IMG/VR virus record: IMGVR_UViG_3300032086_001878
Location: 1-53,749 of that record
Source: a virus
Taxonomy: Duplodnaviria; Caudoviricetes
DNA: 53,749 nucleotides
Direction: 5' to 3' (one strand)
Shown: in pieces, positions 1-53,749 of the stretch
How the letters are laid out: every line of letters begins with the position of its first letter
How positions within the stretch are numbered: position 1 is the stretch's first letter
Notes under the pieces: generated by a model
What the model was told of the DNA's origin: nothing
The model's input: the letters and a program-made list of their open reading frames with translations, nothing else
Database searches by the model: none
Made by a program: the position numbers and the translations under genes

Positions 1-133
1 GGAGTTTTTCAATATATACAAAGGTCTGGGAGCTTATCATAAGAAGCTGACTGATGGTGTAATGAAGGACGGGCATATCACAACATTCTCCGGCCGACAG
101 TTTTACTGGCCTGATGAAACCAGACGTAGGAAC
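1..133. repeat. Terminal direct overlap, copy 1 (circular assembly)
   Basis: 1-133 matches 53617-53749 except C91 vs A53707. Confidence 0.97.
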
Positions 134-457
134 GGACGTACAAAGCACTACACTCAGCAAGTGAACTACCCCGTTCAGTCTACAGCCACCGCTGACATTG
201 TTCCCCTGTCCTGCATTCGAGCATTGCGAAAGTTTAAGGAGCTAAACCTTAAATCTAAGCTTGTTCTGACTGTTCATGACTCCATTGTTGTGGACACCCA
301 TCCTGATGAATTGGAACAGGTAAAAGAGGCTCTTACTTGGGCTATGGAAGGTGTTACGGAAGAGGCCACAGATCGATGGGGATATGAATTTGCACTACCG
401 TTGAAAATTGAAATCAGTGGGGGCAAAAATTGGTTGGATCAAGTCGAATTTAGTTGA
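1..457 (+). CDS. polA: DNA polymerase family A, C-terminal part (continues the 51950 ORF across the junction)
   Basis: In frame with the 51950 ORF through the overlap; NYPVQSTATAD and motif C VHDSI. Confidence 0.95.
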   Translation, partial: EFFNIYKGLGAYHKKLTDGVMKDGHITTFSGRQFYWPDETRRRNGRTKHYTQQVNYPVQSTATADIVPLSCIRALRKFKELNLKSKLVLTVHDSIVVDTHPDELEQVKEALTWAMEGVTEEATDRWGYEFALPLKIEISGGKNWLDQVEFS

Positions 458-483
458 CTAACGCCACTTAGTTATGCCATACT
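454..483 (+). promoter_or_regulatory. sigma70-like promoter containing the ACGCCACTTAGT motif
   Basis: TTGACT-N18-CATACT upstream of the 520 ORF. Confidence 0.55.
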
Positions 484-519
484 ATAAGTCCTACTAATTA
501 AAAAGATCGGGTAGTAATA

Positions 520-1371
520 ATGAATGATCTAACTACAATAGATCCTGCACAATTGCAGGAATTACAGGCTGAACTTGGAACACAAATTCAGGGTGGTGGC
601 GAAAGCTCCATTGTAAAAGTTCCAGAACTAAAAATTAATGCTAGAAGCAAAGATAAGCAGACTAAAAAATCTATACCTGAAGGACATTTTTTCTTAAATG
701 GTACAGATAAAAAAGCTTATGCCGAAAGCGTTATGTTTCGCCCTTTAAGCTCTCATATCCAGTACTTCCACTGGGATGAAGTGGACGGGCAAAGAAAGCT
801 ACTTAATAAAAGCATTCCAGTTATTAACAACAAGGAAGAAGCCAACGATATGTTGGGTACAATTGCTTGTGGAATGCCTTCTTGGGAAGACCGTAAAGAA
901 TTAGAAAAGTCTGAACAAACAAGGTGGCGGTCTATGCAGCATCGAATAACCAGAGGCTTAGTTAGCTATACTGGTAAAACTGCGGATGGTGAAGAAGTGG
1001 TGTATGAAAATCAACCATGTATCATGTTCCATAAAAACTCTAACTACTCTGGGTTTTGGAACCAGTTTATGCGGAAGCTTCCTAGAGGTAAACAACTCTA
1101 CGAGTATCAAGCAAAGCTGACTTCTGAGTATCAGGAAAATGGATCAGTAACATGGTATACGTTCAACTATGAACCTGACCTATCTAATCCACTTCCTATT
1201 ACCGATAAAATTTTCCAAACAATGAAAGTCTTTAGTGACAGCATTAAAGCGGAAAAGAAGCAGGTCATGGACGCTTACTTTAAGGCAATTAAAGAAAGCT
1301 CTGTGGATGGTGCTGCTATGAAAGCATTAGGTGACAGTCTTGAAGAAGACTTCGAGGATGCCGCAGCCTAA
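520..1371 (+). CDS. Putative ssDNA-binding protein
   Basis: 283 aa, directly after polA, acidic C-terminal tail (SLEEDFEDAAA); function inferred from position and tail. Confidence 0.5.
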   Translation: MNDLTTIDPAQLQELQAELGTQIQGGGESSIVKVPELKINARSKDKQTKKSIPEGHFFLNGTDKKAYAESVMFRPLSSHIQYFHWDEVDGQRKLLNKSIPVINNKEEANDMLGTIACGMPSWEDRKELEKSEQTRWRSMQHRITRGLVSYTGKTADGEEVVYENQPCIMFHKNSNYSGFWNQFMRKLPRGKQLYEYQAKLTSEYQENGSVTWYTFNYEPDLSNPLPITDKIFQTMKVFSDSIKAEKKQVMDAYFKAIKESSVDGAAMKALGDSLEEDFEDAAA

Positions 1372-2222
1372 TGCTACAGCAACAGCTTGAAATGACGTTG
1401 GACAAACTCTCCAATGACGAATTTGATGGATTAACTATCGATGAAGCATGGATAGAAGAGGCAGGTGAAGAGTTCAAAGCAGCCCTTCGCAAGCAGCTTA
1501 CTCCTCAAGAGGATGGTTTTCGCTTGAGGATGTCCAACGTTGGCAAGCCTCTGTGCCAATTACAGCATGGAGCTATGGGTTCTGAAAAGAAGCGTAAAAA
1601 CTACAACTTCAAAATCCAGATGCTCATTGGTGACGCAGTAGAATGTATCGCCAACATCATGCTGAAGATTGCAGGTGCAAACATCACAGGTGGTAAGAAC
1701 CAAGTCGAATTAAAGATTGGTGAAACCGTTGTGAAGGGTGAGGATGATATTGAAATAGATCATAAGATTTATGACGTAAAATCCTGTAGCCCGTGGGCCT
1801 TCGATAATAAATGGTCAAAAGGTTACTCTGGATTAAAAGAGAGTGATGATTTTGGCTATGTCGGACAGCTTACGGGCTACGCACAGGCACAGGAAAAGGA
1901 ACTGGGTGGATGGATTGTTGTTAATAAGTCTGATGGACGTATTAAAATAGTCGAAGCGGAAACTTCTAAAACTGAAATAGCAATGAACCTATTTATGATA
2001 GGCCATAATATTAATCAGGTTAACAAAAAGACTCCGCTTGCCCGTCAATTTGAACCTATAGTTGATAAATTTAGAGGTAAGCCTACAGGACTTAAACGAT
2101 TAGGTAAAACGTGTGAGTTCTGTGATTACACCAAAGCCTGTTATCCAACTGCCAAATTGATGGCGCATCCAAAAAGCGAAGCTAAGAACCCACCAATGTA
2201 TTGGTTTATTGAGGATGATTAA
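1371..2222 (+). CDS. PD-(D/E)xK / Cas4-like exonuclease
   Basis: GEDD..IYDVKS motif, GYVGQLTGY, split Cys cluster (C..CEFCDYTKAC). Confidence 0.75.
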   Translation: MLQQQLEMTLDKLSNDEFDGLTIDEAWIEEAGEEFKAALRKQLTPQEDGFRLRMSNVGKPLCQLQHGAMGSEKKRKNYNFKIQMLIGDAVECIANIMLKIAGANITGGKNQVELKIGETVVKGEDDIEIDHKIYDVKSCSPWAFDNKWSKGYSGLKESDDFGYVGQLTGYAQAQEKELGGWIVVNKSDGRIKIVEAETSKTEIAMNLFMIGHNINQVNKKTPLARQFEPIVDKFRGKPTGLKRLGKTCEFCDYTKACYPTAKLMAHPKSEAKNPPMYWFIEDD

Positions 2223-2572
2223 TGCCATTAAAAACCCAATCGGCAAAAGCCAAGGGTAGGCGGCATCAGCAATGGGTAAGGGACAAAATTCTAGCTCTGT
2301 TTCCTAAACTGGAACCAGACGATGTTAGATCTACTAGCATGGGCGCAGGGGGTGAAGATATTCAGTTATCTCCTGCGGCTAGAAAACTGTTTCCTTATTC
2401 CGTTGAGTGCAAGTCTCTGAAGGCTCTGAGCATTTATAAAATCATGCGTCAGGCTGAAGATAACTGCCCCTCTAAAGCAGAACCAATAGCGATTGTGAAA
2501 GCTAACAGGGAAAAGCCTCTGGCAATCATCGATGCAGAACATTTTTTTAAACTGATTGGAAATAAAAAATGA
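2222..2572 (+). CDS. Putative Holliday-junction resolvase / endonuclease
   Basis: SAKAKGRR..Q, GEDI, SVECK PD-(D/E)xK pattern. Confidence 0.7.
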   Translation: MPLKTQSAKAKGRRHQQWVRDKILALFPKLEPDDVRSTSMGAGGEDIQLSPAARKLFPYSVECKSLKALSIYKIMRQAEDNCPSKAEPIAIVKANREKPLAIIDAEHFFKLIGNKK

Positions 2573-2874
2573 GTAGTAAAGACGAAGTTCCACAGGCTTG
2601 TGGCCTCTTTCTCATTCCACTGGATGATATGAGTTTCACAATTCGCCCCTTTAATAACCTTCACCAGACAATGCCTGAAGAAGATGCAGATCGATACGAA
2701 GAAATGATCTACGGCCTGATGCATATCGCTTCAGAGGGGTACGAATACTTAACTTCAGTAGGCAAGATAATTTTAGAAAACGAGCGCAGCAATAGCGTCG
2801 AGTTCGAGGCAGATGAAGAGCTTCTGGATGCCATCGCTGAATCCAAAATCATACCATTTAATAGGAAAAACTAA
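2569..2874 (+). CDS. Hypothetical protein
   Basis: 101-aa ORF translationally coupled to neighbours. Confidence 0.75.
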   Translation: MSSKDEVPQACGLFLIPLDDMSFTIRPFNNLHQTMPEEDADRYEEMIYGLMHIASEGYEYLTSVGKIILENERSNSVEFEADEELLDAIAESKIIPFNRKN

Positions 2875-3179
2875 TGAGCATACCTCACGTTCAAAAAAAC
2901 GATCAATATACCCTGACGATAGGGGAAAAAACATTTACGGCAGATGCTGATATGGTGAACAGCCCACCGCATTACTCAAAGAGCCGCATCGAATGTATAG
3001 ATGCTATGGCGGCAATGGCAGAGGGTGCAGATATATCAGCCCACGCCAGTTACTGTTGGCAGTCTGTTTTCAAGTATCTTTGGCGATTTCCATACAAAGG
3101 CAAGGGCATAGAGGATCTCGAAAAGGCTGAATATTTCCTCAAGCGATTAATCAAAGAAATTAAAAAGGGAGAGACATGA
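2874..3179 (+). CDS. DUF3310 protein (T7 gp1.7-like nucleotide kinase family)
   Basis: DMVNSPPHY..IECIDAM..KYLWR..KG..EDLEKA signature. Confidence 0.8.
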   Translation: MSIPHVQKNDQYTLTIGEKTFTADADMVNSPPHYSKSRIECIDAMAAMAEGADISAHASYCWQSVFKYLWRFPYKGKGIEDLEKAEYFLKRLIKEIKKGET

Positions 3180-3607
3180 TAACACCTGGATATGAGTATT
3201 ATTATGAGGACAACGAACTAATCCGTGATCCTAATACTTATTTAAATAAAACCCCACTAGAAATGGTTACACAGTTTGCCAAAACGTATAAGCAATCTGT
3301 TAATCTACCGTGGATGAAAGACACCCGACAAGACCTACTACGGTTGATGTTGGTGAAGGAAGAATACGCTGAACTTATCAGCGCAACAGACGAAGAGAAC
3401 CTAATCAAAGAATTAGCTGATCTAGTCTATGTAACTTACGGATACGCAGCCACTTTCGGGTGGAATTTAGATGAAGCCGTAAGACGTGTTCACGCATCTA
3501 ATATGTCAAAATTAGATGAAGAAGGTGAGCCTATTTTCCGTGAGGACGGGAAAGTACTTAAAGGGCCAAATTACAGAGAGCCTTACTTAGAAGATTTAAA
3601 ACAATAA
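3176..3607 (+). CDS. MazG-like / PRA-PH-like NTP pyrophosphohydrolase
   Basis: EEYAEL..KELADLVYV..VHASNMSK..REDGKVLKGPNY. Confidence 0.85.
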   Translation: MITPGYEYYYEDNELIRDPNTYLNKTPLEMVTQFAKTYKQSVNLPWMKDTRQDLLRLMLVKEEYAELISATDEENLIKELADLVYVTYGYAATFGWNLDEAVRRVHASNMSKLDEEGEPIFREDGKVLKGPNYREPYLEDLKQ

Positions 3608-3627
3608 TACCCTTGGGAGCAATAATA

Positions 3628-5397
3628 ATGATAAAAAATGAATACGGGCCGACACTACCAATCTCTGAAGGAATACACGCCACTAAATACCGAAGTGAAG
3701 GTGAAACATTCTACGAGGCTATGACCAGAGTAGCAGACGCATTAAAAGACGATACTGTTCACTTCGAACAGTTTAGAACAATCCTTTATAACCAACGGTT
3801 CCTACCTGCAGGTAGAGTGCAATCAGCTATGGGTGCGCCCCGTACTGTAACGCCCTACAATTGCTTTGTTTCCTCTACGATTGAGGACAGTATGGATGGC
3901 ATCACCAGAGCCGTTGCAAGGGCCGCTAAGACCATGCAATTAGGTGGCGGTATCGGGTACGACTTCAGTACGTTACGGCCTCATGGGGCGCTTATAAAGA
4001 GCCTAGACAGCAAGTCTAGCGGCCCCCTAAGTTTCATGGGAATTTTTGATGCAACTTGCAAGACAATTAGCTCCGCAGGGCATCGAAGAGGCGCTCAAAT
4101 GGCAGTGATGCGAGTGGATCATCCTGACATCGAAAAGTTCATTCGGGCAAAGAACAATAGCACTGACCTAACCCAGTTTAACATGAGTGTTGCGGTCACC
4201 GATAAGTTCATGGAAGCGGTAAAAACAGACAGCGACTTTGACTTAGTTTTTGAGGGAACAGCTTACAAGACCGTCAAAGCAAAAGCTCTGTGGGATGATA
4301 TTCTCAGAAGTACATGGGATTGGGCTGAACCTGGAATCCTATTCATCGATAGAATTAATCAGAAGAATAATCTACACTATTGTGAAACGATTGCGGCTAC
4401 AAACCCTTGTGGTGAGCAACCATTGCCACCCAACGGTGCATGTTTACTAGGTTCATTTAATTTAACTAAGTACGTTGTGATGCATGATGCGGTAGGCAAA
4501 TGGGGCTTAAAGGATAAGTACGTCTTCAATATGAACATGCTCAAGAATGATATTCCTTGGGTAGTTCGGGCAATGGATAACGTAGTCGATAGAGCAACCT
4601 ACCCTCTTCCTGAACAAGAAGAAGAAGCCAAAAACAAAAGGCGCATGGGCTTGGGTGTTACTGGTGTTGCAAACGCTATCGAAGCTCTTGGCTTTGAGTA
4701 TGGCTCAGATGATTTCATCAGGATCTTCGAGGACATCATGGCTACCATCCGTGATGAAGCTTACAAAGCTTCCATAGAACTTGCTAAAGAAAAAGGTAAG
4801 TTTCCGCTATTTAAAAAGGATTACCTTACTAGCGGCTTTGCTATGACCTTACCAACTGAAATCAGGACTGAGATTGCAAAGCATGGCATCCGTAACAGCC
4901 ACCTTTTGTCTATAGCCCCAACGGGAACTATTTCTTTGACTGCAGATAATGTATCATCTGGCATAGAGCCTGTGTTTAATCATGGCTATGACCGCACGAT
5001 ACAAACCTACGATGGGCCTATCGTCGAGCGAGTAGATGATTATGGCTACCGTGAGTTTGGTGTAAAAGGAAAGACCGCTAACGAACTCTCAGTCTTCGAT
5101 CATGTGCGAGTTTTAAATATAGCAAGTAGATATGTTGATTCCGCTTGCTCGAAGACGTGCAATGTTGGTGACCATGTAAAATTTGATGAATTTAAAAAGG
5201 TATACATGGATGCATATGAGGGCGGTAGTAGCGGTTGCACAACTTTTCGTAGAAAAGGGAAGAGAAACGGCATTCTCAATGCTTCGGCATCTGAGGACGT
5301 TGTAGAAGAGCCTCAGAAAGAGGCCAACGCAGACTTCGTAGACGAAGGTGGGGCTTGTTACTTTGACCCATCAACAGGACTGCGAAAATGCGAGTAA
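3628..5397 (+). CDS. nrdJ: Ribonucleotide reductase, class II (B12-dependent)
   Basis: TNPCGEQ active site, NCF, SIAPTGT, C-terminal Cys pair; no beta-subunit gene seen; ATG 3628 follows GGAG. Confidence 0.85.
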   Translation: MIKNEYGPTLPISEGIHATKYRSEGETFYEAMTRVADALKDDTVHFEQFRTILYNQRFLPAGRVQSAMGAPRTVTPYNCFVSSTIEDSMDGITRAVARAAKTMQLGGGIGYDFSTLRPHGALIKSLDSKSSGPLSFMGIFDATCKTISSAGHRRGAQMAVMRVDHPDIEKFIRAKNNSTDLTQFNMSVAVTDKFMEAVKTDSDFDLVFEGTAYKTVKAKALWDDILRSTWDWAEPGILFIDRINQKNNLHYCETIAATNPCGEQPLPPNGACLLGSFNLTKYVVMHDAVGKWGLKDKYVFNMNMLKNDIPWVVRAMDNVVDRATYPLPEQEEEAKNKRRMGLGVTGVANAIEALGFEYGSDDFIRIFEDIMATIRDEAYKASIELAKEKGKFPLFKKDYLTSGFAMTLPTEIRTEIAKHGIRNSHLLSIAPTGTISLTADNVSSGIEPVFNHGYDRTIQTYDGPIVERVDDYGYREFGVKGKTANELSVFDHVRVLNIASRYVDSACSKTCNVGDHVKFDEFKKVYMDAYEGGSSGCTTFRRKGKRNGILNASASEDVVEEPQKEANADFVDEGGACYFDPSTGLRKCE

Positions 5398-5436
5398 GTG
5401 AGGCTAGGGTTTCCGTAATGTTATTGAGGCAGTTTC

Positions 5437-5631
5437 ATGCAGGAAGACCCCTACCAGACAGGTTATCAAGATTTCTTCGAAGGAAACCTAACCTGTAAAT
5501 ATCGATCCCGAAGCTTCTATGCAAAAGAGTGGCTTCGGGGTTTCAACGCAGCATTCAACTATAACAGGCAAGCAAATGTACAAAGAGTTCCAGAAAAAAG
5601 ACTACCAAGAGTCAGATGGTGCAGCCCGTGA
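5437..5631 (+). CDS. Rmf/CrpP-fold-like small protein
   Basis: GY....G....C.Y......W..GF spacing resembles ribosome modulation factor; GAGG RBS. Confidence 0.5.
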   Translation: MQEDPYQTGYQDFFEGNLTCKYRSRSFYAKEWLRGFNAAFNYNRQANVQRVPEKRLPRVRWCSP

Positions 5632-5998
5632 AGCAGCTAAAAGCTTTTGGCGTTCACTGGGGTATGTTTGTAAGGACAATCCTGACGAGTTCGGGGTTGA
5701 CCTAATAGTTGAAGGACGTAACAGGCGTTTCTACTGTGAAGTAGAGCGTAAGAAGGTTTGGCATGGTGTTTCGTTTAAGTACGACACCATCCACCTTCCT
5801 GTTCGTAAGGCTAAGTTCCTTAACAAACCCACACAGTTCATGGTGTTCAACAACAGTTTGACCCATGCCGCCATCTTTGGACGCAAGATTGTTAAGGAAA
5901 GCCCAACTGCAGAAGTACCTAACTACAAGATTGCTTTCGGTGAAAAGTTCTACGATGTTCCAGTAGCCAAAGCTCACTTTATTAAGACACTTAACTAA
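5576..5998 (+). CDS. Putative PD-(D/E)xK endonuclease
   Basis: FGVDLIV..FYCEVERK; ATG at 5576 preferred over the track start. Confidence 0.55.
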   Translation: MYKEFQKKDYQESDGAAREAAKSFWRSLGYVCKDNPDEFGVDLIVEGRNRRFYCEVERKKVWHGVSFKYDTIHLPVRKAKFLNKPTQFMVFNNSLTHAAIFGRKIVKESPTAEVPNYKIAFGEKFYDVPVAKAHFIKTLN

Positions 5999-6012
5999 TT
6001 TATTTTTAGGTA

Positions 6013-6041
6013 TTGACTAAGTGGCGTTTTGATTCTACTAT
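6013..6041 (+). promoter_or_regulatory. sigma70 promoter of sRNA-1
   Basis: TTGACT-N17-TACTAT; overlaps ACTAAGTGGCGT motif and a GATTC. Confidence 0.7.
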
Positions 6042-6047
6042 TAGAGT

Positions 6048-6178
6048 TATCAAAGGAATGTTTCTTTCTTTCTGTCCTTTGTGTTTCTGTTTTGGGAAGT
6101 TACGGTGATTGGTCGCACTGGCTTCGTTGGATATGGGTAAACCCTCGTAGGCACTTAAACTTACGGGGGTTTATTTTT
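6048..6178 (+). ncRNA. Candidate sRNA-1 (three hairpins, one with an AUUGGUC loop)
   Basis: Own promoter; stem CAAAGGA/TCCTTTG; GGTG/CACT stem around ATTGGTCG; 14-bp terminator stem plus T-tract. Confidence 0.6.
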
Positions 6179-6189
6179 AGAGATAAAAA

Positions 6190-6264
6190 ATGTGGATTGA
6201 TTTAGTAATAATTGTTGGGGCCGTGATAATACTGTACACGGTCTGGAAGGATACAAACGACTGA
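6190..6264 (+). CDS. 24-aa hydrophobic peptide MWIDLVIIVGAVIILYTVWKDTND
   Basis: Manually translated; single TM-like segment; weak RBS. Confidence 0.45.
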   Translation: MWIDLVIIVGAVIILYTVWKDTND

Positions 6265-6282
6265 CAAAAAGCCCCGTAGCTA

Positions 6283-6312
6283 TTGACCACAGGGCTTTAG
6301 ATCGTATATAAT
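6283..6312 (+). promoter_or_regulatory. sigma70 promoter of sRNA-2
   Basis: TTGACC-N18-TATAAT. Confidence 0.65.
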
Positions 6313-6318
6313 ATACTT

Positions 6319-6386
6319 GAAGTTGGCGGTTTGGTCACTGCCTTTTTCAGTTTAGTAACCCTAGGCTTAATCGCCTAGGGTTTTTA
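6319..6386 (+). ncRNA. Candidate trans-antisense sRNA-2
   Basis: GGCGGT-[TTGGTC]-ACTGCC hairpin, then terminator AACCCTAGG/CCTAGGGTT plus T-tract; complementary to early-gene leaders. Confidence 0.7.
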
Positions 6387-6390
6387 CTTT

Positions 6391-6567
6391 TCAGGTAACG
6401 ATTATATCTTCACCATCATCATAACTTGAGCCATCCTTGAACGGTATTGCAGTAAAAGTGTCGAGAGTGCATACGATCAAATATTGCTGATCTGCTTCTT
6501 TACTTTTTTGCGCTGCCTCAAGCAATGCATTGCCAAATTCATTGGCTTTTTGTGCAGTTAATAGCAT
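6391..6567 (-). CDS. 58-aa hypothetical protein (paralog of 46259-46438)
   Basis: MLLTAQKANEFGNALLEAAQKSKEADQQYLIV...; strong AAAGGAG RBS; not in the ORF track. Confidence 0.8.
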   Translation of the reverse strand: MLLTAQKANEFGNALLEAAQKSKEADQQYLIVCTLDTFTAIPFKDGSSYDDGEDIIVT

Positions 6568-6738
6568 TAACTACTCCTTTATTATATGTTACTACAACAG
6601 GCGTTATTAGAGGGAACTACCCTCTGCCTAATGTAATTCTGACGTAGGAAGTACTCAAAGGTCAACAGATAAATTTGCGTAATTTTTTGAAAACTTTGTT
6701 GACTCGAAAAAAGTCAATAAAATCAATGCTGCCAAAAG

Positions 6739-6747
6739 TTATCCACA
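6739..6747 (+). promoter_or_regulatory. DnaA box
   Basis: Perfect TTATCCACA in an intergenic region. Confidence 0.4.
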
Positions 6748-6791
6748 TCTATATGTTGATATTTACCAGGTCTAAAATCAATATATAGTAT
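6746..6791. promoter_or_regulatory. Tandem NrdR-box-like pair
   Basis: Cores CTATATGTTG (6749) and CAATATATAG (6779), 30 bp apart. Confidence 0.35.
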
Positions 6792-6876
6792 GCGATACTA
6801 TGGGATGTATAGCATAAAAATAAAAAAAAACTCCCGAATCATTTGACCCAAGAGCTTTTATTCTATTATGAATAGT

Positions 6877-6939
6877 TAAAGGGATTAACTACCCCTTTGT
6901 TATATGTTACGCCCCCTAGCTTCGGCTTGGGGGTTTTTT
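6877..6939 (+). ncRNA. Candidate antisense sRNA-3
   Basis: TTGACC at 6843; AAAGGG-[ATTAACTAC]-CCCTTT hairpin; TTCG terminator plus T6; 25/27 match to 6566-6592. Confidence 0.7.
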
Positions 6940-9900
6940 ATTGGTAGCCTATTAAGTTTTGCATTTGCTGATCTAGGTTGTTTTTTGCATTCTCAGCTTG
7001 CGCCAAATAATCTGCTAGAGCCATCATAAAATCTTGCTCTCCACCTTCGCTTTCATCATCATACAACTCAGATCTTACGAGCCAAGCATAGAAGAGTTCC
7101 TGTTGATTTTGCGACATAGCAACGTCACCGTCAGGAACAACCTGCCTCGCTACTTTTACAAACTCTTGTGGCTTTGATAGCAATTGTTCAGCTAACCGTG
7201 CAGACTCTGCCCCGTCCAGTTTCTCGCCTAAGAAACCAACGGCCCCTGATCGCACCCTTGCACCAATACGGCTCAAAGCACCGAAGGTCAAAGTAACCAA
7301 TCTGTTTACTGCGGCAATAGATGCGGCTTTGTCTGCGGTTATGGAATTACCTGCACCAGAGGTAGCTTTCCTTGTTCCCACCTGAACGCCACTTAGCCTT
7401 AATAAGGTTTCCAACCCTGCTACATTTTCAGGATTGTTTTTGAATATTAAATTAGCCTTATCTAAATAATCCGTAAAATTTTCTAGTTCCTGCGTAATCT
7501 TGGCTTCGCTAACGCCACGTTGGTTTGGCATTTCTTTTGATAGAATTAAGAACTTATCTTTAAAAAACTTACTAAATGCCGCCTCAACACCTTTTTGTGC
7601 AAGTTCTCTTTCCACAGGATCACCGATTGCGTCTATCTTTGAAAGTAATTCAGGAAGATCACCTGATAACTGCCCATCGACAACACCCATAGCCTGTTTG
7701 TCATTAAAGTATTTATTAAGAACTTCAGTTGTATTCGGGTTTACTTTTCCTTCAGCATTTTGAAAGAACCTGCCTAGTGCGCCCTCGTATGCTTGTTGCT
7801 TTGCTTCCTCAAGTTTTAAAGTTGCCCCGTCTAGCCTTAGTTGCAATTCAGGGGTTATTTTCTCTAACCTTTGGATTTGTCGTAGGAAGGAGCGAACCTG
7901 ATCTGCAGCCTCTTTGGTGGCAGGGTTTCTATCTAGTAAGCTTGCACGGCTCTCAAGAGCTTGCCTGACTGCAGTAAAATCAACTTCATCTAATGCCCTA
8001 CCTGACTGTGAAGAAATGTTACTTACAGCGTCTGCAATAACGTAATCCACTACGTCCTCAACAGATTGACCACCCTCACTACGCAGAAGTACATTTAGAA
8101 TACCTTCGCCCTGCGCTCTGTTTACATCCAACAAACCTGACTCAACACTTTGTCGGGTTAAATCCCTTGCACCTGCTTGGTTTAATCTTCCTGCGCTACT
8201 GTTAGCAAAGTTATCTACGTTTTGAAGAATACCACCATCACGCCAATACTTAGAATACTGATTTCTGTAGTAATCCATAGCGTCTTGTGCAGCCGCCAGT
8301 TTATTAACCTGCCCTGTTTCATCTAAGTACAGAATAGCGTCATCATCTATTAATCTTTTAAGACCTGCTAAATTACTTATTGCTGTAGTTGCAGGAAGTG
8401 ATCCATCACGCTCAAGTTGGTTTAAGGTATCAGCTAAGTTAGGACGTATTTTTGTGTATAGATCCTCGAAGGTTACTTTATTACTTAAAAACTTTATGGC
8501 TTCATCACGATCCATTTGAGAGACTACAGCTAGTAGTTCACCTAACTGAGCATTTCCAGGTTTCTTAGGATTACCTGCATCTAAAAATTCTTTATTAAGA
8601 GTTTGTAATTGATCATACAGACGTTCACCAAACTGAACTCCATCATCATCCGCTATATTTAAACGCCCACCTTTAATCTTGTTGAAAAGATCATTTTTCT
8701 TTTGGTTCATTTGCCTACTGGCACTTACAAGTTTATCAAGTATTGCATCTGCACTATCAGCTTTGTTGATCGCTATGGAAACGCCATCTACTTCGTTTAA
8801 TTGTTCTAGTTTAGAACCAAAGAACGGATCATTTTGTATCTGACTTGTAATTCGATTTTTGAAATCAGTAATTGCATTTTCTGCTTTGGCTACATCATCT
8901 GCGGCACTCCTTATAGGTGCATTGGCAGCATCCCGTAGTGCATCGCCTGTCTGATCTACAGCGGATTGACCGCCTCTTACATCAAACATTTCGTCAGTAG
9001 TTTGAGCTAGTACCCTAGCAGGTTCTCCCTGCTTTGTAGCAAGTTGCCCAGTGTTTAGCTTATTGCCTAGCGCACCCTGTTCTATCACTTGGGAAGAGGT
9101 AATAATTCTTTTTGCGGTTTCGGTGTCATTGTTTCTGAGGGCATACTGAACTGCAGCTAACGTACTTAGACCTACCTTAACCTTATCATCATCAATCATA
9201 GTAATGATTTCATCATTATCTTCTATGAGCTTAACAAGATCACGCTTTATCTGAACAAGTTCATCTGCGGAAGCGGATGGATCTGCAGCTATTGATAGTC
9301 TGTTCAAAACATCATCAACAAATGCTTTCTCTCTACTAGCGGTACTGAGTACTCCTGTAAGTGTAGCTGCACCAGAAAAGAGGTATAAAACCTTGGCACT
9401 TTTTGCTACGCCTTTTGCACCTGTCTGAAGTGTTCGGGCAGCGAATAAAGCATCAGCTAAAACATTAGCCTTGTTCGCCAATATTTGTTGGTATTCAGGG
9501 GCATCGGGATCTACTGCAATCCCTTGGGTAAGGGGATAGATAGCAGCATTTTCTCCAATGAATGCGGTTGGAATATCAGGACTTAGAGCCGCTGCCATAC
9601 CTGCTTCAGTGGATAAAACCTTAACAGTGTTTGCTGCTTTAGGTGAATACTTTAATAAGTCAGTAGATATTTTTCTGGCATCATTTGTACCACCTAGCTT
9701 TGATGATACACGGGATATACCCTCTACAACTTTATCTCCACCTTTACCGCCTATTACACCACCAGTTAGTAACTGTGTTCCCTCAAAAAGTAGGGCATCA
9801 ACGATACCGCCATCACCTGCAGCTACATCAGGCAACACTTCATCTACAACCCCTACAGCATCCGTTGTTAAATCCACATTTGGTATCGTTCCAATAGACG

Positions 9901-10735
9901 GAATATTTTCTGTAATAACATTGGCGGCATCGATAGCGGCATTAGCTACAGCGTCACCTTTAGCCGCAAGATAATCATTTACTGCGGCAAATGTCTCAAG
10001 AAGATTCTTACCACCCTGATAAATACCTAACGATATAGTGTCATCAAAATCTAAATCGGGGGCGCTAAACGATGCCAGATCTGGTGGAGGAACTAATAGT
10101 CCTTGGTATACTACGCCCAGACCATCTTGCTCACCTGCTTCCGCATATGCCTGATAAAGCGCAGTTGCTGCGGCTCTACCTTCCTCAGTAGCAGGAAACC
10201 CATCATACATACTTCTATTTGGTTTTGGTAAGGTACTGTCACCTGTGAACTGCCCCGTAAGAAGAGCTTGTTCTGTTTGCTCTTCAGTTGCATTTTTGGG
10301 AACTAATACTTCCCGACCATCTTGGCTTGTAAGAACATTAAAGTCTGCAGTAGCAGTTACGGTTTCATCGTTGACCTGAAAGTTTTGGGTAAACTGGCTT
10401 GGGTACTTTTCTTTAAGTCTATTATACTCTGCTTCATTCTGAGGATTATCAAAGAAACCTGGATTCATATAGGCTGCGCTACTGCTTACGGTTTTACCCG
10501 TGTAAGGATCAACACCCATCATATCAATCATAGCCTGTCGGTCTTCAATTTCCTGTGCAACTGCAGGGTCAAGTTTAGATGCAGGTTGCTCGAAGCTCTG
10601 TTCTTGAGCGTCTACAGCTACAGGATCTGCGGCTGCAGCAACATCTGATTTTGCATCAGGCTCATCAAGATACTGGGAAAAGAAATTATCTTCTTCTTTA
10701 GGTTCTTCAAGAAACTGTTCAAAAAAGTTTGCCAT
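6938..10735 (-). CDS. Large virion (probable internal/ejection) protein
   Basis: 1265 aa, helical and Ala-rich, last gene of the structural operon. Confidence 0.6.
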   Translation of the reverse strand: MANFFEQFLEEPKEEDNFFSQYLDEPDAKSDVAAAADPVAVDAQEQSFEQPASKLDPAVAQEIEDRQAMIDMMGVDPYTGKTVSSSAAYMNPGFFDNPQNEAEYNRLKEKYPSQFTQNFQVNDETVTATADFNVLTSQDGREVLVPKNATEEQTEQALLTGQFTGDSTLPKPNRSMYDGFPATEEGRAAATALYQAYAEAGEQDGLGVVYQGLLVPPPDLASFSAPDLDFDDTISLGIYQGGKNLLETFAAVNDYLAAKGDAVANAAIDAANVITENIPSIGTIPNVDLTTDAVGVVDEVLPDVAAGDGGIVDALLFEGTQLLTGGVIGGKGGDKVVEGISRVSSKLGGTNDARKISTDLLKYSPKAANTVKVLSTEAGMAAALSPDIPTAFIGENAAIYPLTQGIAVDPDAPEYQQILANKANVLADALFAARTLQTGAKGVAKSAKVLYLFSGAATLTGVLSTASREKAFVDDVLNRLSIAADPSASADELVQIKRDLVKLIEDNDEIITMIDDDKVKVGLSTLAAVQYALRNNDTETAKRIITSSQVIEQGALGNKLNTGQLATKQGEPARVLAQTTDEMFDVRGGQSAVDQTGDALRDAANAPIRSAADDVAKAENAITDFKNRITSQIQNDPFFGSKLEQLNEVDGVSIAINKADSADAILDKLVSASRQMNQKKNDLFNKIKGGRLNIADDDGVQFGERLYDQLQTLNKEFLDAGNPKKPGNAQLGELLAVVSQMDRDEAIKFLSNKVTFEDLYTKIRPNLADTLNQLERDGSLPATTAISNLAGLKRLIDDDAILYLDETGQVNKLAAAQDAMDYYRNQYSKYWRDGGILQNVDNFANSSAGRLNQAGARDLTRQSVESGLLDVNRAQGEGILNVLLRSEGGQSVEDVVDYVIADAVSNISSQSGRALDEVDFTAVRQALESRASLLDRNPATKEAADQVRSFLRQIQRLEKITPELQLRLDGATLKLEEAKQQAYEGALGRFFQNAEGKVNPNTTEVLNKYFNDKQAMGVVDGQLSGDLPELLSKIDAIGDPVERELAQKGVEAAFSKFFKDKFLILSKEMPNQRGVSEAKITQELENFTDYLDKANLIFKNNPENVAGLETLLRLSGVQVGTRKATSGAGNSITADKAASIAAVNRLVTLTFGALSRIGARVRSGAVGFLGEKLDGAESARLAEQLLSKPQEFVKVARQVVPDGDVAMSQNQQELFYAWLVRSELYDDESEGGEQDFMMALADYLAQAENAKNNLDQQMQNLIGYQ

Positions 10736-10737
10736 AT

Positions 10738-13368
10738 TTAATTATTCCCAAGTATTTTTGCAGCCGCACCCTTGCCAAATAAAAGATCAAATTCTGCGGC
10801 TTTGTCTGGATTATTTATTAAAGCTTGCCTTGCTTTTTGATTTGGTACAGGAAACCCACCTGTCATAGTGTTATCAAATGCTTTAGTCAGAGTTGCACTG
10901 TCTCTTTCTGTAACAAAGGTCTGAAAGTTTTTAAGTGGGGCTACGGGCGACCACTTAAATCGTTGTTTAAAATCTGCGACTAATCCCGTGTTTTCTGCTT
11001 GGAATACAGCATCATCATAGGACTCTACTTTAGATCGCATATACCCTCTAAGGTTATCCGCAAACGCCTGAACACTGCCTGAAGTATTCAACATTTGTGT
11101 TAGACGCTCGAAGTCTTTGTTAGACATTGCGTTTCCAGATTGTCCTTCAATTCTACCGCTGCGGAATGCTAGGATCACCATAGTAGCTTGAAATTTGGCT
11201 GTTTCATCTGCAAGATTTTGAACGTCTTTAGATACGATAGCATCTAGTATATTTTTTCCTACGCCCTGTTGCTGCAAGGCACTGAGCAATTGATCCTCAG
11301 TAATATAAGTAACTGATGCACCCGTTTCATCTACACCTTCTGTTGCATTCTGAAACAAACTAGCTGTTACATCTATAATGTTAGATGTTCCTCTGACAGT
11401 GCCAGTTACTAACTGAGCAAAAGAACCACCTGCATTTCTAACCATTGGGCTATTTGTAGCGATTTCTATTGCCAACTCTGAGTTTCGTAGAGCTTCGGCT
11501 AATGATACACCACTAGCACTTAATTCCTTAATATACTTTTGTTGTTGTGCAGAGATTTTATTAAATTGCTCTAGCTCTGGTTCAGACATCTTCCTAAAGT
11601 TAGCAGTATCTACAGAAGTGCCATCTGTTAAAGTAAGGTTACCATCCGCATCTTTTTTGACTTGAACAAATGATTCAGTTTTTGTTTTTGGATCTATGAG
11701 TACACCTGCAAATGTTTCGCTACCGTACACTCCTGCAGCAAGTTGAGCTTCTTTTTCTTTTTGTTTTTTCTGTCTTTCAGCTAACTCTGTTAAACCATCA
11801 ATTATTTCTTGGCTTTCTTCATTTTGTATAGCGACCTGTATCTGCCCAAGCGTTCTATCATAAGTAATAGAATTTTTAACATATTCAGCAAACTTAGCAT
11901 CACCCTCTAGTATTCTTCGAGTATTTAATCTGGCATTTATAATATTTAGGTCTTCAACTTTAGCCCCAAGTTGGGTTGCCGTAGCTTTTCTTTCTGCAAG
12001 TTCTACTGATGTTAAGCCAATCAAGCTTTCGGGATTTAGCAAGCTTTCAAGAAGATCTTTATTAGAAGCTTTAGTTGCATCCGCTTGGAAACCTGCAACT
12101 ATTTTCTCAGCAATCTGCATTTGAGTATAAGTACCTGTGGCACGAAGCTTATTAAGCTCTGCCTCTGCAGTTTTCAAATCGGTAATGTTTTCAATAAATG
12201 CCCGTGACTCATTTGCACGAAGTTCGCCCTCTTGTATATCAAGGGCTGTTTTACCTTCAGGACTTATATTGAGGCCATTAGCGGCAATGCTGCGTCTATA
12301 TGCTTTAATGGCTGCTACAGAAGTTAAATCTTGGAAAGGTATTTTGTCTACATTCTGACCTACCATTTGAGTGAGTAGCTTATACTCTCTACTCTCCCTT
12401 ATTACTTTTTTAGCATCGTCTGATTCAGCAATTTCTATTTCAGCATTTAGACGATCCAACATACTTTTTGCTAATGCAGGATCTTTTGTTGCTTCATCTA
12501 AATTAGCTTCTGTATCTTGACCTTTAAGTAGTTCAATCCTCGCTGTTATTTCTTTTAGTTGTGCGCTATCTTCTGGGATCAGACCTTTTGCCTCAAGTTC
12601 TTTCATATAGGCTTCAGCATCAGCTAAGTTTGTCATTCTTTCTTTATCTAATTCGAAAGCTTTAGGATCTACCTCTATACCAAACTGTTTAGTTTCAGCC
12701 TGTGTTACTTCGCTTGGCTGAAGTTGTTGCGGCCCGAAAGCTTTCATCATCTGTTGAGCTTCGCTCATCAGTTCAGGTGACTTTATAAGGTCACCATCTT
12801 TATTAACATAACCAACACTACCATCTGCAATATTTTGAAGATCAAGTGAAGTTAAAGGTCTAACAGTACCGCTGTCATCAGTTATTTTTTTAACACCACC
12901 AACACCATCATCTAGTCTTAAAGGTGGAAGTTTATCGATACGGGCTGAAGTTACATCCTCAACGATAGGCTCTAGCTCTTTTTCCCTCAGACGCTTTAAC
13001 TTCATATCGCTATCAGCTTTTGTCTGAACAAAACTAGAGTCATCATTATACAGAAACAATTGCTCAGTAAGGTATGTAACTGCCTCAGTATTACCTTCGG
13101 AAAACCCAAGGTCTTTGGCTAATGCCTCTGCTTTGCGCTTTCTATTTGCTGCAGCCTGTTCTTTAGCTTTTTGCTCTTTAGCTAACTCACGGGCTTCTTC
13201 AAGCTTACGTTTTTCTTCTTCCCTTCGTCTCTCACCTTGCCGCAATAAACCCTCTGCAACAATGTTACTTGCCGCCATAAATCCATCTTGAATTGTAGTA
13301 TCAGGCTTTTGATATTTACCTGAAGCAATACCTTTACTTATTCGAGCCTTACTAGCAGCAAAAGACAT
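10738..13368 (-). CDS. Probable internal virion protein
   Basis: 876 aa, coiled-coil-like; position in structural operon. Confidence 0.55.
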   Translation of the reverse strand: MSFAASKARISKGIASGKYQKPDTTIQDGFMAASNIVAEGLLRQGERRREEEKRKLEEARELAKEQKAKEQAAANRKRKAEALAKDLGFSEGNTEAVTYLTEQLFLYNDDSSFVQTKADSDMKLKRLREKELEPIVEDVTSARIDKLPPLRLDDGVGGVKKITDDSGTVRPLTSLDLQNIADGSVGYVNKDGDLIKSPELMSEAQQMMKAFGPQQLQPSEVTQAETKQFGIEVDPKAFELDKERMTNLADAEAYMKELEAKGLIPEDSAQLKEITARIELLKGQDTEANLDEATKDPALAKSMLDRLNAEIEIAESDDAKKVIRESREYKLLTQMVGQNVDKIPFQDLTSVAAIKAYRRSIAANGLNISPEGKTALDIQEGELRANESRAFIENITDLKTAEAELNKLRATGTYTQMQIAEKIVAGFQADATKASNKDLLESLLNPESLIGLTSVELAERKATATQLGAKVEDLNIINARLNTRRILEGDAKFAEYVKNSITYDRTLGQIQVAIQNEESQEIIDGLTELAERQKKQKEKEAQLAAGVYGSETFAGVLIDPKTKTESFVQVKKDADGNLTLTDGTSVDTANFRKMSEPELEQFNKISAQQQKYIKELSASGVSLAEALRNSELAIEIATNSPMVRNAGGSFAQLVTGTVRGTSNIIDVTASLFQNATEGVDETGASVTYITEDQLLSALQQQGVGKNILDAIVSKDVQNLADETAKFQATMVILAFRSGRIEGQSGNAMSNKDFERLTQMLNTSGSVQAFADNLRGYMRSKVESYDDAVFQAENTGLVADFKQRFKWSPVAPLKNFQTFVTERDSATLTKAFDNTMTGGFPVPNQKARQALINNPDKAAEFDLLFGKGAAAKILGNN

Positions 13369-13920
13369 TTACGCTTCCTCTTCTTCAGTCATACCAAGCA
13401 TAGCCGCCTGTACTTTGTCAGGAGCCGCTGTTTTATCTTCTTCAGTAGGAGCCGCCATAAAACCTGTTAAAGGCTCTTGTGGGGCTTCTGGTGCGCTCTC
13501 CGCTACAGCCTCTTCTTCAGCATCAGAATCTATAATTCCCATAGCCATTTTGAGTGTTGTGGGAGTGATGGGCATAGTCTGCCTTTTAAGGCCATCCTCA
13601 TACTTAATGTTCTCTTTATCAGCTATCATTTTGATATAGCGATACACTGGCCCTGCAGCCAATAAAGCCATGTCTATTTGAAACTTTCCACGGGCAACAC
13701 CTTGTAACAAAAGACCTGTAACGATGTTGGTTAACGGGCGCTCTAATTCCATCATTGAGAATACAAGTTCTGCAGTTTCTTCGTCCTGCATCTTTTCCAT
13801 TACATACTCTACAGTACCATCAACAGTCTCTATATCAGGTGGCCTATGCCAAGGATAATTACGTTTATCGGAGACAAAGTTTTCACCAGGAATAGGCCCT
13901 GCATTTTTTAGGTTAAGCAT
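13369..13920 (-). CDS. Hypothetical structural-module protein
   Basis: 183 aa, PIPGE..YPWHRPP N-terminus. Confidence 0.7.
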   Translation of the reverse strand: MLNLKNAGPIPGENFVSDKRNYPWHRPPDIETVDGTVEYVMEKMQDEETAELVFSMMELERPLTNIVTGLLLQGVARGKFQIDMALLAAGPVYRYIKMIADKENIKYEDGLKRQTMPITPTTLKMAMGIIDSDAEEEAVAESAPEAPQEPLTGFMAAPTEEDKTAAPDKVQAAMLGMTEEEEA

Positions 13921-14092
13921 CTTCTTCCTCTTCTAGGGTTTCAGGAAGTTCATCCTCTAGTTCTTTTTCAAGTTCATCAAAGTACTCAAGGGTATAGAGC
14001 ATTGGCTCACCTGTTACTTTTTCTAATTCTTCAGGTACTTTACCGTCCATGTATGACTTAATAGATTTAACTACTGCGTCTTGAAATTTCAT
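13913..14092 (-). CDS. 59-aa acidic hypothetical protein
   Basis: MKFQDAVVKSIKSYMDGK...EEEEDA fills the operon gap; manually translated. Confidence 0.7.
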   Translation of the reverse strand: MKFQDAVVKSIKSYMDGKVPEELEKVTGEPMLYTLEYFDELEKELEDELPETLEEEEDA

Positions 14093-14103
14093 TTAATCAG
14101 TTC

Positions 14104-15957
14104 CTATGCTAAATTAGCGGTGAATTTTGCTGCCGCTACTTTGGTAATTCCTTCAACTATGGTGCTAAACCAATTACTACCGCCACTTGATTGGGATTGA
14201 ACATCCATTTCTCCAAGTAGCAATCTCACCGCCAGTTCTTCTTCTGATTGTGCGCCTTTAAATAAGTAATCAAGCACAGTATCTACCTCGTTCCATGTAC
14301 GATTTAGACCCTCTTGAGTAAGCCCCAAAATTGATTTTACATCTACGGCTGCAGCATCAAAAGTCATGTTAGTATTTTCGCTTTCAACTGTCCTACGCCA
14401 CTCTGCATTGGACTCATCAATTAGCCACTGTAGGTTTGTTGCAAACTCTTGCCGCCTATTCTCTAAGGTTGCATAAAATTCTTCAAAATCGTTAATTTCA
14501 CCAGTATTAAATTTTGCAATGTCTGTATTGATTTCTGCCATGAAAGTTTGGGCTTCTAAATCAAGACCTGCATAAAACTTTTGGAAGTCAGCATCATTTT
14601 GGAAGACTAACCTATTCTTTAGATTAGTTTCTGCAGTTTCTGTAAAAAGTGCATCTACTTTACTCTTAACATTAATAATTTCTGCCTGTTGTTCATTTTC
14701 GAGGTTGGTTAAATTCATTTCTAAAAATGCTTTAGAATTATGAATAGCGGCTCTTTCTTTAACTCCTAGTTCAGCTTCATCTAACGCTGCTAAAGTTGCA
14801 GCCTTTTGTATAATTTGAGCTTGTTTGTTATCTAAATTTTTTGTTGTAAGAGTTTGAAAAAATGCTGCTTCGTCTTTTGCTACGGACAGACTAGCTTCCA
14901 TCAAACCTTTTGATAACAAACCAATTTTTTGAGAACCACTAAGACCGCTAAATGCCATGTTTGTGGTGATACTTCCGTATACACCTTGCGCCCAACTAGG
15001 AATTTTTGGATTACCATTATTATCTACAAATTGCTGACTAATAATATCCATTTGGCCTAATATAGTGGCCTTGCTATCTAAATAGTTTCCTTCGCCAAGA
15101 GCTTGAGCAAGTAGCTTACCATCTACTGTGCTTGTATCGACCACGCTGCCAAACTTTTGTGTAGCATAATCGTTTAGGGCTTCACCTGTATAGTTAACTG
15201 TACCGTCTTCATTTACCCCAGTAGCCAATCCCTGTTTATCTAAGGACAGGGCGTCTTCATCTACAATCATATCATCGGTGACTGTACCTGTGACTGCATC
15301 AACATTAAATTTTTCATCATTTAAATCATCTAATGCAGTCTCTACATTTGGGCCATCTAAAGACTTTTTGGTAGGTACATTTATTTTTACCTGACCATCA
15401 ATTAATGATACAGTAGCCTTATCTAAATCTCCCAATGCGTACTTAGGATTAGTAGGATCAAGCATTGTACCTAATGCATCAGGATCAACTTGTATTGTTT
15501 GTGCAATTTCAGAAAGATTAGCGCCACGGTCTGTAAGAAACTTAGCAGGGTCTTTTAGTAACTCCTGTAGATCTTCTTGGCTTTTAATAAAACCAGAAGT
15601 CTCTAACATTTTTAAAATGCTTTCTTCAGATAATCTACTCTCTTCCTCTTCTACTTCACCTTCCCCAGTAGTTTCTGTAGTGTTTGAGGAAGAGCCGCCC
15701 GAATTGTTAGTAGTTATTGTTTTGGCTGTGTTATTGTCATTTTGGTAGTTTAGGTTGTTCTCATTTTCGACAGTGTTAAGAAACTTATCTACGACATTAC
15801 TATCTGAATCGTTGTTAGTGCCACCTGCAGCCTGATACTCTTCATTAGTGCCGCCATAAAACTGATCGCCAGAGCCACCCTGACCACCGCCATCAAACAT
15901 ATCACCTACATCATCGTAGCCTGTGATCTTTGTGAATAAGCTTTCTTCTTCAGCCAT
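14104..15957 (-). CDS. Probable internal virion protein
   Basis: 617 aa, acidic/Asn-rich; position. Confidence 0.55.
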   Translation of the reverse strand: MAEEESLFTKITGYDDVGDMFDGGGQGGSGDQFYGGTNEEYQAAGGTNNDSDSNVVDKFLNTVENENNLNYQNDNNTAKTITTNNSGGSSSNTTETTGEGEVEEEESRLSEESILKMLETSGFIKSQEDLQELLKDPAKFLTDRGANLSEIAQTIQVDPDALGTMLDPTNPKYALGDLDKATVSLIDGQVKINVPTKKSLDGPNVETALDDLNDEKFNVDAVTGTVTDDMIVDEDALSLDKQGLATGVNEDGTVNYTGEALNDYATQKFGSVVDTSTVDGKLLAQALGEGNYLDSKATILGQMDIISQQFVDNNGNPKIPSWAQGVYGSITTNMAFSGLSGSQKIGLLSKGLMEASLSVAKDEAAFFQTLTTKNLDNKQAQIIQKAATLAALDEAELGVKERAAIHNSKAFLEMNLTNLENEQQAEIINVKSKVDALFTETAETNLKNRLVFQNDADFQKFYAGLDLEAQTFMAEINTDIAKFNTGEINDFEEFYATLENRRQEFATNLQWLIDESNAEWRRTVESENTNMTFDAAAVDVKSILGLTQEGLNRTWNEVDTVLDYLFKGAQSEEELAVRLLLGEMDVQSQSSGGSNWFSTIVEGITKVAAAKFTANLA

Positions 15958-16204
15958 CTAGGTTATCCTTTTCTTTTTCACAGGCCCGAATACGATCACG
16001 CAGTTTTGCATAATCCGCTATTGTATTAGGGATAGTTTCGTAACCCTCTGGAAGAGCCTCAAGCTCTTGTGCCAGTGCTTCATTATAATCGGTTGAGTAT
16101 GATTTAAGGGGTGGACAGTAGACTTCTATATTAGTCCTATAAACCGTCTTTTCGCAGCCTGTCAGTAAGACCGCTACGATTATCAAGAGAACCGTCTTCT
16201 TCAT
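15950..16204 (-). CDS. Putative o-spanin lipoprotein
   Basis: Signal peptide with LLTGC lipobox; overlaps the upstream TM gene. Confidence 0.65.
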   Translation of the reverse strand: MKKTVLLIIVAVLLTGCEKTVYRTNIEVYCPPLKSYSTDYNEALAQELEALPEGYETIPNTIADYAKLRDRIRACEKEKDNLDG

Positions 16205-16382
16205 GTTCAGCCATTGCCTTATAAAAATCTGTAGCCTTTTCTTTGGCTTCTAATTCATCTTTTAAAATCTTATTTTTCTCTGCGGATTTACCTTTGACCC
16301 GACCTACGATGTACAAGATGGGCAGAGCGATAACTAAAGCCGCAATGATTAAATCTTTGATTTTACCAAAGATGTTAAACAT
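16137..16382 (-). CDS. Putative i-spanin
   Basis: N-terminal TM plus helical charged tail, directly after the endolysin. Confidence 0.55.
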   Translation of the reverse strand: MFNIFGKIKDLIIAALVIALPILYIVGRVKGKSAEKNKILKDELEAKEKATDFYKAMAEHEEDGSLDNRSGLTDRLRKDGL

Positions 16383-17109
16383 CTACGCCATCCTTTTGGT
16401 CTTTCCATCGTGCGTATGCAGCCAATGCTATGCCGCCCACCGCACAGATTAAAAAGATAGTCTGTAGATTTCCTGAGTAAGAAGCTAATCCCTCTAGCTG
16501 ACCTGCAACTTCGTTTAGACCCGTGGCTGCACCTGCAATACCGACACCTGCCATTGTTTTAGATTTAGCAAGGGGTTTCTTGTCCTGAACCGCAGGTTTC
16601 TGCGCCATTGGTACATCAGGATCATCTGATGGTAACTGTGCATCCATCGTAAACAAAGCTGCCTCTGCAGAGCGTCTACGAGTAAGCCCGTTGAGGGGTT
16701 GTAGTTTACCATTAACCCGTGCCTTGTTCCAACGCATAAATTGTGCAGGAACTGCAGAGTAATCTCCTGCATTCAACTTTTTCCGTAAGGTTGAGCTTGC
16801 AAAATTAGCAGAGCCAAGGTTGAAACAGAATGATACTAGCGCATCGAACTGGTACTGAGTTAATGGTACGGTCACAAGGTTTTTAACCTCACGCTCGAAG
16901 ACCTTCAGATCATCCCGTAGAAGCTCTTCTGCTTCGTCCTTTGTGATCCTCATATTCTTCTTTACGCCTTTTGTGTGACCAAATCCTATCGTGAGAACAG
17001 AAGCGGCACAACGATATGGAACTACCATCCCATCGTCTTCTACCTTTGCTAGTCCTTCGAATTTTTTTATCAGGTTTATGCCCTGATCAGATATTGTTTT
17101 AGGGTGCAT
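16375..17109 (-). CDS. Endolysin, GH24 lysozyme with hydrophobic C-terminus
   Basis: IKKFEG..YRC..TIGFGH..QFDALVSFCFNLG..GLTRRR. Confidence 0.9.
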   Translation of the reverse strand: MHPKTISDQGINLIKKFEGLAKVEDDGMVVPYRCAASVLTIGFGHTKGVKKNMRITKDEAEELLRDDLKVFEREVKNLVTVPLTQYQFDALVSFCFNLGSANFASSTLRKKLNAGDYSAVPAQFMRWNKARVNGKLQPLNGLTRRRSAEAALFTMDAQLPSDDPDVPMAQKPAVQDKKPLAKSKTMAGVGIAGAATGLNEVAGQLEGLASYSGNLQTIFLICAVGGIALAAYARWKDQKDGVDV

Positions 17110-17112
17110 GTT

Positions 17113-18672
17113 CTATCCCTGAGTAGTATTAAAAGGAGTTTGTTGGGACATTAATCCCTGCAAAAGTTGCGTTTTATTTGCTAATTCAGGAGACATTGGG
17201 GATGAACCCTGCGGCCTACCGTCTAAGAAGGATAATAAATTAGCAACATTAATATTCTTACCACCTAGACTGACTCCCCGTGAGTTAACTATACTTGTCC
17301 TCAAGTTAGTTTGTTCATCCATAACTCTGCTAGTTACATTCCCTTGCTGATCTATACTTTGAGGTATAAATCGACCTTTTTGATCAAATGCATTTGCGAG
17401 AGCCGTATAATCAGACCTAATATTTTCAGGAATATTTTGTCCACTTTGCATCAAAATTTGCTTAATAGTAGCCAGTTTACTAGCTACCTGATTTTGGGCA
17501 TCCGCTTGAGTTGGGGTAGTTGCTTGAACACCTGATGCCAATTCTTTTATTGATTGTGTTAGGCTTAAATTTGGTGTTCTGGCAGCAAGAGCCTGTTGAG
17601 CTTGATTTGCCTCTACTTGATCCGCTACTCTATTAACATTTTTTTGCGTACTTTCAAAGTTATTACCCATGTCTTCACGCATACGATTAAAGCCGCCTAC
17701 AACCGTGTCCTGCAGATCGGCACGGGTTTGATTAGCTAAAGTTACGTCTGAATCATACGTATCACGAAAGTCAGTAAACCCTGTTTGCAAACCTCCAAGA
17801 TTTTCCAATAGCTGAGATTGATTACCTGAAAGACCTTCATAGTATGTGTCAGCCCTACCAGACATATCATTTAGGTAATCTTGTAGGGAAGCTTGCCCAC
17901 CTAGTACGTTAGTAGAGAGAGTAGCCAAATCTTCGTTTTGAGATGCAAATTGGTTATCTATATTTTCAAAGCCTGAAGTTAAATTATTACCTACAGTAGT
18001 AATTCCCTCAGAGACATCTCCAGACAGATCACTAATTTGGTTGGAAATACCTGTTTGACCAGTTCCTAAACCTGTAAGTTGGTCACCTGTAGTTGCAAAA
18101 CCTTCATCTATAGAAGTTCCAAGACCTTCAACGCCTGTCTTTATGGCTCCAGTATCATCTTTAATAGCAGAAACATCCGTGCCTAAACCTTCAACGCCTG
18201 TCTTTATGGCTCCAGTATCATCCAAGATTGCTCCAGTATCATCCAAGACACTCGTAAATCCTTGATCCATCTCATCGGCTTTAGCTAGGTCAGAGGTATC
18301 AATTGTAGTGTTTGTGACATTTACAGGCTGAAATGTTTCAAAACCTGTCGTAATCTGATCTGATATATCTGACTGACCGCCAATAAGCGTCTCTGTATCT
18401 CCTTTAACCGTATCAGTTACTGCAACTGTGTCACCACCAAAGTTAACAGTATTAGTACCTGTCGTAACTTCGCCAGTTTCAGGATCGACAGAAGTGGTTG
18501 GAATATCCATTGTTCCACCAGGAGCATCCACTGTTCCAGAAGATGTGCCTATTGTGTTATCTACAATGGTTTCTACTTCTTCAGCCGTAGCGCCATCGTC
18601 TCCACCTTTGAAAGCTATCAACCCACTATTTCGAGGGTTCAACCAAGGCATAAATGGGTTGTACAATTTCAT
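17113..18672 (-). CDS. Virion protein with internal repeats
   Basis: 519 aa; DDTGAIKTGVEGLGT repeats. Confidence 0.6.
   Translation of the reverse strand: MKLYNPFMPWLNPRNSGLIAFKGGDDGATAEEVETIVDNTIGTSSGTVDAPGGTMDIPTTSVDPETGEVTTGTNTVNFGGDTVAVTDTVKGDTETLIGGQSDISDQITTGFETFQPVNVTNTTIDTSDLAKADEMDQGFTSVLDDTGAILDDTGAIKTGVEGLGTDVSAIKDDTGAIKTGVEGLGTSIDEGFATTGDQLTGLGTGQTGISNQISDLSGDVSEGITTVGNNLTSGFENIDNQFASQNEDLATLSTNVLGGQASLQDYLNDMSGRADTYYEGLSGNQSQLLENLGGLQTGFTDFRDTYDSDVTLANQTRADLQDTVVGGFNRMREDMGNNFESTQKNVNRVADQVEANQAQQALAARTPNLSLTQSIKELASGVQATTPTQADAQNQVASKLATIKQILMQSGQNIPENIRSDYTALANAFDQKGRFIPQSIDQQGNVTSRVMDEQTNLRTSIVNSRGVSLGGKNINVANLLSFLDGRPQGSSPMSPELANKTQLLQGLMSQQTPFNTTQG
18124..18248. repeat. Coding direct repeats (36 bp at 63-bp period; 19 bp at 21-bp period)
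   Basis: accttcaacgcctgtctttatggctccagtatcatc at 18124 and 18187. Confidence 0.85.
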
Positions 18673-18674
18673 TT

Positions 18675-19127
18675 TTAAATCTCCAAATTATAGACGTAAT
18701 AGAGCGTTTTGTATTTTTTTGACGCTCTTGAGGTGAGTTTGTTGAGTTGTCTCTGCCAACCTTTGCGGCCCCAGACCTGTATGCTTGAGCACCCACTTTG
18801 TTTTGCAAAATCTTCTAATGCTCGGTGGTGCTCAAAAAATTCTTTCCACTTTCGACCATTTGCGGTGCATGTAATTATTTGCAGCGCCTTATGAGATGGA
18901 TAGTTTAAGTATCGGGTCGTAGTGGTGCAGACTATGTTGTTTTGATTATCGATGATAAGCCAGACATGTATCCTGCCATCTAAGGCTTGTTTGCAGACAT
19001 CGAATGAGGTCAGTTCATTAACTGAATGTTCTAAAGCCTTTACAATATCGGGCTCGATTTGTGGCCAAAATCTTAGAACTTCATTGGGGGATAAAAGGAC
19101 TGACCGAAACTCTTTGGTTTCTGTCAT
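18675..19127 (-). CDS. Putative GNAT-fold protein
   Basis: LEDFAKQSGCSSIQVWGRKGW motif typical of podovirus acetyltransferase-like genes. Confidence 0.55.
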   Translation of the reverse strand: MTETKEFRSVLLSPNEVLRFWPQIEPDIVKALEHSVNELTSFDVCKQALDGRIHVWLIIDNQNNIVCTTTTRYLNYPSHKALQIITCTANGRKWKEFFEHHRALEDFAKQSGCSSIQVWGRKGWQRQLNKLTSRASKKYKTLYYVYNLEI

Positions 19128-19160
19128 TTAGTTAAAATTTTCCTTGATAATATGGTTAGA

Positions 19161-19189
19161 AGTATACCATTTTTTTAAGGGGTTTGCAA
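19161..19189 (-). promoter_or_regulatory. sigma70 promoter
   Basis: TTGCAA-N17-TATACT with TG extension. Confidence 0.65.
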
Positions 19190-19192
19190 CCA

Positions 19193-19510
19193 TCAAGAAG
19201 GCGTTGTAGGCCAATCCGCATCTTCTAGATTGGGCCAATTCTCATGCTCTGGGAGCGATCTCAGTGAGGATCGATATGTAGCCCAAAGCACCTTAGTATC
19301 GTTATTCAGTGGGCTGTCGTTGAACTGTGTCCAATCGCTATCTGCAAGTAACTGATTGCGAGTAGCTCTGTGTGATGCTGCTAGTCTATCATCAGCACAG
19401 TCTGCCCATGCCTGTTCTTCTGCGTCTCTGGCTAGTTCTTCTTCTTCGGTAAAGAAAACTCTACCGTAAGAGGTCATTCTATATCTTGGATTTTCTCTAG
19501 TCATGCTCAT
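19193..19510 (-). CDS. Tail fiber assembly chaperone
   Basis: RNQLLADSDWTQ..W..YR..LR.LP....WP signature. Confidence 0.85.
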   Translation of the reverse strand: MSMTRENPRYRMTSYGRVFFTEEEELARDAEEQAWADCADDRLAASHRATRNQLLADSDWTQFNDSPLNNDTKVLWATYRSSLRSLPEHENWPNLEDADWPTTPS

Positions 19511-20072
19511 TCAGTCCATATAAATGAACTGCCCCTGATAAAAATGTTCCACTTGAGGGACGAATTTGTATACCTGTTATTTTTGAAGAAGTTTGATTAT
19601 AAAAACCTGATGCAAGCATATTTTGAGCAGCATTGGTTGTGCCACCGACTAACTCGCTTTTAAAAGATTTGTAACTGCCTGACTCAACGCCACTTATATA
19701 CATCCCACCAGTTATGTTGTGATACCAAGTGTAGTTCTCACCGCCAATTTGCCAGTATGTCATACTTCCACTACCAGACCCATTGCGGTTAGAGCCTGTC
19801 ATGGTGAGCATAGAATTTGAATAATTACTGTTCGCATTCACACTTCCGTCTAAATACATATTCATAAGGGTATTTGTTTGGCTACTTTGGTCTAAACCAT
19901 CAAGATAAATAAAAAGACTTTTGTGATTGCTAATAGCAGAATTAGTAAAATCTAAACTTGAGTCACCATTAGCAGTTAGTTTTTCAATAAATTTCCAAGG
20001 ATTTTTTTCTTCGACAGTACCCGATGTAGAACTGGCAAGTGCAAGACTATTTGAATTTAATGTTAAAGGCAT
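19497..20072 (-). CDS. Tail-associated protein
   Basis: Ser/Gly/Asn-rich beta protein ending ITGIQI..G...LYG. Confidence 0.6.
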   Translation of the reverse strand: MPLTLNSNSLALASSTSGTVEEKNPWKFIEKLTANGDSSLDFTNSAISNHKSLFIYLDGLDQSSQTNTLMNMYLDGSVNANSNYSNSMLTMTGSNRNGSGSGSMTYWQIGGENYTWYHNITGGMYISGVESGSYKSFKSELVGGTTNAAQNMLASGFYNQTSSKITGIQIRPSSGTFLSGAVHLYGLNEHD

Positions 20073-20084
20073 TTCAAATATCCT

Positions 20085-21317
20085 TTACGCTGAAGTTACG
20101 CCAGTAATGCGTAGTTTGAGAGATGGGGTTATATTGTAAGTTCTCCCTGATATTGTTGAAGCATCAGGTGTGGCCTCTGTACCCCAACAGTCATAACCAT
20201 ATTGGCTGTAACTGTGTGAGGTTGAAACAGACCCTTGAGTTGGAGTATCCGTTTCAAAATCTACAAAGTTTAATCTGCTTCCACCCACATAATAAACTCT
20301 TGAGCCAACATAAGCGTAAGACCCTGTAGAGTCAGATGCAGCCGTTGCTAAACTTACAGTTACGCTAGGACTTACAGAACTAGTTCCATAATCTGTATTT
20401 ACAGGATCTAATAGATATGCATTCAGACCGTTGTTTCCGTTTTGCTCAATAATGTAGAATGTTCCATCTTTTTTCTTTACGATCCCTGCATTTCTTGCCC
20501 CAAAATTAAAAACATTGGATTGGTTGCCACTTAACTGCCTTACAGAGTTATTTGTTAAATCAAAAATATATGCATTTGCAGTTTGAGTACTCCAACCAAT
20601 TATCCACTCATCTTTGTACCCAAACATTTTTGGATTAGTGCTATATGTTTGAGACGCATTTATATTAATTATTGCATTATTAGATGGTGAGCTTGAATGA
20701 GCGTCTACTTGGTAAAGATATTGGCTAGACATATAATAAATATATCTTGAACCATCAAAATAATGTGGTCTGTAAGAAGTGGTAAAGTTGTATATTTCAC
20801 TGCCAGAACTATTCCTCACAGTAATTCGATGAGTAGAGTTATTGTTATTGTGTAAATAAACATCATTCTCACTTGAGCCAATGTTAGGCCAATATTGCCG
20901 CCAAGTGGAATCCTGTGTCCAATTAGAGTGGGCATTATCGGTTGTAGAAGTACTCGATTTACTTCCTATACCATTTACAGTTGGCTCTGTTAAAGTTTGG
21001 ACATTCGTACTACTTGTTGAATAGCTTACCTCATGATCGACGTAATTTAAGGGAACATTACTTGTTTTTACTTTAACAGTAGAACTTGTTCCAATAATCT
21101 CAGAGCCACTGGAGTTTGCAGTCAACCCTACAAGGTCATGCCCATTTTCTTGTAGCTTTCCACTGATAGGAATATCAGCGTCACCCTCAATAATCTTAAT
21201 GTCCTTGATAACATGACGAGTGGAACTGTCGGTTGTAATAATAGTAGCCTCACCGTTGCTATCAAAACTACTATCGGTGAGCGTATTGTCGTAAATTTTT
21301 TCTAAGGTATCTGCCAT
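20085..21317 (-). CDS. Tail-associated (possible receptor-binding) protein
   Basis: 410 aa, S/T/N-rich beta-propeller-like; position. Confidence 0.55.
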   Translation of the reverse strand: MADTLEKIYDNTLTDSSFDSNGEATIITTDSSTRHVIKDIKIIEGDADIPISGKLQENGHDLVGLTANSSGSEIIGTSSTVKVKTSNVPLNYVDHEVSYSTSSTNVQTLTEPTVNGIGSKSSTSTTDNAHSNWTQDSTWRQYWPNIGSSENDVYLHNNNNSTHRITVRNSSGSEIYNFTTSYRPHYFDGSRYIYYMSSQYLYQVDAHSSSPSNNAIININASQTYSTNPKMFGYKDEWIIGWSTQTANAYIFDLTNNSVRQLSGNQSNVFNFGARNAGIVKKKDGTFYIIEQNGNNGLNAYLLDPVNTDYGTSSVSPSVTVSLATAASDSTGSYAYVGSRVYYVGGSRLNFVDFETDTPTQGSVSTSHSYSQYGYDCWGTEATPDASTISGRTYNITPSLKLRITGVTSA

Positions 21318-21800
21318 TTAATAATCTCCAAATGCTAATGTTGAGGCATAAGAAAATCCTTGTATGCCTGTCAGAGCAGAACCGTTTAAAGCAGGGAGGT
21401 TTCCGCTAGAGTCCAGTTGTGGAATGTTGTTTGCCCCTGTGCCTACATTCAGCGCAGCCGCTGTTCCTAGGCTTGGTGTTCCAGTTACGTCTGAGTAAGC
21501 ACCACTAGTTGCTACCGTTGCTAACCCAGTGACATCAGATGCTGCCCCAGAGGTGGCTACTGCGGCTAATCCACTTACATCAGATGCTGCCCCACTAGTT
21601 GCTACAGCCGCTAGACTAGAAGTAGCCGCCTTGGTGTTAATCTGAGTTTGAACATCTGAAGTAACCCCTGCGAGTCGGTTTATCTCAGTGGAAGAAACCG
21701 TTACGCCTGTTATTTCAGTACTATCAATAGCACCGTCTGCGAGGATACCAGTTCCTACACCTGTACTAATAAAGTCGGCAAGAGTTCTTGCTCTAGACAT
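21318..21800 (-). CDS. Tail fiber-like protein with AAVATSGAASDV repeats
   Basis: Three near-identical repeats; LGTAAALNVGTG. Confidence 0.65.
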   Translation of the reverse strand: MSRARTLADFISTGVGTGILADGAIDSTEITGVTVSSTEINRLAGVTSDVQTQINTKAATSSLAAVATSGAASDVSGLAAVATSGAASDVTGLATVATSGAYSDVTGTPSLGTAAALNVGTGANNIPQLDSSGNLPALNGSALTGIQGFSYASTLAFGDY

Positions 21801-21812
21801 CTAGTCTCTCCT

Positions 21813-23246
21813 TTATGATATTCTTGTCATTGTGACGGAGCCATTTCCTGAAAAGAAACCTCTGTCCAAGTGTGAGAGTGTAACACCCTGAATTTTTGGG
21901 GCGATATGCGTTTTATTACGAAGCATTGTTGAAGCGGTAGCACTGGCATGGGAAACATTGGTAAAACCACTTGAGTAAGAGCTTCCTGCCCCACCCACAG
22001 CATACGTATTATTCATACCTGGGCCTCCTCCAGAGTAGCCACCTCCCCCTCCTTCTCCACCCCAACCACCAGTACAGCCCCCACCAAAGCCGCCCATGTG
22101 AGTTCCCAATGGGTATGCAGATGTTGGCATAGTGTCGGTATTATTATTAGCGTAGTTATTCCAATCAGTTGCAAAAGTAGGAAAATTTTGTCCAAGACTA
22201 GATGCAAAGCTAGGAACCCCATTAGAAAAGGTCATAGACATATAGTAAGTACTTTGTGTCCCATTGTCGGTTGGATTCATGTAAGCACTTCCACCAATTC
22301 CTCCCATGCCCCCTGCATTTAAAGCAGTGGGAGGGCAAAGACTAAAATATGGAGTTCTTGAGTCCCAATATGAATTATCTCTGGCTGTTCCAGTAAGTCC
22401 TGCACCACCACCAGAACGTAGAGTACTAGTACCATTGGTTATAGGGGCGCTTACGGCAGAGTCATATCCTGCAGAACCGTTACTTCCTGCAACTGAGGTA
22501 TTTCCAAAACTTCCATCGTCACCCCTGCCACCTCTTTTTCCTGAAGTAGCATAGTCTACTCGAGACATAGTGGCCCGATTCCAACTATACTGCGCCCTAG
22601 CTCCACCAACAGAACCTGCGATTGCAAAGTTAGTGTTCCAATCTGATTGAGCACCAACAAATACGGCACTTGCACCTGATCCGTTTGCACTTGGATCGCT
22701 TACGTTATTATCGGCAAACGCCCCTTGTCCCACTAAAACATGAATTTCATCGCCTTTAGATAAAGTTCTGTCACAAGTTAAATATCCAGGGGAATAATTA
22801 GTAGTACCATTATATTGCTGTAGATTAGTAGTTCCTTGCGTATTATTTTGTTGGAATAATGTCCAAAGGGAACTGTCAGTATAATACTCAGGAGAGCCTG
22901 TTTGGGCTGCGGTATAACTCAGATATGATCTATTGATAGGCCAAGAGCCTAAAATATTAAATCTATATGTACCATCATTCGGGATAGTAAACTTCTGGTA
23001 TCCATTATAAACCTGCGCCCCAAATTGCCCCATAATATCAGAGCTATATGGATAGTAGGCATCTGTCATCGCTTTGTTTGGCCCCAAAGCTCCATGCATT
23101 TTTGCAGATGTAAATACCATCACATCATCAACCAATAAAAGCTCTGGCCCACCGCCAATCCCTCGACCAAAGCCTCTAGAAGACCCACCACCAAAGGTAG
23201 CTAACATGGGGGCATATAATATTTGTGGTTTTTTAGGTAAAATCAT
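21813..23246 (-). CDS. Glycine-rich tail protein
   Basis: GGFGGG..GGGGGYSGG motifs. Confidence 0.65.
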   Translation of the reverse strand: MILPKKPQILYAPMLATFGGGSSRGFGRGIGGGPELLLVDDVMVFTSAKMHGALGPNKAMTDAYYPYSSDIMGQFGAQVYNGYQKFTIPNDGTYRFNILGSWPINRSYLSYTAAQTGSPEYYTDSSLWTLFQQNNTQGTTNLQQYNGTTNYSPGYLTCDRTLSKGDEIHVLVGQGAFADNNVSDPSANGSGASAVFVGAQSDWNTNFAIAGSVGGARAQYSWNRATMSRVDYATSGKRGGRGDDGSFGNTSVAGSNGSAGYDSAVSAPITNGTSTLRSGGGAGLTGTARDNSYWDSRTPYFSLCPPTALNAGGMGGIGGSAYMNPTDNGTQSTYYMSMTFSNGVPSFASSLGQNFPTFATDWNNYANNNTDTMPTSAYPLGTHMGGFGGGCTGGWGGEGGGGGYSGGGPGMNNTYAVGGAGSSYSSGFTNVSHASATASTMLRNKTHIAPKIQGVTLSHLDRGFFSGNGSVTMTRIS

Positions 23247-23261
23247 TCTGATTTCCCTCTA

Positions 23262-24323
23262 CTATGCGTACTGAGTTTGTGAGGCTAGGATAGCAAAAAC
23301 ATTGTTCGCAGTTTTAATGAAGGTAAATGTATAAGTGTCAGTGCTAGTTGCATTACCACCAGAAGGTGCAGAGCCACCTGACCATCTAGGCGTTACCGCT
23401 GATCCATCTATCTGATAAGCATTTAGGTAATAAGCTGTACTTCCTTGTACCATACCGATTGAACAAGTGAATGACTGCCCAATTTCAAGAACCGTATTTA
23501 GATTAGTAAAATTAATTGTTCTGTTAGCTGTCTGGTTGTTACTGAAGAACATTACGCCTTGGGCTGTAGTATCGAAAGTAATTGTGCCTGTGGTAGAAGT
23601 ATCTACCGTTGCTTTTTCAACAATTTCTTCAACATCTAATTTACCATTTATGGTAGCACCAGTAGCCGTAACCGCACCTGTTACATCTAGTGGTTTATTC
23701 ATCGTCCACTTATCACCAGAACTGGCATAATTGAACGTAGCTGAAGCACCGTCTACCGTTAAACCTGCGCCATCAGCCGCTGCACTATTAGCGGCTCCAG
23801 AAGCCACTGTGATGTTCAGGTCATCAACATCCATTGTGGTTGAGTTAATAGTGGTAGTCGTACCGTTTACTGTGAAATCGCCTGTTACAGTTAGATTTCC
23901 ACCAAGAGACACATTTCCAGAGGTGTCCTCATTGACTATCGGTATCCAGTTACCACCATGAGCGTAATACCCTTTGCCTGTCGCATGAACATGAGCGAAC
24001 ATCCCATGATAAGTGGACGCTGATGGAAGGTCAGATAGTTGAGAATAAACATTGGCGTAAGTAATTTTGTTAGCACCAAAGTCTACATCCCCAGTAAATG
24101 TACCGCCTGTAGAGGCCACCACTCCAAGGTTTGTCCTTGCGGTGGCTGCATTTGCAACATCCGATAAATTATTGGCTGCTGCTAGTGAATTGTTTGAGAT
24201 AGCAGTGTTAACTGCTTCTACTGCTTTACCCAGTAGCAAGAACTCTTTTCCGTCCGTAGTGCCACTGGTATTGTTAATCTTAGTAGTAAGATTAGCTTCG
24301 AGTGTCGTTGTGTTAATTGTCAT
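23262..24323 (-). CDS. Tail fiber protein
   Basis: NNLSDV..AATARTNLG and LTVTGDFTVNGTTTTINST motifs. Confidence 0.75.
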   Translation of the reverse strand: MTINTTTLEANLTTKINNTSGTTDGKEFLLLGKAVEAVNTAISNNSLAAANNLSDVANAATARTNLGVVASTGGTFTGDVDFGANKITYANVYSQLSDLPSASTYHGMFAHVHATGKGYYAHGGNWIPIVNEDTSGNVSLGGNLTVTGDFTVNGTTTTINSTTMDVDDLNITVASGAANSAAADGAGLTVDGASATFNYASSGDKWTMNKPLDVTGAVTATGATINGKLDVEEIVEKATVDTSTTGTITFDTTAQGVMFFSNNQTANRTINFTNLNTVLEIGQSFTCSIGMVQGSTAYYLNAYQIDGSAVTPRWSGGSAPSGGNATSTDTYTFTFIKTANNVFAILASQTQYA

Positions 24324-24324
24324 T

Positions 24325-26508
24325 TTAGAGTCCTGCTAAAGCTAGTGCCTCTACATCATCGAGTAGGGCATCTGTTTCCGATTTGGTGTAGTGGCTAGAT
24401 AATTGGAAAGTTCCGTAACCTACGATAGCCACTGTATCGCCAGTTGCAGCCGCACTACCTAGAGTTACTGAACTCCCATTTGTTGCGGTAAAATCTGATG
24501 GTGCTAATCTCACACCGTTTAAAAATACGTCTAAATAAAGAGGATCATATGTGGCAGGAAATACAGTTGTAGAGCCTGTGTAAGAGCCGCTGCTTGTTCC
24601 CACTACATAGTCTTGGCGCTGTGATGTTCCGTTTACTGAGCTACCTGCAGCCTGAAATCCACCTGAACCATAGACTTTCATAACGTTATTGGCAGTATCA
24701 AACCAAAGATCACCTAATCCTACGTTTGATCCACTTGGGGCGCTGCTACCAACAAAGTATGTATCAGCAAAATCCTGAAAATTATTAATGTTAGTAGCGA
24801 CTGTTGTAATTGCAGCCGACACCCCTGCGAGAGTACTAATATTGTTAGTAGGACTTATCTGACCTGCTACTGTATTAATGTCTGATATGTTGGTTGCTAT
24901 CGTTCCTACGTCTGCTTGAGTAGCCCAATACTTAGCTGAGAAATCTGTACCATTGACTGTACCAGATGTCTTAACAGCCCAATCTTGAGCTAGGGTAGCA
25001 GAGCTAGATGCATTTGCTTCAGAAGTGGCTGCATTTGCTTCGCTGACAGCCGCTGCCGCTGCAGAAGTAGCTGCCGCTGTAGATGATCCAAGAATGCTGT
25101 CTGTATATGCTTTGTTTGCAGCTTCATCGTTAGCAGTAGGATTTGGAAGACCACTGATGGTATTTGTTCCCATCGCAATGGCCCCAGACATTGTGCCACC
25201 AGTTAGACTTAGCTTTAGGGCATCCTGATTGTCTGAATAATTTTTAGTGGCTACGTCTTGGGCGTTTGTTGGATCACCTGCATTGGTAACCTTAGACGTA
25301 CCCATATCGATAGCACCTGTCATAGTGCCACCTGCCAAAGGTAATTTTGTAGCTATACTGTTGGTAATCGTAGTAGAGAAGTTCGCATCATCATTGATGG
25401 CTGCGGCTAGTTCATTAAGGGTGTCTAATGCTGCAGGGGCAGTATCTACTAGGTTAGCTACGGCTGTATCTACATCCACTTTTCGGGCAGCATCATTTGG
25501 ATTTACAGGTGCAGATAAATTCTGAATAGTACCTGTCGTACCTGCGTCCATGTTTAATGTGCCGTTGATTTCAACATCATTAAAAGTAGATGATCCAGTG
25601 GTAGCTGTTACGTTACCAGTTATTCCACCCTGTAAGTTACCTGTAAGCGTTCCGTTAATTGTTACGTTATTAAAGGTAGATGTACCTATTGAGTTACCGT
25701 TTGAGTCTACTGGAACAGTAACATTTCCTGTAACATCGCCAGTAATATCCCCAGTAAAACCACTGGTTGAAGTAATAGTTGTGCCAGTGATGGGAGACGC
25801 AGTGTTACCACCAATGACTGTGTTATCAATTGTACCCTGATCAATATCTACTTGGGTAAGACTTGATAGGCCAGTTACTCCAAGAGTACCTGTTATTGTT
25901 GAATTTCCTGATGCAGATGTATTTGTAAAATTACCATCTGCAGTGGTGGTGCTTCCGATAGTTGTGCCGTCGATGTTACCACCATTAATATCAACAGAAG
26001 CTAAAGTGGATAACCCTGTTACGCCAAGTGTGCCGCCTACAAGCGCATTACTACCTAAATGCAGGTCTTTGTAAGTTAGGCTAGCGGAGCCAATGTCTAC
26101 TGTATTTGTTGTGGCAGGGGTTATTGAGTTTGCGGTTACACCTACTACCTCACTCCACTGAGCCGCTGAAGCTGTATTAACCCTACATATAAAAAATCTT
26201 GATGTAGAAGTATTGAGCCAGATGCTGCCTGGAGCATATCCTGCATTAGCATCATCCGTTATCGTTGGGTTTGATGTTGCAGTTATATTATTTTGACCGC
26301 CCGTACCCCCATTTGCAGGAAGTAAGTATCCACTGACAGAAGTTTGTAAATTAATCTTTGGAGAATTGCCTGTAGTACCGTCATGTGAATGCCCTGACGT
26401 TCCATCAAAAGCACTTTGAAGTTGGTTAAACTCTGCAATTAACGGGGGCGCAGTTATCTCTGCGCCATTGATAATATCAGGTGCGGATTGTCTTGTGTAA
26501 CCTGCCAT
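24325..26508 (-). CDS. Tail fiber protein
   Basis: APAALDTLNELAAAI, PT...DVATK repeats, T/G-rich. Confidence 0.8.
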   Translation of the reverse strand: MAGYTRQSAPDIINGAEITAPPLIAEFNQLQSAFDGTSGHSHDGTTGNSPKINLQTSVSGYLLPANGGTGGQNNITATSNPTITDDANAGYAPGSIWLNTSTSRFFICRVNTASAAQWSEVVGVTANSITPATTNTVDIGSASLTYKDLHLGSNALVGGTLGVTGLSTLASVDINGGNIDGTTIGSTTTADGNFTNTSASGNSTITGTLGVTGLSSLTQVDIDQGTIDNTVIGGNTASPITGTTITSTSGFTGDITGDVTGNVTVPVDSNGNSIGTSTFNNVTINGTLTGNLQGGITGNVTATTGSSTFNDVEINGTLNMDAGTTGTIQNLSAPVNPNDAARKVDVDTAVANLVDTAPAALDTLNELAAAINDDANFSTTITNSIATKLPLAGGTMTGAIDMGTSKVTNAGDPTNAQDVATKNYSDNQDALKLSLTGGTMSGAIAMGTNTISGLPNPTANDEAANKAYTDSILGSSTAAATSAAAAAVSEANAATSEANASSSATLAQDWAVKTSGTVNGTDFSAKYWATQADVGTIATNISDINTVAGQISPTNNISTLAGVSAAITTVATNINNFQDFADTYFVGSSAPSGSNVGLGDLWFDTANNVMKVYGSGGFQAAGSSVNGTSQRQDYVVGTSSGSYTGSTTVFPATYDPLYLDVFLNGVRLAPSDFTATNGSSVTLGSAAATGDTVAIVGYGTFQLSSHYTKSETDALLDDVEALALAGL

Positions 26509-26511
26509 TTA

Positions 26512-28149
26512 TTATCGCCTTCCTGAAATGCTAAATTCAAAAACTAAACCTTGAATAGAAAAAGGTTCTGATTGACCTACTGTGACGAAGGTGGCTCTTG
26601 CTGAAAAACCTGATCCCTGAACATCCGTGGTCATTATTGGTTTTGAGTTACCACCATACAGAAGGTTTGCTCCTGCGTAGTTTATGTTAAGACCACCATA
26701 CTCAACGGGGCCACCTAGACTCTCTTGAGAATAACTTGAAGGGCGTTGCGTATTATAGTCACCCCAATCATACGCCATTGATAAAAAGAGTGTTACAGGC
26801 CCTTCTGCACGAATAAAGGTATTAACCTTGCGTAATGTTTTTCTAACTTCAGTGTCTCCGAAATCGAGATACGGAGTGGCATATACTGAAATTATATCAT
26901 TTCCATTAAAACTAATGCCTTTTTCCTGACGATATACTTTACCGTCATAATCACCGTGAAGAACGTATTCTTCCCTACCTATATAGTCACTGGTGGTGCA
27001 GGAGGCTCGTATTCCATTAAGCTCACCAAACTCCCAAGAAATACCACTTTCTTGACTAGCAAGGCCACCTATAATTCCGTAAGAGTTTGTAGCTTGCTGT
27101 GTGTCATCCCCTACAAAAAAACGGACTTGGGATTTAGATCTAATTACAACTCCATTTATAGTATCCATGTCGTAATTTTTGATCATATCTACAAGGGTTA
27201 CTTGAATTGTCTTGGAAATTGTCTCAAGCTCTACGTCACCAATTCTAGAGGTTCCTGAGACAGGTCTAAACCCGTCTGGTGCAAGGAACATAAGATCTCC
27301 ACCAATCTCAAGAACGCTGTCTCTAGCTATGCAGCCCACATTAGCGGTGACTTGATCTATTACAAAAAGACCAGAGGTAAGATCGGGGGATGCCTTTTTT
27401 ATATTATTAGCACCGAAGATAAATAAATCGTTACGAAAAGGCTTTATTTGAACAATATTAAACCCTGGAGTAAGTATCTCTGAACCAGAGTTTTGGAAGT
27501 CGAAAGGATTATCACCTACTGAGTGATGTAATGCTGATAATTGACTTCTATCACCGCCAAAAAATAAATGGTTTTCAAAAACCTCAACTAAAGCAGGGGC
27601 TGCACAAATCTTTATACCCCCTGGACTTGCGGAAGTTCCTGCGCCTGTTGGACTTAATTGATACCAGTTTGTACCATCAAAAATTATTCCATTATTTACA
27701 CCATCAGCAAATGCAATTTTAGATCCATCACCAAAATCAAATTGTACATGGCGTATTTTATTTACGTTACGAACACCATCTGTAGAATTTAAGGTCAGGC
27801 TATTAGTCATTGCTGCCCAACCAGAAAGAGCTACGTACCTATAAAATTTGTAAGTATTTGCACCTACATCTTTTCTGGCAGCAATTATATAAGGATTACC
27901 TAAATGCTCATTGCGGTAAATCGCTACACAGAGTACAGGCCCTTCTGCCACCCCTGCACCGACTTCGACATCGATCCCGTCTAATACTTCAAAACCTTCT
28001 ATTCTTCGGTAGCCGCCATAAAGACTAGGTTCGTAATTAACTAATCGTGTAGCTGAACCTGATGCAGCTTCTGAAAGAAACAGATGATTTTGATTACTGT
28101 TAAGCCCCCCAGAACTTACCAGTTTAAAGGATTGTATTTCATCTGCCAT
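26512..28149 (-). CDS. Tail tubular / nozzle protein
   Basis: 545 aa, beta-rich, follows the adaptor gene in podovirus order. Confidence 0.65.
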   Translation of the reverse strand: MADEIQSFKLVSSGGLNSNQNHLFLSEAASGSATRLVNYEPSLYGGYRRIEGFEVLDGIDVEVGAGVAEGPVLCVAIYRNEHLGNPYIIAARKDVGANTYKFYRYVALSGWAAMTNSLTLNSTDGVRNVNKIRHVQFDFGDGSKIAFADGVNNGIIFDGTNWYQLSPTGAGTSASPGGIKICAAPALVEVFENHLFFGGDRSQLSALHHSVGDNPFDFQNSGSEILTPGFNIVQIKPFRNDLFIFGANNIKKASPDLTSGLFVIDQVTANVGCIARDSVLEIGGDLMFLAPDGFRPVSGTSRIGDVELETISKTIQVTLVDMIKNYDMDTINGVVIRSKSQVRFFVGDDTQQATNSYGIIGGLASQESGISWEFGELNGIRASCTTSDYIGREEYVLHGDYDGKVYRQEKGISFNGNDIISVYATPYLDFGDTEVRKTLRKVNTFIRAEGPVTLFLSMAYDWGDYNTQRPSSYSQESLGGPVEYGGLNINYAGANLLYGGNSKPIMTTDVQGSGFSARATFVTVGQSEPFSIQGLVFEFSISGRR

Positions 28150-28838
28150 TAGAACTTAATCCTAGTATCCCTTACATACTCGTATGAATTTATGTAAAGA
28201 GTTTGCAGGTCTTTAAGTCCTGCAGAAAAAGCCGTGAATGCTGCATTAGCCGCATCCAAATTGTCCTTGAACATATACAAATGGTAGAGCGCACCATCCA
28301 CGATTACATTTTGAAAGCTTTCAGGAATACGTGTTTGATCATTATAATTTATTAAGTCTACATAATTTTGATAATATCTAAACCTAATACTATAAGCTTT
28401 ATCAGGTGAGGGGGTTACCCCAAAACCAGATCCATGCGAAGGAAATACAAAATCTGGCGCACCTCTTCCTGTAGACCCTGCAGTATAATCTTCATCACGA
28501 TGATTTGCATACCACTCATCACGCTCTATAGGTTTTAATGTTTTGTACCCAATGTTTAAACTGGAATCTGACTGTATTTGGAATGTATTAAAATCTGCTA
28601 TTTTAAAATAAGAAGGCCAACTATATTCTGTCTGTCCTGCAGTAAGAACTTGTGTATGCTCTGCAGCATTAAAGGGCCACTCAAACTCAGCCTGATTGAT
28701 CTTTGCAACGGACGATTTTACTGCGTCCTTAACTAAAGCTTGTACACCTCGTACTGTTCCAAAATCAGCTTGTGCAATTTCCACTTCGTTTAATCTACGA
28801 AGTACCATATTGCAGAGATCCATATAGGTGCTAGGCAT
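28149..28838 (-). CDS. Tail adaptor (tubular protein A-like)
   Basis: TYMDLCNMVLRRLNE..EWPF; directly after the capsid gene. Confidence 0.7.
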   Translation of the reverse strand: MPSTYMDLCNMVLRRLNEVEIAQADFGTVRGVQALVKDAVKSSVAKINQAEFEWPFNAAEHTQVLTAGQTEYSWPSYFKIADFNTFQIQSDSSLNIGYKTLKPIERDEWYANHRDEDYTAGSTGRGAPDFVFPSHGSGFGVTPSPDKAYSIRFRYYQNYVDLINYNDQTRIPESFQNVIVDGALYHLYMFKDNLDAANAAFTAFSAGLKDLQTLYINSYEYVRDTRIKF

Positions 28839-28860
28839 GAGTAATCCTTAAAAGAATTTA

Positions 28861-28882
28861 GGGGGCAAGTCTCCCTGCCCCC
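28861..28882 (-). terminator. Terminator-like hairpin after the capsid gene
   Basis: GGGGGCAGG-GAGA-CTTGCCCCC followed by TAAATTCTTTT. Confidence 0.6.
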
Positions 28883-28890
28883 GAAAGCTA

Positions 28891-29949
28891 TTACGCTAAG
28901 TTGTAGTTCGCTGTCATAAGAGCTTCAGGACGCAAGATTTTGCGACCATATAGCTGCATACCACGCACGATGTCTGCGAATGTATCTGGAGAACGGAAGC
29001 TCTCAGTTTTCGCAATTTGATCAGCTACAGCTACCGCTGAGTCATGACCTGCTACCATCACACCGTAGTTGGCTTCGGAACCTGCAGATGCTGAAGCACC
29101 TGGGCCATTTCCTTCGTATGGAAGGTTATTTGAAACGTATACTCGCATACCACGAATAGTTCCTGGTAAACGTCCGTTTCTGATTTCGCCTTCGCCACCG
29201 AAGTCAGCGTTCATTAGCTTTGCGTCTTCATCCATTAGTAGTTCTTTGAACACTGGATCGACTACACACCAACGACCTTCGGTATCTACGTTTGCTGCAT
29301 CCATTAGTCGAGCCATACGGCCTAAAACAGCTAATGGTGAAGTGATAGCACCTGCGCCACCACCTGCAGCTAGAGGAATAGACGTTACTTCAGCTTCGCC
29401 ACCAATGTCAGAACCACCGAAGTCAGTGATGTCTAATTTGTTGGCTGCAAGCAATTCGTCATTACCTGCATTTGCGTCAGCCTTAGAACCACCTGTTTCT
29501 AATGCTGTACGTCTTCCCCATGCAGAACCTGACCAATCCCAACCAGACATATAGCCTAGTACTTCACGGTCAAATGCGTCACGAAGTTTGAACCCTGCAC
29601 GGTCTGTAGCTAGATCGATGAAGTTAACGTGGCTATGAGCCTCCTCAATGTCATCGATTGCGAACTGAAAATAATTCGCTTCAGTTACAACCATAGTGAA
29701 ATCTGCATCACTCAAATCTTGTGTCGCAAGTGTTGTTCCACGGGCATATGAGTTGATGGTGATTTCTGGTTCTTTGATGATTTTTACGCTATCGCCCATA
29801 TTTGCGATTTCACCTGCGTAATCGGTGTTAGTTACATCCTCTACAACAGAGGTGTTACGGAAAGCCTTTTGGACTTTCTTAGAATAGATTACTGGCGAAA
29901 AATTACCGTTAGGTAAATTGCCGTAACCACCTGCTACTGGAAATGCCAT
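28891..29949 (-). CDS. Major capsid protein
   Basis: NTDYAGEI..GDSVKI..FADIVRGMQLYGRKILRPEAL; AAAAGGAG RBS. Confidence 0.9.
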   Translation of the reverse strand: MAFPVAGGYGNLPNGNFSPVIYSKKVQKAFRNTSVVEDVTNTDYAGEIANMGDSVKIIKEPEITINSYARGTTLATQDLSDADFTMVVTEANYFQFAIDDIEEAHSHVNFIDLATDRAGFKLRDAFDREVLGYMSGWDWSGSAWGRRTALETGGSKADANAGNDELLAANKLDITDFGGSDIGGEAEVTSIPLAAGGGAGAITSPLAVLGRMARLMDAANVDTEGRWCVVDPVFKELLMDEDAKLMNADFGGEGEIRNGRLPGTIRGMRVYVSNNLPYEGNGPGASASAGSEANYGVMVAGHDSAVAVADQIAKTESFRSPDTFADIVRGMQLYGRKILRPEALMTANYNLA

Positions 29950-30165
29950 TGTTAATACTCCTTTTGAAATGGCAGGTCAGCTAATGCTGACAGACTATAT
30001 CAGAAGGTAACAATTTAGTGGCAGTGCGTTCTGCAAGGGTGCATATGTATTTGCGGTACACATGGGCCTCGCTACACTGGTGGACTGTTTGTTTAAGTCT
30101 TCTGGTTATGAACGGGTTAGGGGTAGTCAAATGAGGCCCTATTCCGAAAAGCTTCATTACTAATA

Positions 30166-30194
30166 ATTATAGCACAACTGCGCCACTTAGTAAA
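30166..30194 (-). promoter_or_regulatory. Capsid-gene promoter containing the ACTAAGTGGCG motif
   Basis: TTTACT-N17-TATAAT with TG extension. Confidence 0.7.
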
Positions 30195-30222
30195 TAGCTA
30201 ATTAAGTTAGTGGCTATGCCAC

Positions 30223-30996
30223 CTATCTTGCTCCACCTGAGACATCATAGATGAACTCACCTGTCTTCATAGACTCTAGGATTGCGGCTTCATTGGCATC
30301 ATACTCTTTGTCAGACATCTTAGCTACCTGACTTTCTGAGAACTTTGCTTTTGGTTCGCCTTTTGGTGCAACTGAAGTGGAACGTCCAACGGCTTGTGCC
30401 GCTGATTTTTTAGACGTGGTTTTTCGCTTGCCTGTATCGGCTTTAAACAAGTCGATTGCACGGGCCGCTGCCACGGCATCTGTGTTATTTTTATAGAGAG
30501 CATCTTGTATGTACATAGGCTGCATTTGAACCCACTCATGGAATGCAGGGTCTTGCCGTATTTGAGGAAAATCAGGATGAAGCTTATGTAGTTGTTGTTC
30601 AGCTTCTTTTTTCGTAATCTTTTTCTCAAGATCTTTTAAGTGTCCTAATCTTTTTTCACCTTCTTCCAAAGCTTCGTTAGCCCTTTTACGTGCAATTGTA
30701 TCAACAATTTTAGCCACATCAGGATATTTAGAAGCCCATTGCTTAATTTCTTCATCAGTTTTTGGAAACCTGATTTGACCTTTTGCAGCGGTATCAAGTT
30801 GTTCTTTAACTTTTGCAATTTCCTGATCCTTCTGTTGCATCAGTTGCTGCATATGTCTTCGAAGATCACCATATCGTTTCTTGAATGATGCTTCTTCTGG
30901 ATCTTGGGATTCTGCCTCAACTTGTGCTTGTTGTGCTACTTCTTCTGAATATGATAGATTTTCTTCAGCTTCTTCTTTTCTTTTATATTTACTCAT
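30223..30996 (-). CDS. Capsid scaffolding protein
   Basis: Helical and charged, FKKRYGDLRRH; upstream of the capsid gene. Confidence 0.7.
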   Translation of the reverse strand: MSKYKRKEEAEENLSYSEEVAQQAQVEAESQDPEEASFKKRYGDLRRHMQQLMQQKDQEIAKVKEQLDTAAKGQIRFPKTDEEIKQWASKYPDVAKIVDTIARKRANEALEEGEKRLGHLKDLEKKITKKEAEQQLHKLHPDFPQIRQDPAFHEWVQMQPMYIQDALYKNNTDAVAAARAIDLFKADTGKRKTTSKKSAAQAVGRSTSVAPKGEPKAKFSESQVAKMSDKEYDANEAAILESMKTGEFIYDVSGGAR

Positions 30997-31039
30997 GTTG
31001 TTCCTCTGGGGGCTTCTATTGAAGGTAGCCCATTAAAAT

Positions 31040-32245
31040 TTACACGATGAAAGTAACTTTAGGTTTCTTTATCATGCCGTACATAGAAGTCTTGGTTGAG
31101 TAATCACTTTCCTGATACTCTTCTGTTTCATTGACTTCTGGTTCCTCTTCAGAAACTTCCACTGAAGCCATTTCCACCTCGTTGCCCTCTGGCGTTTCCA
31201 TTGTCTCTTCTTCGGAATCGCCCTCTTCTGGTTCAGACATATCTACTTCAGCAATTAAACCCATTGCATCCATAGCCATCAGACCCATCTTCGCTTCTTC
31301 CTGCATACTCATAATGTGCTTGAGGCCGTGCCACTTCACCACATCTGCAGGTAAAACGTATTCTCCCTGAGACAGCATCACTTCGATGTCATCTCGTACT
31401 TCATTTGCATTAGACCCAACTGGAATAGGGTTGCCTGAGACAGGATCTACTGGCCCCATCATGCCATCCATACAGTCTCCATCGCAGTCACCACCACAAT
31501 CGCACGGCATACCACCATGATACATCTTTGGCTTTTCATCAGCCTCTGGATCGTCAGCCATAGCTTTTTGGACAGCTTCCCCACGGGCTTTCTCGTAGGA
31601 TGAAAGTTCTCCATCATTATCTACGTCTGCTTTTTCTTCATCTAATTGAAACTTTTTATCAGCCATTTCATAACCTTCTTTTGTATCAATACCTTTGCGA
31701 CCTACCATCAATCCCCCCAGAGCCATTTCAGAAGATGAAAAAAAATTTGCCTCTGCGACTTCGGGGTAGGTGATCTGTATGTTGTGTGAAAAATGAGTAT
31801 CTAGAACAGGCTCTTGTCCTTCATACCCACGGGTAAATGTATGATTGCCTATCGTAATTGCATCTGGGCCAGTGAAGTCTGTACCTCTGCTTTCAGTTCT
31901 CGCTGTATTCTGAAAGAATGTTCTTCCCTCTACAGCATCTTCACCAAGTTGAATGTAATCTACGAACTCTTGTACTTGGCTCTCTAAATCTTCTTGGGGG
32001 GCAGGAATATCTGTAATAGAACCGTAGGTTTCGATAGGCTCAAACTCACTTGAATTGAGAACCTCTTCTACTGTGTCGGGAAACCTGTCAGAGGCTAACC
32101 TGTTTAGTATGACACCTCGAACCGCATCACGACCTTCCAAGCTTTCTCCACGGGCTTCAGCCCACACGATCTTTTCAATCTTTTCGATGTCGGAGTAAGG
32201 AAGTTCTGTGAGAGGTCTTGCTTTAGGGCGAAGACTGCTATCCAC
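31040..32245 (-). CDS. SleB/Hydrolase_2-like cell wall hydrolase fused to an acidic domain
   Basis: IVWAEARGE..VILNR..FP.TV..IGNHTF. Confidence 0.75.
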   Translation of the reverse strand: MDSSLRPKARPLTELPYSDIEKIEKIVWAEARGESLEGRDAVRGVILNRLASDRFPDTVEEVLNSSEFEPIETYGSITDIPAPQEDLESQVQEFVDYIQLGEDAVEGRTFFQNTARTESRGTDFTGPDAITIGNHTFTRGYEGQEPVLDTHFSHNIQITYPEVAEANFFSSSEMALGGLMVGRKGIDTKEGYEMADKKFQLDEEKADVDNDGELSSYEKARGEAVQKAMADDPEADEKPKMYHGGMPCDCGGDCDGDCMDGMMGPVDPVSGNPIPVGSNANEVRDDIEVMLSQGEYVLPADVVKWHGLKHIMSMQEEAKMGLMAMDAMGLIAEVDMSEPEEGDSEEETMETPEGNEVEMASVEVSEEEPEVNETEEYQESDYSTKTSMYGMIKKPKVTFIV

Positions 32246-32460
32246 TATTCTGAACCTTTAATCACTTCTTCTCTGAGGGTATGTAATCTACGCAATTCAG
32301 CGATTGCGCCTTGGATTTCCAAGATACGACTTGGCTCTTTTTGTAGCTCAAGAATATGATGGAAATAACTAATACGGCTATCTGCGTATTGCTTCAGCTT
32401 GTCCATCATGTCTTTGTCGTTAACAAGTGGCAGTAAGCTGCGGTAGGTTTCTTTATTCAT
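32245..32460 (-). CDS. Hypothetical protein
   Basis: 71 aa, coupled to the portal gene. Confidence 0.75.
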   Translation of the reverse strand: MNKETYRSLLPLVNDKDMMDKLKQYADSRISYFHHILELQKEPSRILEIQGAIAELRRLHTLREEVIKGSE

Positions 32461-34598
32461 TAATTAACGGGGCCTTGAGGTTGTTGTGGTTGGTTCCCCC
32501 CGTTGTCTCCTCCACCTGCACCTGTAAAACCTTCGGCTGTTGGCTCTGGTGCATTGCCTGGAGCTATATTACCACCACCTGTGCCTGTTGGGTCTTCAGG
32601 TGACGGTACACCTTGTGCAGGTGCTTGTGGTGGCTGTTGAGGCAACATAGCCTGTATCTCTGCCATCATCTTCGCTTGTATAATAGCTTCCCGTGGATCG
32701 TTAAGAATTTTGTCTTCATCTAGATCCATAGATGCAGCAAGCTCTCGAAGGATGAAGTCATACTTAACAAACGGAGCCATCTGTTGATTAGCTGTCATCT
32801 GCATAAACTGTAGTAAGCGTTGGCTTCTGATCTCGTTCCGCATCAGACTTTCAGTGCCACGGGCTTTTACTTCTAAGTCACCCTGAGTATATTCCTGATC
32901 AAAGTTGAACTGCATGTTGAAAGCAAATAATGCTTTGCCCAACGGTGCTAATAAATAATCATCAACATTTCTCACTACTGCTTTAATGTTTTGCGCTGCG
33001 GCTCCCATCAACATAGACATACCTGAAGCAGTACGTCCTACACCCATAACACCACCTACACCGTGGCTATATGAAGGTATCCCCGTAGACTCATCTGATA
33101 GCTGACGGGCTTTGTCGAACATCATTAGAAGTTCGTTAGATACGTTGGGGAACTTGGTTCCAAAGATAGATTGACCTGGAGCACCTGCCTGTCTGCGGAA
33201 GACTTTGCCTGGGTACACAGATAGGTCTTGGCCTGGGACGAGATTGGTTTCATCTATTTCTATAAGTAGGTTACCAGAGAGCGCACCGTTATCTACAGCC
33301 ATCCTCATAAAACCGTTCATCAACAACTGGGTGTCTTCCATGTTTTCAGCAACACCAATACCAAAGAAACCGTAGGGGTTTAACTCATAGGGAACTGAAG
33401 TGTAGGGAATGCGTGTTGGGGTAAATGGATTGATTACGAGGCGTAGTATTTGCCCATTACAAATCCAAACATTGACTTGAACTTGGTCACGGTCTGAAAC
33501 TTCATCAGGTAATTCTAGATCAGCTTGCTCTGCAAGGTCAGCATCCATAACCCCCCAATACTCTAGTACTTCATATCGATCAGGACTTTCTGAATTGTTG
33601 GTTTCGTCTAATGCATCTTCCCAGTATTCTCTTTGGTATTGAGGGCCATACTCAATTGCAAGCTCAATACTTTCTTCACGAAAATGTGGACGTTTCTTTA
33701 AGGCTCTCATCTGAGAACGATTAAGTCTGTGCCTCTGAATAGTATATTCGGCTTCCGACATATTTCGAGCATCTGGATCAGGATATAAATCCCATATACT
33801 TACATACTCAACCTTTGGAATTGTTTCAAAGATAGGACTGTAGTTTCCTTCTTCATCCCAATTTGGATATTCCTTGTCGAAAGCAAACGGCCCTTTAAGA
33901 ACACCTGTACCAAAGAGGCAAGTCTCGAATGCTACGGATCGAAGGTGTTTGGATGCGTTTGTTTCATCCAACTGATCATGCATCTTACGTTCCATACGGT
34001 CTGCGGCACGTTTTGCAGGTTCATATGTAATTGAACTAGGGGTTTTACCCTGCCCTAACTCCAATTCCTCGTAAATAGGCCCTAAATCATCCTTATATGG
34101 GCCTAAATCACGGTCTAAATCGGGTCTTGCTATAGCCCTTTTAGGTTTATACGAAACCCCTATTTTTTCGCTGATTTTCTCCTCTGTAATAGCGTTTGGA
34201 TCATAATTTACCGCACCTGCTACATTATTAGGATCTCTACGTGCATCTATACCAATAGGAAACTTCGATCCTGCAAATAATACGTCTACAACCTGTGCGT
34301 ATGCTGCCAAAACCTTAGTTTTAGTGATTTTTACGAATGCTTGGCTCTTTTCACTGTCCGTAAACTGCACTTCGGGGCCGTATATACCCCTGTAGTTACG
34401 GTAAGACATCAGCCAACGCTCTTCGTCGGCTAATCTTTGGTCTTTTGAGCGTCTAAATTGACTTTCTATGAAGGATGCTAACTCAGAAAACTCAATATTT
34501 TCCTCTTCTACATCCCCGTCCTCTTGTAAAGAGACAATATCCGATAATTCAGTCTGATCTTCAGGTGATGGGCCTGTAGGTTTGTCCATTAATGCCAT
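32460..34598 (-). CDS. Portal protein
   Basis: 712 aa after TerL; WDLYPDP, FFGIGVAE, RTASGMSML. Confidence 0.85.
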   Translation of the reverse strand: MALMDKPTGPSPEDQTELSDIVSLQEDGDVEEENIEFSELASFIESQFRRSKDQRLADEERWLMSYRNYRGIYGPEVQFTDSEKSQAFVKITKTKVLAAYAQVVDVLFAGSKFPIGIDARRDPNNVAGAVNYDPNAITEEKISEKIGVSYKPKRAIARPDLDRDLGPYKDDLGPIYEELELGQGKTPSSITYEPAKRAADRMERKMHDQLDETNASKHLRSVAFETCLFGTGVLKGPFAFDKEYPNWDEEGNYSPIFETIPKVEYVSIWDLYPDPDARNMSEAEYTIQRHRLNRSQMRALKKRPHFREESIELAIEYGPQYQREYWEDALDETNNSESPDRYEVLEYWGVMDADLAEQADLELPDEVSDRDQVQVNVWICNGQILRLVINPFTPTRIPYTSVPYELNPYGFFGIGVAENMEDTQLLMNGFMRMAVDNGALSGNLLIEIDETNLVPGQDLSVYPGKVFRRQAGAPGQSIFGTKFPNVSNELLMMFDKARQLSDESTGIPSYSHGVGGVMGVGRTASGMSMLMGAAAQNIKAVVRNVDDYLLAPLGKALFAFNMQFNFDQEYTQGDLEVKARGTESLMRNEIRSQRLLQFMQMTANQQMAPFVKYDFILRELAASMDLDEDKILNDPREAIIQAKMMAEIQAMLPQQPPQAPAQGVPSPEDPTGTGGGNIAPGNAPEPTAEGFTGAGGGDNGGNQPQQPQGPVN

Positions 34599-34601
34599 AT
34601 T

Positions 34602-36476
34602 TTAGTATCCAAATCTTGTATCTGAGGGGGTGTACCGCTGTATTGGAACGCCTTGGCCCATATCGAAGGGTGAAAAGGCTTTCGGGCGGCTCATAATTCC
34701 ATATCTAACGCTATCGTATGTGTGGTCTGAGGCGTGTCTTGGGTCTATATCGTCTGAACCCTTTGGATCGGATGGAATTACGGGTAAATCTGCTATAATC
34801 TGTCGGCAGGTGTTGAAGAAAATAATACCTGCGGTTTCTGTTACAGGGTCTACCTTTAAAACTTCGTGAAATCTGTTCTTTCCTGCTACTCTTGCACCTG
34901 CAGAACGGTCACTTGGACGCCATCTGCATCCTACGCTAATCATTTCTTCCGCAATAGACGGGCCAATCTGCCCACGATTATGCCAACACGAACTGTCCAG
35001 TATGCCATATTGAATGCTTTCCCCTTGTTCCGCTTCGAGAACCGCTTGAGCAAGGTCTTTACCAGTGTGTTTCGAGACATAAAGTTCACGATAGACGTAG
35101 AGCGTTTCATAACTTGGATCAATCGCAAACCAATGTACCGCAGAATGAGAAGAGTACCCATAGTCACAACTCCTAAACCTGCGCCAATCGGGGGGAATAT
35201 CAAACGGTTCGCAGACATGGACTGATTGTTTAAACTCTGGGAACGCTGCACCATCCGCTACAGCCCAATCTCCCTCTAGTAATTGCCGCCTTTGCATTTC
35301 TGGAAGTGCTAAAAGGTTGGCTTCGTATTGCCCGTCCTTCATCAGGTAGGGGTTGTCTTTCAAAGTTGCAGGTATGAACCTGCGGTAGAACAACGGTTGT
35401 CCTTCTTTTTCATGTCCTTCGGGAAATACTAGTGTATTGCCTGTATCGATGTCCGTTGCTGCAAACTTTATATTCCCTGGGGCAGGATCTACGAACATCT
35501 TCTTTACCCATCCATGTCCTCTACCACCTGGGTTTGTCGTAGCCCGTTGGAATAGTGGCAGGGTTGGATCTGTGGAACGTAAACGAGAGCGCATATAGTT
35601 CCAAGCAAAGGGCGTTGCGTACTGGGTAAGTTCGTCAAAAGCTATGTAGCTGAAAGACAAACCTTGGTATCGAAGAACGTCCTCATCTCTTTCGAGGTAG
35701 GTCATCCATAATTTACCACCGCTAGGAAAGACCCACTGACTTTTCTTTTCTTGCCACTTTGCTTCAGGGTAAATCTTTGGGTAAAGCTCTTGAGACTTCC
35801 AGATTAGTTCCCGTAGTTCGTCATTTGTACGTCTAAGTATAAGACCGCTAAAGTTACTATTATTAAAATAGCGCATTGGGTCAGCGAGTAGAGCATATGA
35901 TTTTCCTGATCCTGCACTGCCCCCGTATAAAACCTCACGCTCACTAGCCGCTAGGAAGTCTGTCTGAGGGCCTGGATTTGGTTGAAAAACAACTTCACGT
36001 TCTTGTTGTTCTTGGGTGATAACTCCGAAGTCTAGTGTTTCAGAAATGCTTTGAAACTCTTCTTCAGCTTCGACATCTGCACCTGTGTGCTTTGCAAGCC
36101 TGTTCTCCATCATGGTTTTGATACGCTTGCTGTCGGCTATCTTACGTCTTAGTCGAGCTTCTTCCTTTGCATCCTTTGTCTTGGGCTTAGTCTTATTATT
36201 CTCTTTCTTCAGAGCTTTCAGGCGTTTGCTTTTGGGCCTATGCTGCGCCCATATATTCCGTAGACCTTGGTGGGAGATTGTACGCTCAAGTTTATCGTTG
36301 AGCCACTCCGTAACCTTACGTCCACTATACCCTTCATCTAGATGATCTAAGGCTTGTTCGATCAGTGGGGTATAATCTTCATCAGGAATTAACTGTAGAG
36401 GATCTTCGTCACTGGCCTTGTAGCCGTAGGGTATTCTCTGGGTTCCGTTTTTTCTAGTTTTGTTTTTCCAAGTCAT
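34602..36476 (-). CDS. terL: Terminase large subunit with N-terminal extension
   Basis: Walker A YGGSAGSGKS, Walker B IAFDE, TTNPG, CDYG, DHTYDSVRY; ATG 36476 preferred. Confidence 0.92.
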   Translation of the reverse strand: MTWKNKTRKNGTQRIPYGYKASDEDPLQLIPDEDYTPLIEQALDHLDEGYSGRKVTEWLNDKLERTISHQGLRNIWAQHRPKSKRLKALKKENNKTKPKTKDAKEEARLRRKIADSKRIKTMMENRLAKHTGADVEAEEEFQSISETLDFGVITQEQQEREVVFQPNPGPQTDFLAASEREVLYGGSAGSGKSYALLADPMRYFNNSNFSGLILRRTNDELRELIWKSQELYPKIYPEAKWQEKKSQWVFPSGGKLWMTYLERDEDVLRYQGLSFSYIAFDELTQYATPFAWNYMRSRLRSTDPTLPLFQRATTNPGGRGHGWVKKMFVDPAPGNIKFAATDIDTGNTLVFPEGHEKEGQPLFYRRFIPATLKDNPYLMKDGQYEANLLALPEMQRRQLLEGDWAVADGAAFPEFKQSVHVCEPFDIPPDWRRFRSCDYGYSSHSAVHWFAIDPSYETLYVYRELYVSKHTGKDLAQAVLEAEQGESIQYGILDSSCWHNRGQIGPSIAEEMISVGCRWRPSDRSAGARVAGKNRFHEVLKVDPVTETAGIIFFNTCRQIIADLPVIPSDPKGSDDIDPRHASDHTYDSVRYGIMSRPKAFSPFDMGQGVPIQRYTPSDTRFGY

Positions 36477-36837
36477 CGGCTTTTGGGGGAAGAATGAACA
36501 TACCGCCACCGTTATTGGTGACCTCAATCTTTTCTTTCTTAATTAAGCCTGTGCGGTCTAACACCTCACGGGCTGCGTTGATTGCATTCCTAGCTCCCAA
36601 TGCCGTTGGATCGTTCAGGACATCGATCAAACCATGTGCAGCCTTTGGTGCATTCATAGCTAACATCATCGATGCTCTCTCAATAATCTCTTCACGCAAC
36701 GGCCCCGTTACTTCACCCTGATTGGTTCCCTTACTATATCCTGCTAAATCCATAGCCTTACGGATATTACCACGGGCTTCACCCATCAGAGCTTCTAAAA
36801 AAGCAGCTTGCTTTTCAGTATATTTTTTCTCAGTCAT
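36454..36837 (-). CDS. terS: Terminase small subunit (putative)
   Basis: TEKQAAF..A...AGYS HTH and A.EVLDR.G; adjacent to terL. Confidence 0.75.
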   Translation of the reverse strand: MTEKKYTEKQAAFLEALMGEARGNIRKAMDLAGYSKGTNQGEVTGPLREEIIERASMMLAMNAPKAAHGLIDVLNDPTALGARNAINAAREVLDRTGLIKKEKIEVTNNGGGMFILPPKADDLEKQN

Positions 36838-36841
36838 TACT

Positions 36842-37111
36842 TTACCTTAAAAATACAAAACACAGACCGACTGCGCCTGTGGCGATCATCCAGAATATAC
36901 GTTCTGCAAAGGCTATCTTCTGCCCTCGCACAATGGCTTGCCTCTCCATTTCATCTAATCGATCATCAGCCTTCTTCTGGTACTCGACTATATTATCCAT
37001 CCGCTTAAATGCGGTGACCATACGCTCTTCCATGCGTACCATTTCGATCATGCATTCCGAAAGCTTATCCACCTTAGACTCAATTCGATCTAGCCTGTCT
37101 TCCATACCCAA
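36842..37111 (-). CDS. Coiled-coil protein with C-terminal TM (possible holin-like)
   Basis: Heptad pattern plus C-terminal hydrophobic helix. Confidence 0.55.
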   Translation of the reverse strand: MGMEDRLDRIESKVDKLSECMIEMVRMEERMVTAFKRMDNIVEYQKKADDRLDEMERQAIVRGQKIAFAERIFWMIATGAVGLCFVFLR

Positions 37112-37115
37112 CCCT

Positions 37116-37352
37116 TTATTTCTTTTTCCAACTCACCCTCTTTGAGGATGTCTTTTTTCGGGTTGCTGCTTTGCCTTTTGCAGTTTTGCACTGCGCCATA
37201 GTCGGTCTACAGGCAGGATAGGAGCCACCACTTTTTCTGGACTTACGCCCACAGGGGCCACCTGTCTTACAATTGACCCACCCCTTACCTTTGTTTCGAC
37301 TGAACCACTTCCGTAGCCCGTCACTCGAACTGCTACGCTTTTTTCTTGCCAC
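37116..37352 (-). CDS. Small basic Cys-containing protein
   Basis: GTG start; GLRKWF..WV.CK..PCGR..YPACRP. Confidence 0.7.
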   Translation of the reverse strand: MARKKRSSSSDGLRKWFSRNKGKGWVNCKTGGPCGRKSRKSGGSYPACRPTMAQCKTAKGKAATRKKTSSKRVSWKKK

Positions 37353-37506
37353 GCTTACTACCGCCAATGTTATAGTTTTTAGCACCGACTTTGCGGCAAC
37401 GAACCATATGCCCTGATCGGTAAGCGGAGTTCTGTGGCATAGCTGCAGCTACTTTTTTGTAACATGCATCCTTCTTAGTCTTTGATTTCTTTTTCCTAGC
37501 TGCCAT
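37333..37506 (-). CDS. 57-aa basic protein
   Basis: MAARKKKSKTKKDACYKKV..SAYRSG.MVRCRK; manually translated. Confidence 0.7.
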   Translation of the reverse strand: MAARKKKSKTKKDACYKKVAAAMPQNSAYRSGHMVRCRKVGAKNYNIGGSKRGKKKA

Positions 37507-37612
37507 TGCTGACCACCTTCATCATATGTCGGGCTATGTTTTTGTATCGGGTGATAATCAGGATGAAACCATCATCATTATAGACAACGTATTTACGTTT
37601 ACGTTCCCTCAT
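37496..37612 (-). CDS. 38-aa hypothetical protein
   Basis: MRERKRKYVVYNDDGFILIITR..; overlaps both neighbours in operon style. Confidence 0.5.
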   Translation of the reverse strand: MRERKRKYVVYNDDGFILIITRYKNIARHMMKVVSNGS

Positions 37613-37854
37613 TACCATTTCTTGCAAGACCAATATCTTGCCGTAAATTTATCTTTAGCCGTGTCGCACTTATGTCTTGCTCTAAAACTCTTACGCCTTT
37701 TAGGATTGCTTTTCTTGATCCTCATATTTGGATCTCCGAAGCGAATAATCTTTTCCTTGCCATCCTTACAGGCTTTGACCACAAACTTCTTAGGCCCTTC
37801 AGGGGTGCGTCGAGGCTTGTTGCACTTCATCTTGGACTTATCGATCTTAGCCAT
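37612..37854 (-). CDS. Basic protein, DUF6321-like
   Basis: IRFGDPNM..RRKSFRARHKC..ARYWSCKKW. Confidence 0.7.
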   Translation of the reverse strand: MAKIDKSKMKCNKPRRTPEGPKKFVVKACKDGKEKIIRFGDPNMRIKKSNPKRRKSFRARHKCDTAKDKFTARYWSCKKW

Positions 37855-38014
37855 TTCTATCGACCTCAAAACATTCTACTGAACTGGCAGAGTTGGTGAT
37901 CAGGACTTTGGATTTATTGAGTTCGATCTGGCAGTTTTCTTCAGAGCCGTATGTTCCAATGTGGTAATACTCAAATTCGCCATGCATAAACTGTAACCAG
38001 ATTAAAAACCACAT
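37847..38014 (-). CDS. 55-aa hypothetical protein
   Basis: MWFLIWLQF..C..C; manually translated. Confidence 0.6.
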   Translation of the reverse strand: MWFLIWLQFMHGEFEYYHIGTYGSEENCQIELNKSKVLITNSASSVECFEVDRNG

Positions 38015-38464
38015 CTAAGTAAAGAACCACCAATAAGCTAAACCGCAGATACCGCCCCAAATAACTACGACAATGAATACCCAAGTTAGCATTTCCCGTA
38101 GTTCTTCTTGCTCTTTCTTCTTTATTCTCAGGGCTTCCTTACGCTGCCTTCGCATCTGTGCTTGGTAGGCCACCCAATCATCATAAAGCCCTGCACGACC
38201 ATAGAGCCTCATATGAGACTCAAGTTGTTTCTTTTGTTCCTTGAGTTGATCTAAGGCAAGAAACTCTTCGAAGTCATCCCCTGCTTTTCCTAAGACCTTG
38301 GTAAAGACGCTATTCTTTTTCTTTTCGACTTTAGCTTTTAAATCTTCTTCTGCAGAGACAAAAGCCCCTATGGATTTACCTACAGAAACTAACTCCTTGC
38401 CCTGCGATATAGCCGTCTTTATAGTAGTATAGGCCGCAGAAGCAGCCGCTATCTCCGCTAACAT
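38015..38464 (-). CDS. Coiled-coil protein with C-terminal TM
   Basis: 149-aa ORF ending in a hydrophobic helix. Confidence 0.75.
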   Translation of the reverse strand: MLAEIAAASAAYTTIKTAISQGKELVSVGKSIGAFVSAEEDLKAKVEKKKNSVFTKVLGKAGDDFEEFLALDQLKEQKKQLESHMRLYGRAGLYDDWVAYQAQMRRQRKEALRIKKKEQEELREMLTWVFIVVVIWGGICGLAYWWFFT

Positions 38465-38479
38465 CCCCTAGCCCCTGAA

Positions 38480-38680
38480 TTACAATAAAGTGATGTTCAC
38501 TTCCAACCTGTGACAGCCCCCGAAGGAGTACAGGTTCTTTGCCCTTAGATCAGCCAAGAAGGTTTCCACCTGTGTTTGGCATTCCGTTACATCATTAAAA
38601 GCCTTTGGGTAGCTGACGTAGTGGCAGTCGATACTCAACGGACTTGTGCAGATCATCGCCACTGCTACCCAAGTGTTCAT
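38480..38680 (-). CDS. Hypothetical Cys-containing protein
   Basis: 66 aa, coupled by TAATG. Confidence 0.65.
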   Translation of the reverse strand: MNTWVAVAMICTSPLSIDCHYVSYPKAFNDVTECQTQVETFLADLRAKNLYSFGGCHRLEVNITLL

Positions 38681-38823
38681 TATTTCTTCTTCTTTTTACC
38701 CTTGTGCATGTAGCCACCGCCATACGCACCCATCTTCTTGGGCTTTTCTATTTTCATGTATCCACCCATCGCCATCTTTGCTTTCGCAGGGGGATTGGAT
38801 GCACCGCATTTAGCTTTAGTCAT
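38680..38823 (-). CDS. 47-aa basic protein with GGYM repeats
   Basis: MTKAKCGASNPP..MAMGGYM..MGAYGGGYMHKGKKKKK; manually translated. Confidence 0.65.
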   Translation of the reverse strand: MTKAKCGASNPPAKAKMAMGGYMKIEKPKKMGAYGGGYMHKGKKKKK

Positions 38824-39052
38824 CTTCATCAGAAGCTTCCTTTTCAATCAGATATTCTATGGATTCTATTTTGGTAGATGCTTCATCTGTCTCGAAGAAC
38901 TCATCATACCCACGGAAAATTAGATCTTTGTCTGCAGCTTCTGCAGGAGTGATCAGTTTCTCCTGTAATAAATAATCACGGACAGCCTCAAGTGTAAGTT
39001 CTCGACCTGTCCGTTCCCTAATCGCTGCACGAATATATATTAGGTTAATCAA
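38816..39052 (-). CDS. Hypothetical protein, first gene of the packaging operon
   Basis: 78 aa, TTG start with GAAGG RBS; upstream TTGACT-N18-TACAAT. Confidence 0.65.
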   Translation of the reverse strand: MINLIYIRAAIRERTGRELTLEAVRDYLLQEKLITPAEAADKDLIFRGYDEFFETDEASTKIESIEYLIEKEASDEDD

Positions 39053-39188
39053 CCCTGTGTACCTTCTATTGTAACATTAAAGCAGGATATAAGTCAAGCA
39101 CTTAATAAAGTGGCGTACTAATGCATTTTTAGTCTAGACAAATCTGAAAAACATGGTACAATATAATTGTTAGCCGCAGGGGTTAAAC

Positions 39189-39353
39189 CTATAGTTTACC
39201 GTAGATGGCTCTTCTAATATCGTTCTTGTTAATACCTATGTCGTTAAGTTCCTTATCGGTAAGGTTCATTAACTGCCAATAATGCACTCGTCTTTGTTGG
39301 GCTGCTACCATCTTATCGAAGATAGTTTTACCCCATCGTTTAACTAATCCCAT
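39189..39353 (-). CDS. DUF1127 (YjiS-like) small protein
   Basis: LMNLTDKELNDIGINKNDI matches L..L.D..L.DIG..R.DI; AAGGAG RBS; TGCTATAAT upstream; not in the ORF track. Confidence 0.75.
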   Translation of the reverse strand: MGLVKRWGKTIFDKMVAAQQRRVHYWQLMNLTDKELNDIGINKNDIRRAIYGKL

Positions 39354-39400
39354 TACAACTCTCCTTATTAAAATGTTGCTAATACTATTATAGCACCATC

Positions 39401-39922
39401 TTACTGAGGGGAGTTTTGTTGTTTTAGCAAATCCGTTATGCAGGTAACCGCTAGAGGAACAGGGATCTTAAACCACTCATTAGCTTGAGATTCTGCTATC
39501 TCACTTACAGCTTCATGCGCCTGTCTTTCCAGATCCCTTCGATCATCGCTATGCACCTGATAATGTAACTGATAATCCCTAAACGGACTAGAGGTCTGAT
39601 AACTATTACATCGATCCTCTGCATCTATAGCCATGCCGACCTTAACCCAATCAGGCCATGCAGGATTAGTCAGGACATAAACATACCCTTCCTTGGTATT
39701 GCTATAGTTCTGCAGACTAGCAAATGCAGCCTCATCAAAAGACTTATATTTACCTGGCCTATACAAAGGATGCGTCTTTGGAATATACCTTCCATTAACG
39801 TACATTCTTGTATGGTTATGATCGTTATGACAGCTTTTGCAGACGTACCATTTCTTCTGAATACAGAAGTCGTGGATATTATCCCCTGCTACGAGATCTA
39901 CACCGCACTTAATGCACTGCAT
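39401..39922 (-). CDS. GIY-YIG superfamily (T5orf172-like) protein with N-terminal CxxC pairs
   Basis: GYVYVL..WVKVG..R..YQTSSP..E..H..EWF. Confidence 0.75.
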   Translation of the reverse strand: MQCIKCGVDLVAGDNIHDFCIQKKWYVCKSCHNDHNHTRMYVNGRYIPKTHPLYRPGKYKSFDEAAFASLQNYSNTKEGYVYVLTNPAWPDWVKVGMAIDAEDRCNSYQTSSPFRDYQLHYQVHSDDRRDLERQAHEAVSEIAESQANEWFKIPVPLAVTCITDLLKQQNSPQ

Positions 39923-40248
39923 CAGTCTAAATCAAATAGTCTGCCTACAGCATTGGTACTGTCTTCAATATAATTAGCTTTAGATCTGAGGGTTTCTGCC
40001 TGACGGGTTAACTCATGGGCAACCATATACAGAAACTGATAGCCTTCAGTATCCCCGTATTCCTCAATCATTTCTTCGATAACATCATCAAAGCCAACCC
40101 TGATCTCCGTAGGGTCATCTTCATCGTCACCGACATAAATAACATTCACAATATAACTATTGCCGTTTTCATCTACATCAAATTCATTTGTACAGTAAAT
40201 GGGTACGTTCAAATCAGCCTGAACAAGCTTATCTTCAAAGTCACTCAT
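39922..40248 (-). CDS. Acidic hypothetical protein
   Basis: ATG 40248; upstream TTGACT promoter containing the GGTGGCGT motif variant. Confidence 0.7.
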   Translation of the reverse strand: MSDFEDKLVQADLNVPIYCTNEFDVDENGNSYIVNVIYVGDDEDDPTEIRVGFDDVIEEMIEEYGDTEGYQFLYMVAHELTRQAETLRSKANYIEDSTNAVGRLFDLD

Positions 40249-40867
40249 CTTAGAGCCTTGAATTAGAACAGGAATCCCTGTGATATACACTTAACAACGC
40301 CACCTAACTAAGTCAAGCTTTTTAATCTACATCTAGTAACTTGACGCTTTCTAACCATAGGTTAAAACCGCAGCCGACTATGCCGTTGGTTTACAGGGTG
40401 AGAATCTAAAAAATAGGTAGGGAGTGTATACGGTAACGGTACGGGGTGGGGTGGCACATGCAACCCCTAAAAAAATAAAAAATATAGCTATTAAACCCCT
40501 GTTTTATATGGGTTTTTCTCACCTGATAACTATTAGTTATAAGTTAAAGCAAAATAAACGACTGAAAACAAAAAGAAAATTAAAAGGATTCAATTTTAGG
40601 ATTCAATTCTTTTAAATTAACAGCACTAATAAAATTAAAGCTTCGATAAAATAAAAGGAAAGAACCGCCACAAAATGAGTTGATAGTTTTTTAATAGCGT
40701 ATCGGGGCAAGCTTCGGTGTACGATTTACCACCCCTGTTAACTTTACCGCTGAGACTTAATAAGAAGCCCGTGTAATAGGGGAAAGCTTTCTTCAGGTGT
40801 TCTAATACTAGCGGCATTAATTAACGCCACTCAGTGAGCTTTAAAACAGCCCCTTTTAAGGTGGCAT

Positions 40868-40891
40868 AAAAAAAGCCCCGATTAAGGGGCT
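40868..40891 (-). terminator. Intrinsic terminator ending the early cluster
   Basis: AGCCCC-TTAATC-GGGGCT plus T-tract on -. Confidence 0.7.
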
Positions 40892-40919
40892 AATTCTTTT
40901 GAGTGATGCAGGGGTTTAG

Positions 40920-41087
40920 CTAGTCTATTTCTAAAGACTTTCTAACCACTGTGAATAGTTTGTCCTGCAATCGTTCAGTTATCTTGCAAAGCTTTAGTAT
41001 ATCTTTAGCCGTTTCTGTCCTTCCTTCTTGCGCTAAGTCATAAGCTAAATTCTGGCGCATATAATCAATAAAATCATTATCTGTCAT
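40920..41087 (-). CDS. 55-aa putative early protein
   Basis: MTDNDFIDYMRQNL..; carries the shared GAAGGAATGACCAA leader; not in the ORF track. Confidence 0.75.
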   Translation of the reverse strand: MTDNDFIDYMRQNLAYDLAQEGRTETAKDILKLCKITERLQDKLFTVVRKSLEID

Positions 41088-41144
41088 TTGGTCATTCCTT
41101 CTTTCAGTTTAAAAGGGGCAAGCTTTAACTTACCCCTGCTTTAA

Positions 41145-41396
41145 TTATTGCGGTGTATCGATTGCGCTTATCGATTGAGACTCGAAGTTACCATTAGCTT
41201 TGTAAATGGTGGCTAAAACCTGTTTAGCTGTTTTGAATTTGAAGATTAAATTAGTTTGTTTTTCTAATTCTTTCAGGGCTTCAGTCTTTGTTTTATGCTT
41301 CGTGTAGAATGCCATTTGATTCCACAATGGTGGCACGGAATAACAAAGCCATGAGCTTTTACGTTTAAAGATTTTAAATTGTTCCTGTTCTTTCAT
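41145..41396 (-). CDS. Hypothetical putative early protein
   Basis: 83 aa; shared leader. Confidence 0.75.
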   Translation of the reverse strand: MKEQEQFKIFKRKSSWLCYSVPPLWNQMAFYTKHKTKTEALKELEKQTNLIFKFKTAKQVLATIYKANGNFESQSISAIDTPQ

Positions 41397-41473
41397 TTGG
41401 TCACTTCCTTTTAACAGTTTCAGTTTGTTGCAATGTGCAACGGAATACCCCCGATAAACTCAGGGGTTAACCG

Positions 41474-41683
41474 TTAAACACTGTTTAACTTTGCAGCATG
41501 TAAAAGAACCCTTTCCCGTTCCGATTGATTAAGCCCTGCGATTACTGCAAGCACTTTGATTGCATTGCTTCGAACTTGCTCTTTAGAAAACTTTTGTTCA
41601 CGGGGCTTTCGGTTTGCTTGCCTATGTTCTTTCTTCAAGCCTAGCTTTTCGATAGTTTCGGGCTTTAGATCGTTAATATTCAT
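41474..41683 (-). CDS. Hypothetical putative early protein
   Basis: 69 aa, ATGA-coupled. Confidence 0.7.
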   Translation of the reverse strand: MNINDLKPETIEKLGLKKEHRQANRKPREQKFSKEQVRSNAIKVLAVIAGLNQSERERVLLHAAKLNSV

Positions 41684-41874
41684 TTTGCGCCCCTATCGTT
41701 AAAGTCGGTCAAAGCTTCGGTTAAAGTTGAATGATAAGAACCGTGATAAAATCCGTTATCGGTTTTATTATGAAGCCATGTAACAAACGGGGTGTATTCA
41801 TTATCGATTTTGCAAAGCACTATTTCTAGATAATCAAAGTGACCTGCTTTTCTATCAATTATAATTCTGTTCAT
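41680..41874 (-). CDS. Hypothetical putative early protein
   Basis: 64 aa, TAATG-coupled. Confidence 0.7.
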   Translation of the reverse strand: MNRIIIDRKAGHFDYLEIVLCKIDNEYTPFVTWLHNKTDNGFYHGSYHSTLTEALTDFNDRGAK

Positions 41875-42284
41875 TAAAACAACTCCGTGAAATTATATGC
41901 CCCGTCGCTATCGATATATACAAAAGCTTTTGCATTTATGTATTGACCACCACCCCAAGGGTCATTTTCACTTATGCAAGTATAAGTGGCGGTTTTATCG
42001 AATTGGTTTGCCCTGTTATAATGCCCTTTGTAAAAGCTATATTTTGCGTCTGGCTTTTTCCAGAATTGATCACCTTTTTTTAAAGATTTTAAAGCCACCT
42101 TTTTGAAGGTATCACCGTATTTATTAGCCACTAAATTATGCTTCTTTAAATAAGCTTCAAATTCTTTATCACGTTTAGCTTGTTCAACCTCTTCGCTTGA
42201 AGCTAATTCAATCTTCACGTCTTCAGATTCATCAACCATTTTTGTTAAAGCTTCGATTAAGTTAATTTGTAATTGGTCTTTCAT
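41874..42284 (-). CDS. Hypothetical putative early protein
   Basis: 136 aa; shared leader. Confidence 0.75.
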   Translation of the reverse strand: MKDQLQINLIEALTKMVDESEDVKIELASSEEVEQAKRDKEFEAYLKKHNLVANKYGDTFKKVALKSLKKGDQFWKKPDAKYSFYKGHYNRANQFDKTATYTCISENDPWGGGQYINAKAFVYIDSDGAYNFTELF

Positions 42285-42340
42285 TTGGTCATTCCTTTTT
42301 TCAGTTTCAATTCGGCATAGCTACCGCATGCCTTGCCCCA

Positions 42341-42368
42341 ATTATAATTGATTCGGTGTAATAGTAAA
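42341..42368 (-). promoter_or_regulatory. Putative early promoter
   Basis: TTTACT-N16-TATAAT with GAATC in the spacer. Confidence 0.6.
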
Positions 42369-42495
42369 GTGCTTTACTAGTGTAATTAGAAATACCCCGT
42401 AGAGCCAATATAAGCGCCACTGAGTGCCGAAACGGGTTTTAGGTATATTAGGTCATAAAAATGGCTTTCCCCTAAAAATCGGTTTTTAGCCATAT

Positions 42496-42529
42496 AAAAA
42501 AGCCCCTGAATTAAAGGGGCTTTCTTTTT
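42496..42529. terminator. Bidirectional intrinsic terminator
   Basis: AAAAAAGCCCCT-GAATTAA-AGGGGCTTTCTTTTT. Confidence 0.7.
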
Positions 42530-42546
42530 AGTTTTGTTTGTATCGA

Positions 42547-42885
42547 TTAGACGAATTTATATTCTTCTATATCAATCGGGGTTTGCCTGAAGAATGAATA
42601 GATAGCCTTTTCTATTTCTTCTTTGCTGTTACTTCGATCAATTCCCAATTCATTAATATGAACAGTAAACTTAAAATTAACACTCAAGTCACTTAAAAGA
42701 AAATCGACTTCAATTTCCTTCGCATTCATTTCTAAATTGTTAATAAGACTCAGGGCTTCGTCTTTGGTATCGAAAAGGTTCTCACCTTCCTCGTTTTCCA
42801 TACACTCCCCATATTCATCCACAACCTGAAATTTTGGTGGCGTGTAATCGTCATTTTCTTCTATTTCATATTCCATTAGAGTCAC
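42547..42885 (-). CDS. Acidic hypothetical protein
   Basis: 112 aa; shares V.DE.GE...NE.G...F.TK.EA with the upstream ORF (paralog-like). Confidence 0.7.
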   Translation of the reverse strand: MTLMEYEIEENDDYTPPKFQVVDEYGECMENEEGENLFDTKDEALSLINNLEMNAKEIEVDFLLSDLSVNFKFTVHINELGIDRSNSKEEIEKAIYSFFRQTPIDIEEYKFV

Positions 42886-43069
42886 CCCTTCCTAGAAAGT
42901 ATTCCCGATAATGCCGCCCTTGGTCTAAGGGGTTTTTCAAGTCTTTAATTACGCTTTCAGCTTCTTCTTTTGTTTCAAAAACGTTGCCTTGTTCATTTCC
43001 ATATGTTTCTCCGTTTTCGTCTTGCACTTCGTAATTAACCCACGGTATTTCTACTATTCTATATTTCAT
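42866..43069 (-). CDS. Hypothetical protein
   Basis: MKYRIVEIPW.. start at the ATGA overlap with the 43066 ORF. Confidence 0.65.
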   Translation of the reverse strand: MKYRIVEIPWVNYEVQDENGETYGNEQGNVFETKEEAESVIKDLKNPLDQGRHYREYFLGRGDSNGI

Positions 43070-43506
43070 TTTGAACCCCTTCCAAAATTTAGCATAGCCG
43101 CCAATGCAGGAACGGATTGACCCCATAAGTTTTGATTTTCACCGGTTACCCTTTTACTAACATTTATAACTAAAGCCCCGTTACGGTTCTTTTGAATTGC
43201 AACGGTATCACCTGCGGCAGCTTCTTTTTTTAAACCACTAATTGAGAAACGTTTATCTCCCCTTGTTTTGGTTTTATAAAAAGAAACTTTGCAGGGCTTT
43301 GAATTATCAAAACACCCGTCAATGGTTATCTTTTCCCCTGCTTTTAAATCGGTGTAATTAATGCCAATGCTTTCAGCTAATTCTATCACCGACTTATTGG
43401 CGTCAATAATGTGCTTGTTTAACATTGTATTGGTCAACTTAATGACTCCCGTTGTTGCGACTTTTCGCAAGTCTTCAAGAATTGATTCAACATTAAAATG
43501 TTTCAT
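43066..43506 (-). CDS. Hypothetical putative early protein
   Basis: 146 aa; shared leader. Confidence 0.75.
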   Translation of the reverse strand: MKHFNVESILEDLRKVATTGVIKLTNTMLNKHIIDANKSVIELAESIGINYTDLKAGEKITIDGCFDNSKPCKVSFYKTKTRGDKRFSISGLKKEAAAGDTVAIQKNRNGALVINVSKRVTGENQNLWGQSVPALAAMLNFGRGSK

Positions 43507-43838
43507 TTGGTCATTCCTTCTTTTTCAAGTTTAGTTTGATTTTGTGCAGCGTCTTCAAGTCGGTTCATTAGAACCGCCAAAGCGTAACCCATATCGGAAA
43601 AGCTCGCCTGTTCAGCGCATTGCCGCACGTTTTCCCAAGTATGCATTTTGTACACGGGTTGCCTTGTTTGTGGGGCTTGCGGTTCTATCGTTGTCGAAGA
43701 TCCACAAACTTTATTTTCGTTTAAGAAGTTTAAAAGGTTAGGTTTATCAGTCGGAACGTTAACCGCTGAAGCTTTTATTTTCTTTGCCGCAGCTTGTGTT
43801 CCAACCCATTGCCCCGAATTATTTACATAAAGTTTCAT
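43503..43838 (-). CDS. Hypothetical putative early protein
   Basis: 111 aa; shared leader. Confidence 0.75.
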   Translation of the reverse strand: MKLYVNNSGQWVGTQAAAKKIKASAVNVPTDKPNLLNFLNENKVCGSSTTIEPQAPQTRQPVYKMHTWENVRQCAEQASFSDMGYALAVLMNRLEDAAQNQTKLEKEGMTK

Positions 43839-43918
43839 TTGGTCACTTTCTTTTAGTTTAGGTTAAAATCGATAAAGCGAAAAAGAAGGTGGCAAAAATT
43901 GCCACCCCTTGTAATAAA

Positions 43919-44812
43919 TCAAGCCACCAATTCATGAGTCATATCCCATAGGCTTTGATTAATTCGTATGTTTTCGCTCAAGGCTGTAATGCCTTTTGCC
44001 TTGCGTTGAATCCCGTTCCAATTTTTAGCGTCTAAATGCTTATTAGTAATTGAAACGATATTTACACCGCCCTTTAAAATGCTTTCCTGAATGCGGTTAA
44101 AAGCTTTCCACGCATTGCGCCCCGTATCTTCATAGCGACTTGGACGGGCTAAATCGTTTATAGTTTCTTCAGTGTAATATAAACCCGTTTCAGGTTCTTT
44201 ATGGTCAAAGCTAAATGACTTTAAACAATCAGGGGCTTCTTTCCAACGCAAGCTTGCAGCCTGTTCAGCTAAATCTAGAATCTGCTTCACGTTCAATTCA
44301 GTTTTAGAAAGCTTTTCAACTTGTTCTGAAACTTGCGGCAACCCGTCGAGAGTCTGATTAAGAAGCTTTTCAAAGTTATTAGCCGTTGTATGGCTATGCC
44401 GCATTATGTTTTTAAAGCCTTCCCCTGCAATCATTCCGTTATCACATACAAATCGAAAGATTCCTGCAAAAAGCTTTAAAGAGCTTCGGCCATCGTGAGA
44501 GTTGTATAATAAAACTTCGGTTCTAGACTCTAGATCCGTTTTAGCTAATTCGTCTTTATGGGAAAAAGCTATTAAGTGCTTATTATACTTTTCACGCCCG
44601 TCTTTTATATTGGGCTGTTGTTTAGCCCTAGTCGGTCTATAGCCGTAATCGCTTAAAACATTCATGGCTTCAATTGTATTAACAAGCCCATAACGGTTAG
44701 ACGTTTCAGGGCTTCGAATATCAGTTAGAACCGCAGGACAATTTTCTATTACTTCACTTATTGGAAGTGCTTTTGCTTTTGCGTCAAAGCTATGCATTAA
44801 ATCATATGGCAT
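43919..44812 (-). CDS. DUF932 family protein
   Basis: LLYNSHDGRSS..AGIFRFVCDNG..W.AFNRIQE..N..LW. Confidence 0.85.
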   Translation of the reverse strand: MPYDLMHSFDAKAKALPISEVIENCPAVLTDIRSPETSNRYGLVNTIEAMNVLSDYGYRPTRAKQQPNIKDGREKYNKHLIAFSHKDELAKTDLESRTEVLLYNSHDGRSSLKLFAGIFRFVCDNGMIAGEGFKNIMRHSHTTANNFEKLLNQTLDGLPQVSEQVEKLSKTELNVKQILDLAEQAASLRWKEAPDCLKSFSFDHKEPETGLYYTEETINDLARPSRYEDTGRNAWKAFNRIQESILKGGVNIVSITNKHLDAKNWNGIQRKAKGITALSENIRINQSLWDMTHELVA

Positions 44813-44873
44813 TGGTCATTTTCCTTTTCTGTTTAGCCAAAATAAAAGGGCAAGGTGTTTACCCTTGCCCCTT

Positions 44874-44901
44874 ACAATACTTGATTCGCTTCATTAGTAA
44901 A
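44874..44901 (-). promoter_or_regulatory. Putative early promoter
   Basis: TTTACT-N16-TATTGT with GAATC in the spacer; same design as 42341. Confidence 0.55.
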
Positions 44902-44986
44902 GCACTTTGTTACGACACTTAATAAAAGGCATCAAAAACCCAAAACCAAAAAGCACAAAATCCTATTAACTGGTAAAAACTAGCCA

Positions 44987-45214
44987 TTAAAAAAGAACCT
45001 GTTCTTTATCTATAGTCATAAAAATATTGTTGCGTTTGCTAAAACACTTAATATGCAAATAAAAATTAGTCGTTTCTATTGGCTTTATAAAATTGCAATA
45101 CGTTAAAGCTTCCGAATAACTATCAAAGCTTTTTAAATGCTTTTCTTTAGTATATTTTGACGGGGTATCTTTTGTTTTTTTCGTAAAATAAACGGGATAA
45201 ATTAAATTTTCCAT
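44987..45214 (-). CDS. Hypothetical protein
   Basis: 75 aa, TAATG-coupled. Confidence 0.55.
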   Translation of the reverse strand: MENLIYPVYFTKKTKDTPSKYTKEKHLKSFDSYSEALTYCNFIKPIETTNFYLHIKCFSKRNNIFMTIDKEQVLF

Positions 45215-45981
45215 TATGCCGCCACCCTATCGAATACAAAGCTTTTACCTGAATCCATTAAATCAAACGGGCGGCATTCTGAAACTTGGCAGGGTTCAAC
45301 AATAAACAAGCCTTTTTGCTTTTTGTTTTTATTTCCCTTTAATTTTAAACCGCAAATTTTATTAAATGAATTAGCGTTTATTAAGTCGCTCTTATCCCCG
45401 TCTATAATTTCACGGCCTAGGAAATACTTTCCAACTGGTACTGAACCCCGAAATACTACAGCAATCGGAAAGCCTGTTTTCAGTGCTTCCTTAACTTGAT
45501 TCTGATATTGTGGAGTCCCTGAGTAGCTAAAAACTTTTTTATAATTCTTTAAGCCAGTGTTCAGGGTTTTTACTAGTTTTGTATAATCGTAAAAATAAGC
45601 TTGTGGAAATTGTTGCGGTATTCCTTCTTTAACCCAATTAATATCACTAATCGTATTTAATCGGAATGCAGCCTTGAAACCCTGCTTTTCAGTTTTTCTA
45701 ATAAAGGCTTCTATTTCTTTTCTAAGCTTTTCGAGAAACTTTTCACGCTCTTTTAAATACATTTCCGTTTTAAATTTACGGGCTAAATTCACAGACTCGA
45801 ACATTTCCGAAAATCCCGAATCCTTTAAGCATAACCGCATGCAATCGGCAGCTTTAGCCCCTGCACAAATGACGTTGTTAGGATATAGACTCAAGCTTGC
45901 AATCTTAAATTCTGTTCCGTTTTGGCTTTTGGCAATTTTTGAATTTGTGCCGCCAGTGTTCAATAGTTTAATATTCTTCAT
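45214..45981 (-). CDS. GP88-like protein
   Basis: C......C...CL..SG, FRLNTISDI.W, FYDYTK, IDGDKSDL. Confidence 0.65.
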   Translation of the reverse strand: MKNIKLLNTGGTNSKIAKSQNGTEFKIASLSLYPNNVICAGAKAADCMRLCLKDSGFSEMFESVNLARKFKTEMYLKEREKFLEKLRKEIEAFIRKTEKQGFKAAFRLNTISDINWVKEGIPQQFPQAYFYDYTKLVKTLNTGLKNYKKVFSYSGTPQYQNQVKEALKTGFPIAVVFRGSVPVGKYFLGREIIDGDKSDLINANSFNKICGLKLKGNKNKKQKGLFIVEPCQVSECRPFDLMDSGKSFVFDRVAA

Positions 45982-46203
45982 TTCGAAGTTTCCTTTTCAG
46001 TTTAGTTTTTGCGATTCGTTTTTGTTAATGGCGGTCAATCCATCCGAATCCCGATTAGTAAAAGCCCTTTTGATTCCTGAGTCAAACGCTTTATTAATTG
46101 GCTTTTTTATTTACTTTTTTGATTTTATTAAATTTTTTTTTCCGCACCTTATTATTGCATATTTCGTATAATTATGTTCTATATATATGGGTTATAATAT
46201 AAT

Positions 46204-46238
46204 TTGACGTGCGAGTAGTTTTAGAACAATATGGGAAC
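46204..46238 (+). promoter_or_regulatory. Promoter overlapped by an alphaproteobacterial LexA box
   Basis: TTGACG-N17-CAATAT; GAAC-AATATGG-GAAC at 46224-46238. Confidence 0.65.
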
Positions 46239-46258
46239 ATTCAAAAAGTGGGGTAAAT

Positions 46259-46438
46259 ATGATTCTTTCGCCTGACGAGGCAAAGGAACTCGGTGAGGCT
46301 TTAGTGGACGCCTCTGAAACAGTTCTACGTGCCAAAAAAGACCAGAACGTAATATTAGTTAAAGACACAGCAGTATCAGTGAATGCTGATCTTTTGATCG
46401 ATGATTGGGAACTAGTAGCCACAGTAAGCGATAGGTAA
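46259..46438 (+). CDS. 59-aa hypothetical protein (paralog of 6391-6567), putatively SOS-induced
   Basis: MILSPDEAKELGEALVDASETV...; GGGGT RBS; own terminator; not in the ORF track. Confidence 0.8.
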   Translation: MILSPDEAKELGEALVDASETVLRAKKDQNVILVKDTAVSVNADLLIDDWELVATVSDR

Positions 46439-46474
46439 GTATATAATATAGTTGACGTGCGAGTATTTTGATTT

Positions 46475-46498
46475 AGGCCCTTCGGGGCCTTTTTCTTT
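46475..46498 (+). terminator. Intrinsic terminator
   Basis: AGGCCC-TTCG-GGGCCT-TTTTCTTT. Confidence 0.85.
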
Positions 46499-46529
46499 AC
46501 CTTCCCTATACTAGTAGGACTTAGAAACT

Positions 46530-46604
46530 AAAAAGCCCCCTGTCGGGAGGATGACAGAGGGCTAGTAGGGAGGGCTAGGTAGAAATACCTGTGGAGCATT
46601 TCTA
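46530..46604 (-). ncRNA. Candidate sRNA-4 with anti-SD (CCUCCC) motifs
   Basis: Promoter TTGCTA-N17-TAAAAT (46639-46611); 9-bp hairpin; 11-bp terminator stem with ATCCTCCC loop plus T-tract. Confidence 0.6.
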
Positions 46605-46654
46605 TGCAAAATTTTAACTGATTCCATAACTAATAGCAATACTTATTTTTTTTC

Positions 46655-46684
46655 TTGACTTTAATTACGCCACTTAGCTATTCT
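46655..46684 (+). promoter_or_regulatory. Integrase promoter containing the ACGCCACTTAG motif
   Basis: TTGACT-N18-TATTCT. Confidence 0.55.
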
Positions 46685-46711
46685 TGCAATTAAGGAAGCG
46701 AGGGTAAGATT

Positions 46712-47791
46712 ATGACGAATAGAGTTAAGTACTTCAGAGAAATAGTTTTAAGCACGGGGGAACGAAAATACTGTTTTGAACCCCCAAAGTATGTGCAGGA
46801 TGCTCTTGGATGCAGAAGGGAACCCTATGACAGTAAGCTCTTGGCTATACAAAGATGTCAGGAGATCGATGATGCTTACAGGCAGTTCAAACGAGGTGAT
46901 ATAGCTGTTCAAAGAGTAAACTCTGCCACTGTATTGGGTATAATTAACTACTATAAGAGTACCCACGAATATGTTAAACTAGCAGACAATAGTAAAAAGA
47001 CCTATGAACAGTTACTTTCAGGTCTGATTAACATCCAATTACGATCTAAAAGTGGCCCGTTTGTAGAAATGTTGGCTGCAAACGTGACTGAGGATCATGC
47101 AGATAAGCTACATGCATTCCTTCGAGACAACATTTCAGACCACAGGGCGAGACACACGGTTAAGTTCCTGAAGCGTGTCTGGAATGTCTGTGAAATGAAG
47201 AAAAAGATTAGAGGTAATCCTTGGAGACATCTGGAACTGGAGTCAGATCCTGTAAGTGATGTCGTATGGAAGGAAAGCCAAGTCGATAGGTTCATCAATA
47301 CCGCAGATGATATGGGGTATCCTTCGATGGGAACACTGGCAATGCTTTGCTACGACCTATGCCAACGACCTGGAGATATGCGGCAACTTACATGGGAACA
47401 GTTTGATGGAGAGAGCTTCGATTTCTATCAGGAAAAGACAGGGGTGAAGATTGAGATCGATGCAAGCCCCCGTTTAGTTAAGCGACTAGTACCGCTGCAC
47501 AATAGATACGGACAAGATGAAACCATTGTTCAATATGAGAAAACGAACAAGGGCTACGACAATCGAAAGTATAACGAGATCGCTGCTAAAATACGGAAGC
47601 AGTGTATGCTCCCTGATAAACTTAAAATGAAATTTTTACGTCACTCAGGGGCTACCGTTCTTGGCGAAAACGGGGCTACGGAAGATCAGATCTCCGCAGT
47701 TACAGGCCACAAATCCAGACAGATGCTCAACATCTACGTCAAAAAGACCAAGCGTTTGGCATCTTCTGCACAACAACTGAGGTTCAAATGA
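46712..47791 (+). CDS. int: Tyrosine recombinase / integrase
   Basis: CQRPGD (R), QEKTG (K), FLRHS, TGH, IY catalytic residues. Confidence 0.92.
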   Translation: MTNRVKYFREIVLSTGERKYCFEPPKYVQDALGCRREPYDSKLLAIQRCQEIDDAYRQFKRGDIAVQRVNSATVLGIINYYKSTHEYVKLADNSKKTYEQLLSGLINIQLRSKSGPFVEMLAANVTEDHADKLHAFLRDNISDHRARHTVKFLKRVWNVCEMKKKIRGNPWRHLELESDPVSDVVWKESQVDRFINTADDMGYPSMGTLAMLCYDLCQRPGDMRQLTWEQFDGESFDFYQEKTGVKIEIDASPRLVKRLVPLHNRYGQDETIVQYEKTNKGYDNRKYNEIAAKIRKQCMLPDKLKMKFLRHSGATVLGENGATEDQISAVTGHKSRQMLNIYVKKTKRLASSAQQLRFK

Positions 47792-47922
47792 AGGACATCA
47801 CAGAGGCACGAAGGGCGTTTGAAGAAGAATTAAAACGGCTAATTAAAAAGCCACCAAGCGTCCTGACTGAACGTCTTATAGACTTAATACAGGCAATACA
47901 AACTGAACTTAAAAAGGAATGA
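47788..47922 (+). CDS. 44-aa hypothetical protein
   Basis: ATGA-coupled to int; MKDITEARRAFEEEL.. Confidence 0.6.
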   Translation: MKDITEARRAFEEELKRLIKKPPSVLTERLIDLIQAIQTELKKE

Positions 47923-47925
47923 CCA

Positions 47926-48093
47926 ATGGATATAGCCCAGTTACCTATCAAGCTGTTAGCACATTTAGAATTTATCGGGGTGTTACCTCGCAGTGTGGAT
48001 GAAGATGGCGTTGATAATATCGAAACCCCTGAGATCGGTAAGAGCTTCTTTAGAAAGCCTGACTTCGATGCTCAAGGCGAACCAGAGTTCTAG
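47926..48093 (+). CDS. 55-aa hypothetical protein
   Basis: MDIAQLPIKL..; carries the shared AAAGGAATGACCA leader. Confidence 0.7.
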   Translation: MDIAQLPIKLLAHLEFIGVLPRSVDEDGVDNIETPEIGKSFFRKPDFDAQGEPEF

Positions 48094-48102
48094 GAGGTGC
48101 AT

Positions 48103-48309
48103 ATGTTACCACCTTGCGAGAACTATGATGAATGTAGATCCTACGGGGTCTTCAAAGACGGGTATGACGAAAGAGCGTTCTGCCCACAATGTTATGCTCA
48201 ACGAAAAGGAATAGACATCTTTGGCAATACACAAAAATCCAAACCCAAAAATAAAGCGACATCAAAACCCATGTCGGTTGTTCGGAAAAGACTTCATCAA
48301 TGCGTGTGA
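48103..48309 (+). CDS. Small Cys-containing protein
   Basis: GGAGG RBS; C..C..CPQC. Confidence 0.55.
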   Translation: MLPPCENYDECRSYGVFKDGYDERAFCPQCYAQRKGIDIFGNTQKSKPKNKATSKPMSVVRKRLHQCV

Positions 48310-48433
48310 CGCAGCAAGACATTTTGATATGTCACACAGTTGGGTAGCTCATATGGTTCGCAACGGAATGAATAGGGATGTTCCTTACAGTGAACGTAGA
48401 GGCAGAGGAAAACCTCGCAATGAACGTCCATAG
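48221..48433 (+). CDS. Small HTH-like DNA-binding protein (candidate excisionase/regulator)
   Basis: F.NACDAARHFDMSHSWV; lies between int and attP. Confidence 0.5.
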   Translation: MAIHKNPNPKIKRHQNPCRLFGKDFINACDAARHFDMSHSWVAHMVRNGMNRDVPYSERRGRGKPRNERP

Positions 48434-48701
48434 ACATCATCAGCAAGAGGCTGCGAAAAGGAGTAAAGCCTCGAAGGAAACTAAATTCTTCCAAGTGGGT
48501 CATGTAACTTATGAGATTAATAACTCAGAGGAGCATGGCCTCACTTTCTCTCTCATAGCAGGGGAAGCTCTATCAGCTAAAGATCGAAAGCCCTTGTTTA
48601 GTGGCTTCGTTGAGACAGGCATGGTTGAGGAGCTAAGAACACTTGCGTTGTACCTAAAAGAGTTACAACTGAGGGATAAATTTGGTGGGATTTTAGATTG
48701 A
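48420..48701 (+). CDS. Hypothetical protein
   Basis: ATG 48420 after GAGGA. Confidence 0.65.
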   Translation: MNVHRHHQQEAAKRSKASKETKFFQVGHVTYEINNSEEHGLTFSLIAGEALSAKDRKPLFSGFVETGMVEELRTLALYLKELQLRDKFGGILD

Positions 48702-48793
48702 AAAAAAATAAAAAAAATAAAATTCTAGACAATAAAATTGAATTTTATAGAATTGAATTGAATCGTTTTGCTAACCCATTGATTTTAAAGGAT

Positions 48794-48835
48794 TGGTTGC
48801 GGGGAGAGGATTTGAACCTCTGACCTTCAGGTTAT
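48794..48835 (-). mobile_element. attP core: 3' half of tRNA-Met(CAT)
   Basis: Reverse complement ATAACCTGAAGGTCAGAGGTTCAAATCCTCTCCCCGCAACCA; flanked by IHF-consensus sites at 48772 and 48852. Confidence 0.88.
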
Positions 48836-48986
48836 AGCCAGAAACCAATAAAATCAATGACTTACAGGCAGGGTAATTAGTTAAGCCCATAACTTAACAC
48901 TTTTGTAGTGGGCTTGACTTAACTGGCGCTTTATGTAGGCGTAACTAATGGCACTACGGTTCCTAAACAATTTTGGGAGCTAATCG

Positions 48987-49211
48987 ATGCAGGAACAAGA
49001 TTTAAGACTAGAGGGTGGACACTTAGCAAAGACCAAGAAAATAGGTGTTTGTAATGAGTGTTGTAAGTATATGGGCGAAGGGGAACACAGCGTGGTACTG
49101 ATATATACGTATCTATCACCATTTTATTTTCCAGACGATGAAGACTGTCGGTCATATGCGTGGGAAAATTTATGCCTCGACTGTGGTAAGAATTACATTG
49201 ATATATCGTGA
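48987..49211 (+). CDS. Small zinc-binding-like protein
   Basis: CNEC..CLDC; GGAG RBS. Confidence 0.55.
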   Translation: MQEQDLRLEGGHLAKTKKIGVCNECCKYMGEGEHSVVLIYTYLSPFYFPDDEDCRSYAWENLCLDCGKNYIDIS

Positions 49212-49962
49212 ACAACTTAACTTCGTTAAATCTCTGAATTTAACTGAGGGTGAAAAAAAGACTCTTGCGTGTCCTGCTTGCGGCAAGCGAAATAAGTTCA
49301 CAGTGGACAAGTTCGATGGGGTATTGGTCTGGAACTGCTACTCCGCATCTTGCAGTGTTAAGGGTAGCTTTCGAGGCTCTAGAGACATGGATGCCCTGAA
49401 GAATTATATCGGGGGTTCACCTACGCAGAGACACCGCAGGATAAACAGGATGCCTGAAGTGACTACGAGTGTGACGAATCATGCCCCTGCCCTGACTTAC
49501 CTTCGGTCAGTAAATTCACTTGAAGCTTACGAGCAAGGCTATATAAAAATTAGATATGCTCCATCTGATAACAGAGTTCTTTTCTACACCCCTGATAACT
49601 TGGGGGCTGTAGGAAGGGCTTTAGATAAGCGTACTCCAAAGTGGTGGAGCTACGGGAATACTAGTAGCGGTATCCATGTAGGCAGCGGAAATCATTGTAT
49701 TTTAGTTGAAGACGCTCCTTCGGCCTGTTCTGTTAGTAGGATCGAAGGCTACACGGGCGTAGCTCTTCTTGGAACAAATGTAACACAACCGATTAGAAAA
49801 ACACTTAGTAAGTACACAAGTTGCGGAATTGTTCTTGACAAAGATGCCTCACGTAAGGCAGTGTTACTTACAAGGCAGAACAAATGTATTAACTACGTGC
49901 GGTTTACTGCCAATGATTTGAAGTTGTTAAGTGTTGAAAGAGTTAGAGATTTAATACAATGA
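49138..49962 (+). CDS. DNA primase (Zn ribbon plus TOPRIM); true start may lie downstream
   Basis: CPAC..WNCYSASC, LVED..SA, ALLGT, LDKDA. Confidence 0.85.
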   Translation: MKTVGHMRGKIYASTVVRITLIYREQLNFVKSLNLTEGEKKTLACPACGKRNKFTVDKFDGVLVWNCYSASCSVKGSFRGSRDMDALKNYIGGSPTQRHRRINRMPEVTTSVTNHAPALTYLRSVNSLEAYEQGYIKIRYAPSDNRVLFYTPDNLGAVGRALDKRTPKWWSYGNTSSGIHVGSGNHCILVEDAPSACSVSRIEGYTGVALLGTNVTQPIRKTLSKYTSCGIVLDKDASRKAVLLTRQNKCINYVRFTANDLKLLSVERVRDLIQ

Positions 49963-50210
49963 GAAATTACAAAAGCTCAAGCCTCAGATATATTAGAAGC
50001 GAAAACCCAATATATCGGTGGGGGTTTTTACAAAAATCTTTCTCAACGATTATAAGAAAATTTAAAATGATGACGAGGATCGGAGTACCGCAAAGTGATT
50101 GGGTATCTTCGCACTCATGGGGTAGCCCTATTGTGCCTATGGCCCCACCCAGAAATGATCACGGATTAGCATTGAACATCGATACATATGTGGACTATGT
50201 AGATAAGTAG
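49959..50210 (+). CDS. Hypothetical protein
   Basis: 83 aa, ATGA-coupled; no recognisable motif. Confidence 0.4.
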   Translation: MRNYKSSSLRYIRSENPIYRWGFLQKSFSTIIRKFKMMTRIGVPQSDWVSSHSWGSPIVPMAPPRNDHGLALNIDTYVDYVDK

Positions 50211-50266
50211 TTAATAATGAGTCGAAGCTAACCTTAGCACCGACTATAAACAACAAGGAAAAGGTA

Positions 50267-50470
50267 ATGAAAGCCAGAGGAATTGTGGTCATAGACTACG
50301 ATATAGATGGCGGTTTTAAAGAGGCCGCTGAAGAAGAACAACGATTAGAAGAAGCAATTAGCAAAATCGTTAAGGATAATAAAAGGGTGGTATTTCACCA
50401 AGTGGACATGAAAGAACGCAGAGGTGATGTTCCCCCTGATATTAAGAAGATGAAATTCAGAACTACCTGA
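50267..50470 (+). CDS. Hypothetical protein
   Basis: 67 aa, AAGG RBS, followed by a terminator. Confidence 0.8.
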   Translation: MKARGIVVIDYDIDGGFKEAAEEEQRLEEAISKIVKDNKRVVFHQVDMKERRGDVPPDIKKMKFRTT

Positions 50471-50494
50471 TTTAAAACCAAAACTAAAAAAATT

Positions 50495-50524
50495 AGCCCC
50501 TTTCGAAAGATTGGGGCTTTTTTT
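50495..50524 (+). terminator. Intrinsic terminator
   Basis: AGCCCC...GGGGCT plus T-tract. Confidence 0.7.
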
Positions 50525-50581
50525 GAATCACTAAGTGCTTTACTATGCCACTCTATAATAAAATAACAATAGGGCGGTATT

Positions 50582-51799
50582 ATGGAACAACAGCTAATAA
50601 AAACGCTGCTTAGTAATAGCACCTTCTTAGCGAATCAGGCGAACTTACGCAGGACACTATTCAGTGGTGAGTACGCATCGATCTACGATAAGCTGAAGGA
50701 AGCGCATGAAAAGTATGCAAGAGATCTAACCTTAGATGAAATCTACAGTCTCTGGCTCACAGATAATCCTGTAGCTACCCCTGCGGAAATCCATGAGGTT
50801 AGGGATGTAATAGACCAACTCAAGCGAGTTGAAGCTCTAGGTGAAGACGTTACCACAGATGTTATTACGAAGCTCTGGAGAGCCGATATAGGCCGTGAGA
50901 TAGCGAACCTTGGCATTAATATGGCTGAAGGTGATACAGGCGCTCTGTCGAGACTACAGAGCCTTATAGAGCGTGTTGGTGATGGGTTTATAGAAGATGA
51001 TTTTGGCGAACCTACCACAGATAATATTTATGAGCTTCTAGCTGAAACAAGCAACGAAAATAAATGTAAGTTTAACATCGAAACTTTGAGCCGACACCTC
51101 TACGGCATTGGTGGCGGTGACTTCATGTTAGTCGCAGCTAGACCCGAAACAGGTAAGTCTGCATTTGTCATTAGTTTAGCTGCAGCGCCTGGAGGTTTCT
51201 GTCAGCAAGGATACAAAGTTGTCTATATCGGAAACGAAGAAAAAACCACACGGACAAAGCTGAGAGCTATCCAAGCTTGTTCTGGCATGACCCGTGAGCA
51301 AATCGCTGAAGATCCTGATCTAGCCATGTCGATGTATACGGGAGTTAGAGATAACTTAATCATGCACGATGCCCAAGAGTGGGATCTAGATAAGATCAAC
51401 GCCTACTGCGAAAGAGTGCAGCCGAATGTCCTGATATTGGATCAGGCAGACAAGATACAGATCTCTGGTAACTATAATGCAAGCCATGAACGGATTAGGG
51501 AACTCTATCGTTCTATCAGGGAACTCGCAAAGCGACATGACTGTGCAGTGATAGCCGTGAGCCAAGCTTCGGCTGAAGCAGAGGGCAAGCTGCGGATTGA
51601 TTTCTCTATGCTCGAAGGAAGTAAGACGGGCAAAGCCGCTGAGATCGATGTCTGTTTGGGTATCGGTAAACCGTCAGGTGGCAATGACGATGAACCCAAT
51701 ACCACCAGACAATTATACATCAGCAAAAATAAACTCAGTGGATTTCACGGGAGTATCATTTGTTCAATTCAGCCAGAGGTAAGCAGATATGTTGAATGA
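50582..51799 (+). CDS. Replicative DNA helicase (SF4, DnaB-like)
   Basis: AARPETGKS, NEE, ILDQADK, AVSQA, ISKNK. Confidence 0.9.
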   Translation: MEQQLIKTLLSNSTFLANQANLRRTLFSGEYASIYDKLKEAHEKYARDLTLDEIYSLWLTDNPVATPAEIHEVRDVIDQLKRVEALGEDVTTDVITKLWRADIGREIANLGINMAEGDTGALSRLQSLIERVGDGFIEDDFGEPTTDNIYELLAETSNENKCKFNIETLSRHLYGIGGGDFMLVAARPETGKSAFVISLAAAPGGFCQQGYKVVYIGNEEKTTRTKLRAIQACSGMTREQIAEDPDLAMSMYTGVRDNLIMHDAQEWDLDKINAYCERVQPNVLILDQADKIQISGNYNASHERIRELYRSIRELAKRHDCAVIAVSQASAEAEGKLRIDFSMLEGSKTGKAAEIDVCLGIGKPSGGNDDEPNTTRQLYISKNKLSGFHGSIICSIQPEVSRYVE

Positions 51800-51953
51800 G
51801 TCAGACTTACAAGAATTTTATGAAGAGCAATTGAAAGAACAGCAAGAAAAGCTGCGGAAAGCAACTAAAGAAAAGGCCAAGTTATTTGAAGAACAGATAG
51901 ACCTTTTGCAGAAGCTAATCCGCAATCAAAATAAACTTTGGGGCATTGAATGA
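51789..51953 (+). CDS. 54-aa coiled-coil hypothetical protein
   Basis: MLNESDLQEFYEEQL..; ATGA overlap with polA. Confidence 0.6.
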   Translation: MLNESDLQEFYEEQLKEQQEKLRKATKEKAKLFEEQIDLLQKLIRNQNKLWGIE

Positions 51954-53749
51954 AAACACTAATACTGGACTTGGAAACGACCATACAACGACTTAACGGA
52001 AAGATAGATAACTCACCCTTTAACCCTAAAAATAAATGCGTATCAGCCCACTTCTGTTGGCTTGGAGAGCCTGTACAGACACTGGTATTCCACCATAATG
52101 AAAAGAAGTGGCCTGATAGCCCTGATACACTGAAGCAAGCTCTCGAAGAAGCTGACATCTTAGTAGCGCACAACGCTAAGTTTGATGTTCAGTGGCTTGT
52201 AGAAATGGGGTTCAGCATCCCTGAAACCGTATACTGCACAATGATTGGTGAATACATCTTAGCTAAAGGCCATCTTACTGAAGTCATTAAAGATGAAGAA
52301 GGTAAAGATAAAGTAGTACCTAAGTCATTAAGCTTAAAGAGAACCGCAGAACGAAGGGATGTAACTAGGAAGAAATCAGATTTAGTAGACGAATTATTTA
52401 AGTCTGGAACTGGCTTTGAAATGATGCCTTTAGATACTGTGATGGAATACGCAGAGGCAGACGTAATAAGTTGCCAAGAGATCTATCAGGCACAGCAAGA
52501 GGATTATGCAAAGCCAGAGAATACTTCGATGGCGTATGTAGTGACCCTGATGAACGAAATGCTTCTGTTTTTAGTAGAGCTTGAAAAGAACGGCATCAAA
52601 GTTGATTTGGAAAAGCTCGAAGAAATAAAGCAACAATTTACCGAAGAGCATCAGGAAATATCGAAGCGTCTGGAAGAGATTGTCGAACAGGTGATGGGAG
52701 ATACCCCAATTAATCTGGCTTCAGGCGAAGATATGAATAAAGTGATCTACAGCCGCAGAGTTAAAGACAAGAATAAACATAAGCAGGTTTTTAATATCGG
52801 CCCTAAAAAGTTTCCCCCGTGGATGAATAAGGCAGAATTTGCTAGGGCTGTTAGAGCTACAACGGAACTTGTTCAGAAGACAGATGCTAAAGTATGCCCT
52901 GAGTGCAACGGTGCAGGAAGGATACGAAAGTTTAAAGTTAACGGTGAGCCATATAAAAATACTTCGCCCTGTAAAACCTGTGACAGCAAAGGCGCATTAT
53001 ACGTTCCTAATGGAAAAACTGCAGGACTTAAACTAGTTCCCCGTGAAGCTGAAGATGCATCTGTTCATGGATTTAAGACTGACAAGACTACAATCCAACG
53101 ATTGATCGATCAGGCTGCAGCTAAAGGTAACGACATTGCTGTTGAGTTCCTTACTAAACTCTCTCGCATGAATGCTCTATCGACATATTTAGATAGCTTC
53201 ATTCAAGGGATTGAAACGTGGACACGTCCTGATGGATTGCTACATACAAACTTCAACCAATGCATCACTGCTACAGGCAGACTGTCTTCCTCGAACCCAA
53301 ACTTCCAGAACCAACCAAAGCGAGGCTTCCCTGTTAGAAGTGCGGTAATTAGCAGGTTTGAAAACGGGAAAATTTTAGAAACGGATTACTCAAATCTTGA
53401 GTTCGTCATGGCAGGGGAATTATCCCGTGACCCCCAGATTATTAAGGATGTTCTCGAAGGTAAGGATCTGCATAAGCAGACAGCCTCAATAATATATCAA
53501 TGTGAACCAGAACAGGTTAGTAAAGATCAACGGCAAAATTCAAAAAAATTCAGTTTTAGTCCGATTTATGGGGGAGTTGGTGGTGGTGAAGCCCCCCATA
53601 TCCGAAACTATTTTAAGGAGTTTTTCAATATATACAAAGGTCTGGGAGCTTATCATAAGAAGCTGACTGATGGTGTAATGAAGGACGGGCATATCACAAC
53701 ATTCTCAGGCCGACAGTTTTACTGGCCTGATGAAACCAGACGTAGGAAC
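51950..53749 (+). CDS. polA: DNA polymerase family A with 3'-5' exonuclease and DnaJ-type Zn insert (about 707 aa when joined to 134-457)
   Basis: ILDLET, HNAKFD, TATGRLSSSNPNFQN, DYSNLE, KKFSFSPIYG; missing from the track because it is open at the window end. Confidence 0.95.
   Translation, partial: MKTLILDLETTIQRLNGKIDNSPFNPKNKCVSAHFCWLGEPVQTLVFHHNEKKWPDSPDTLKQALEEADILVAHNAKFDVQWLVEMGFSIPETVYCTMIGEYILAKGHLTEVIKDEEGKDKVVPKSLSLKRTAERRDVTRKKSDLVDELFKSGTGFEMMPLDTVMEYAEADVISCQEIYQAQQEDYAKPENTSMAYVVTLMNEMLLFLVELEKNGIKVDLEKLEEIKQQFTEEHQEISKRLEEIVEQVMGDTPINLASGEDMNKVIYSRRVKDKNKHKQVFNIGPKKFPPWMNKAEFARAVRATTELVQKTDAKVCPECNGAGRIRKFKVNGEPYKNTSPCKTCDSKGALYVPNGKTAGLKLVPREAEDASVHGFKTDKTTIQRLIDQAAAKGNDIAVEFLTKLSRMNALSTYLDSFIQGIETWTRPDGLLHTNFNQCITATGRLSSSNPNFQNQPKRGFPVRSAVISRFENGKILETDYSNLEFVMAGELSRDPQIIKDVLEGKDLHKQTASIIYQCEPEQVSKDQRQNSKKFSFSPIYGGVGGGEAPHIRNYFKEFFNIYKGLGAYHKKLTDGVMKDGHITTFSGRQFYWPDETRRRN
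53617..53749. repeat. Terminal direct overlap, copy 2
   Basis: Matches 1-133 with one mismatch. Confidence 0.97.

What the first reader, a model, noticed from the sequence alone, without database searches (positions are those of the whole stretch)
6013..6939. Candidate RNA-based lysis/lysogeny (or early shut-off) circuit in a temperate phage with no recognisable CI repressor
Seen: this 0.93-kb gap between converging operons holds three + strand promoter-hairpin-terminator units, a 58-aa minus-strand ORF and a 24-aa peptide ORF. Two units are complementary to early-gene start regions 35-40 kb away; the third is complementary to the RBS of the 58-aa ORF, whose paralog near int has a LexA box. 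The phage has int and attP, but I recognise no HTH/S24 repressor. Known: phages P4 (CI RNA) and P1/P7 (C4 RNA) use small antisense RNAs for immunity. Inference: this is an immunity/decision locus built from several trans-acting sRNAs. I am not aware of it being described for HMO-2011-type phages.
Basis: partly seen in the sequence, partly recalled or inferred. Interest (0 to 1): 0.92.

Follow-up and report, generated by a model that had tools for sequence, protein, structure and literature searches.

The report
Phage small RNA targeting early-gene starts
A group of marine roseobacter phages carries a conserved small RNA gene whose sequence changes in step with the ribosome-landing sites of the phage's own early genes, so it probably silences them by base-pairing.

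Summary
The gap (5999-6937) is real, and one of its three units is a well-supported small RNA gene. Unit 2 (about 6319-6386, + strand) has a conserved promoter (6283-6312), a hairpin with the hexaloop TTGGTC and a terminator. It occurs in 39 of 40 related sequences examined; the fortieth contig ends too early. The hairpin stem covaries (6 of 6 pairs changed on both sides). The loop and tail are complementary to a shared translation-initiation region (TIR) of 6-8 early genes 35-41 kb away. Across seven lineages RNA and TIRs change together: the true pairing beats all other 5,039 permutations. It matches no Rfam family, and I found no paper describing it.

Units 1 and 3, the 58-aa gene and the 24-aa ORF occur only in the closest relatives. 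Unit 3 does mirror the 58-aa gene's start region. Unit 1 looks like a decayed paralog, and its complementarity to early genes is at chance level.

The converging minus-strand transcript appears to end only after crossing the sRNA gene, so it would carry a perfect anti-sRNA.

No HTH/S24 repressor was found in 50 proteins scanned. All five relatives tested have an integrase. Whether the RNA gives immunity or times early shut-off is open; no expression data were obtained.

The parts
6271..6295 (-). Minus-strand intrinsic terminator hairpin, followed by a U-run read from 6270-6266. Its loop holds the -35 box of the sRNA promoter.
   Evidence: Fold energy -23.1 kcal/mol on the minus strand against -11.9 on the plus strand. 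The same asymmetry and a U-run on the minus strand are seen in three other lineages.
6283..6312 (+). sRNA promoter: TTGACC, 18 nt, TATAAT.
   Evidence: 11 of 12 consensus positions. TTGACC was required by the search that located the unit, so its constancy is not an independent result. The -10-like TAnAnn box and the 17-18 nt spacing are kept while the spacer sequence varies.
6319..6386 (+). Predicted ~68-nt sRNA (unit 2): stem 6325-6330/6337-6342, hexaloop TTGGTC 6331-6336, single-stranded tail 6343-6356, terminator 6357-6382 plus U-run.
   Evidence: Fold z-score -5.3. Covariation. Covariance-model hit of 76.1 bits, one strong hit per related genome. Start and end are inferred, not mapped.
41085..41117 (-). 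Target TIR of the 55-aa early gene (AAACTGAAAGAAGGAATGACCAAATG).
41394..41424 (-). Target TIR of the 83-aa early gene.
   Evidence: best duplex, -32.3 kcal/mol
42282..42314 (-). Target TIR of the 136-aa early gene.
43504..43536 (-). Target TIR of the 146-aa early gene.
43836..43866 (-). Target TIR of the 111-aa early gene.
44810..44841 (-). Target TIR of the 297-aa DUF932 early gene (GACCAATG variant).
47896..47928 (+). The same TIR type on the 55-aa gene downstream of int.
45979..46012 (-). Leader of the first early gene (GP88 family). It matches the sRNA tail (CTAAACTGAAAAGG) but lacks GACCAA, so it is a possible partial target.
   Evidence: Sequence read. The homologous leaders are among the top hits in G002 and G001. 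Pfam GP88.
6013..6178 (+). Unit 1: promoter-like site 6013-6041, a 48-nt insert specific to the window (6047-6094), a hairpin with loop ATTGGTCG, and a terminator. Probably a diverged paralog of the sRNA.
   Evidence: Covariance model 21.8 bits, aligned GAAGUU..UUGGUC... Present only in L007-L010, where the loop has changed to TTGGTA or TTGGTT. Complementarity to gene starts is at chance.
6190..6264 (+). 24-aa hydrophobic peptide ORF, the last gene of the + arm.
   Evidence: Open in all 9 close relatives examined; 8 end ..YTVWKD.
6391..6567 (-). 58-aa accessory gene. Its promoter-like site is 6665->6636 and its TIR is 6568-6592. If it ends at the terminator 6295-6271, its mRNA crosses the sRNA gene.
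   Evidence: Third-codon-position bias. Promoter-like site. Absent from L012 and from all more distant relatives.
6762..6939 (+). Unit 3: promoter-like site 6762-6789, a start-codon-less copy of the 58-aa gene's TIR in antisense sense (6874-6910), and terminator 6913-6933.
   Evidence: D6; duplex -41.7, 0 of 60 shuffles. Both copies carry TATATG in the window and L003, and both carry TAAGTG in L005-L011. Covariance model 28-29 bits.
6826..6859 (-). Minus-strand terminator of the structural (late) operon in this window.
   Evidence: 15 pairs followed by a T-run

Best explanation
Unit 2 is a gene for a ~68-nt trans-acting antisense RNA. It is probably transcribed by the host RNA polymerase from its own promoter. 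It folds into a 6-bp hairpin that presents the hexaloop UUGGUC, followed by a single-stranded tail and an intrinsic terminator. The loop pairs with GACCAA, the spacer between the Shine-Dalgarno sequence and the AUG. The 3' arm and the tail pair with the Shine-Dalgarno sequence and the 10-15 nt upstream of it. This start region is shared by 6-8 early cistrons, so one RNA can occlude the ribosome-binding sites of the whole early gene set. That would shut off their translation and probably destabilise or prematurely terminate their mRNAs. The converging minus-strand transcript is the late operon in most relatives and the 58-aa gene's mRNA in this window. It ends at a terminator that lies beyond the sRNA gene and overlaps the sRNA's -35 box. 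It would therefore carry a perfect complement of the sRNA and run across its promoter, which could switch the sRNA off. Shown here: conservation, RNA-type covariation, strand, and co-evolving complementarity. Inferred: transcription, repression, and the biological role (prophage immunity/superinfection immunity or timed early shut-off; I give the two about equal weight).
For: 1. Presence. The unit follows the 159-aa gene in 38 of 40 sources by an automatic search. One further case (L073) was found by eye. L008's contig ends before the expected place.
2. Promoter and loop. The hexaloop TTGGTC is invariant in 39 of 39. TTGACC is also present in all, but the search required it, so that is not independent evidence. 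The spacer, stem and tail vary.
3. Stem covariation. 95% of cells are paired against 58.5% in shuffles and at most 59% in slid controls; 6 of 6 pairs show changes on both sides. On the covariance-model alignment of 26 sequences (6 of them not in the seed), 94.6% are paired and 12 of 17 pairs changed on both sides; 0 of 500 shuffles reach this.
4. Strand. G-U pairs exist only on the + strand.
5. Targets. In genome-wide scans of both strands with the reverse complement of the 36-nt core, the best non-self match is an early-gene start in the window, G002, G003, CRP-235 and CRP-212. It ranks 2nd in CRP-3, about 10th in G004 and 10th in the incomplete G001.
6. Co-evolution. In seven lineages, for 7 of 7 TIR sets the phage's own sRNA binds best, and for 5 of 7 sRNAs the phage's own TIR set is best. 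The true assignment is the single best of 5,040 permutations. Examples: G002 TTGGTCGGTTCC against GGAACCGACCAA; G003 GTTTAGCTAGTAAG against CTTACTAGCTAAAC; CRP-738 CCTTGTTCGTTGGTT against AACCAACGAACAAGG.
7. Co-occurrence. HMO-2011 and CRP-1 have neither the sRNA nor the TIR family. CRP-207 and HTVC033P have no room at the junction. The covariance model gives nothing better than E 0.18 in those four.
8. The hairpin that holds the -35 box is a minus-strand terminator in 4 of 4 lineages folded.
Against: There is no direct evidence of transcription. The four RNA libraries found hold no contig over the sRNA, and contigs of such libraries would rarely hold a 68-nt RNA anyway. The promoter and terminator are consensus matches. 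The duplexes contain mismatches; in the window the best TIR differs from a perfect complement by 1-3 positions around the Shine-Dalgarno sequence. Duplex energies ignore the RNA's own hairpin, which partly sequesters the anti-Shine-Dalgarno arm. Because the gap copy and the TIRs are similar sequences on the same DNA strand, concerted evolution of a repeat family could produce part of the co-variation without any RNA-RNA contact. The TIR sets used in the matrix were defined by a regular expression and include a few non-family starts. The 'early' timing of the target genes is inferred from their position and size only. In two sRNA rows a foreign TIR set scored slightly better than the own one (CRP-235 and CRP-212).
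Confidence: 0.68

Rival explanations
1. Immunity reading. The sRNA is made constitutively in the lysogen and is the main maintenance and superinfection-immunity factor. It keeps all early cistrons untranslated and polar. The lineage-specific tails act as immunity specificities.
For: All 5 relatives tested carry the integrase. CRP-3 integrates into a tRNA-Met gene (PMC6918029, passages read). No HTH/S24 protein was found in 50 of 50 proteins. The unit is insulated by terminators on both sides and has its own near-consensus promoter. Three phages of one host strain (CRP-3, CRP-212, CRP-235; hosts) carry different tails with matching TIRs. That is the pattern known for the P1/P7 c4 heteroimmunity RNAs (review PMC12197685, passages read).
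Against: No lysogen data exist. A translation block alone is not known to maintain lysogeny. A conserved 59-aa gene beside int, flanked by two copies of a 13-mer, could be a protein regulator. No prophage copy was found in the bacterial genome collection; that was a single-protein query, so a weak search. The specificity is only partial: the loop is identical in all lineages and the off-diagonal energies are not far weaker.
Confidence: 0.3
2. Timer reading. The sRNA accumulates during lytic infection and shuts off early-gene translation at the early-to-middle transition, as an RNA counterpart of phage T4 RegA. Late convergent transcription then removes it.
For: It has the same complementarity and the same multi-target design. 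The sRNA gene sits at the distal end of the replication arm. It is fully overlapped by the 3' end of the late transcript, which ends at a terminator on the sRNA's -35 box.
Against: A near-consensus constitutive promoter would fire from the first minute and fight early expression. The element was found only in an integrase-bearing subgroup. It is absent from 4 of 4 other HMO-2011-type isolates checked, including CRP-207 and HTVC033P.
Confidence: 0.3
3. Minus-strand reading. The functional molecule is the 3' untranslated end of the late (or 58-aa) mRNA, which carries a start-codon-less TIR mimic in a hairpin. It would act as a decoy for ribosomes or for a TIR-binding protein. The + strand unit would be only a pair of terminators.
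For: The minus-strand terminator lies beyond the element in 4 of 4 lineages, so minus transcripts should contain it.
Against: G-U and U-G pairs in both helices would be A-C mismatches on the minus strand. A -10-like box is kept at a fixed 17-18 nt from the TTGACC box while the spacer sequence varies. The distal terminator is + strand-specific in its wobble pairs and U-run.
Confidence: 0.1
4. DNA-level or neutral reading. The shared words are a double-stranded DNA site for a phage regulator, or the gap copy is a decaying duplicate of a TIR kept similar by gene conversion, without RNA function.
For: All copies are direct repeats on one DNA strand (D3-D5). Early-gene cassettes with repeated leaders invite recombination. 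The gap is a hot spot for insertions.
Against: The family copies sit at a fixed distance from the AUG, which points to translation rather than to an operator. In all seven lineages the gap copy alone lacks a start codon and alone has a 5' arm that pairs with its anti-Shine-Dalgarno arm, with compensatory changes. It is flanked by a conserved promoter and terminator. Decay would not preserve this in 39 of 39 sequences whose flanking protein is only 58-92% identical.
Confidence: 0.08

Closest known systems
c4 antisense RNA of phages P1 and P7 (and the related CI RNA of satellite phage P4; the P4 details are recalled, not read here)
   Same: A phage-encoded small RNA that acts in trans on phage mRNA. 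Its complementary bases are presented in loops. It blocks a ribosome-binding site, and RNA/target co-variation sets immunity specificity between related phages (review PMC12197685, passages read).
   Different: No match to any Rfam family, even at E up to 10. The fold is different: one hexaloop hairpin plus a tail. It has its own promoter, rather than being processed from a longer transcript (the processing of c4 is recalled). It has 6-8 targets through a repeated start region, not one operon. c4 controls an antirepressor beside a protein repressor, whereas no repressor is recognised here.
Cis-antisense phage RNAs: P22 sas, BTP1 STnc6030 (and lambda OOP and P22 sar, recalled)
   Same: Phage RNAs that regulate phage genes by pairing, some of them giving superinfection exclusion (PMC12197685). 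The sRNA here is also cis-antisense to the 3' end of the converging transcript.
   Different: The proposed main targets lie 35-41 kb away and pair imperfectly in trans.
Phage T4 RegA translational repressor (recalled)
   Same: One factor represses many early mRNAs at their start regions.
   Different: RegA is a protein. Here the factor is an RNA, and the shared target sequence is long and co-evolves with it.
Bacterial trans-acting sRNAs with C/U-rich loops that cover Shine-Dalgarno sequences (general class, recalled)
   Same: A seed region upstream of an intrinsic terminator with a U-tail, and multi-target repression at ribosome-binding sites.
   Different: Here the multiple targets arise from one repeated phage leader, not from convergent short seeds. 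Dependence on Hfq is unknown.

Membership tests
Rfam C4 antisense RNA family (P1/P7 c4, P4 CI) | Match to the family covariance model | tested here: not met
   No Rfam 15 family reached its gathering score in the window. No C4 hit appeared among 21 weak matches at E up to 10 in 5950-6990.
Rfam C4 antisense RNA family (P1/P7 c4, P4 CI) | Loop-exposed bases complementary to the ribosome-binding region of phage mRNA, co-varying between related phages | tested here: met
   This shows that it works like c4, not that it is a member.
Rfam C4 antisense RNA family (P1/P7 c4, P4 CI) | Matured by processing from a longer transcript (recalled feature) | not testable with these tools
   The sequence shows a dedicated promoter. 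Read-through from the + arm is also possible, because the upstream hairpin is weak on the + strand.
Independent bacterial-type sRNA gene | Own promoter and intrinsic terminator conserved while the flanks diverge | tested here: met
Independent bacterial-type sRNA gene | Conserved secondary structure with compensatory changes | tested here: met
Independent bacterial-type sRNA gene | A discrete transcript is detected | tested here: inconclusive
   Only contigs of four metatranscriptome runs could be laid, and none covers 6319-6386. Such data cannot show absence.
Lambda-type CI/Cro protein switch | HTH or HTH-plus-S24 repressor encoded near int and the early promoters | tested here: not met
   0 of 50 proteins gave such a Pfam family at E up to 0.05. 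The 59-aa protein beside int models as one helix plus three strands (pLDDT 87.9), with no fold match at E below 0.7. Pfam is not exhaustive for small proteins.
SOS (LexA)-controlled prophage module | LexA operator in a key promoter (alphaproteobacterial GAAC-N7-GAAC pattern, recalled) | tested here: inconclusive
   One site at 46224-46238, overlapping the -10 region of the 59-aa gene, against 1.46 expected per window. It is kept in G002 and G001 and absent in G003, G004 and CRP-235.

The most novel reading that the evidence does not exclude
An abundant group of temperate marine podoviruses maintains lysogeny and superinfection immunity without a protein repressor. A single constitutive small RNA blocks a start region repeated on every early cistron. 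Its lineage-specific tail-and-TIR pairs act as immunity types. The converging late transcript, which carries the perfect anti-sRNA and runs over the sRNA promoter, forms the other half of a bistable RNA switch.
Probability: 0.22. Interest if true: 0.92.

Novelty: new variant of a known kind. Interest (0 to 1): 0.8.

Why it matters
HMO-2011-type phages are described as dominant and broadly distributed in the ocean (PMC9038755, abstract and passages). For the integrase-bearing members no regulator of lysogeny has been named: the words repressor, promoter and sRNA do not occur in PMC9038755, and repressor does not occur in PMC6918029. A conserved RNA that co-evolves with the start regions of the early genes gives a concrete, testable candidate. 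Four cultured phages (CRP-3, -212, -235, -738) carry it, and three of them share one host strain, so cross-immunity and compensatory-mutation tests are feasible. Regulation through one repeated leader would also be a compact design principle of general interest for RNA regulation and for engineering phage gene timing.

Tried and rejected
Rfam. No family reached its gathering score. Only weak chance-level matches appeared at E up to 10 in the gap and in the int region.

RNA expression. The look-up of sequencing runs listed four metatranscriptome runs with 5-6% of the sampled words. Laid on 5400-7400, they gave one 169-nt contig over 6410-6577 (the 58-aa gene; runs X1 and X2 are one sample) and contigs over 5400-5618 (X3, X4). 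Nothing covered the sRNA. These are low-depth contigs from RNA libraries that may hold DNA. I draw no conclusion about transcription or its absence.

Unit 1 as an anti-early-gene RNA: rejected on the energy test.

Prophage search. The 159-aa protein against one genome per prokaryote species gave one spurious 19-residue hit.

Wider relatives. A search through the C-terminus of the 1265-aa protein returned only contigs already held. tblastn of that protein against phage records gave only CRP-235.

The 58/59-aa proteins. Pfam and PHROGs gave nothing. The protein atlas gave nothing usable. The word-index search gave only close relatives without names. Foldseek's best hits were Hfq chains at E 0.7-3 and TM 0.26-0.30, which is no support for an Hfq-like fold.

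PHROGs on eight target proteins: two families of unknown function, otherwise nothing.

MAFFT misaligned the hairpin of the G003-like, CRP-212 and CRP-3 sequences. I therefore used loop-anchored 30-nt pieces and a covariance-model alignment.

Supplementary files of the papers, for example the CRP-3 att core in a supplement of PMC6918029, were not available. They could settle where attP lies.
Full report
What the window is. The window is a complete 53,749-bp virus record with a 133-nt terminal direct repeat (D1). [quoted passage not shown] One arm runs rightward on the + strand. It starts with a 59-aa gene and the integrase (46712-47791; PF00589), wraps through the replication genes and ends with the ribonucleotide reductase and a 159-aa gene at 5998. 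The other arm runs leftward on the minus strand from about 46080. It passes through a set of small early-type genes (46000-37000) and the structural genes, and ends with a 1265-aa gene at 6938. The finding's gap (5999-6937) is where the two arms converge.

The observation. Promoter-like and terminator-like sites exist for the three + strand units. The 58-aa minus-strand ORF evolves as a protein-coding gene: differences from relatives fall mostly on third codon positions (10/8/22 and 3/3/14). The 24-aa ORF stays open in all nine close relatives examined, and eight of them end ..YTVWKD. Repeat analysis shows that 6330-6353 is a + strand copy of the antisense of the start regions of the minus-strand genes that begin at 41087, 41396, 42284, 43506, 43838 and 44812 (D3-D5; 3 matches against 0.01 expected). 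These genes share the leader AAACTGAAA.AAGGAATGACCAAATG. A + strand gene at 47926 has it too. Region 6874-6910 is an 86% copy of the antisense of the 58-aa gene's own start region, with ATG changed to ATC (D6; read).

Test against chance. I compared each unit with all 72 predicted gene starts. For unit 2 the six best partners are exactly the six early genes; the top-5 mean is -30.0 kcal/mol against -22.3 +/- 1.2 for dinucleotide shuffles, and 0 of 60 shuffles are as good. Unit 3's best partner is the 58-aa gene (-41.7; 0 of 60). Unit 1 is at chance: 4 of 60 shuffles are as good, 38 of 60 without its window-specific 48-nt insert, and none of its best partners is an early gene.

Relatives. The 159-aa protein retrieved 36 IMG/VR loci at 58-92% identity, and tblastn found three isolates. 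An automatic search found the unit-2 architecture downstream of that gene in 38 of 40 sources. L073 (CRP-3) failed only my T-run criterion and carries the unit. L008's contig stops before the expected position. In most relatives the whole junction is about 130 nt and holds only this unit. Units 1 and 3, the 24-aa ORF and the 58-aa gene occur only among the ten closest loci. The closest relative without the 58-aa cassette, L012, has the sRNA followed directly by the large gene. Across all sequences the hexaloop TTGGTC and a -10-like box at 17-18 nt from TTGACC are kept. TTGACC itself was required by the search, so its constancy is not independent evidence. The promoter spacer, the stem, the tail and the terminator stem vary. 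CRP-738 has a variant with a 9-bp stem and a 12-nt loop that contains TTGGTC.

It is an RNA, and it is read from the + strand. On 20 distinct loop-anchored sequences the 6-bp stem is paired in 95% of cells, against 58.5% in shuffles and at most 59% with slid partners. All six pairs show changes on both sides, for example GGCGGT/ACTGCC, GGAAGT/GCTTCC, GAACC/GGTTC, ACGGGG/CCCCGT, GAATGGT/ACCATTC and GAAAAGT/ACTTTTC. I built a covariance model from 14 sequences. It then found one strong hit per genome, including six sequences not in the seed (CRP-212 47.1 bits, the G003/G004 type 42-45 bits, CRP-3 33.7 bits) and CRP-738 weakly (23.5 bits). On that alignment 94.6% of cells pair and 12 of 17 pairs change on both sides; 0 of 500 shuffles reach this. 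That alignment is fitted to the model, so it leans towards the structure. G-U and U-G pairs in both helices are valid only on the + strand. The window's RNA folds with z = -5.3.

Co-evolution with the targets. I slid the reverse complement of each phage's 36-nt sRNA core over both strands of its own genome. The best non-self match is an early-gene start in the window, G002, G003, CRP-235 and CRP-212. It ranks 2nd in CRP-3, about 10th in G004 and 10th in the incomplete G001. The complementary words differ by lineage:
- window: ..TTTTTCAGTTTAG against CTAAACTGAAAAA
- CRP-235: CTTTCAAGTTTAG against AAACTTGAAAAGG
- CRP-3: CAAGTTAGATAG against CTATCTAACTTGGAG
- CRP-212: CTAGTTAGAATGG against TCTAACTAGAAAG
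- G002: TTGGTCGGTTCC against GGAACCGACCAA
- G003/G004: GTTTAGCTAGTAAG against CTTACTAGCTAAAC
- CRP-738: CCTTGTTCGTTGGTT against AACCAACGAACAAGG
.
I defined the TIR sets independently of the tail: GACCA within 9 nt of the ATG of an ORF of at least 50 aa. With these sets the phage's own sRNA is the best binder for 7 of 7 TIR sets. The phage's own TIR set is best for 5 of 7 sRNAs. The two exceptions, CRP-235 and CRP-212, have sets diluted by non-family starts. The true assignment is the single best of 5,040 permutations (eight-genome matrix). HMO-2011 and CRP-1 lack both the sRNA and the TIR family. CRP-207 has a 29-nt junction, and in HTVC033P the genes overlap. The model finds nothing better than E 0.18 in those four; only 12-14 kb around the junction was searched in the last two.

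Why not a decaying repeat. In every lineage the gap copy alone lacks a start codon. It alone carries a 5' arm complementary to its anti-Shine-Dalgarno arm. It alone is bracketed by a promoter and a + strand terminator. Gene conversion with the true TIRs would erase these differences rather than keep them.

Convergent architecture. The hairpin whose loop holds the -35 box is much more stable on the minus strand: -23.1 against -11.9, -16.4 against -11.3, -23.0 against -12.4 and -20.3 against -13.6 kcal/mol. It is followed by a U-run on that strand in all four lineages folded. The sRNA's own terminator has wobble pairs and a U-run that fit only the + strand. Minus-strand transcripts therefore probably read through the sRNA gene and stop on its -35 box. 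Such a transcript would contain a perfect complement of the sRNA and would cross its promoter. In most relatives that transcript is the late structural operon. In this window the late operon has its own terminator (6859->6826), and the crossing transcript would be the 58-aa gene's mRNA (promoter-like site 6665->6636). This part is anatomy plus inference.

The accessory units. Unit 3 has the same design as unit 2: a start-codon-less TIR copy placed directly 5' of a + strand terminator. Its two copies changed together in relatives (TATATG in both, or TAAGTG in both). The model scores it at 28-29 bits, largely through the terminator. An RNA against the 58-aa gene is plausible but rests on one co-variation event among close relatives. 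Unit 1 aligns to the model as GAAGUU-stem-UUGGUC-stem (21.8 bits), so it looks like a diverged duplicate. In L007-L010 its loop has mutated, and its tail matches no early leader.

The lysogeny context. All five relatives tested encode the integrase. CRP-3 has been shown experimentally to integrate into a tRNA-Met gene (PMC6918029, passages read). Integrases occur in subgroups I and III of the group (PMC9038755, passages read). Pfam found no HTH, Cro/CI or S24 family in 50 of 50 proteins. The 59-aa gene upstream of int is conserved in the window, G001, G002, G003 and CRP-235. It is flanked by two copies of TGACGTGCGAGTA (the same arrangement is seen in G003 and CRP-235). Its model is one helix plus three strands, with no significant fold match. 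It remains a candidate protein regulator. The LexA-type pattern in its promoter is not above chance by count and is conserved in only part of the group.

What is known. I found no paper linking HMO-2011-type phages or roseophages to small RNAs. 'HMO-2011' plus 'small RNA' returned 0 papers. 'Roseophage' plus 'sRNA' returned 1 unrelated paper. Two broader searches turned up nothing that fits. A 2025 review of phage sRNAs (PMC12197685, passages read) lists c4 of P1/P7, sas, STnc6030 and others, but nothing of this design. The closest known system is the c4/CI class of immunity RNAs. This element works like them but is not a detectable member of that class.

Verdict.

Noticed in passing
window 46535-46562 (between the 59-aa gene and int); G002, G003, G004 and CRP-235 at the same place: A hairpin whose loop reads GGGAGGAT on the + strand (ATCCTCCC, an anti-Shine-Dalgarno-like word, on the minus strand). 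The loop is kept in five lineages (TTCCTCCC in CRP-235) with five different stems: CTGTC/GACAG, TAGGC/GCCTA, GTGAACA/TGTTCAC, GTGAGT/ACTCAC, GTAGAC/GTCTAC. In the window it is followed by a U-run on the minus strand. Read by eye; no formal covariation test was run. It may be a second structured RNA, or part of attP.
   Followed up: partly
window 46205-46217 and 46453-46465: The 13-mer TGACGTGCGAGTA occurs twice as a direct repeat flanking the 59-aa gene (2 exact copies; 0.44 matches with up to 2 mismatches expected). The same arrangement is seen in G003 and CRP-235. It is a candidate operator pair.
   Followed up: partly
window 462-472, 6016-6026, 7387-7397, 30181-30191, 40825-40835, 42415-42425, 46668-46678: The motif ACTNAGTGGCG occurs 7 times against 0.73 expected, six of them on the minus strand. 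At 6013-6041 and 30201->30164 it fills the end of the -35 box and the spacer of two similar promoter-like sites (I1). It may be a phage-specific promoter class or a regulator site.
   Followed up: no
window about 48795-48845, minus strand: A stretch that resembles the 3' part of a tRNA (T-arm GGTTCAAATCC, acceptor strand, CCA), lying in the 436-nt gap before the primase gene. The Rfam tRNA hit is partial and weak (14.5 bits, E 2.3). It is a candidate attP core, in line with CRP-3 integrating into a tRNA gene.
   Followed up: partly
window 6739-6747: TTATCCACA, which matches the DnaA-box consensus as I recall it. It lies in a block (6708-6870) that is more conserved among close relatives than its surroundings. 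A single 9-mer is not significant on its own.
   Followed up: no
L007/L009, between the unit-1 terminator and the 24-aa ORF: These relatives carry an extra insertion of about 650 nt that is absent from the window and from L010. Read by eye it contains an ORF with an HNH-like H-x-D-H motif. The junction is a hot spot for insertions.
   Followed up: no
window 46259-46438 (+) and 6391-6567 (-): The 59-aa and 58-aa proteins form a small family (M-L-x5-A-x-E-x-G-x-A-L) with no Pfam, PHROG or fold match. The AlphaFold model has pLDDT 87.9: one long helix plus three strands.
   Followed up: partly
window 40850-44900, minus strand: Several early cistrons are each preceded by a GC-rich hairpin with a T-run and then the shared leader, for example upstream of 41087 and 44812 (read). 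The early region looks like a string of self-contained cassettes.
   Followed up: no

Follow-up and report, generated by a model that had tools for sequence, protein, structure and literature searches.

The short stretch between the last gene of a replication operon and the gene of a very small hydrophobic protein in a marine phage raises the question of whether a regulatory RNA is encoded there and, if so, on which messages it would act. The DNA analysed, referred to below as the window, is a complete 53.7-kb virus record (53,749 nucleotides) of the CRP-3/CRP-235 (HMO-2011) type. The locus lies between ORF159 (5519-5998), which is the final gene of the rightward nucleotide-metabolism/replication operon, and the 24-aa micro-protein gene. 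Judged from its sequence, it probably holds the gene of a small non-coding RNA, here called sRNA-1, which would be a patchy, fast-diverging copy of the neighbouring unit sRNA-2. The fuller reading, to which a probability of about 0.35 is given, is that of an accessory RNA gene, about 130 nt long, which arose by duplication of sRNA-2, has diverged from it and would have a weak auxiliary role against the leaders of early genes. Within this reading, an accessory sibling sRNA is plausible, and it may act as a weak helper against the leaders.

In virulent marine phages, RNA regulators have hardly been charted. The HMO-2011-type group with CRP-235 among its members is described in PMC9038755 as dominant and broadly distributed in the ocean. 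A literature search found no paper joining HMO-2011 and 'small RNA', and in a paper on this group the words promoter, terminator, sRNA, non-coding and intergenic are all absent.

Anatomy and fold of the locus

The features of the region are the following.

5999-6009, + strand: 11-nt direct repeat TTTATTTTTAG (repeat D2), with a second copy at 6170-6180 that forms the terminator tail
6013-6180, + strand: sRNA-1 locus, with promoter, two hairpins and terminator
6013-6041, + strand: sigma-70-type promoter of sRNA-1, with -35 TTGACT (6013-6018), a 17-nt spacer and -10 TACTAT (6036-6041)
6051-6082, + strand: hairpin 1, with a 7-bp stem CAAAGGA (6051-6057)/UCCUUUG (6076-6082) and a loop of about 18 nt
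6058-6108, + strand: 16-codon ATG..TGA frame MFLSFCPLCFCFGKLR, from the hairpin 1 loop to the hairpin 2 apex
6096-6125, + strand: hairpin 2, with outer stem GAAGUUA/UGGCUUC and inner stem GUGA/UCGC in the minimum-energy fold
6135-6180, + strand: intrinsic terminator, with core arms 6138-6149/6162-6173, a loop of 8-12 nt and the tail UUUAUUUUU
6190-6264, + strand: gene of the 24-aa hydrophobic micro-protein MWIDLVIIVGAVIILYTVWKDTND, neighbour of sRNA-1
6283-6390, + strand: sRNA-2 unit, with promoter TTGACC-18-TATAAT (6283-6312) and RNA at about 6318-6390

The promoter, both hairpins and the strong terminator named in the preliminary description were all found in place. The promoter matches the consensus at 9 of 12 positions, a degree of match that is not rare, as a scan of 2.5 kb returned 9 promoter-like sites against 5.0 +/- 2.2 in shuffled sequences. 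The family query TTGACTAAGTGGCGTT, with up to three mismatches, gave five matches in the window, among which only one other is promoter-like (TTTACT-17-TATAAT at 30194, - strand). The start is predicted at about 6048, and the transcript would run from there, under its own sigma-70-type promoter, to the terminator at 6135-6180.

The loop of hairpin 1, AUGUUUCUUUCUUUCUGU, includes UUUCUUUCUUUC, that is (UUUC)3, and its bases are computed to be unpaired with a probability of about 0.98-1.0. At the top of hairpin 2 stands AUUGGUC (6108-6114). In the consensus fold of three variants, positions 6103-6108 pair with 6115-6120 and leave the hexaloop UUGGUC (6109-6114); in the minimum-energy fold the loop consists of UUGG (6109-6112) only, with A6108, U6113 and C6114 held in a weak inner helix of 4 bp. 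Since the opening of all seven bases costs just 0.94 kcal/mol, the earlier statement that hairpin 2 displays this sequence is roughly right. The core arms of the terminator are 92% complementary (repeat I7), and its fold has 17 pairs across 6135-6176, G-U pairs included; a simple terminator scan of the 2.5-kb region did not list it. The whole RNA folds at -41.7 kcal/mol against -27.8 +/- 3.1 for shuffled sequences (z -4.43), and none of 200 shuffles equalled it.

The two copies of TTTATTTTTAG bracket the cassette that is missing from relatives without sRNA-1 (junctions compared in L002 and L010), the match between the copies being at chance level (BLAST E 4.2 against the window). In relatives without sRNA-1 the micro-protein gene directly follows ORF159; its homologues are present in L002-L011, and the protein had no Pfam match.

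Six public RNA runs matched the region with small word shares (0.05-0.07), and the metatranscriptome contigs of four of these were used. Over 5400-7000 they cover 5400-5758 and 6410-6577 only, and leave 5759-6409, including both sRNAs, uncovered. Transcription of sRNA-1, intracellular pairing and a regulatory effect of any kind are inferred.

Distribution, conservation and probable kinship with sRNA-2

It was found that 4 of 37 related loci carry sRNA-1 (L006/7/8 and L009), which amounts to two distinct variants besides that of the window; these three were compared throughout. It is absent from the nearest relatives of the window (L002/L003, 94% identical in ORF159), and its carriers are not grouped together on the ORF159 tree; sRNA-1 is therefore dispensable. 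CRP-235 carries sRNA-2 only, and the searches brought up no cultured phage with the sRNA-1 cassette. An exact 20-mer from its spacer and terminator recovered the same four IMG/VR contigs and nothing further. A metagenome scan for more variants gave seven stretches, namely two of those contigs and five pieces of unrelated coding DNA, and a 23-mer of hairpin 1 had no exact match in IMG/VR; the collections searched may omit records of the window's own genome. Hairpin 1 is known in the window only, with a 45-column gap in its place in the alignment of L006/7/8 and L009.

The three variants agree fully in the -35 and -10 hexamers, in GAUUGGU and in the terminator. The promoter is 93% (L006) and 86% (L009) identical to that of the window and the terminator segment 89-91%, so that promoter and terminator together (86-93%) stand at or above the level of the flanking ORF159 (87-88%). 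Hairpin 2 is the least conserved segment, with 63-66% identity, and GAUUGGU is invariant inside it. The spacer UGGAUAUGGGU is conserved in all three. The 17 terminator pairs are all invariant and thus carry no covariation information; a stem closed by the hexaloop UUGGUN fits all three variants, with one compensatory and two one-sided changes in six pairs. The loop itself reads UUGGUC in the window, UUGGUA in L006/7/8 and UUGGUU in L009. The loop conservation among relatives that had been proposed as a check was thus found for the core GAUUGGU and failed at the last loop base, which is C, A or U. The anatomy and fold, the conservation of promoter, loop core and terminator in three variants, the likeness to sRNA-2 and the patchy distribution are direct observations.

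The neighbouring sRNA-2 is the more firmly established of the two. Its promoter matches the consensus at 11 of 12 positions, and its RNA consists of a hairpin with the stem GGCGGU/ACUGCC around the loop UUGGUC, the spacer UUUUUCAGUUUAGU and a terminator (fold against shuffles, z -5.26). The UUGGUC-hexaloop hairpin occurs in 36 of the 36 related loci that reach that place, and the loop is invariant there and in the window; the stems covary, with compensatory changes in 9 of 15 pairs. A complementarity of about 24 nt to the early-gene leaders changes along with the leader across four lineages, and the duplexes reach -24.5 to -31.7 kcal/mol within a lineage versus -9 to -19 between distant ones. 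When sRNA-2 was set against 75 start regions, the leaders took ranks 1-6. By its predicted pairing, sRNA-2 is antisense to the Shine-Dalgarno-to-AUG region common to 6-7 early genes, and it is kept in all relatives examined.

The two RNAs share their strand, their corner of the genome (220 nt apart), an own sigma-70-type promoter, the GAAGUU lead-in, the CGGU/ACUG stem, the UUGGUC apex, a terminator starting with AACCC and CUUAA in the terminator loop. An alignment of hairpin 2 and terminator of sRNA-1 with sRNA-2 of the window gave z 5.45, which none of 500 shuffles equalled, the aligned blocks being GAAGUU.CGGU..UUGGUC..CACUG.CUU and AACCC..UAGG..CUUAA. On the other side, sRNA-1 has 2-nt expansions beside the loop and another spacer, its copy in the window has an additional hairpin at the 5' end, and the sixth loop base, an invariant C in sRNA-2, varies among the sRNA-1 variants.

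The sRNA-2 family is defined here by the covariance model R1 and the alignment A3, and is not an Rfam family. The layout of the family is found in sRNA-1 (own predicted promoter, + strand, position downstream of an ORF159 homologue, intrinsic terminator). With R1, sRNA-1 reaches 22.3 bits (window), 24.1 bits (L006) and 20.0 bits (L009), outside the range of the true members (42-84 bits; sRNA-2 of the window 83.9) and below the 28.3 bits of a plain terminator region that has no UUGGUC (6867-6943). For the family trait of a UUGGUC hexaloop, invariant in 37 of 37 sRNA-2 sequences, the picture in sRNA-1 is mixed: UUGGUC stands in the window, but UUGGUA and UUGGUU in the other variants, and the consensus fold has a hexaloop UUGGUN, the minimum-energy fold of the window a UUGG tetraloop. 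The complementarity of 20-25 nt to the genome's own early-gene leaders, typical of the family, was not found in sRNA-1. The siblings proposed in the preliminary description hold up in the sense of likely paralogues, by the common hexaloop-terminator plan, the alignment and the R1 score of the window; sRNA-2 would likely be the parent copy.

Predicted pairing with the early-gene leaders and competing readings

Seven leaders carry GACCAA directly before or at a start codon.

41088-41093, - strand: GACCAA of leader AAACUGAAAGAAGGAAUGACCAAAUG, before start 41087 (55 aa)
41397-41402, - strand: leader GACCAA, before start 41396 (83 aa)
42285-42290, - strand: leader GACCAA, before start 42284 (136 aa)
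43507-43512, - strand: leader GACCAA, before start 43506 (146 aa)
43839-43844, - strand: leader GACCAA, before start 43838 (111 aa)
44812-44817, - strand: short-spacer leader GACCAAUG, whose final A doubles as the first base of the start codon for a 297-aa DUF932 protein
47921-47926, + strand: short-spacer leader GACCAAUG, of the 55-aa ORF 47926-48093

The variant GACCAAU(G), named earlier as the complement of AUUGGUC, is indeed present at both start codons, 44812 (- strand) and 47926 (+ strand), and the five further starts (43838, 43506, 42284, 41396 and 41087) have UGACCAAAUG. In the window GACCAA is not enriched (25 found against 25.1 +/- 5.1 expected). For TTGGTC, the chance expectation in sRNA-1 without its terminator (82 positions, + strand) is about 0.02 copies.

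According to the proposed mechanism, the UUGGUC apex of hairpin 2 would make a loop contact of 6-7 bp with the GACCAA directly before an early-gene start codon, and on the two short-spacer leaders this contact would extend over the first two bases of the start codon, A and U. The (UUUC)3 loop, which among the variants belongs to the window alone, could in addition bind the purine-rich Shine-Dalgarno tract. Translation initiation would then be expected to be blocked weakly, as an auxiliary to sRNA-2 and its duplex of about 24 nt.

The evidence that sRNA-1 shares the function of sRNA-2 is weak. The leader complementarity left in sRNA-1 is 6-7 nt only, and the duplexes of hairpin 2 with the leaders (-7 to -15 kcal/mol) do not surpass those of sRNA-2 with mismatched leaders. 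The spacer of sRNA-2 pairs with the AAACUGAAAAA box of the leader, and an unrelated sequence stands in its place in sRNA-1; the CU loop is on the 5' side of UUGGUC, and one continuous leader duplex would need the opposite arrangement. Against 75 start regions the leaders ranked 2, 6, 7, 16, 26 and 27 with the hairpin 2 apex, and 2, 8, 12, 13, 16 and 25 with the hairpin 1 loop; these ranks are not independent tests, since the leaders are copies of one motif. With the entire sRNA-1 against 4670 genomic 47-mers, the leaders were no better than background (fractions 0.35-0.90), the signal of whole-RNA duplexes being swamped because the sequences are long and form large internal loops.

The preliminary description also supposed that the targets are shared out between the two RNAs. 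In a stronger form of this idea, put forward here, the duplicate would have shifted its specificity to the short-spacer class, the GACCAAUG leaders of the DUF932 and 55-aa genes, with the pyrimidine loop gripping the Shine-Dalgarno tract, in a partition between two RNAs and two leader classes at an early stage; this is quite improbable, and the division as such found no support. The discriminating base varies among the carriers (AUUGGUC, AUUGGUA and AUUGGUU), the leader classes differ by only one or two A of the spacer, and sRNA-1 gains a single base pair on one class, sRNA-2 a single one on the other. Moreover, sRNA-1 is without the complementarity of about 24 nt, at -7 to -15 kcal/mol against the -24.5 to -31.7 of sRNA-2, and the pyrimidine-loop hairpin 1 is absent from all four related loci with sRNA-1. 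The sole carrier that includes the relevant region, G001, has an ordinary GACCAAAUG at the orthologue of 47926. The form GACCAAUG at 44812 is kept in L074, and its orthologue in G002 is GACCAAAAUG with the same MPYDLM start; the form at 47926 is also found in G005. Both GACCAAUG leaders are thus kept in L074/G005, a contig that ends short of the sRNA locus, and a search with the DUF932 protein gave one close relative among five loci.

Three further readings of the locus have to be weighed against the accessory role. A true trans-acting sRNA could be directed at targets other than the GACCAA leaders, such as host mRNAs or other phage messages, with UUGGU as a leftover after the duplication. The fast divergence of hairpin 2 (63-66%) versus promoter and terminator (86-93%), the exchange of the leader-complementary spacer for the conserved UGGAUAUGGGU and the weakness of the leader pairing all speak for such targets; they are nevertheless unlikely, as the window offers no extended complementarity (best matches 10-11 nt, BLAST E at least 4) and GAUUGGU is the sole invariant stretch of a variable hairpin. 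It is similarly doubtful that sRNA-1 is a functionless copy of the sRNA-2 locus that is decaying and about to be lost. Such decay would account for its absence from 33 of 37 related loci, nearest relatives included, for the drift of a loop base that is invariant in sRNA-2, for a hairpin 2 less conserved than the adjoining coding DNA and for the 45-nt presence/absence difference at the 5' end, but the promoter hexamers, the terminator and the paired stem (through different 3' arms) are kept in all three variants, and promoter and terminator are at least as similar as ORF159. No better founded is a cassette acting in cis, in which the RNA would have no role of its own, the terminator would close the operon after ORF159 and the promoter would restart transcription by read-through into the micro-protein gene or, in L006-8, an inserted endonuclease gene. 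The cassette does sit precisely at the junction of ORF159 with the micro-protein gene, two genes that adjoin in 6 of 10 close relatives; the 221-aa ORF directly behind it in L006/7/8 matches phrog_1035 (endonuclease VII, E 1e-8; in L006 a PHROGs match only, with no Pfam match), promoter and terminator are the best-conserved parts, and the distribution is as patchy as that of a moron, a phage cassette from promoter to terminator that was acquired independently. Against this, a 17-pair terminator right after the promoter would halt most transcripts from that promoter, relatives without the cassette express the micro-protein gene, and the conserved hexaloop hairpin and the similarity to sRNA-2 would be left unexplained.

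Far less credible than any of these is a leader-peptide transcription attenuator, in which the Phe/Cys/Leu-rich frame at 6058-6108 would govern the terminator ahead of the micro-protein gene. The frame exists, is the inner part of a 31-aa TTG frame and ends at the hairpin 2 apex. Rfam 15 gave no match in the window at gathering thresholds, and the best sub-threshold matches on 6033-6178 were His_leader, full-length but weak (24 bits, E 0.09, far under its threshold of 49), and Spot_42 (21.1 bits, threshold 80). The sequence AAGGA stops 1 nt short of the ATG, a distance too small for a Shine-Dalgarno element by the usual spacing rules; the frame is missing from all relatives carrying sRNA-1 (L006/7/8, L009), because hairpin 1 is absent there, and the fold has no evident alternative anti-terminator pairing. 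The frame is probably not translated. A 58-aa TTG frame (6029-6205) was also rejected as a protein gene: it matched nothing in PHROGs or Pfam, and in L009 only unrelated frames of 25 and 28 aa stand at this position instead of it. The alignment of the sRNA-1 variants carries 1-nt indels, which count against coding. A type I toxin-antitoxin system, in which the 24-aa hydrophobic protein would be the toxin and the RNAs on either side of its gene the antitoxins, was discarded as well, with no GACCAA in 6190-6264 and no complementarity seen by eye.

Significance and known systems

Taken alone, sRNA-1 is a modest case of an accessory, fast-evolving duplicate. Its value would lie in the indication that a conserved anti-leader RNA can duplicate and diverge, a route to new regulatory specificities. 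Together with sRNA-2 and the seven leaders it makes up a compact, testable system for the RNA control of phage early genes. If the proposed pairing is true, phages of the HMO-2011 type would shut off or tune their early-gene block by RNA, by means of a universal sRNA antisense to a common initiation region; and if the partition were true, a natural division between two RNAs and two leader classes would have been caught early in its evolution.

Bacterial sibling sRNAs such as Qrr1-4 and OmrA/OmrB come from duplicated genes, neighbouring or dispersed, and have a common seed and divergent flanks. Their seed is strictly conserved and their expression documented, whereas the last seed base of sRNA-1 varies and the RNA is known here from sequence alone. 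Among phage RNAs, sar of P22 and OOP of lambda are short antisense RNAs that lower the translation or stability of a message by base pairing, according to the review PMC12197685. As they are encoded opposite their targets, they are fully complementary to them; sRNA-1, in contrast, is encoded far from the leaders and would share only a short common seed with them. The c4 antisense RNA of phages P1 and P7 pairs through two separate loop sequences. The review PMC12197685 describes c4 as a trans-acting RNA of about 77 nt that binds complementary sites around the ribosome binding site and blocks the synthesis of a phage protein, with a sequence specificity that varies between related phages. It has no sequence relationship to sRNA-1 and serves the immunity of temperate phages through one target, the ant message, whereas the presumed targets here are 6-7 early-gene leaders; the likeness lies in a phage-encoded RNA acting in trans against the region of the ribosome binding site.

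The sRNA-1 unit and its setting

With its 53,749 bases the window comprises a whole virus record. Among named phages, CRP-235, CRP-3 and CRP-212, which are roseobacter phages, come closest to it, and the literature assigns them to the HMO-2011-type group. The + strand gene block runs from about 46.7 kb through the record end and the record start to 5998, the - strand block occupies 6938 to about 46.4 kb, and sRNA-1, a candidate small RNA (about 6048-6178, +), sits at their convergence, directly downstream of ORF159 (5519-5998). The promoter, the two hairpins, the second with AUUGGUC, and the terminator of the preliminary description were all found as described; the terminator was missing from the output of a simple terminator scan.

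Features of sRNA-1 and its surroundings
3613-5397, +: 594-aa ORF, its position matching the CRP-235 gene annotated as ribonucleotide reductase
6013-6041, +: promoter TTGACT-17-TACTAT, 9/12 consensus matches, a frequent score (9 sites in 2.5 kb vs 5.0 +/- 2.2 expected)
6051-6082, +: hairpin 1, (UUUC)3 in the loop
6096-6125, +: hairpin 2, AUUGGUC at 6108-6114
6135-6176, +: terminator, followed by a U-rich tail

The fold of sRNA-1 reached -41.7 kcal/mol vs -27.8 +/- 3.1 in shuffles (z -4.43; 0/200 as good). In the minimum-energy fold the loop of hairpin 2 holds UUGG only, and opening the whole AUUGGUC costs 0.94 kcal/mol. The region is non-coding, the frame of 58 aa that spans it matching no family and not being retained in L009. 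Elsewhere in the window, a promoter-like site TTTACTAAGTGGCGCAGTTGTGCTATAAT (30194-30166, -), which has ACTAAGTGGCG in common with the sRNA-1 promoter, lies upstream of a 352-aa - strand gene starting at 29949.

The early-gene leaders and sRNA-2

The word GACCAA occurs 25 times in the window vs 25.1 expected and is not enriched; seven copies stand directly before start codons within a longer common element, AAACUGAAA..AAGGAAUGACCAA(A)UG, six of them between 41.0 and 44.9 kb (-) and one at 47926 (+). The genes behind these leaders are small and, except for one DUF932 protein, without assigned function. The element (41088-44817, -; 47921-47926, +) often lies just past a hairpin or terminator, and relatives carry their own versions (GGAAAUGACCAAAUG in CRP-235, GGAACCGACCAAAAUG in the related genome G002, ACUAGCUAAACAAAAGGACCAAA in the related genome G003).

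The neighbouring unit sRNA-2 (6283-6390, +) has its own promoter and terminator. A hairpin with an invariant UUGGUC hexaloop was found 3' of the ORF159 homologue in 36 of 37 related loci, L007 ending before that place, and the sRNA-2 set comprised 37 sequences including the window, 26 of them distinct. The stems are wholly different among lineages (GGCGGU/ACUGCC, GGAAG/CUUCC, UGAACC/GGUUCA, GAAUUGAACC/GGUUCCAAUUC, ACGGGG/CCCCGU), and an alignment of 22 sequences, from which four L025-type sequences misplaced by MAFFT were omitted, contained compensatory changes at 9 of the 15 predicted pairs. The loop, 3' arm and spacer, when reverse-complemented, resemble the leaders of their own phage, and both vary together.

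Reverse complement of sRNA-2 compared with leaders of the same phage
Window: AAACTGAAAAAGGCAGTGACCAAA vs AAACTGAAAAAAGGAATGACCAAA
CRP-235: AAACTTGAAAGGGCAGTGACCAAA vs AAACTTGAAAAGGAAATGACCAAA
G002: GGAACCGACCAA in both
G003: ACTAGCTAAACGGGGGACCAA vs ACTAGCTAAACAAAAGGACCAAA

Mean sRNA-2/leader duplex energies were -26.6, -27.8, -24.5 and -31.7 kcal/mol within lineages and -9 to -19 kcal/mol between distant ones, and the window leaders ranked 1-6 among 75 start regions (six leaders being covered by gene calling). The complementarity would look the same if the leader element had been copied there in inverted orientation; in favour of a + strand transcript are the conservation of the promoter, the hairpin and the terminator on that strand. 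Taken together, the comparisons give strong support to sRNA-2 as an RNA family, absent from Rfam and predicted to be antisense to the early-gene leaders.

Ancestry and distribution of sRNA-1

The suggestion that sRNA-1 and sRNA-2 are siblings was borne out as probable paralogy, old or fast-diverged, since hairpin 2 and the terminator of the window align to its sRNA-2 with z 5.45, a score reached by 0/500 mononucleotide shuffles, through the blocks GAAGUU, CGGU, UUGGUC, CACUG and CUU, then AACCC, UAGG and CUUAA. For whole units z was 3.2 in locus L006 and 2.7 in L009, and the two promoters have TAGNTATTGAC in common (direct repeat D3). With R1, the covariance model of the sRNA-2 family, sRNA-1 scored 20-24 bits, true members 42-84 and a terminator-only region 28.3, which would place sRNA-1 outside the family.

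By BLAST sRNA-1 was present in four of the 37 loci, namely L006, L007 and L008, mutually identical there, and L009; exact-word scans of IMG/VR and the metagenome collection yielded no further contigs with it. Hairpin 1 is absent from all four (a 45-column gap), the promoter abutting hairpin 2. The cassette is wholly absent from six of ten close relatives (L002, L003, L004, L005, L010, L011), where the micro-protein gene starts at most about 10 nt after ORF159. In the ORF159 tree L002 and L003, both without sRNA-1, are closest to the window (94% identity), and the carriers L006, L008 and L009 are interspersed with non-carriers, no branch being strongly supported. From this patchy presence and these positions it follows that the cassette is accessory and that gain, loss or exchange happened more than once.

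Identity to the window (L006; L009)
ORF159: 87%; 88%
sRNA-1 promoter: 93%; 86%
sRNA-1 hairpin 2: 63%; 66%
sRNA-1 spacer and terminator: 91%; 89%
Micro-protein gene: 72%; 74%
sRNA-2: 93%; 93%

GAUUGGU is unchanged within the otherwise variable hairpin 2, the base after it being C, A or U. Each of the three variants forms a hairpin with (U)UGG(U) at the top; a 5-6 bp stem with hexaloop UUGGUN fits 3/3 with one compensatory and two one-sided changes, three sequences being too few for proof.

The corner around both RNAs is a hot spot of small insertions. The micro-protein gene (6190-6264; 23-24 aa, hydrophobic, consensus ..W.....II......YTVWKD..) is conserved in 10/10 close relatives and has no family match. 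Exactly between it and the sRNA-1 terminator, L006 (3618-4283), L007 and L008 carry a 221-aa ORF that matches phrog_1035 (endonuclease VII, E 1e-8), has no Pfam match and looks like a free-standing homing-type nuclease. Between the micro-protein gene and sRNA-2, a 90-aa ORF (MLRLVAVADVNFSKTG...) without family match occurs in L004, L005, L006, L008 and L009 (in L006 at 4428-4700) and is missing in the window, L002/3, L010 and L011. Downstream lie a 58-aa ORF without family match (6391-6567, -) and a 37-nt direct repeat, 86% identical (6556-6592 and 6874-6910), which overlaps a + strand promoter-like site (6558-6585) and has a terminator (6913-6933) behind its second copy that resembles sRNA-2 terminators of distant lineages; 6867-6943 scores 28.3 bits with R1, and the repeat regions may represent additional small transcription units. 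Run X1 has a metatranscriptome contig on 6410-6577, such contigs carrying no strand or transcription information; none of the metatranscriptome contigs aligned to this corner reaches sRNA-1.

Pairing with leaders and possible roles

Modelling predicts that sRNA-1 pairs weakly with the leaders: hairpin 2/leader duplexes gave -7 to -15 kcal/mol, unrelated sequence stands in place of the sRNA-2 spacer that pairs with the AAACUGAAAAA box, and the CU loop precedes UUGGUC, the reverse of what a single continuous duplex would need. Short accessible segments favour leaders when run against start regions, the hairpin 2 apex ranking them 2, 6, 7, 16, 26 and 27 among 75 and the hairpin 1 loop 2, 8, 12, 13, 16 and 25; these ranks count in effect as one observation because the leaders are copies of a single motif. 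A pyrimidine loop like that of hairpin 1 can also pair with Shine-Dalgarno tracts at large, wherever they are purine-rich; its best-ranked partner is the non-leader gene start at 3176. The preliminary description rightly reported the short spacer GACCAAUG in two leaders. Its division of the target set between the two RNAs was not supported, no tie of short-spacer leaders to sRNA-1 being found: the related genome G001 has the sRNA-1 loop AUUGGUU and an ordinary GACCAAAUG at the orthologue of the 47926 leader, and the DUF932 leader of G002 is GACCAAAAUG. The two classes differ by one or two A of spacer, and both short-spacer leaders are kept in the close relative G005/L074, whose contig ends short of the sRNA corner.

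Most likely, sRNA-1 is a real but dispensable predicted small-RNA unit that arose from sRNA-2. A weak auxiliary contact with early-gene leaders would be the role with the best support, tentatively put at a probability of roughly 0.35. The main alternatives, each unlikely and about equally so, are a retargeted sRNA, a promoter-terminator cassette acting solely in cis, and a duplicate in decay. A leader-peptide attenuator is very improbable.

No Rfam family was fitted by sRNA-1, and no literature connecting HMO-2011-type phages with small RNAs was found. Among known systems, those nearest in mechanism are c4 of P1/P7, an RNA acting in trans, and two antisense RNAs, sar and OOP (PMC12197685).

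Follow-up and report, generated by a model that had tools for sequence, protein, structure and literature searches.

The + strand of positions 6283-6392 of the window (the whole stretch of DNA that was analysed, a complete virus record of 53,749 bases with a 133-bp repeat at both ends) very likely carries a true small-RNA gene, as inferred from sequence alone and in the absence of expression data. Through its loop, the 3' arm of its hairpin and its tail, the predicted RNA is antisense to a leader (positions -26 to +1) that precedes seven minus-strand genes and one + strand gene of the same phage, and each of six phage lineages has its own version of the leader that matches its own version of the RNA. 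Pairing with these leaders is likely to be the function of the RNA, a reading also inferred from sequence alone that we hold less firmly than the existence of the gene; that the RNA acts in trans as an antisense RNA and represses the translation of a small regulon by covering the Shine-Dalgarno sequence and the start codon of its genes is also likely, with slightly less confidence, and both transcription and repression are inferred.

The large terminase encoded in the window is 72% identical to the terminases of the Roseobacter phages CRP-235, CRP-3 and CRP-738, about 70% identical to that of CRP-212 and 63% identical to that of Puniceispirillum phage HMO-2011, and the window phage is therefore a marine phage of the HMO-2011 type. 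Phages of this type are dominant and widely distributed in the ocean, and most members of subgroups I and III carry integrases (PMC9038755); CRP-3 integrates into a tRNA-Met gene of its host (PMC6918029). Genes in the window were called by simple ORF rules. The small-RNA locus sits in the gap between the converging + and minus gene arrays, about 35 kb from its putative targets:

From about 46.3 kb across the record ends to about 6.26 kb, + strand: gene array with integrase, DnaB-like helicase, DNA polymerase A (C-terminus 62-457) and ribonucleotide reductase
45,981 down to 6,391, minus strand: gene array with small ORFs first, followed by terminase, portal and large tail proteins
6283-6392, + strand: putative small-RNA gene as a whole, with promoter, hairpin, single-stranded tail and intrinsic terminator
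6283..6312, + strand: sigma-70-like promoter with -35 box TTGACC (6283-6288), 18-nt spacer and -10 box TATAAT (6307-6312)
6319..6392, + strand: predicted small RNA of about 70 nt, ends not mapped
6325..6342, + strand: hairpin 1, with the stem GGCGGT/ACTGCC (6325-6330 with 6337-6342) and the loop UUGGUC (6331-6336), the proposed seed
6343..6356, + strand: single-stranded tail, complementary to the part of the leader upstream of the Shine-Dalgarno sequence
6357..6392, + strand: intrinsic terminator with a 10-bp stem (6357-6382) and a 6-nt loop, followed by the T-tract TTTACTTTTC

The original prediction had described a TTGACC-N18-TATAAT promoter, a hairpin and a terminator with its T-tract on the + strand, and all three held, each in its expected place. 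The promoter agrees with 11 of 12 consensus positions and is the top promoter-like site within positions 5900-7100; it is close to the sigma-70 consensus and does not have the AGTGGCG-type motif of other promoter-like sites of the phage. The start of the RNA was placed about 7 nt past the -10 box and its end within the T-tract, both by inference. The 72-nt + strand RNA is predicted to fold with -29.8 kcal/mol (z = -5.6, 200 shuffles) into exactly two hairpins and has a U-rich 3' end; the loop of hairpin 1 is unpaired with a probability of at least 0.9 and the tail is unpaired in the fold too. Rfam has no family that reaches its gathering score anywhere in the window, and at E-values up to 1 no family overlaps positions 6319-6386 (only chance matches, far below threshold, were found outside the locus). 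ARAGORN predicts no tRNA or tmRNA gene in the window.

A megablast search of positions 5500-7500 against the phage collection returned no match. Instead, 36 related viral loci were retrieved via a neighbouring 159-aa protein (58-92% identity). The element is present in 35 of these 36 loci, and the sole exception (L008) stops short of the expected position. It is also present, unannotated, in the cultured phages CRP-235, CRP-3 and CRP-212, between the last + strand gene and the first minus-strand gene, and the cultured Roseobacter phage CRP-738 has an unannotated variant whose loop is larger. All 35 related loci and all four cultured phages share the same -35 box, the T-tract is on the + strand in every relative and each of the 25 distinct elements that were aligned has the loop TTGGTC unchanged. 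In contrast to these fixed parts, variation affects the -10 box and the promoter spacer as well as tail, terminator and stems, the stems by compensation.

A covariance model was built from 25 distinct elements of viral contigs (the window and 24 loci, after deduplication), leaving out the cultured phages. It recovers all 28 sources that it was given, the 25 building elements as well as the three cultured phages CRP-235, CRP-3 and CRP-212 (72, 48 and 31 bits, respectively), and on the window it matches positions 6315-6386 with 81 bits. A weak match of the model to CRP-738 (E 0.066) was set aside, being in coding-like sequence; the actual variant element of this phage was located by pattern search. 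Neither the covariance model nor the pattern search identified an element in HMO-2011, CRP-1, CRP-2 or CRP-207. The exact hairpin pattern is present in 22 viral contigs and has no match in genome contigs, and by that route neither a prophage copy nor a host was found.

Eight different stem versions were counted around the one unchanged loop. In an ungapped alignment that takes the loop as its anchor (25 sequences with 17 distinct rows), 94.1% of the cells of the hairpin are paired, all six base pairs have changed on both sides and none of 500 shuffles is as good; slid controls are only 36-60% paired. When both helices are considered (27 distinct rows), 91.8% of cells are paired, 12 of 16 base pairs have changed on both sides and again none of 500 shuffles is as good, but this test used an alignment based on the covariance model, which favours the model. 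Helix 2, the terminator, is 95.2% paired with changes on both sides in seven of ten pairs: its stem sequence has been replaced in other lineages while the pairing was retained. These data support the loop-seed hairpin of the original prediction. Stem cells contain 52 G-U combinations and 10 A-C combinations, as expected for an RNA of the + strand. The excess of G-U, the invariant -35 box and the T-tract on the + strand in all elements indicate an RNA transcribed from the + strand, as had been predicted, although no expression data exist. We infer from the sequences that the conserved hairpin is under selection as a + strand RNA structure.

Written in the sense of the mRNA, the leader consists of an A-rich stretch that starts from (A/C)TAAACTG, the Shine-Dalgarno sequence AAGGA and the motif TGACCAA immediately 5' of the ATG. 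The genes preceded by it start at 41087, 41396, 42284, 43506, 43838, 44812 and 45981 on the minus strand and at 47926 on the + strand, and two of them have family matches, DUF932 (44812) and GP88 (45981). Complementarity to the RNA and the rank in binding energy (see below) are given for each leader where available:

41087..41113, minus strand: leader of a 55-aa gene, 21/27 complementary, net binding -10.8 kcal/mol, rank 8/123
41396..41422, minus strand: leader of an 83-aa gene, 18/27 ungapped, rank 1/123 with -18.6 kcal/mol
42284..42310, minus strand: leader of a 136-aa gene, 21/27, binding rank 4
43506..43537, minus strand: leader of a 146-aa gene, short insertion in comparison with the other leaders, binding rank 3
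43838..43864, minus strand: leader of a 111-aa gene, carries TTTGGTCACT exactly, binding rank 2
44811..44837, minus strand: leader of the 297-aa DUF932 gene (Pfam PF06067), 20/27
45980..46006, minus strand: leader of the 255-aa GP88-family gene, 18/27, rank 5, tail part matches but GACCAA is missing
47902..47928, + strand: leader of a 55-aa gene, 17/27, rank 6, retained in the related loci L039-L042

The match counts of the original prediction (16/17 at 41396, 21/25 at 41087 and an exact TTTGGTCACT at 43838) all held. So did the 13-nt exact match near 45981, which is TTTTCAGTTTAGT and occurs at 45994 as well as at 6344, and the inverted form reported at the + strand gene at 47926: this gene is preceded by the motif in mRNA sense. 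On either genome strand, the motif is therefore oriented like the mRNA, indicating that the leader is tied to the transcript rather than to a DNA strand. The GP88 leader, which lacks GACCAA in the window, reads AACCAA in the relatives L040 and L042 and GACCAA in L041, and in the close relative L039 the motif precedes seven starts.

A 10-mer alone is within chance in the window, with seven matches at up to one mismatch against 4.2 expected (11 of 100 shuffles reach seven). The longer leader repeat exceeds chance. A repeat search returned a 24-nt family of five copies with 75-88% identity, and an ungapped scan with the 27-mer core identified 22 non-self sites with at least 17/27 matches, in comparison to a mean of 8.1 and a maximum of 20 for 200 shuffled cores. 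Of the 22 sites, eight have their end exactly at a start codon, among them the three best ones (21, 21 and 20 of 27). A self-composed 25-nt consensus of the leader had no match at up to three mismatches, because small insertions and deletions distinguish the leader copies. Most leaders of the window are mismatched with the 3' arm of the hairpin (at 41087, there are four mismatches in 25 positions), and the duplex would therefore be in two parts here: the loop with the closing base, followed by the tail. Several leaders come after a terminator-like hairpin; this hairpin-plus-leader layout is present before 44812, 43838 and 41087.

For the comparison between lineages, five near-complete genomes of relatives and the early regions of three cultured phages were used, as a search for loci via the GP88-family gene had returned only four loci. 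Every complete or cultured genome has its lineage-specific leader in front of three or more starts, and the incomplete genome G003 has it in front of two to four. The leaders of G001 and G004 contain an uninterrupted stretch of 12 bases (GGAACCGACCAA) that is perfectly complementary to the loop and the 3' arm of the RNA; in G002 and G003, the leader carries ACTAGCTAAAC, which matches the RNA tail. The leaders of CRP-3 and CRP-212 read (T)ATCTAACTTG and ATTCTAACT(G/A)G, respectively, and match the tails of their own RNAs. CRP-235 differs from the window by one extra base, present in tail and leaders alike. The base that adjoins GACCAA is T, C or G in three of the lineages, and the base that follows the loop of the RNA is A, G or C, respectively. 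The pattern GACCAAVATG, which is one base too long for the leaders of the window itself, forms clusters in G001 and G004. DUF932 orthologues have lineage-matched and differing leaders in five genomes (the window, CRP-235, G001, G004 and G002), and the same is true for the GP88 orthologues of three genomes (the window, G002 and G003). A mini-ORF (ATGACCAAATGA) lies upstream in some leaders; it is absent from lineages B and C and is not the conserved feature.

We compared the RNAs and leaders of the six lineages in all 6 x 6 combinations, including all GACCA...ATG sites that have an ORF of 40 aa or more and thus also chance sites. By local alignment score, the cognate RNA is best in four of six lineages; it is not best for G001 (lineage B) and, narrowly, not for CRP-235. 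By the longest Watson-Crick run, the cognate RNA is best in five of six lineages, with the window as the one narrow failure. It remains possible that the likeness of the RNA to the leaders partly reflects common descent or gene conversion among direct repeats.

Binding energies were calculated as the energy of the cofold minus the energies of the two monomers, as a stand-in for IntaRNA, and the target in each ORF of 50 aa or more was the region from -40 to +20 around its first ATG (123 starts). The eight leader genes occupy ranks 1-8 of 123 with -18.6 to -10.8 kcal/mol; the ninth start has -7.9 kcal/mol and the median is -2.1 kcal/mol. The leaders are mostly unpaired in their predicted fold. 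The claim of multiple targets at translation starts is supported by these eight leaders and by their ranks in a binding energy that takes structure into account. The shuffled controls that had been proposed alongside it were not beaten: when nucleotides 1-38 of the RNA were shuffled (24 shuffles), on average 13.5 of the 123 starts (range 0-37) reached the -10.8 kcal/mol of the weakest real target, with the caveat that the shuffled seeds have no hairpin that needs opening and are U/G-rich. A simple RNAduplex scan, run over the whole genome on both strands, gave much noise, with coding sites scoring equal to leaders. The ranking thus describes the specificity of the real RNA, and the energy, which is not exceptional, is not evidence by itself; the case rests on position, conservation and co-variation.

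In the mechanism that we propose, the loop UUGGUC would make the first contact with GACCAA, between the Shine-Dalgarno sequence and the AUG. Pairing would then extend, with the 3' arm of the hairpin covering the Shine-Dalgarno sequence and the tail pairing further upstream, until the leader is covered from -26 to +1. Loop-first contact followed by opening of the hairpin is likely, because the loop alone is always exposed and always complementary, but the kinetics are inferred; IS10 RNA-OUT and similar antisense RNAs are known to proceed in this order. The duplex would keep the 30S subunit off the mRNA, so that about eight genes would be repressed together, with cleavage of the duplex as a possible addition. 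The regulon would comprise the small ORFs that head the minus-strand array, including the DUF932 and GP88-family genes, and one gene of the + strand. A duplex that spans -26 to +1 and takes in the Shine-Dalgarno sequence, as it would in every lineage, has the geometry of translational repression. It remains an inference that the RNA is made, that its pairing represses translation and that its targets are early genes, as the original prediction had it, and the label 'early' was assumed from gene order only. As to timing, both a shut-off of early genes during infection and silencing in a lysogen are conceivable. The gene itself may have originated from a leader, as 'hairpin + leader' read backwards is 'anti-leader + hairpin': the covariance model weakly matches a backwards leader-plus-hairpin module at 41072-41127 (20.5 bits), which suggests how the small-RNA gene could have arisen.

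Of the alternatives to this mechanism, the one that survives best, while still unlikely, is that the RNA does pair with the leaders but with an outcome other than plain ribosome occlusion. Pairing could cause RNase III-type cleavage that processes or destroys a polycistronic early mRNA at each leader, or it could stabilise the mRNA, or the RNA could be titrated late by minus-strand read-through transcripts that contain its perfect complement. This would fit the length of the complementarity (about 25 nt) and its bipartite nature, as well as the position of the gene at the convergence of the arrays, where minus-strand read-through would produce an exact antisense. Against it stands that the Shine-Dalgarno sequence and the first base of the AUG are covered in every lineage, which is typical of translational repression.

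Very unlikely is that the hairpin is chiefly a protein-binding RNA, for example a decoy or operator for an RNA-binding protein of phage or host or an Hfq sponge, and that its likeness to the leaders is a relic of descent from a leader-plus-terminator module without any function in pairing. An invariant loop amid changing surroundings would also be expected from a protein recognition site, and the backwards module at 41072-41127 does weakly resemble the RNA gene. However, the tails, which are outside the hairpin, vary by lineage and track their own leaders, and pure descent would not maintain a match between tail and leader across lineages whose neighbouring protein is only about 58-69% identical.

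Less likely still is that the repeat acts as DNA, as an oriented operator of a phage repressor, with the copy at 6330 as just one of its sites. The repeat is asymmetric, lies near gene starts and is oriented with transcription on both strands, and the stoperators of Cluster A mycobacteriophages are likewise asymmetric sites near gene starts, oriented with transcription (PMC3203893). However, the repeat lies at a constant spacing from the ATG and has the Shine-Dalgarno sequence within it. At 6330, moreover, the two arms of the hairpin co-vary although the 5' arm does not belong to the leader motif, G-U pairs are tolerated, and a promoter and a T-tract on the + strand are conserved; a DNA site would need none of these.

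All but excluded is that the locus is a decayed leader whose minus-strand gene has been lost, placed behind a bidirectional terminator, with a promoter match due to chance and without any function as RNA: its minus strand does read hairpin plus leader, with the ATG lost, as before 44812, 43838 and 41087, but instead of decaying it is kept in 35 of 36 loci and in four cultured phages, with compensating changes in the stem, an invariant -35 box and loop, and a T-tract on the + strand. It is thus the combination of conservation, covariation and strand evidence that argues against this reading and that also makes a site acting purely at the DNA level unlikely. A peptide-coding function of the locus was ruled out, as stem covariation and lineage-specific tails are unlike a conserved peptide.

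Several phage RNAs are known to act by pairing. The loops of the c4 RNA of P1 and P7 pair in trans around a ribosome binding site and block translation, and, as with the RNA described here, sequences of RNA and target differ between related phages; for c4, these differences set specificity (PMC12197685). Unlike c4, which has a single leader as its target (icd-ant), the RNA of the window matches about eight separate leaders. The c4 RNA is cut from the same transcript as its target, while the window RNA has its own promoter and terminator at a distance of about 35 kb from its targets. Immunity RNAs of the P1/P7 c4 and P4 CI types have no Rfam model match in the window. IS10 RNA-OUT uses its hairpin loop to pair with linear mRNA sequence around the ribosome binding site, and every copy of the element is subject to its action in trans; unlike the window RNA, which is encoded elsewhere and only partly complementary, it is cis-encoded, overlaps its target and has only one kind of target. 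P22 sar and lambda OOP and aQ are small phage RNAs whose pairing reduces the expression of phage regulators (PMC12197685); all three are cis-antisense RNAs with a single target each and without a regulon defined by a shared leader. VpdS of phage VP882 and PreS of lambda are trans-acting, Hfq-dependent and have several targets, but these are mRNAs or small RNAs of the host, or various mRNAs of the phage, and not a repeated leader (PMC12197685).

In layout, the leaders most resemble the SAS of Cluster K phages, a conserved asymmetric repeat that includes the Shine-Dalgarno sequence and lies directly before many non-structural gene starts (PMC3203893). Genes with SAS come from unrelated families, one odd copy is away from a gene start and the partner, described as 'RNA or protein', is unknown (PMC3203893). 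The likeness does not extend to sequence or host: the 13-bp SAS consensus has one match at two mismatches in the window (0.49 expected), which is not at a leader. SAS are without a described partner RNA, whereas the leaders of the window now have a candidate. Repression of many mRNAs by a single phage factor is known from T4, where the protein RegA represses many early mRNAs at their initiation regions (a review is PMC3014915); unlike RegA, the factor of the window phage would be an RNA, with a target site that is much longer and more uniform. The sRNA2 of PAK_P3 was considered as a precedent for an RNA that matches many ribosome binding sites and was rejected: its published 11-nt stretch matches tRNA T-psi-C loops.

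We found no description of the small RNA in the literature searched. The main texts of PMC9038755 and PMC6918029 do not mention sRNA, small RNA, non-coding or promoter; their supplementary tables were outside the search. The phage small RNAs in the relevant sections of a 2025 review act on one phage gene or on host genes (PMC12197685), and none in those sections silences a set of phage genes via a common, co-evolving leader (PMC12197685).

A bolder reading is that RNA and shared leader are the master switch and immunity code of temperate HMO-2011-type phages. The RNA, produced constitutively, would silence the early regulon both in the lysogen and in superinfecting relatives, and the lineage versions of RNA and leader around a fixed loop would define heteroimmunity groups. 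A 'terminator + leader' read backwards would be a general and simple route to the birth of a small RNA, and the same logic might explain orphan repeats at gene starts, such as the Cluster K SAS. Taken jointly, we consider these proposals more likely to fail than to hold.

For the HMO-2011-type phages, a whole regulatory circuit becomes readable: a putative regulator, about eight operators and lineage-specific versions of both. The leaders also mark probable true start codons in annotated genomes and suggest a specific hypothesis on conserved repeats at gene starts that lack a known partner. The circuit is present in cultured phages too, including the integrating CRP-3 (PMC6918029), and is thus directly testable.

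A paralogous second small-RNA-like gene is found at window 6843-6940 on the plus strand; it scores 28.8 bits against the covariance model of the first RNA (the predicted small RNA with the UUGGUC hairpin loop), and further copies of it are present in the related viral loci L003, L005-L007 and L009-L011. The body of this second gene (6874-6910) shares 86% identity with 6556-6592 on the plus strand, which places the second RNA-like gene antisense to the leader and opening codons of a 58-aa gene situated between the two RNA genes. The version of the RNA in the cultured Roseobacter phage CRP-738 has TTGGTC within its 12-nt loop.

Predicted RNA genes, promoter-like motifs and leader motif sites (window coordinates unless a phage is named)
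6843-6940, plus: second small-RNA-like gene, with TTGACC, a hairpin (~6877-6897) and a terminator stem (6913-6933) with a T-tract after it
6391-6567, minus: 58-aa gene
CRP-738 (L070), 1501-1610, equal to record 12692-12800: RNA version with 9-bp stem and 12-nt loop
6006-6043, plus; 30164-30201, in inverted orientation; minus strand, ahead of 40290, 40817 and 42284: AGTGGCG promoter-like motif
CRP-3 (L061), ~8671-8686; CRP-235 (L063), ~5384-5447: leader motif sites at odds with annotated starts

Just upstream of the promoter of the first RNA there is a hydrophobic mini-ORF of 24 codons (6190-6264, plus strand), flanked by two terminator-like hairpins, the second of which holds the -35 box of the first RNA in its loop. 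A different promoter-like motif is repeated in the window and consists of TTGACT or a weaker box, with AGTGGCG within the spacer; possibly, this is a second, phage-specific promoter class that differs from the promoter of the first RNA.

The window starts and ends with a direct repeat of 133 bp (1-133 and 53617-53749, 99% identity) and the ORF at its left end (62-457) is a C-terminal fragment of DNA polymerase A, indicating that the record is a complete genome opened within the polymerase gene. Structural genes on the minus strand have in-frame tandem repeats at 21480-21613 and 18116-18247, with units of 45 nt, and of 63 and 21 nt. The gene for a protein with a T5orf172/MUG113 domain (39401-39922, minus strand) separates the small-ORF region from the packaging genes; this protein family is frequently associated with homing endonuclease-like genes.

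Three of the window leaders that carry the GACCAA start motif (41087, 42284 and 43506) contain a three-codon mini-ORF, ATG ACC AAA TGA, the stop of which overlaps the true start codon; leaders 41396 and 43838 have the same mini-ORF, but with GTG. The two lineages of near-complete relatives with their own leader versions (G001/G004 and G002/G003) lack this mini-ORF, and it is therefore likely to be incidental. The start codons indicated by the leader motif differ from the annotation for CRP-3 gp60 and CRP-235 gp57, and the motif may serve for start-codon correction across this phage group.

Follow-up and report, generated by a model that had tools for sequence, protein, structure and literature searches.

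A probable antisense RNA and its divergently transcribed 58-codon target gene in a relative of the Roseobacter phages

The locus and its setting

The locus studied here is the junction at which the + strand genes of DNA metabolism end and the - strand structural genes begin. The window, i.e. the whole stretch of DNA analysed, has 53,749 bases and is a complete virus record. By sequence similarity it is a relative of the Roseobacter phages of the CRP/HMO-2011 type; the best matches of its 727-aa tail-fibre-like protein are Roseobacter phages CRP-738 (61%), CRP-235, CRP-212 and CRP-1/2/3, and the CRP phages named here as tail-fibre relatives are described as HMO-2011-type roseophages in PMC9038755. 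The phage is probably temperate, since it encodes a tyrosine integrase at 46712-47791 (PF00589, 50.4 bits), and a temperate character or an integrase is reported for some subgroups of the HMO-2011 type in the same source (PMC9038755). Going only by the phage relatives, the host clade is presumably alphaproteobacterial. No close DNA relatives were found among deposited phages by megablast, and a sensitive DNA search of deposited phages gave a sole match, of 90 nt, to CRP-235 at the promoter of a second putative RNA unit of the junction, sRNA-2. The main features are as follows.

3613-5397, + strand: ribonucleotide reductase, on the DNA-metabolism side of the junction
5519-5998, + strand: ORF at the end of the + strand gene block
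6383-6933, no single strand: optional cassette of ~550 bp (ORF58, control region and sRNA-3), missing from contig L032 and from CRP-235
6391-6567, - strand: ORF58, 58-aa acidic protein with an ATG start, the putative regulated gene
6636-6665, - strand: candidate ORF58 promoter, TTGACC at 6665-6660, an 18-nt spacer and CAGAAT at 6641-6636
6877-6939, + strand: putative sRNA-3 gene (~60-nt RNA) with a 5' hairpin, a 15-nt linker and a terminator
6938-10735, - strand: 1265-aa ORF (late gene), the last of the structural genes

ORF58 is a real gene. Its length is conserved at 57-58 aa, and the codons that differ from those of the window are 12 synonymous and 5 non-synonymous in L005, and 22 and 29 in L037. 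The protein has a pI of 4.07 and a GRAVY of -0.14, and its best 19-residue hydropathy window of 0.74 gives no membrane helix. An AlphaFold model (pLDDT 82.6) predicts one helix and four strands. The family is tiny, with 6 representatives at E <= 0.001 among 1.84 billion, one of which is a long protein with a partial match. Searches of Pfam and PHROGs gave no family, none of the 57 Foldseek matches of the model in PDB reached E <= 0.001, the Atlas gave unnamed viral clusters only (0.85-0.86, below the lead threshold), and tblastn against deposited phages gave no match at E up to 1. The TTGACC of the candidate promoter is conserved in groups A-D of the relatives defined below, and the transcript would start near 6628-6630.

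Of 13 listed runs, the contigs of 4 were compared with the window, all RNA or RNA-labelled, X3 being probably DNA. Runs X1 and X2, from one sample, have a 169-nt contig over 6410-6577, i.e. ORF58; the X3 contig spans 6257-6391 and the X4 contig 6229-6327. As these contigs lie within 6229-6391 and 6410-6577 only, and small RNAs are usually lost from such libraries, they are uninformative on sRNA-3.

A repeat joins sRNA-3 to the start of ORF58

The sequence-only reading of this DNA had proposed that 6877-6939 encodes a dedicated antisense RNA to the ribosome-binding site of ORF58, on the basis of a near-perfect repeat. Direct reading gives the same result: 6884-6910 (ATTAACTACCCCTTTGTTATATGTTAC) and 6566-6592 (ATTAACTACTCCTTTATTATATGTTAC) are identical at 25 of 27 positions. 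A search of the whole window allowing up to three mismatches found the 27-mer at these two places only, and none of 100 dinucleotide shuffles had two 27-mer matches. The repeat search lengthens the match to 37 nt (6556-6592 against 6874-6910, 86%), reaching four codons into ORF58. The coordinates agree with the claim that the second copy spans part of the AUG, the Shine-Dalgarno element (SD) and the upstream leader of the - strand ORF at 6391-6567; on the ORF58 mRNA the repeat consists of the AUG (6565-6567), a 6-nt spacer, the SD AAGGAG (6574-6579) and 13 nt upstream.

6566-6592, - strand: putative target in the ORF58 mRNA, comprising part of the AUG at 6565-6567, the spacer UAGUUA at 6568-6573, the SD AAGGAG at 6574-6579 and 13 nt upstream

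The two differences between the copies are as had been described. One is a wobble, G6899 against A6581, which gives a G.U pair. The other, C6893 against T6575, closes the sRNA-3 hairpin by pairing with G6883. The sRNA-3 gene and the target do not overlap and are separated by 284 nt.

A genome-wide duplex scan of sRNA-3 ranks its own antisense strand first (-55.2 kcal/mol), the ORF58 initiation region second (-35.9 kcal/mol) and the ORF58 leader hairpin third (-25.9 kcal/mol), with a mean of -9.95 (sd 3.36) over 10,740 windows and the background running from -25.8 upward. With the ORF58 sites ranked directly after the RNA's own antisense strand, the word "dedicated" is a fair one within this phage.

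Relatives and an optional cassette

sRNA-3 is present at the same position in all 20 contigs that bear ORF58. Protein- and pattern-based scans found ORF58 in 19 distinct contigs besides the window, namely 8 from IMG/VR, 3 new metagenome contigs out of 6 loci (the other 3 loci agreeing in length and range with IMG/VR contigs already counted), and 8 more from IMG/VR at 51% identity. We sorted the 20 into five groups: A, the window; B, L003, L004, L011 and L016; C, L005 and L006; D, L007-L010 and L014; and E, L037-L044. They carry 13 distinct haplotypes of sRNA plus leader in five groups, which represent two deep lineages only (A-D and E).

ORF58, its control region and sRNA-3 form an optional cassette, because the junction of L032 and of the cultured Roseobacter phage CRP-235 has sRNA-2 only. 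The sRNA-2 terminator of L032 is joined straight to the sequence that elsewhere lies 3' of the sRNA-3 terminator. A hairpin-pattern search gave 10 loci. L035 and L036 were ruled out as sRNA-3 relatives, being unrelated G+C-richer DNA with a chance look-alike hairpin. A promoter-pattern search gave 13 loci, none of them new, and its single match in the species genomes, an Acidobacteriota MAG, is without the RNA and was put down to chance. The covariance model R1 of sRNA-3 found no extra copy in 10 sources.

Predicted structure and signals of sRNA-3

Our analysis predicts a compact RNA with the following parts.

6877-6899, + strand: 5' hairpin, with a 7-bp stem (6877-6883/6893-6899) and the 9-nt loop AUUAACUAC at 6884-6892
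6893-6910, + strand: antisense segment against the SD and the upstream leader, made of the hairpin 3' arm and the single-stranded linker
6911-6939, + strand: intrinsic terminator, with a G+C-rich hairpin, a UUCG loop and then a U tract
6843-6848, + strand: -35 element TTGACC of the proposed promoter, in the loop of a - strand terminator hairpin
6864-6871, + strand: candidate -10 elements, TATTAT at 6864-6869 (15-nt spacer) or TATGAA at 6866-6871 (18-nt spacer)

The predicted fold of 6877-6939 has a minimum free energy of -23.1 kcal/mol (z -3.0), and none of 200 shuffles was as good. Six stem pairs of the 5' hairpin are kept in all 19 aligned rows, and its loop varies in concert with the targets. 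The consensus fold of these rows has 14 consensus pairs, including two terminator pairs changed on both sides and several U.G pairs; scored per strand, the same pairs form in 164 of 168 cells on the + strand and in 148 of 168 on the - strand. The UUCG terminator with a + strand T-tract that had been read from the sequence was found again in both the fold and a terminator scan, which gives a + strand terminator-like site at 6913-6933 with the tail TTTTTTATTG. A U tract lies 3' of the hairpin on the + strand; none was seen on the - strand.

The -35 TTGACC is kept in 18 of the 19 aligned rows, L038 having GATTGACC. Alignment of the two units confirms that the promoter region resembles that of sRNA-2; its -10 is weak, and the hexamer homologous to TATAAT of sRNA-2 is TATGAA. 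The -10 is weaker still in group E, and a consensus promoter scan of the window lists 8 sites, none of them for sRNA-3. A -7T is found in only 30-43% of promoters in three alphaproteobacteria (PMC7703639), so a -10 lacking it is no anomaly in the clade presumed for the host. Set against what is expected of an sRNA gene, the terminator and the single-stranded linker are clear, the -35 is conserved, and the -10 is weak and unlisted by the scan. Transcription of sRNA-3 would start at about 6877-6880.

An Rfam search of the window gave no match at gathering score. The same search of 6200-7000 gave 18 matches at E up to 10, all sub-threshold and at chance level, the only antitoxin among them being SR6 on the - strand (17.1 bits against a gathering score of 55, E 4.7).

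Co-variation of the contact with the Shine-Dalgarno region

The two pairing sites appear to have drifted freely but together. We compared the sRNA:mRNA cells of the 13 haplotypes in one ungapped register and found the pairing with the SD region kept throughout. At seven offsets (+1, +5, +6, +9, +10, +11 and +12) both sides have changed and a Watson-Crick pair is kept; five changes are one-sided, and all of them lead to G.U or U.G. No haplotype has a mismatch from offset -4 to +12. Sliding the register by 1-3 nt lowers the Watson-Crick cells from 252 to 75-93 of 273. The sequence-only reading had looked to co-variation of the two 27-mers in related phages as a check on its proposal and to a missing or randomly decayed duplication as evidence against it. 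The duplication is present and co-varies in 20 of 20 contigs, and the seven doubly changed positions among the 13 haplotypes are co-variation of the kind it had in view.

The predicted duplex differs between the two deep lineages in extent. In groups A-D it begins at the first base of the loop and ends with the last of the linker, 27 bp in all, and its one mismatch, a C.A facing the A of GGAG, is conserved; that of the window has one C.A mismatch and one G.U. The group E duplex has 22-23 bp over AAAGGG and the upstream leader, and the spacer and AUG lie outside it. Between the window and group E the target is identical at 12 of 25 positions and the sRNA hairpin plus linker at 16 of 34 (~47-48% each), the unconstrained spacer is 33-45% identical, and ORF58 is 54-56% identical in DNA. 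Despite this divergence each genome keeps its own 22-27-bp match. Cognate duplexes have predicted energies of -31 to -38 kcal/mol, and non-cognate ones are predicted to be 5-17 kcal/mol weaker. The linkers fall into classes, UAUAUG in the window and L003, and UAAGUG in L005, L007 and L037.

The two sites are a direct DNA repeat, and hence co-variation alone cannot separate RNA-RNA pairing from recognition by one factor or from gene conversion. A wobble-based proof of the acting strand was rejected, as a count by cells favours neither polarity: 9 G.U and 12 mismatches for the one proposed, 12 and 9 for its opposite. The neutrality arises because the conserved C.A of groups A-D and the A.C of most of group E, both beside the SD, are wobbles on the other strands. 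Counted by events the test stands at 5 to 2 for the proposed polarity, which is not significant.

A loop-loop contact with the leader hairpin

The sRNA-3 loop is complementary to the apical loop of a hairpin at the 5' end of the ORF58 leader in every group, with sequences that differ between groups. This contact is absent from the sequence-only reading.

6600-6629, - strand: predicted 5'-terminal hairpin of the ORF58 leader, with an inner stem (6609-6614/6620-6625) and an apical loop containing GUAGUU (complement of 6615-6620)

Groups A and B2 pair AACUAC with GUAGUU (6 bp in A), group C pairs UAACUA with UAGUUA (6 bp), and group D pairs UAGUUA with UAACUA (6 bp); here two transitions in the sRNA, together with a rewritten loop in the leader, have flipped both loops. 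Group E pairs GUUACUAA with UUAGUAAC over 8 bp between two 9-nt loops, and its sRNA loop has no complementarity to either the spacer or the AUG. The match falls in the predicted apical loop in all cases, and when 8 sRNA loops are set against 8 leaders the best matches belong to the cognate classes. Leader shuffles matched the observed run in 210-267 of 5000 trials for groups A, B2, C and D, and in 2-8 of 5000 for group E. In group B (L003, L004 and L011) the run is only 5 bp, and 1015 of 5000 shuffles match it (L003).

The leader may also fold on itself. The initiation region of groups A-D is predicted to be self-folded in a 9-bp hairpin, GUAGUUAAU-GCU-AUUAACUGC. For group D the minimum-energy prediction is a long-range pairing within the mRNA, of the leader loop AUUAACUAC with GUAGUUAAU. 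We treat these modelled alternatives as leads rather than findings.

The late transcript and sRNA-2

The sRNA-3 gene is nested in the 3' untranslated region of the late transcript, an arrangement that may hint at a sponge or timer circuit. The late transcript should cross the whole sRNA-3 gene in antisense, because the sRNA-3 terminator is no terminator on the - strand, and end at a site further on.

6812-6859, - strand: predicted intrinsic terminator of the 1265-aa late gene transcript, a hairpin at 6859-6826 followed by a U tract

Over 10 loci, folding of the hairpin at 6859-6826 gives -17.3 to -23.5 kcal/mol for the - strand, and only -2.6 to -13.5 for the + strand. Compensatory changes, C-G to A-U, set the window and group E apart in this hairpin. 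The same nested design is seen in the sRNA-2 unit (-23.1 on the - strand against -14.0 on the + strand). All loci, and CRP-235 too, have kept the sRNA-2 RNA, whose promoter matches the consensus at 11 of 12 positions. The covariance model of sRNA-3 matches sRNA-2 weakly (14-27 bits), and the two RNAs are probably paralogues. Two other readings of the region were rejected. Complementarity of the sRNA-2 promoter to 6569-6587 lies mostly upstream of the likely sRNA-2 start. A coding role of the second repeat copy fails on the - strand, which has no start codon after the SD-like element, and the + strand ORF at 6904-7029 loses its ATG in groups C-E.

We speculate, with considerable doubt, that the late 3' untranslated region of the structural operon acts as a timer that counters sRNA-3, so that ORF58 is translated only late. 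sRNA-3 would silence ORF58 early in infection or in the lysogen; late transcription through 6939-6826 would then interfere convergently with the sRNA-3 promoter, and the late 3' untranslated region, at once a perfect 63-nt complement of sRNA-3 and a mimic of the leader of ORF58, would sequester the small RNA. If this were true, the nested sRNA-2, kept in the cassette-free CRP-235, would mean that HMO-2011-type phages share this arrangement as a general part of their genome plan.

Proposed mechanism and alternative explanations

We consider it probable that sRNA-3 and the ORF58 mRNA are a functional antisense RNA-target pair. The most likely form is a locally encoded, trans-acting antisense RNA that would block ORF58 translation. 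It would be made from its own host-type promoter and ended at its own intrinsic terminator, and its target would be the divergently transcribed 58-codon gene 310 bp away. At one contact the 9-nt loop of sRNA-3 would kiss the apical loop of the leader's 5'-terminal hairpin through 5-8 bp; at the other, the hairpin 3' arm and the linker would pair with the SD and 13-17 nt upstream, a pairing that in the lineage of the window would extend through the spacer and the AUG. Occlusion of the SD would block translation initiation, and the 22-27-bp duplex would be a likely substrate of RNase III. The effect would be repressive, and RNase III or Hfq may play a part.

The acting strand could instead be the opposite one. 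The - strand 3' untranslated region of the 1265-aa late gene (6939-6860) would then be a copy of the ORF58 leader, with a hairpin and the SD-like AAAGGGG and without a start codon, that titrates a factor binding both copies, either a protein (perhaps ORF58) or the ribosome. Such a copy is probably made, as the late transcript should run to the - strand terminator at 6859-6826; shared recognition would also give concerted change of the copies, and the wobble test by cells favours neither strand. We nevertheless think this explanation improbable. It does not account for the conservation, on the + strand, of a terminator that has a U tract and U.G pairs, nor for the conserved -35 and the paralogy with the sRNA-2 promoter; the loop cores lie in different registers in loops of 5-9 nt, which is awkward for a single protein site, and no start codon follows the SD-like element. 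A still fainter chance attaches to an inert duplication without regulation, either a decaying remnant of a duplicated gene start or copies homogenised by gene conversion. Codons 2-4 do belong to the repeat in groups A-C, as expected if the 5' end of the gene had been duplicated, and the sRNA-3 unit itself resembles a duplicated sRNA-2 unit. Decay is difficult to reconcile with a match kept at 51% protein identity amid non-coding DNA at 33-45%, and with two separate segments, loop and linker, that co-vary. Simple homogenisation should have erased C6893, which keeps the hairpin, and T6575, which keeps the SD; these fixed differences persist, which argues against it.

The pairing itself is common to the preferred antisense pair and to a type I toxin-antitoxin system, in which ORF58 would be a toxin held in check by an unstable antisense RNA, serving to stabilise the prophage or to abort infection by other phages. 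The two genes lie side by side and diverge without overlap, and ~20-27 nt of the RNA are complementary to the 5' untranslated region and ribosome-binding site of ORF58; the cassette is optional, and the phage encodes an integrase. Self-sequestration of the initiation region is common among type I toxin mRNAs, and in ORF58 this region is predicted to be held in the 9-bp hairpin. What makes this explanation unlikely is the protein, which is acidic (pI 4.07) with a GRAVY of -0.14 and no membrane helix, and the searches gave no Pfam, PHROG, fold or Rfam antitoxin match.

Comparison with known systems

The mechanism is probably classical antisense control of translation initiation in a phage group unstudied for RNA control. 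We found no RNA regulators described for HMO-2011-type phages in the literature; PMC9038755 makes no mention of a small or non-coding RNA, a promoter or a terminator, and the main Table 1 of a 2025 review (PMC12197685; Supplementary Table S1 aside) has no roseophage entry. As far as sequence comparison can tell, the co-variation record is unusually clean. The pair would be a compact, self-contained sRNA and target whose natural compensatory changes give three specificity classes, and these changes make the pair well suited to testing RNA control in the phages of marine bacteria that grow slowly; it might also serve as an orthogonal set of riboregulators. Small intergenic cassettes of uncultured phage genomes can in this way be given a functional reading by co-variation alone.

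The sequence-only reading had compared the arrangement to type I toxin-antitoxin systems and to P22 sar/ant. The divergent, non-overlapping layout stands; the likeness to type I systems is one of layout only, ORF58 being acidic and non-hydrophobic, and that to sar/ant does not hold for layout, as sar overlaps its target. Divergent type I pairs include tisB/istR-1, shoB/ohsC and zorO/orzO. As in these pairs, the sRNA gene adjoins a single dedicated target, divergent and without overlap, and ~20 nt of complementarity fall in the 5' untranslated region or the ribosome-binding region. The differences are a hydrophobic peptide there against the acidic, soluble-looking ORF58 here, and here the phage setting and the presence of two co-varying contacts; neither sequence nor Rfam relates these pairs to sRNA-3. 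An antisense RNA to the 5' untranslated region or ribosome-binding site, as type I systems have, is seen here in the 25/27 match over SD and AUG and in its co-variation. Type I toxins are defined in PMC2887945 as small hydrophobic proteins, and ORF58, with its GRAVY of -0.14 and pI of 4.07, is no hydrophobic membrane toxin.

The sar RNA is encoded opposite its target, which it overlaps with perfect complementarity. sRNA-3 resembles it, by complementarity only, as a small phage antisense RNA against the translation initiation region of a phage mRNA, the region at which sar pairs with ant and lowers its translation (PMC12197685, section 4). It differs in lying 310 bp away from its target, with a 25/27 complementarity apparently kept by co-evolution.

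Antisense recognition in two steps or at two sites is known from CopA/CopT, hok/sok and OxyS-fhlA. The likeness lies in apical-loop kissing together with a second pairing over the ribosome-binding site; the predicted contacts differ in being on one short leader and not collinear.

The c4 RNA is processed from the same transcript as its target. sRNA-3 shares with it a length of ~60-77 nt, a putative action in trans on a phage mRNA through short complementary segments that include the ribosome-binding region, and a temperate phage; it differs in being divergent from its target with its own putative promoter, where c4 shares a transcript. None of the 18 Rfam matches of 6200-7000 (E up to 10) is to the C4 family, and none reaches gathering score. 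The c4 antisense RNA of phages P1 and P7, acting on the ant operon, is an entry of Table 1 of PMC12197685. By analogy, then, sRNA-3 and ORF58 appear nearest in layout to the divergent type I pairs, and sRNA-3, as a trans-acting phage RNA on a phage mRNA, appears nearest to c4 of P1.

A presence/absence cassette and its flanking units

The 58-aa ORF (ORF58, minus strand), its control region and the proposed antisense RNA sRNA-3 together form a presence/absence cassette, which is flanked by two similar terminators in the window (6383-6933) and is missing from the related contig L032 and the cultured phage CRP-235 (L034, 2500-2630). These features lie on one side of it.

6190-6264, plus strand: 24-codon ORF encoding the hydrophobic peptide MWIDLVIIVGAVIILYTVWKDTND, immediately upstream of sRNA-2
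6283-6388, plus strand: sRNA-2, with promoter, hairpin and terminator

The sRNA-2 promoter is near-consensus (TTGACC, 18 nt, TATAAT; 11/12), and the predicted transcript of ~70 nt carries a GGCGG/CUGCC hairpin followed by the terminator, with a z score of -4.5. The RNA is nearly unchanged across all loci, with a compensatory change in the terminator of L005 and L006, and it occurs in the cassette-free L032 and CRP-235 too. sRNA-2 lies antisense inside the 3' UTR of ORF58, and inside that of the late gene in the cassette-free phages. The promoter-and-terminator unit of sRNA-3 appears to be a copy of that of sRNA-2. Nucleotide alignments suggest that the DNA stretch of the 24-codon ORF recurs in L003, L006, L014, L016 and L032; in L005 and L007-L010 this position is occupied by the end of a different gene.

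On the other side, the stop codon of the late gene (1265 aa, minus strand) and the sRNA-3 terminator's U tract overlap, both in the window (6938-6947) and in its relatives. The late protein ends in GYQ* or GLVQ*, and this C-terminus and most of the 3' coding DNA are strongly divergent between loci, whereas the adjoining non-coding cassette is conserved.

Features of groups A-D within the cassette

In groups A-D, which include the window, the start region of ORF58 (6548-6573, minus strand) is predicted to fold on itself as GUAGUUAAU-GCU-AUUAACUGC, 9 bp, hiding the spacer and the AUG. Such an RNA constraint may be a partial cause of the invariant N-terminus MLLT.

The non-coding stretch 6719-6801 shows almost no variation in the same groups and cannot be aligned in group E. 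It contains an inverted repeat CTATATGTTGAT/ATCAATATATAG (11/12), a palindrome ATAGTATGCGATACTAT and, at 6739-6747, a perfect DnaA-box consensus TTATCCACA, the sole copy in the window (0.46 expected by chance). The stretch might serve as an origin or operator, or encode a further RNA.

Phage lifestyle and look-alike hairpins

Three other phage genes were recognized.

32460-34598: SU10-type portal
46712-47791, plus strand: tyrosine integrase (PF00589)
50582-51799: DnaB-like helicase

The phage is probably temperate, because it encodes a tyrosine integrase.

A look-alike hairpin, GAAAGGGATTAGCTACCCCTTTGAC, lies upstream of a small ORF in L035 (4336-4355) and L036 (8639-8658). These are unrelated, G+C-richer viral contigs, and the hairpin scores 28 bits with R1, the covariance model built for sRNA-3; its resemblance to sRNA-3 is probably due to chance.
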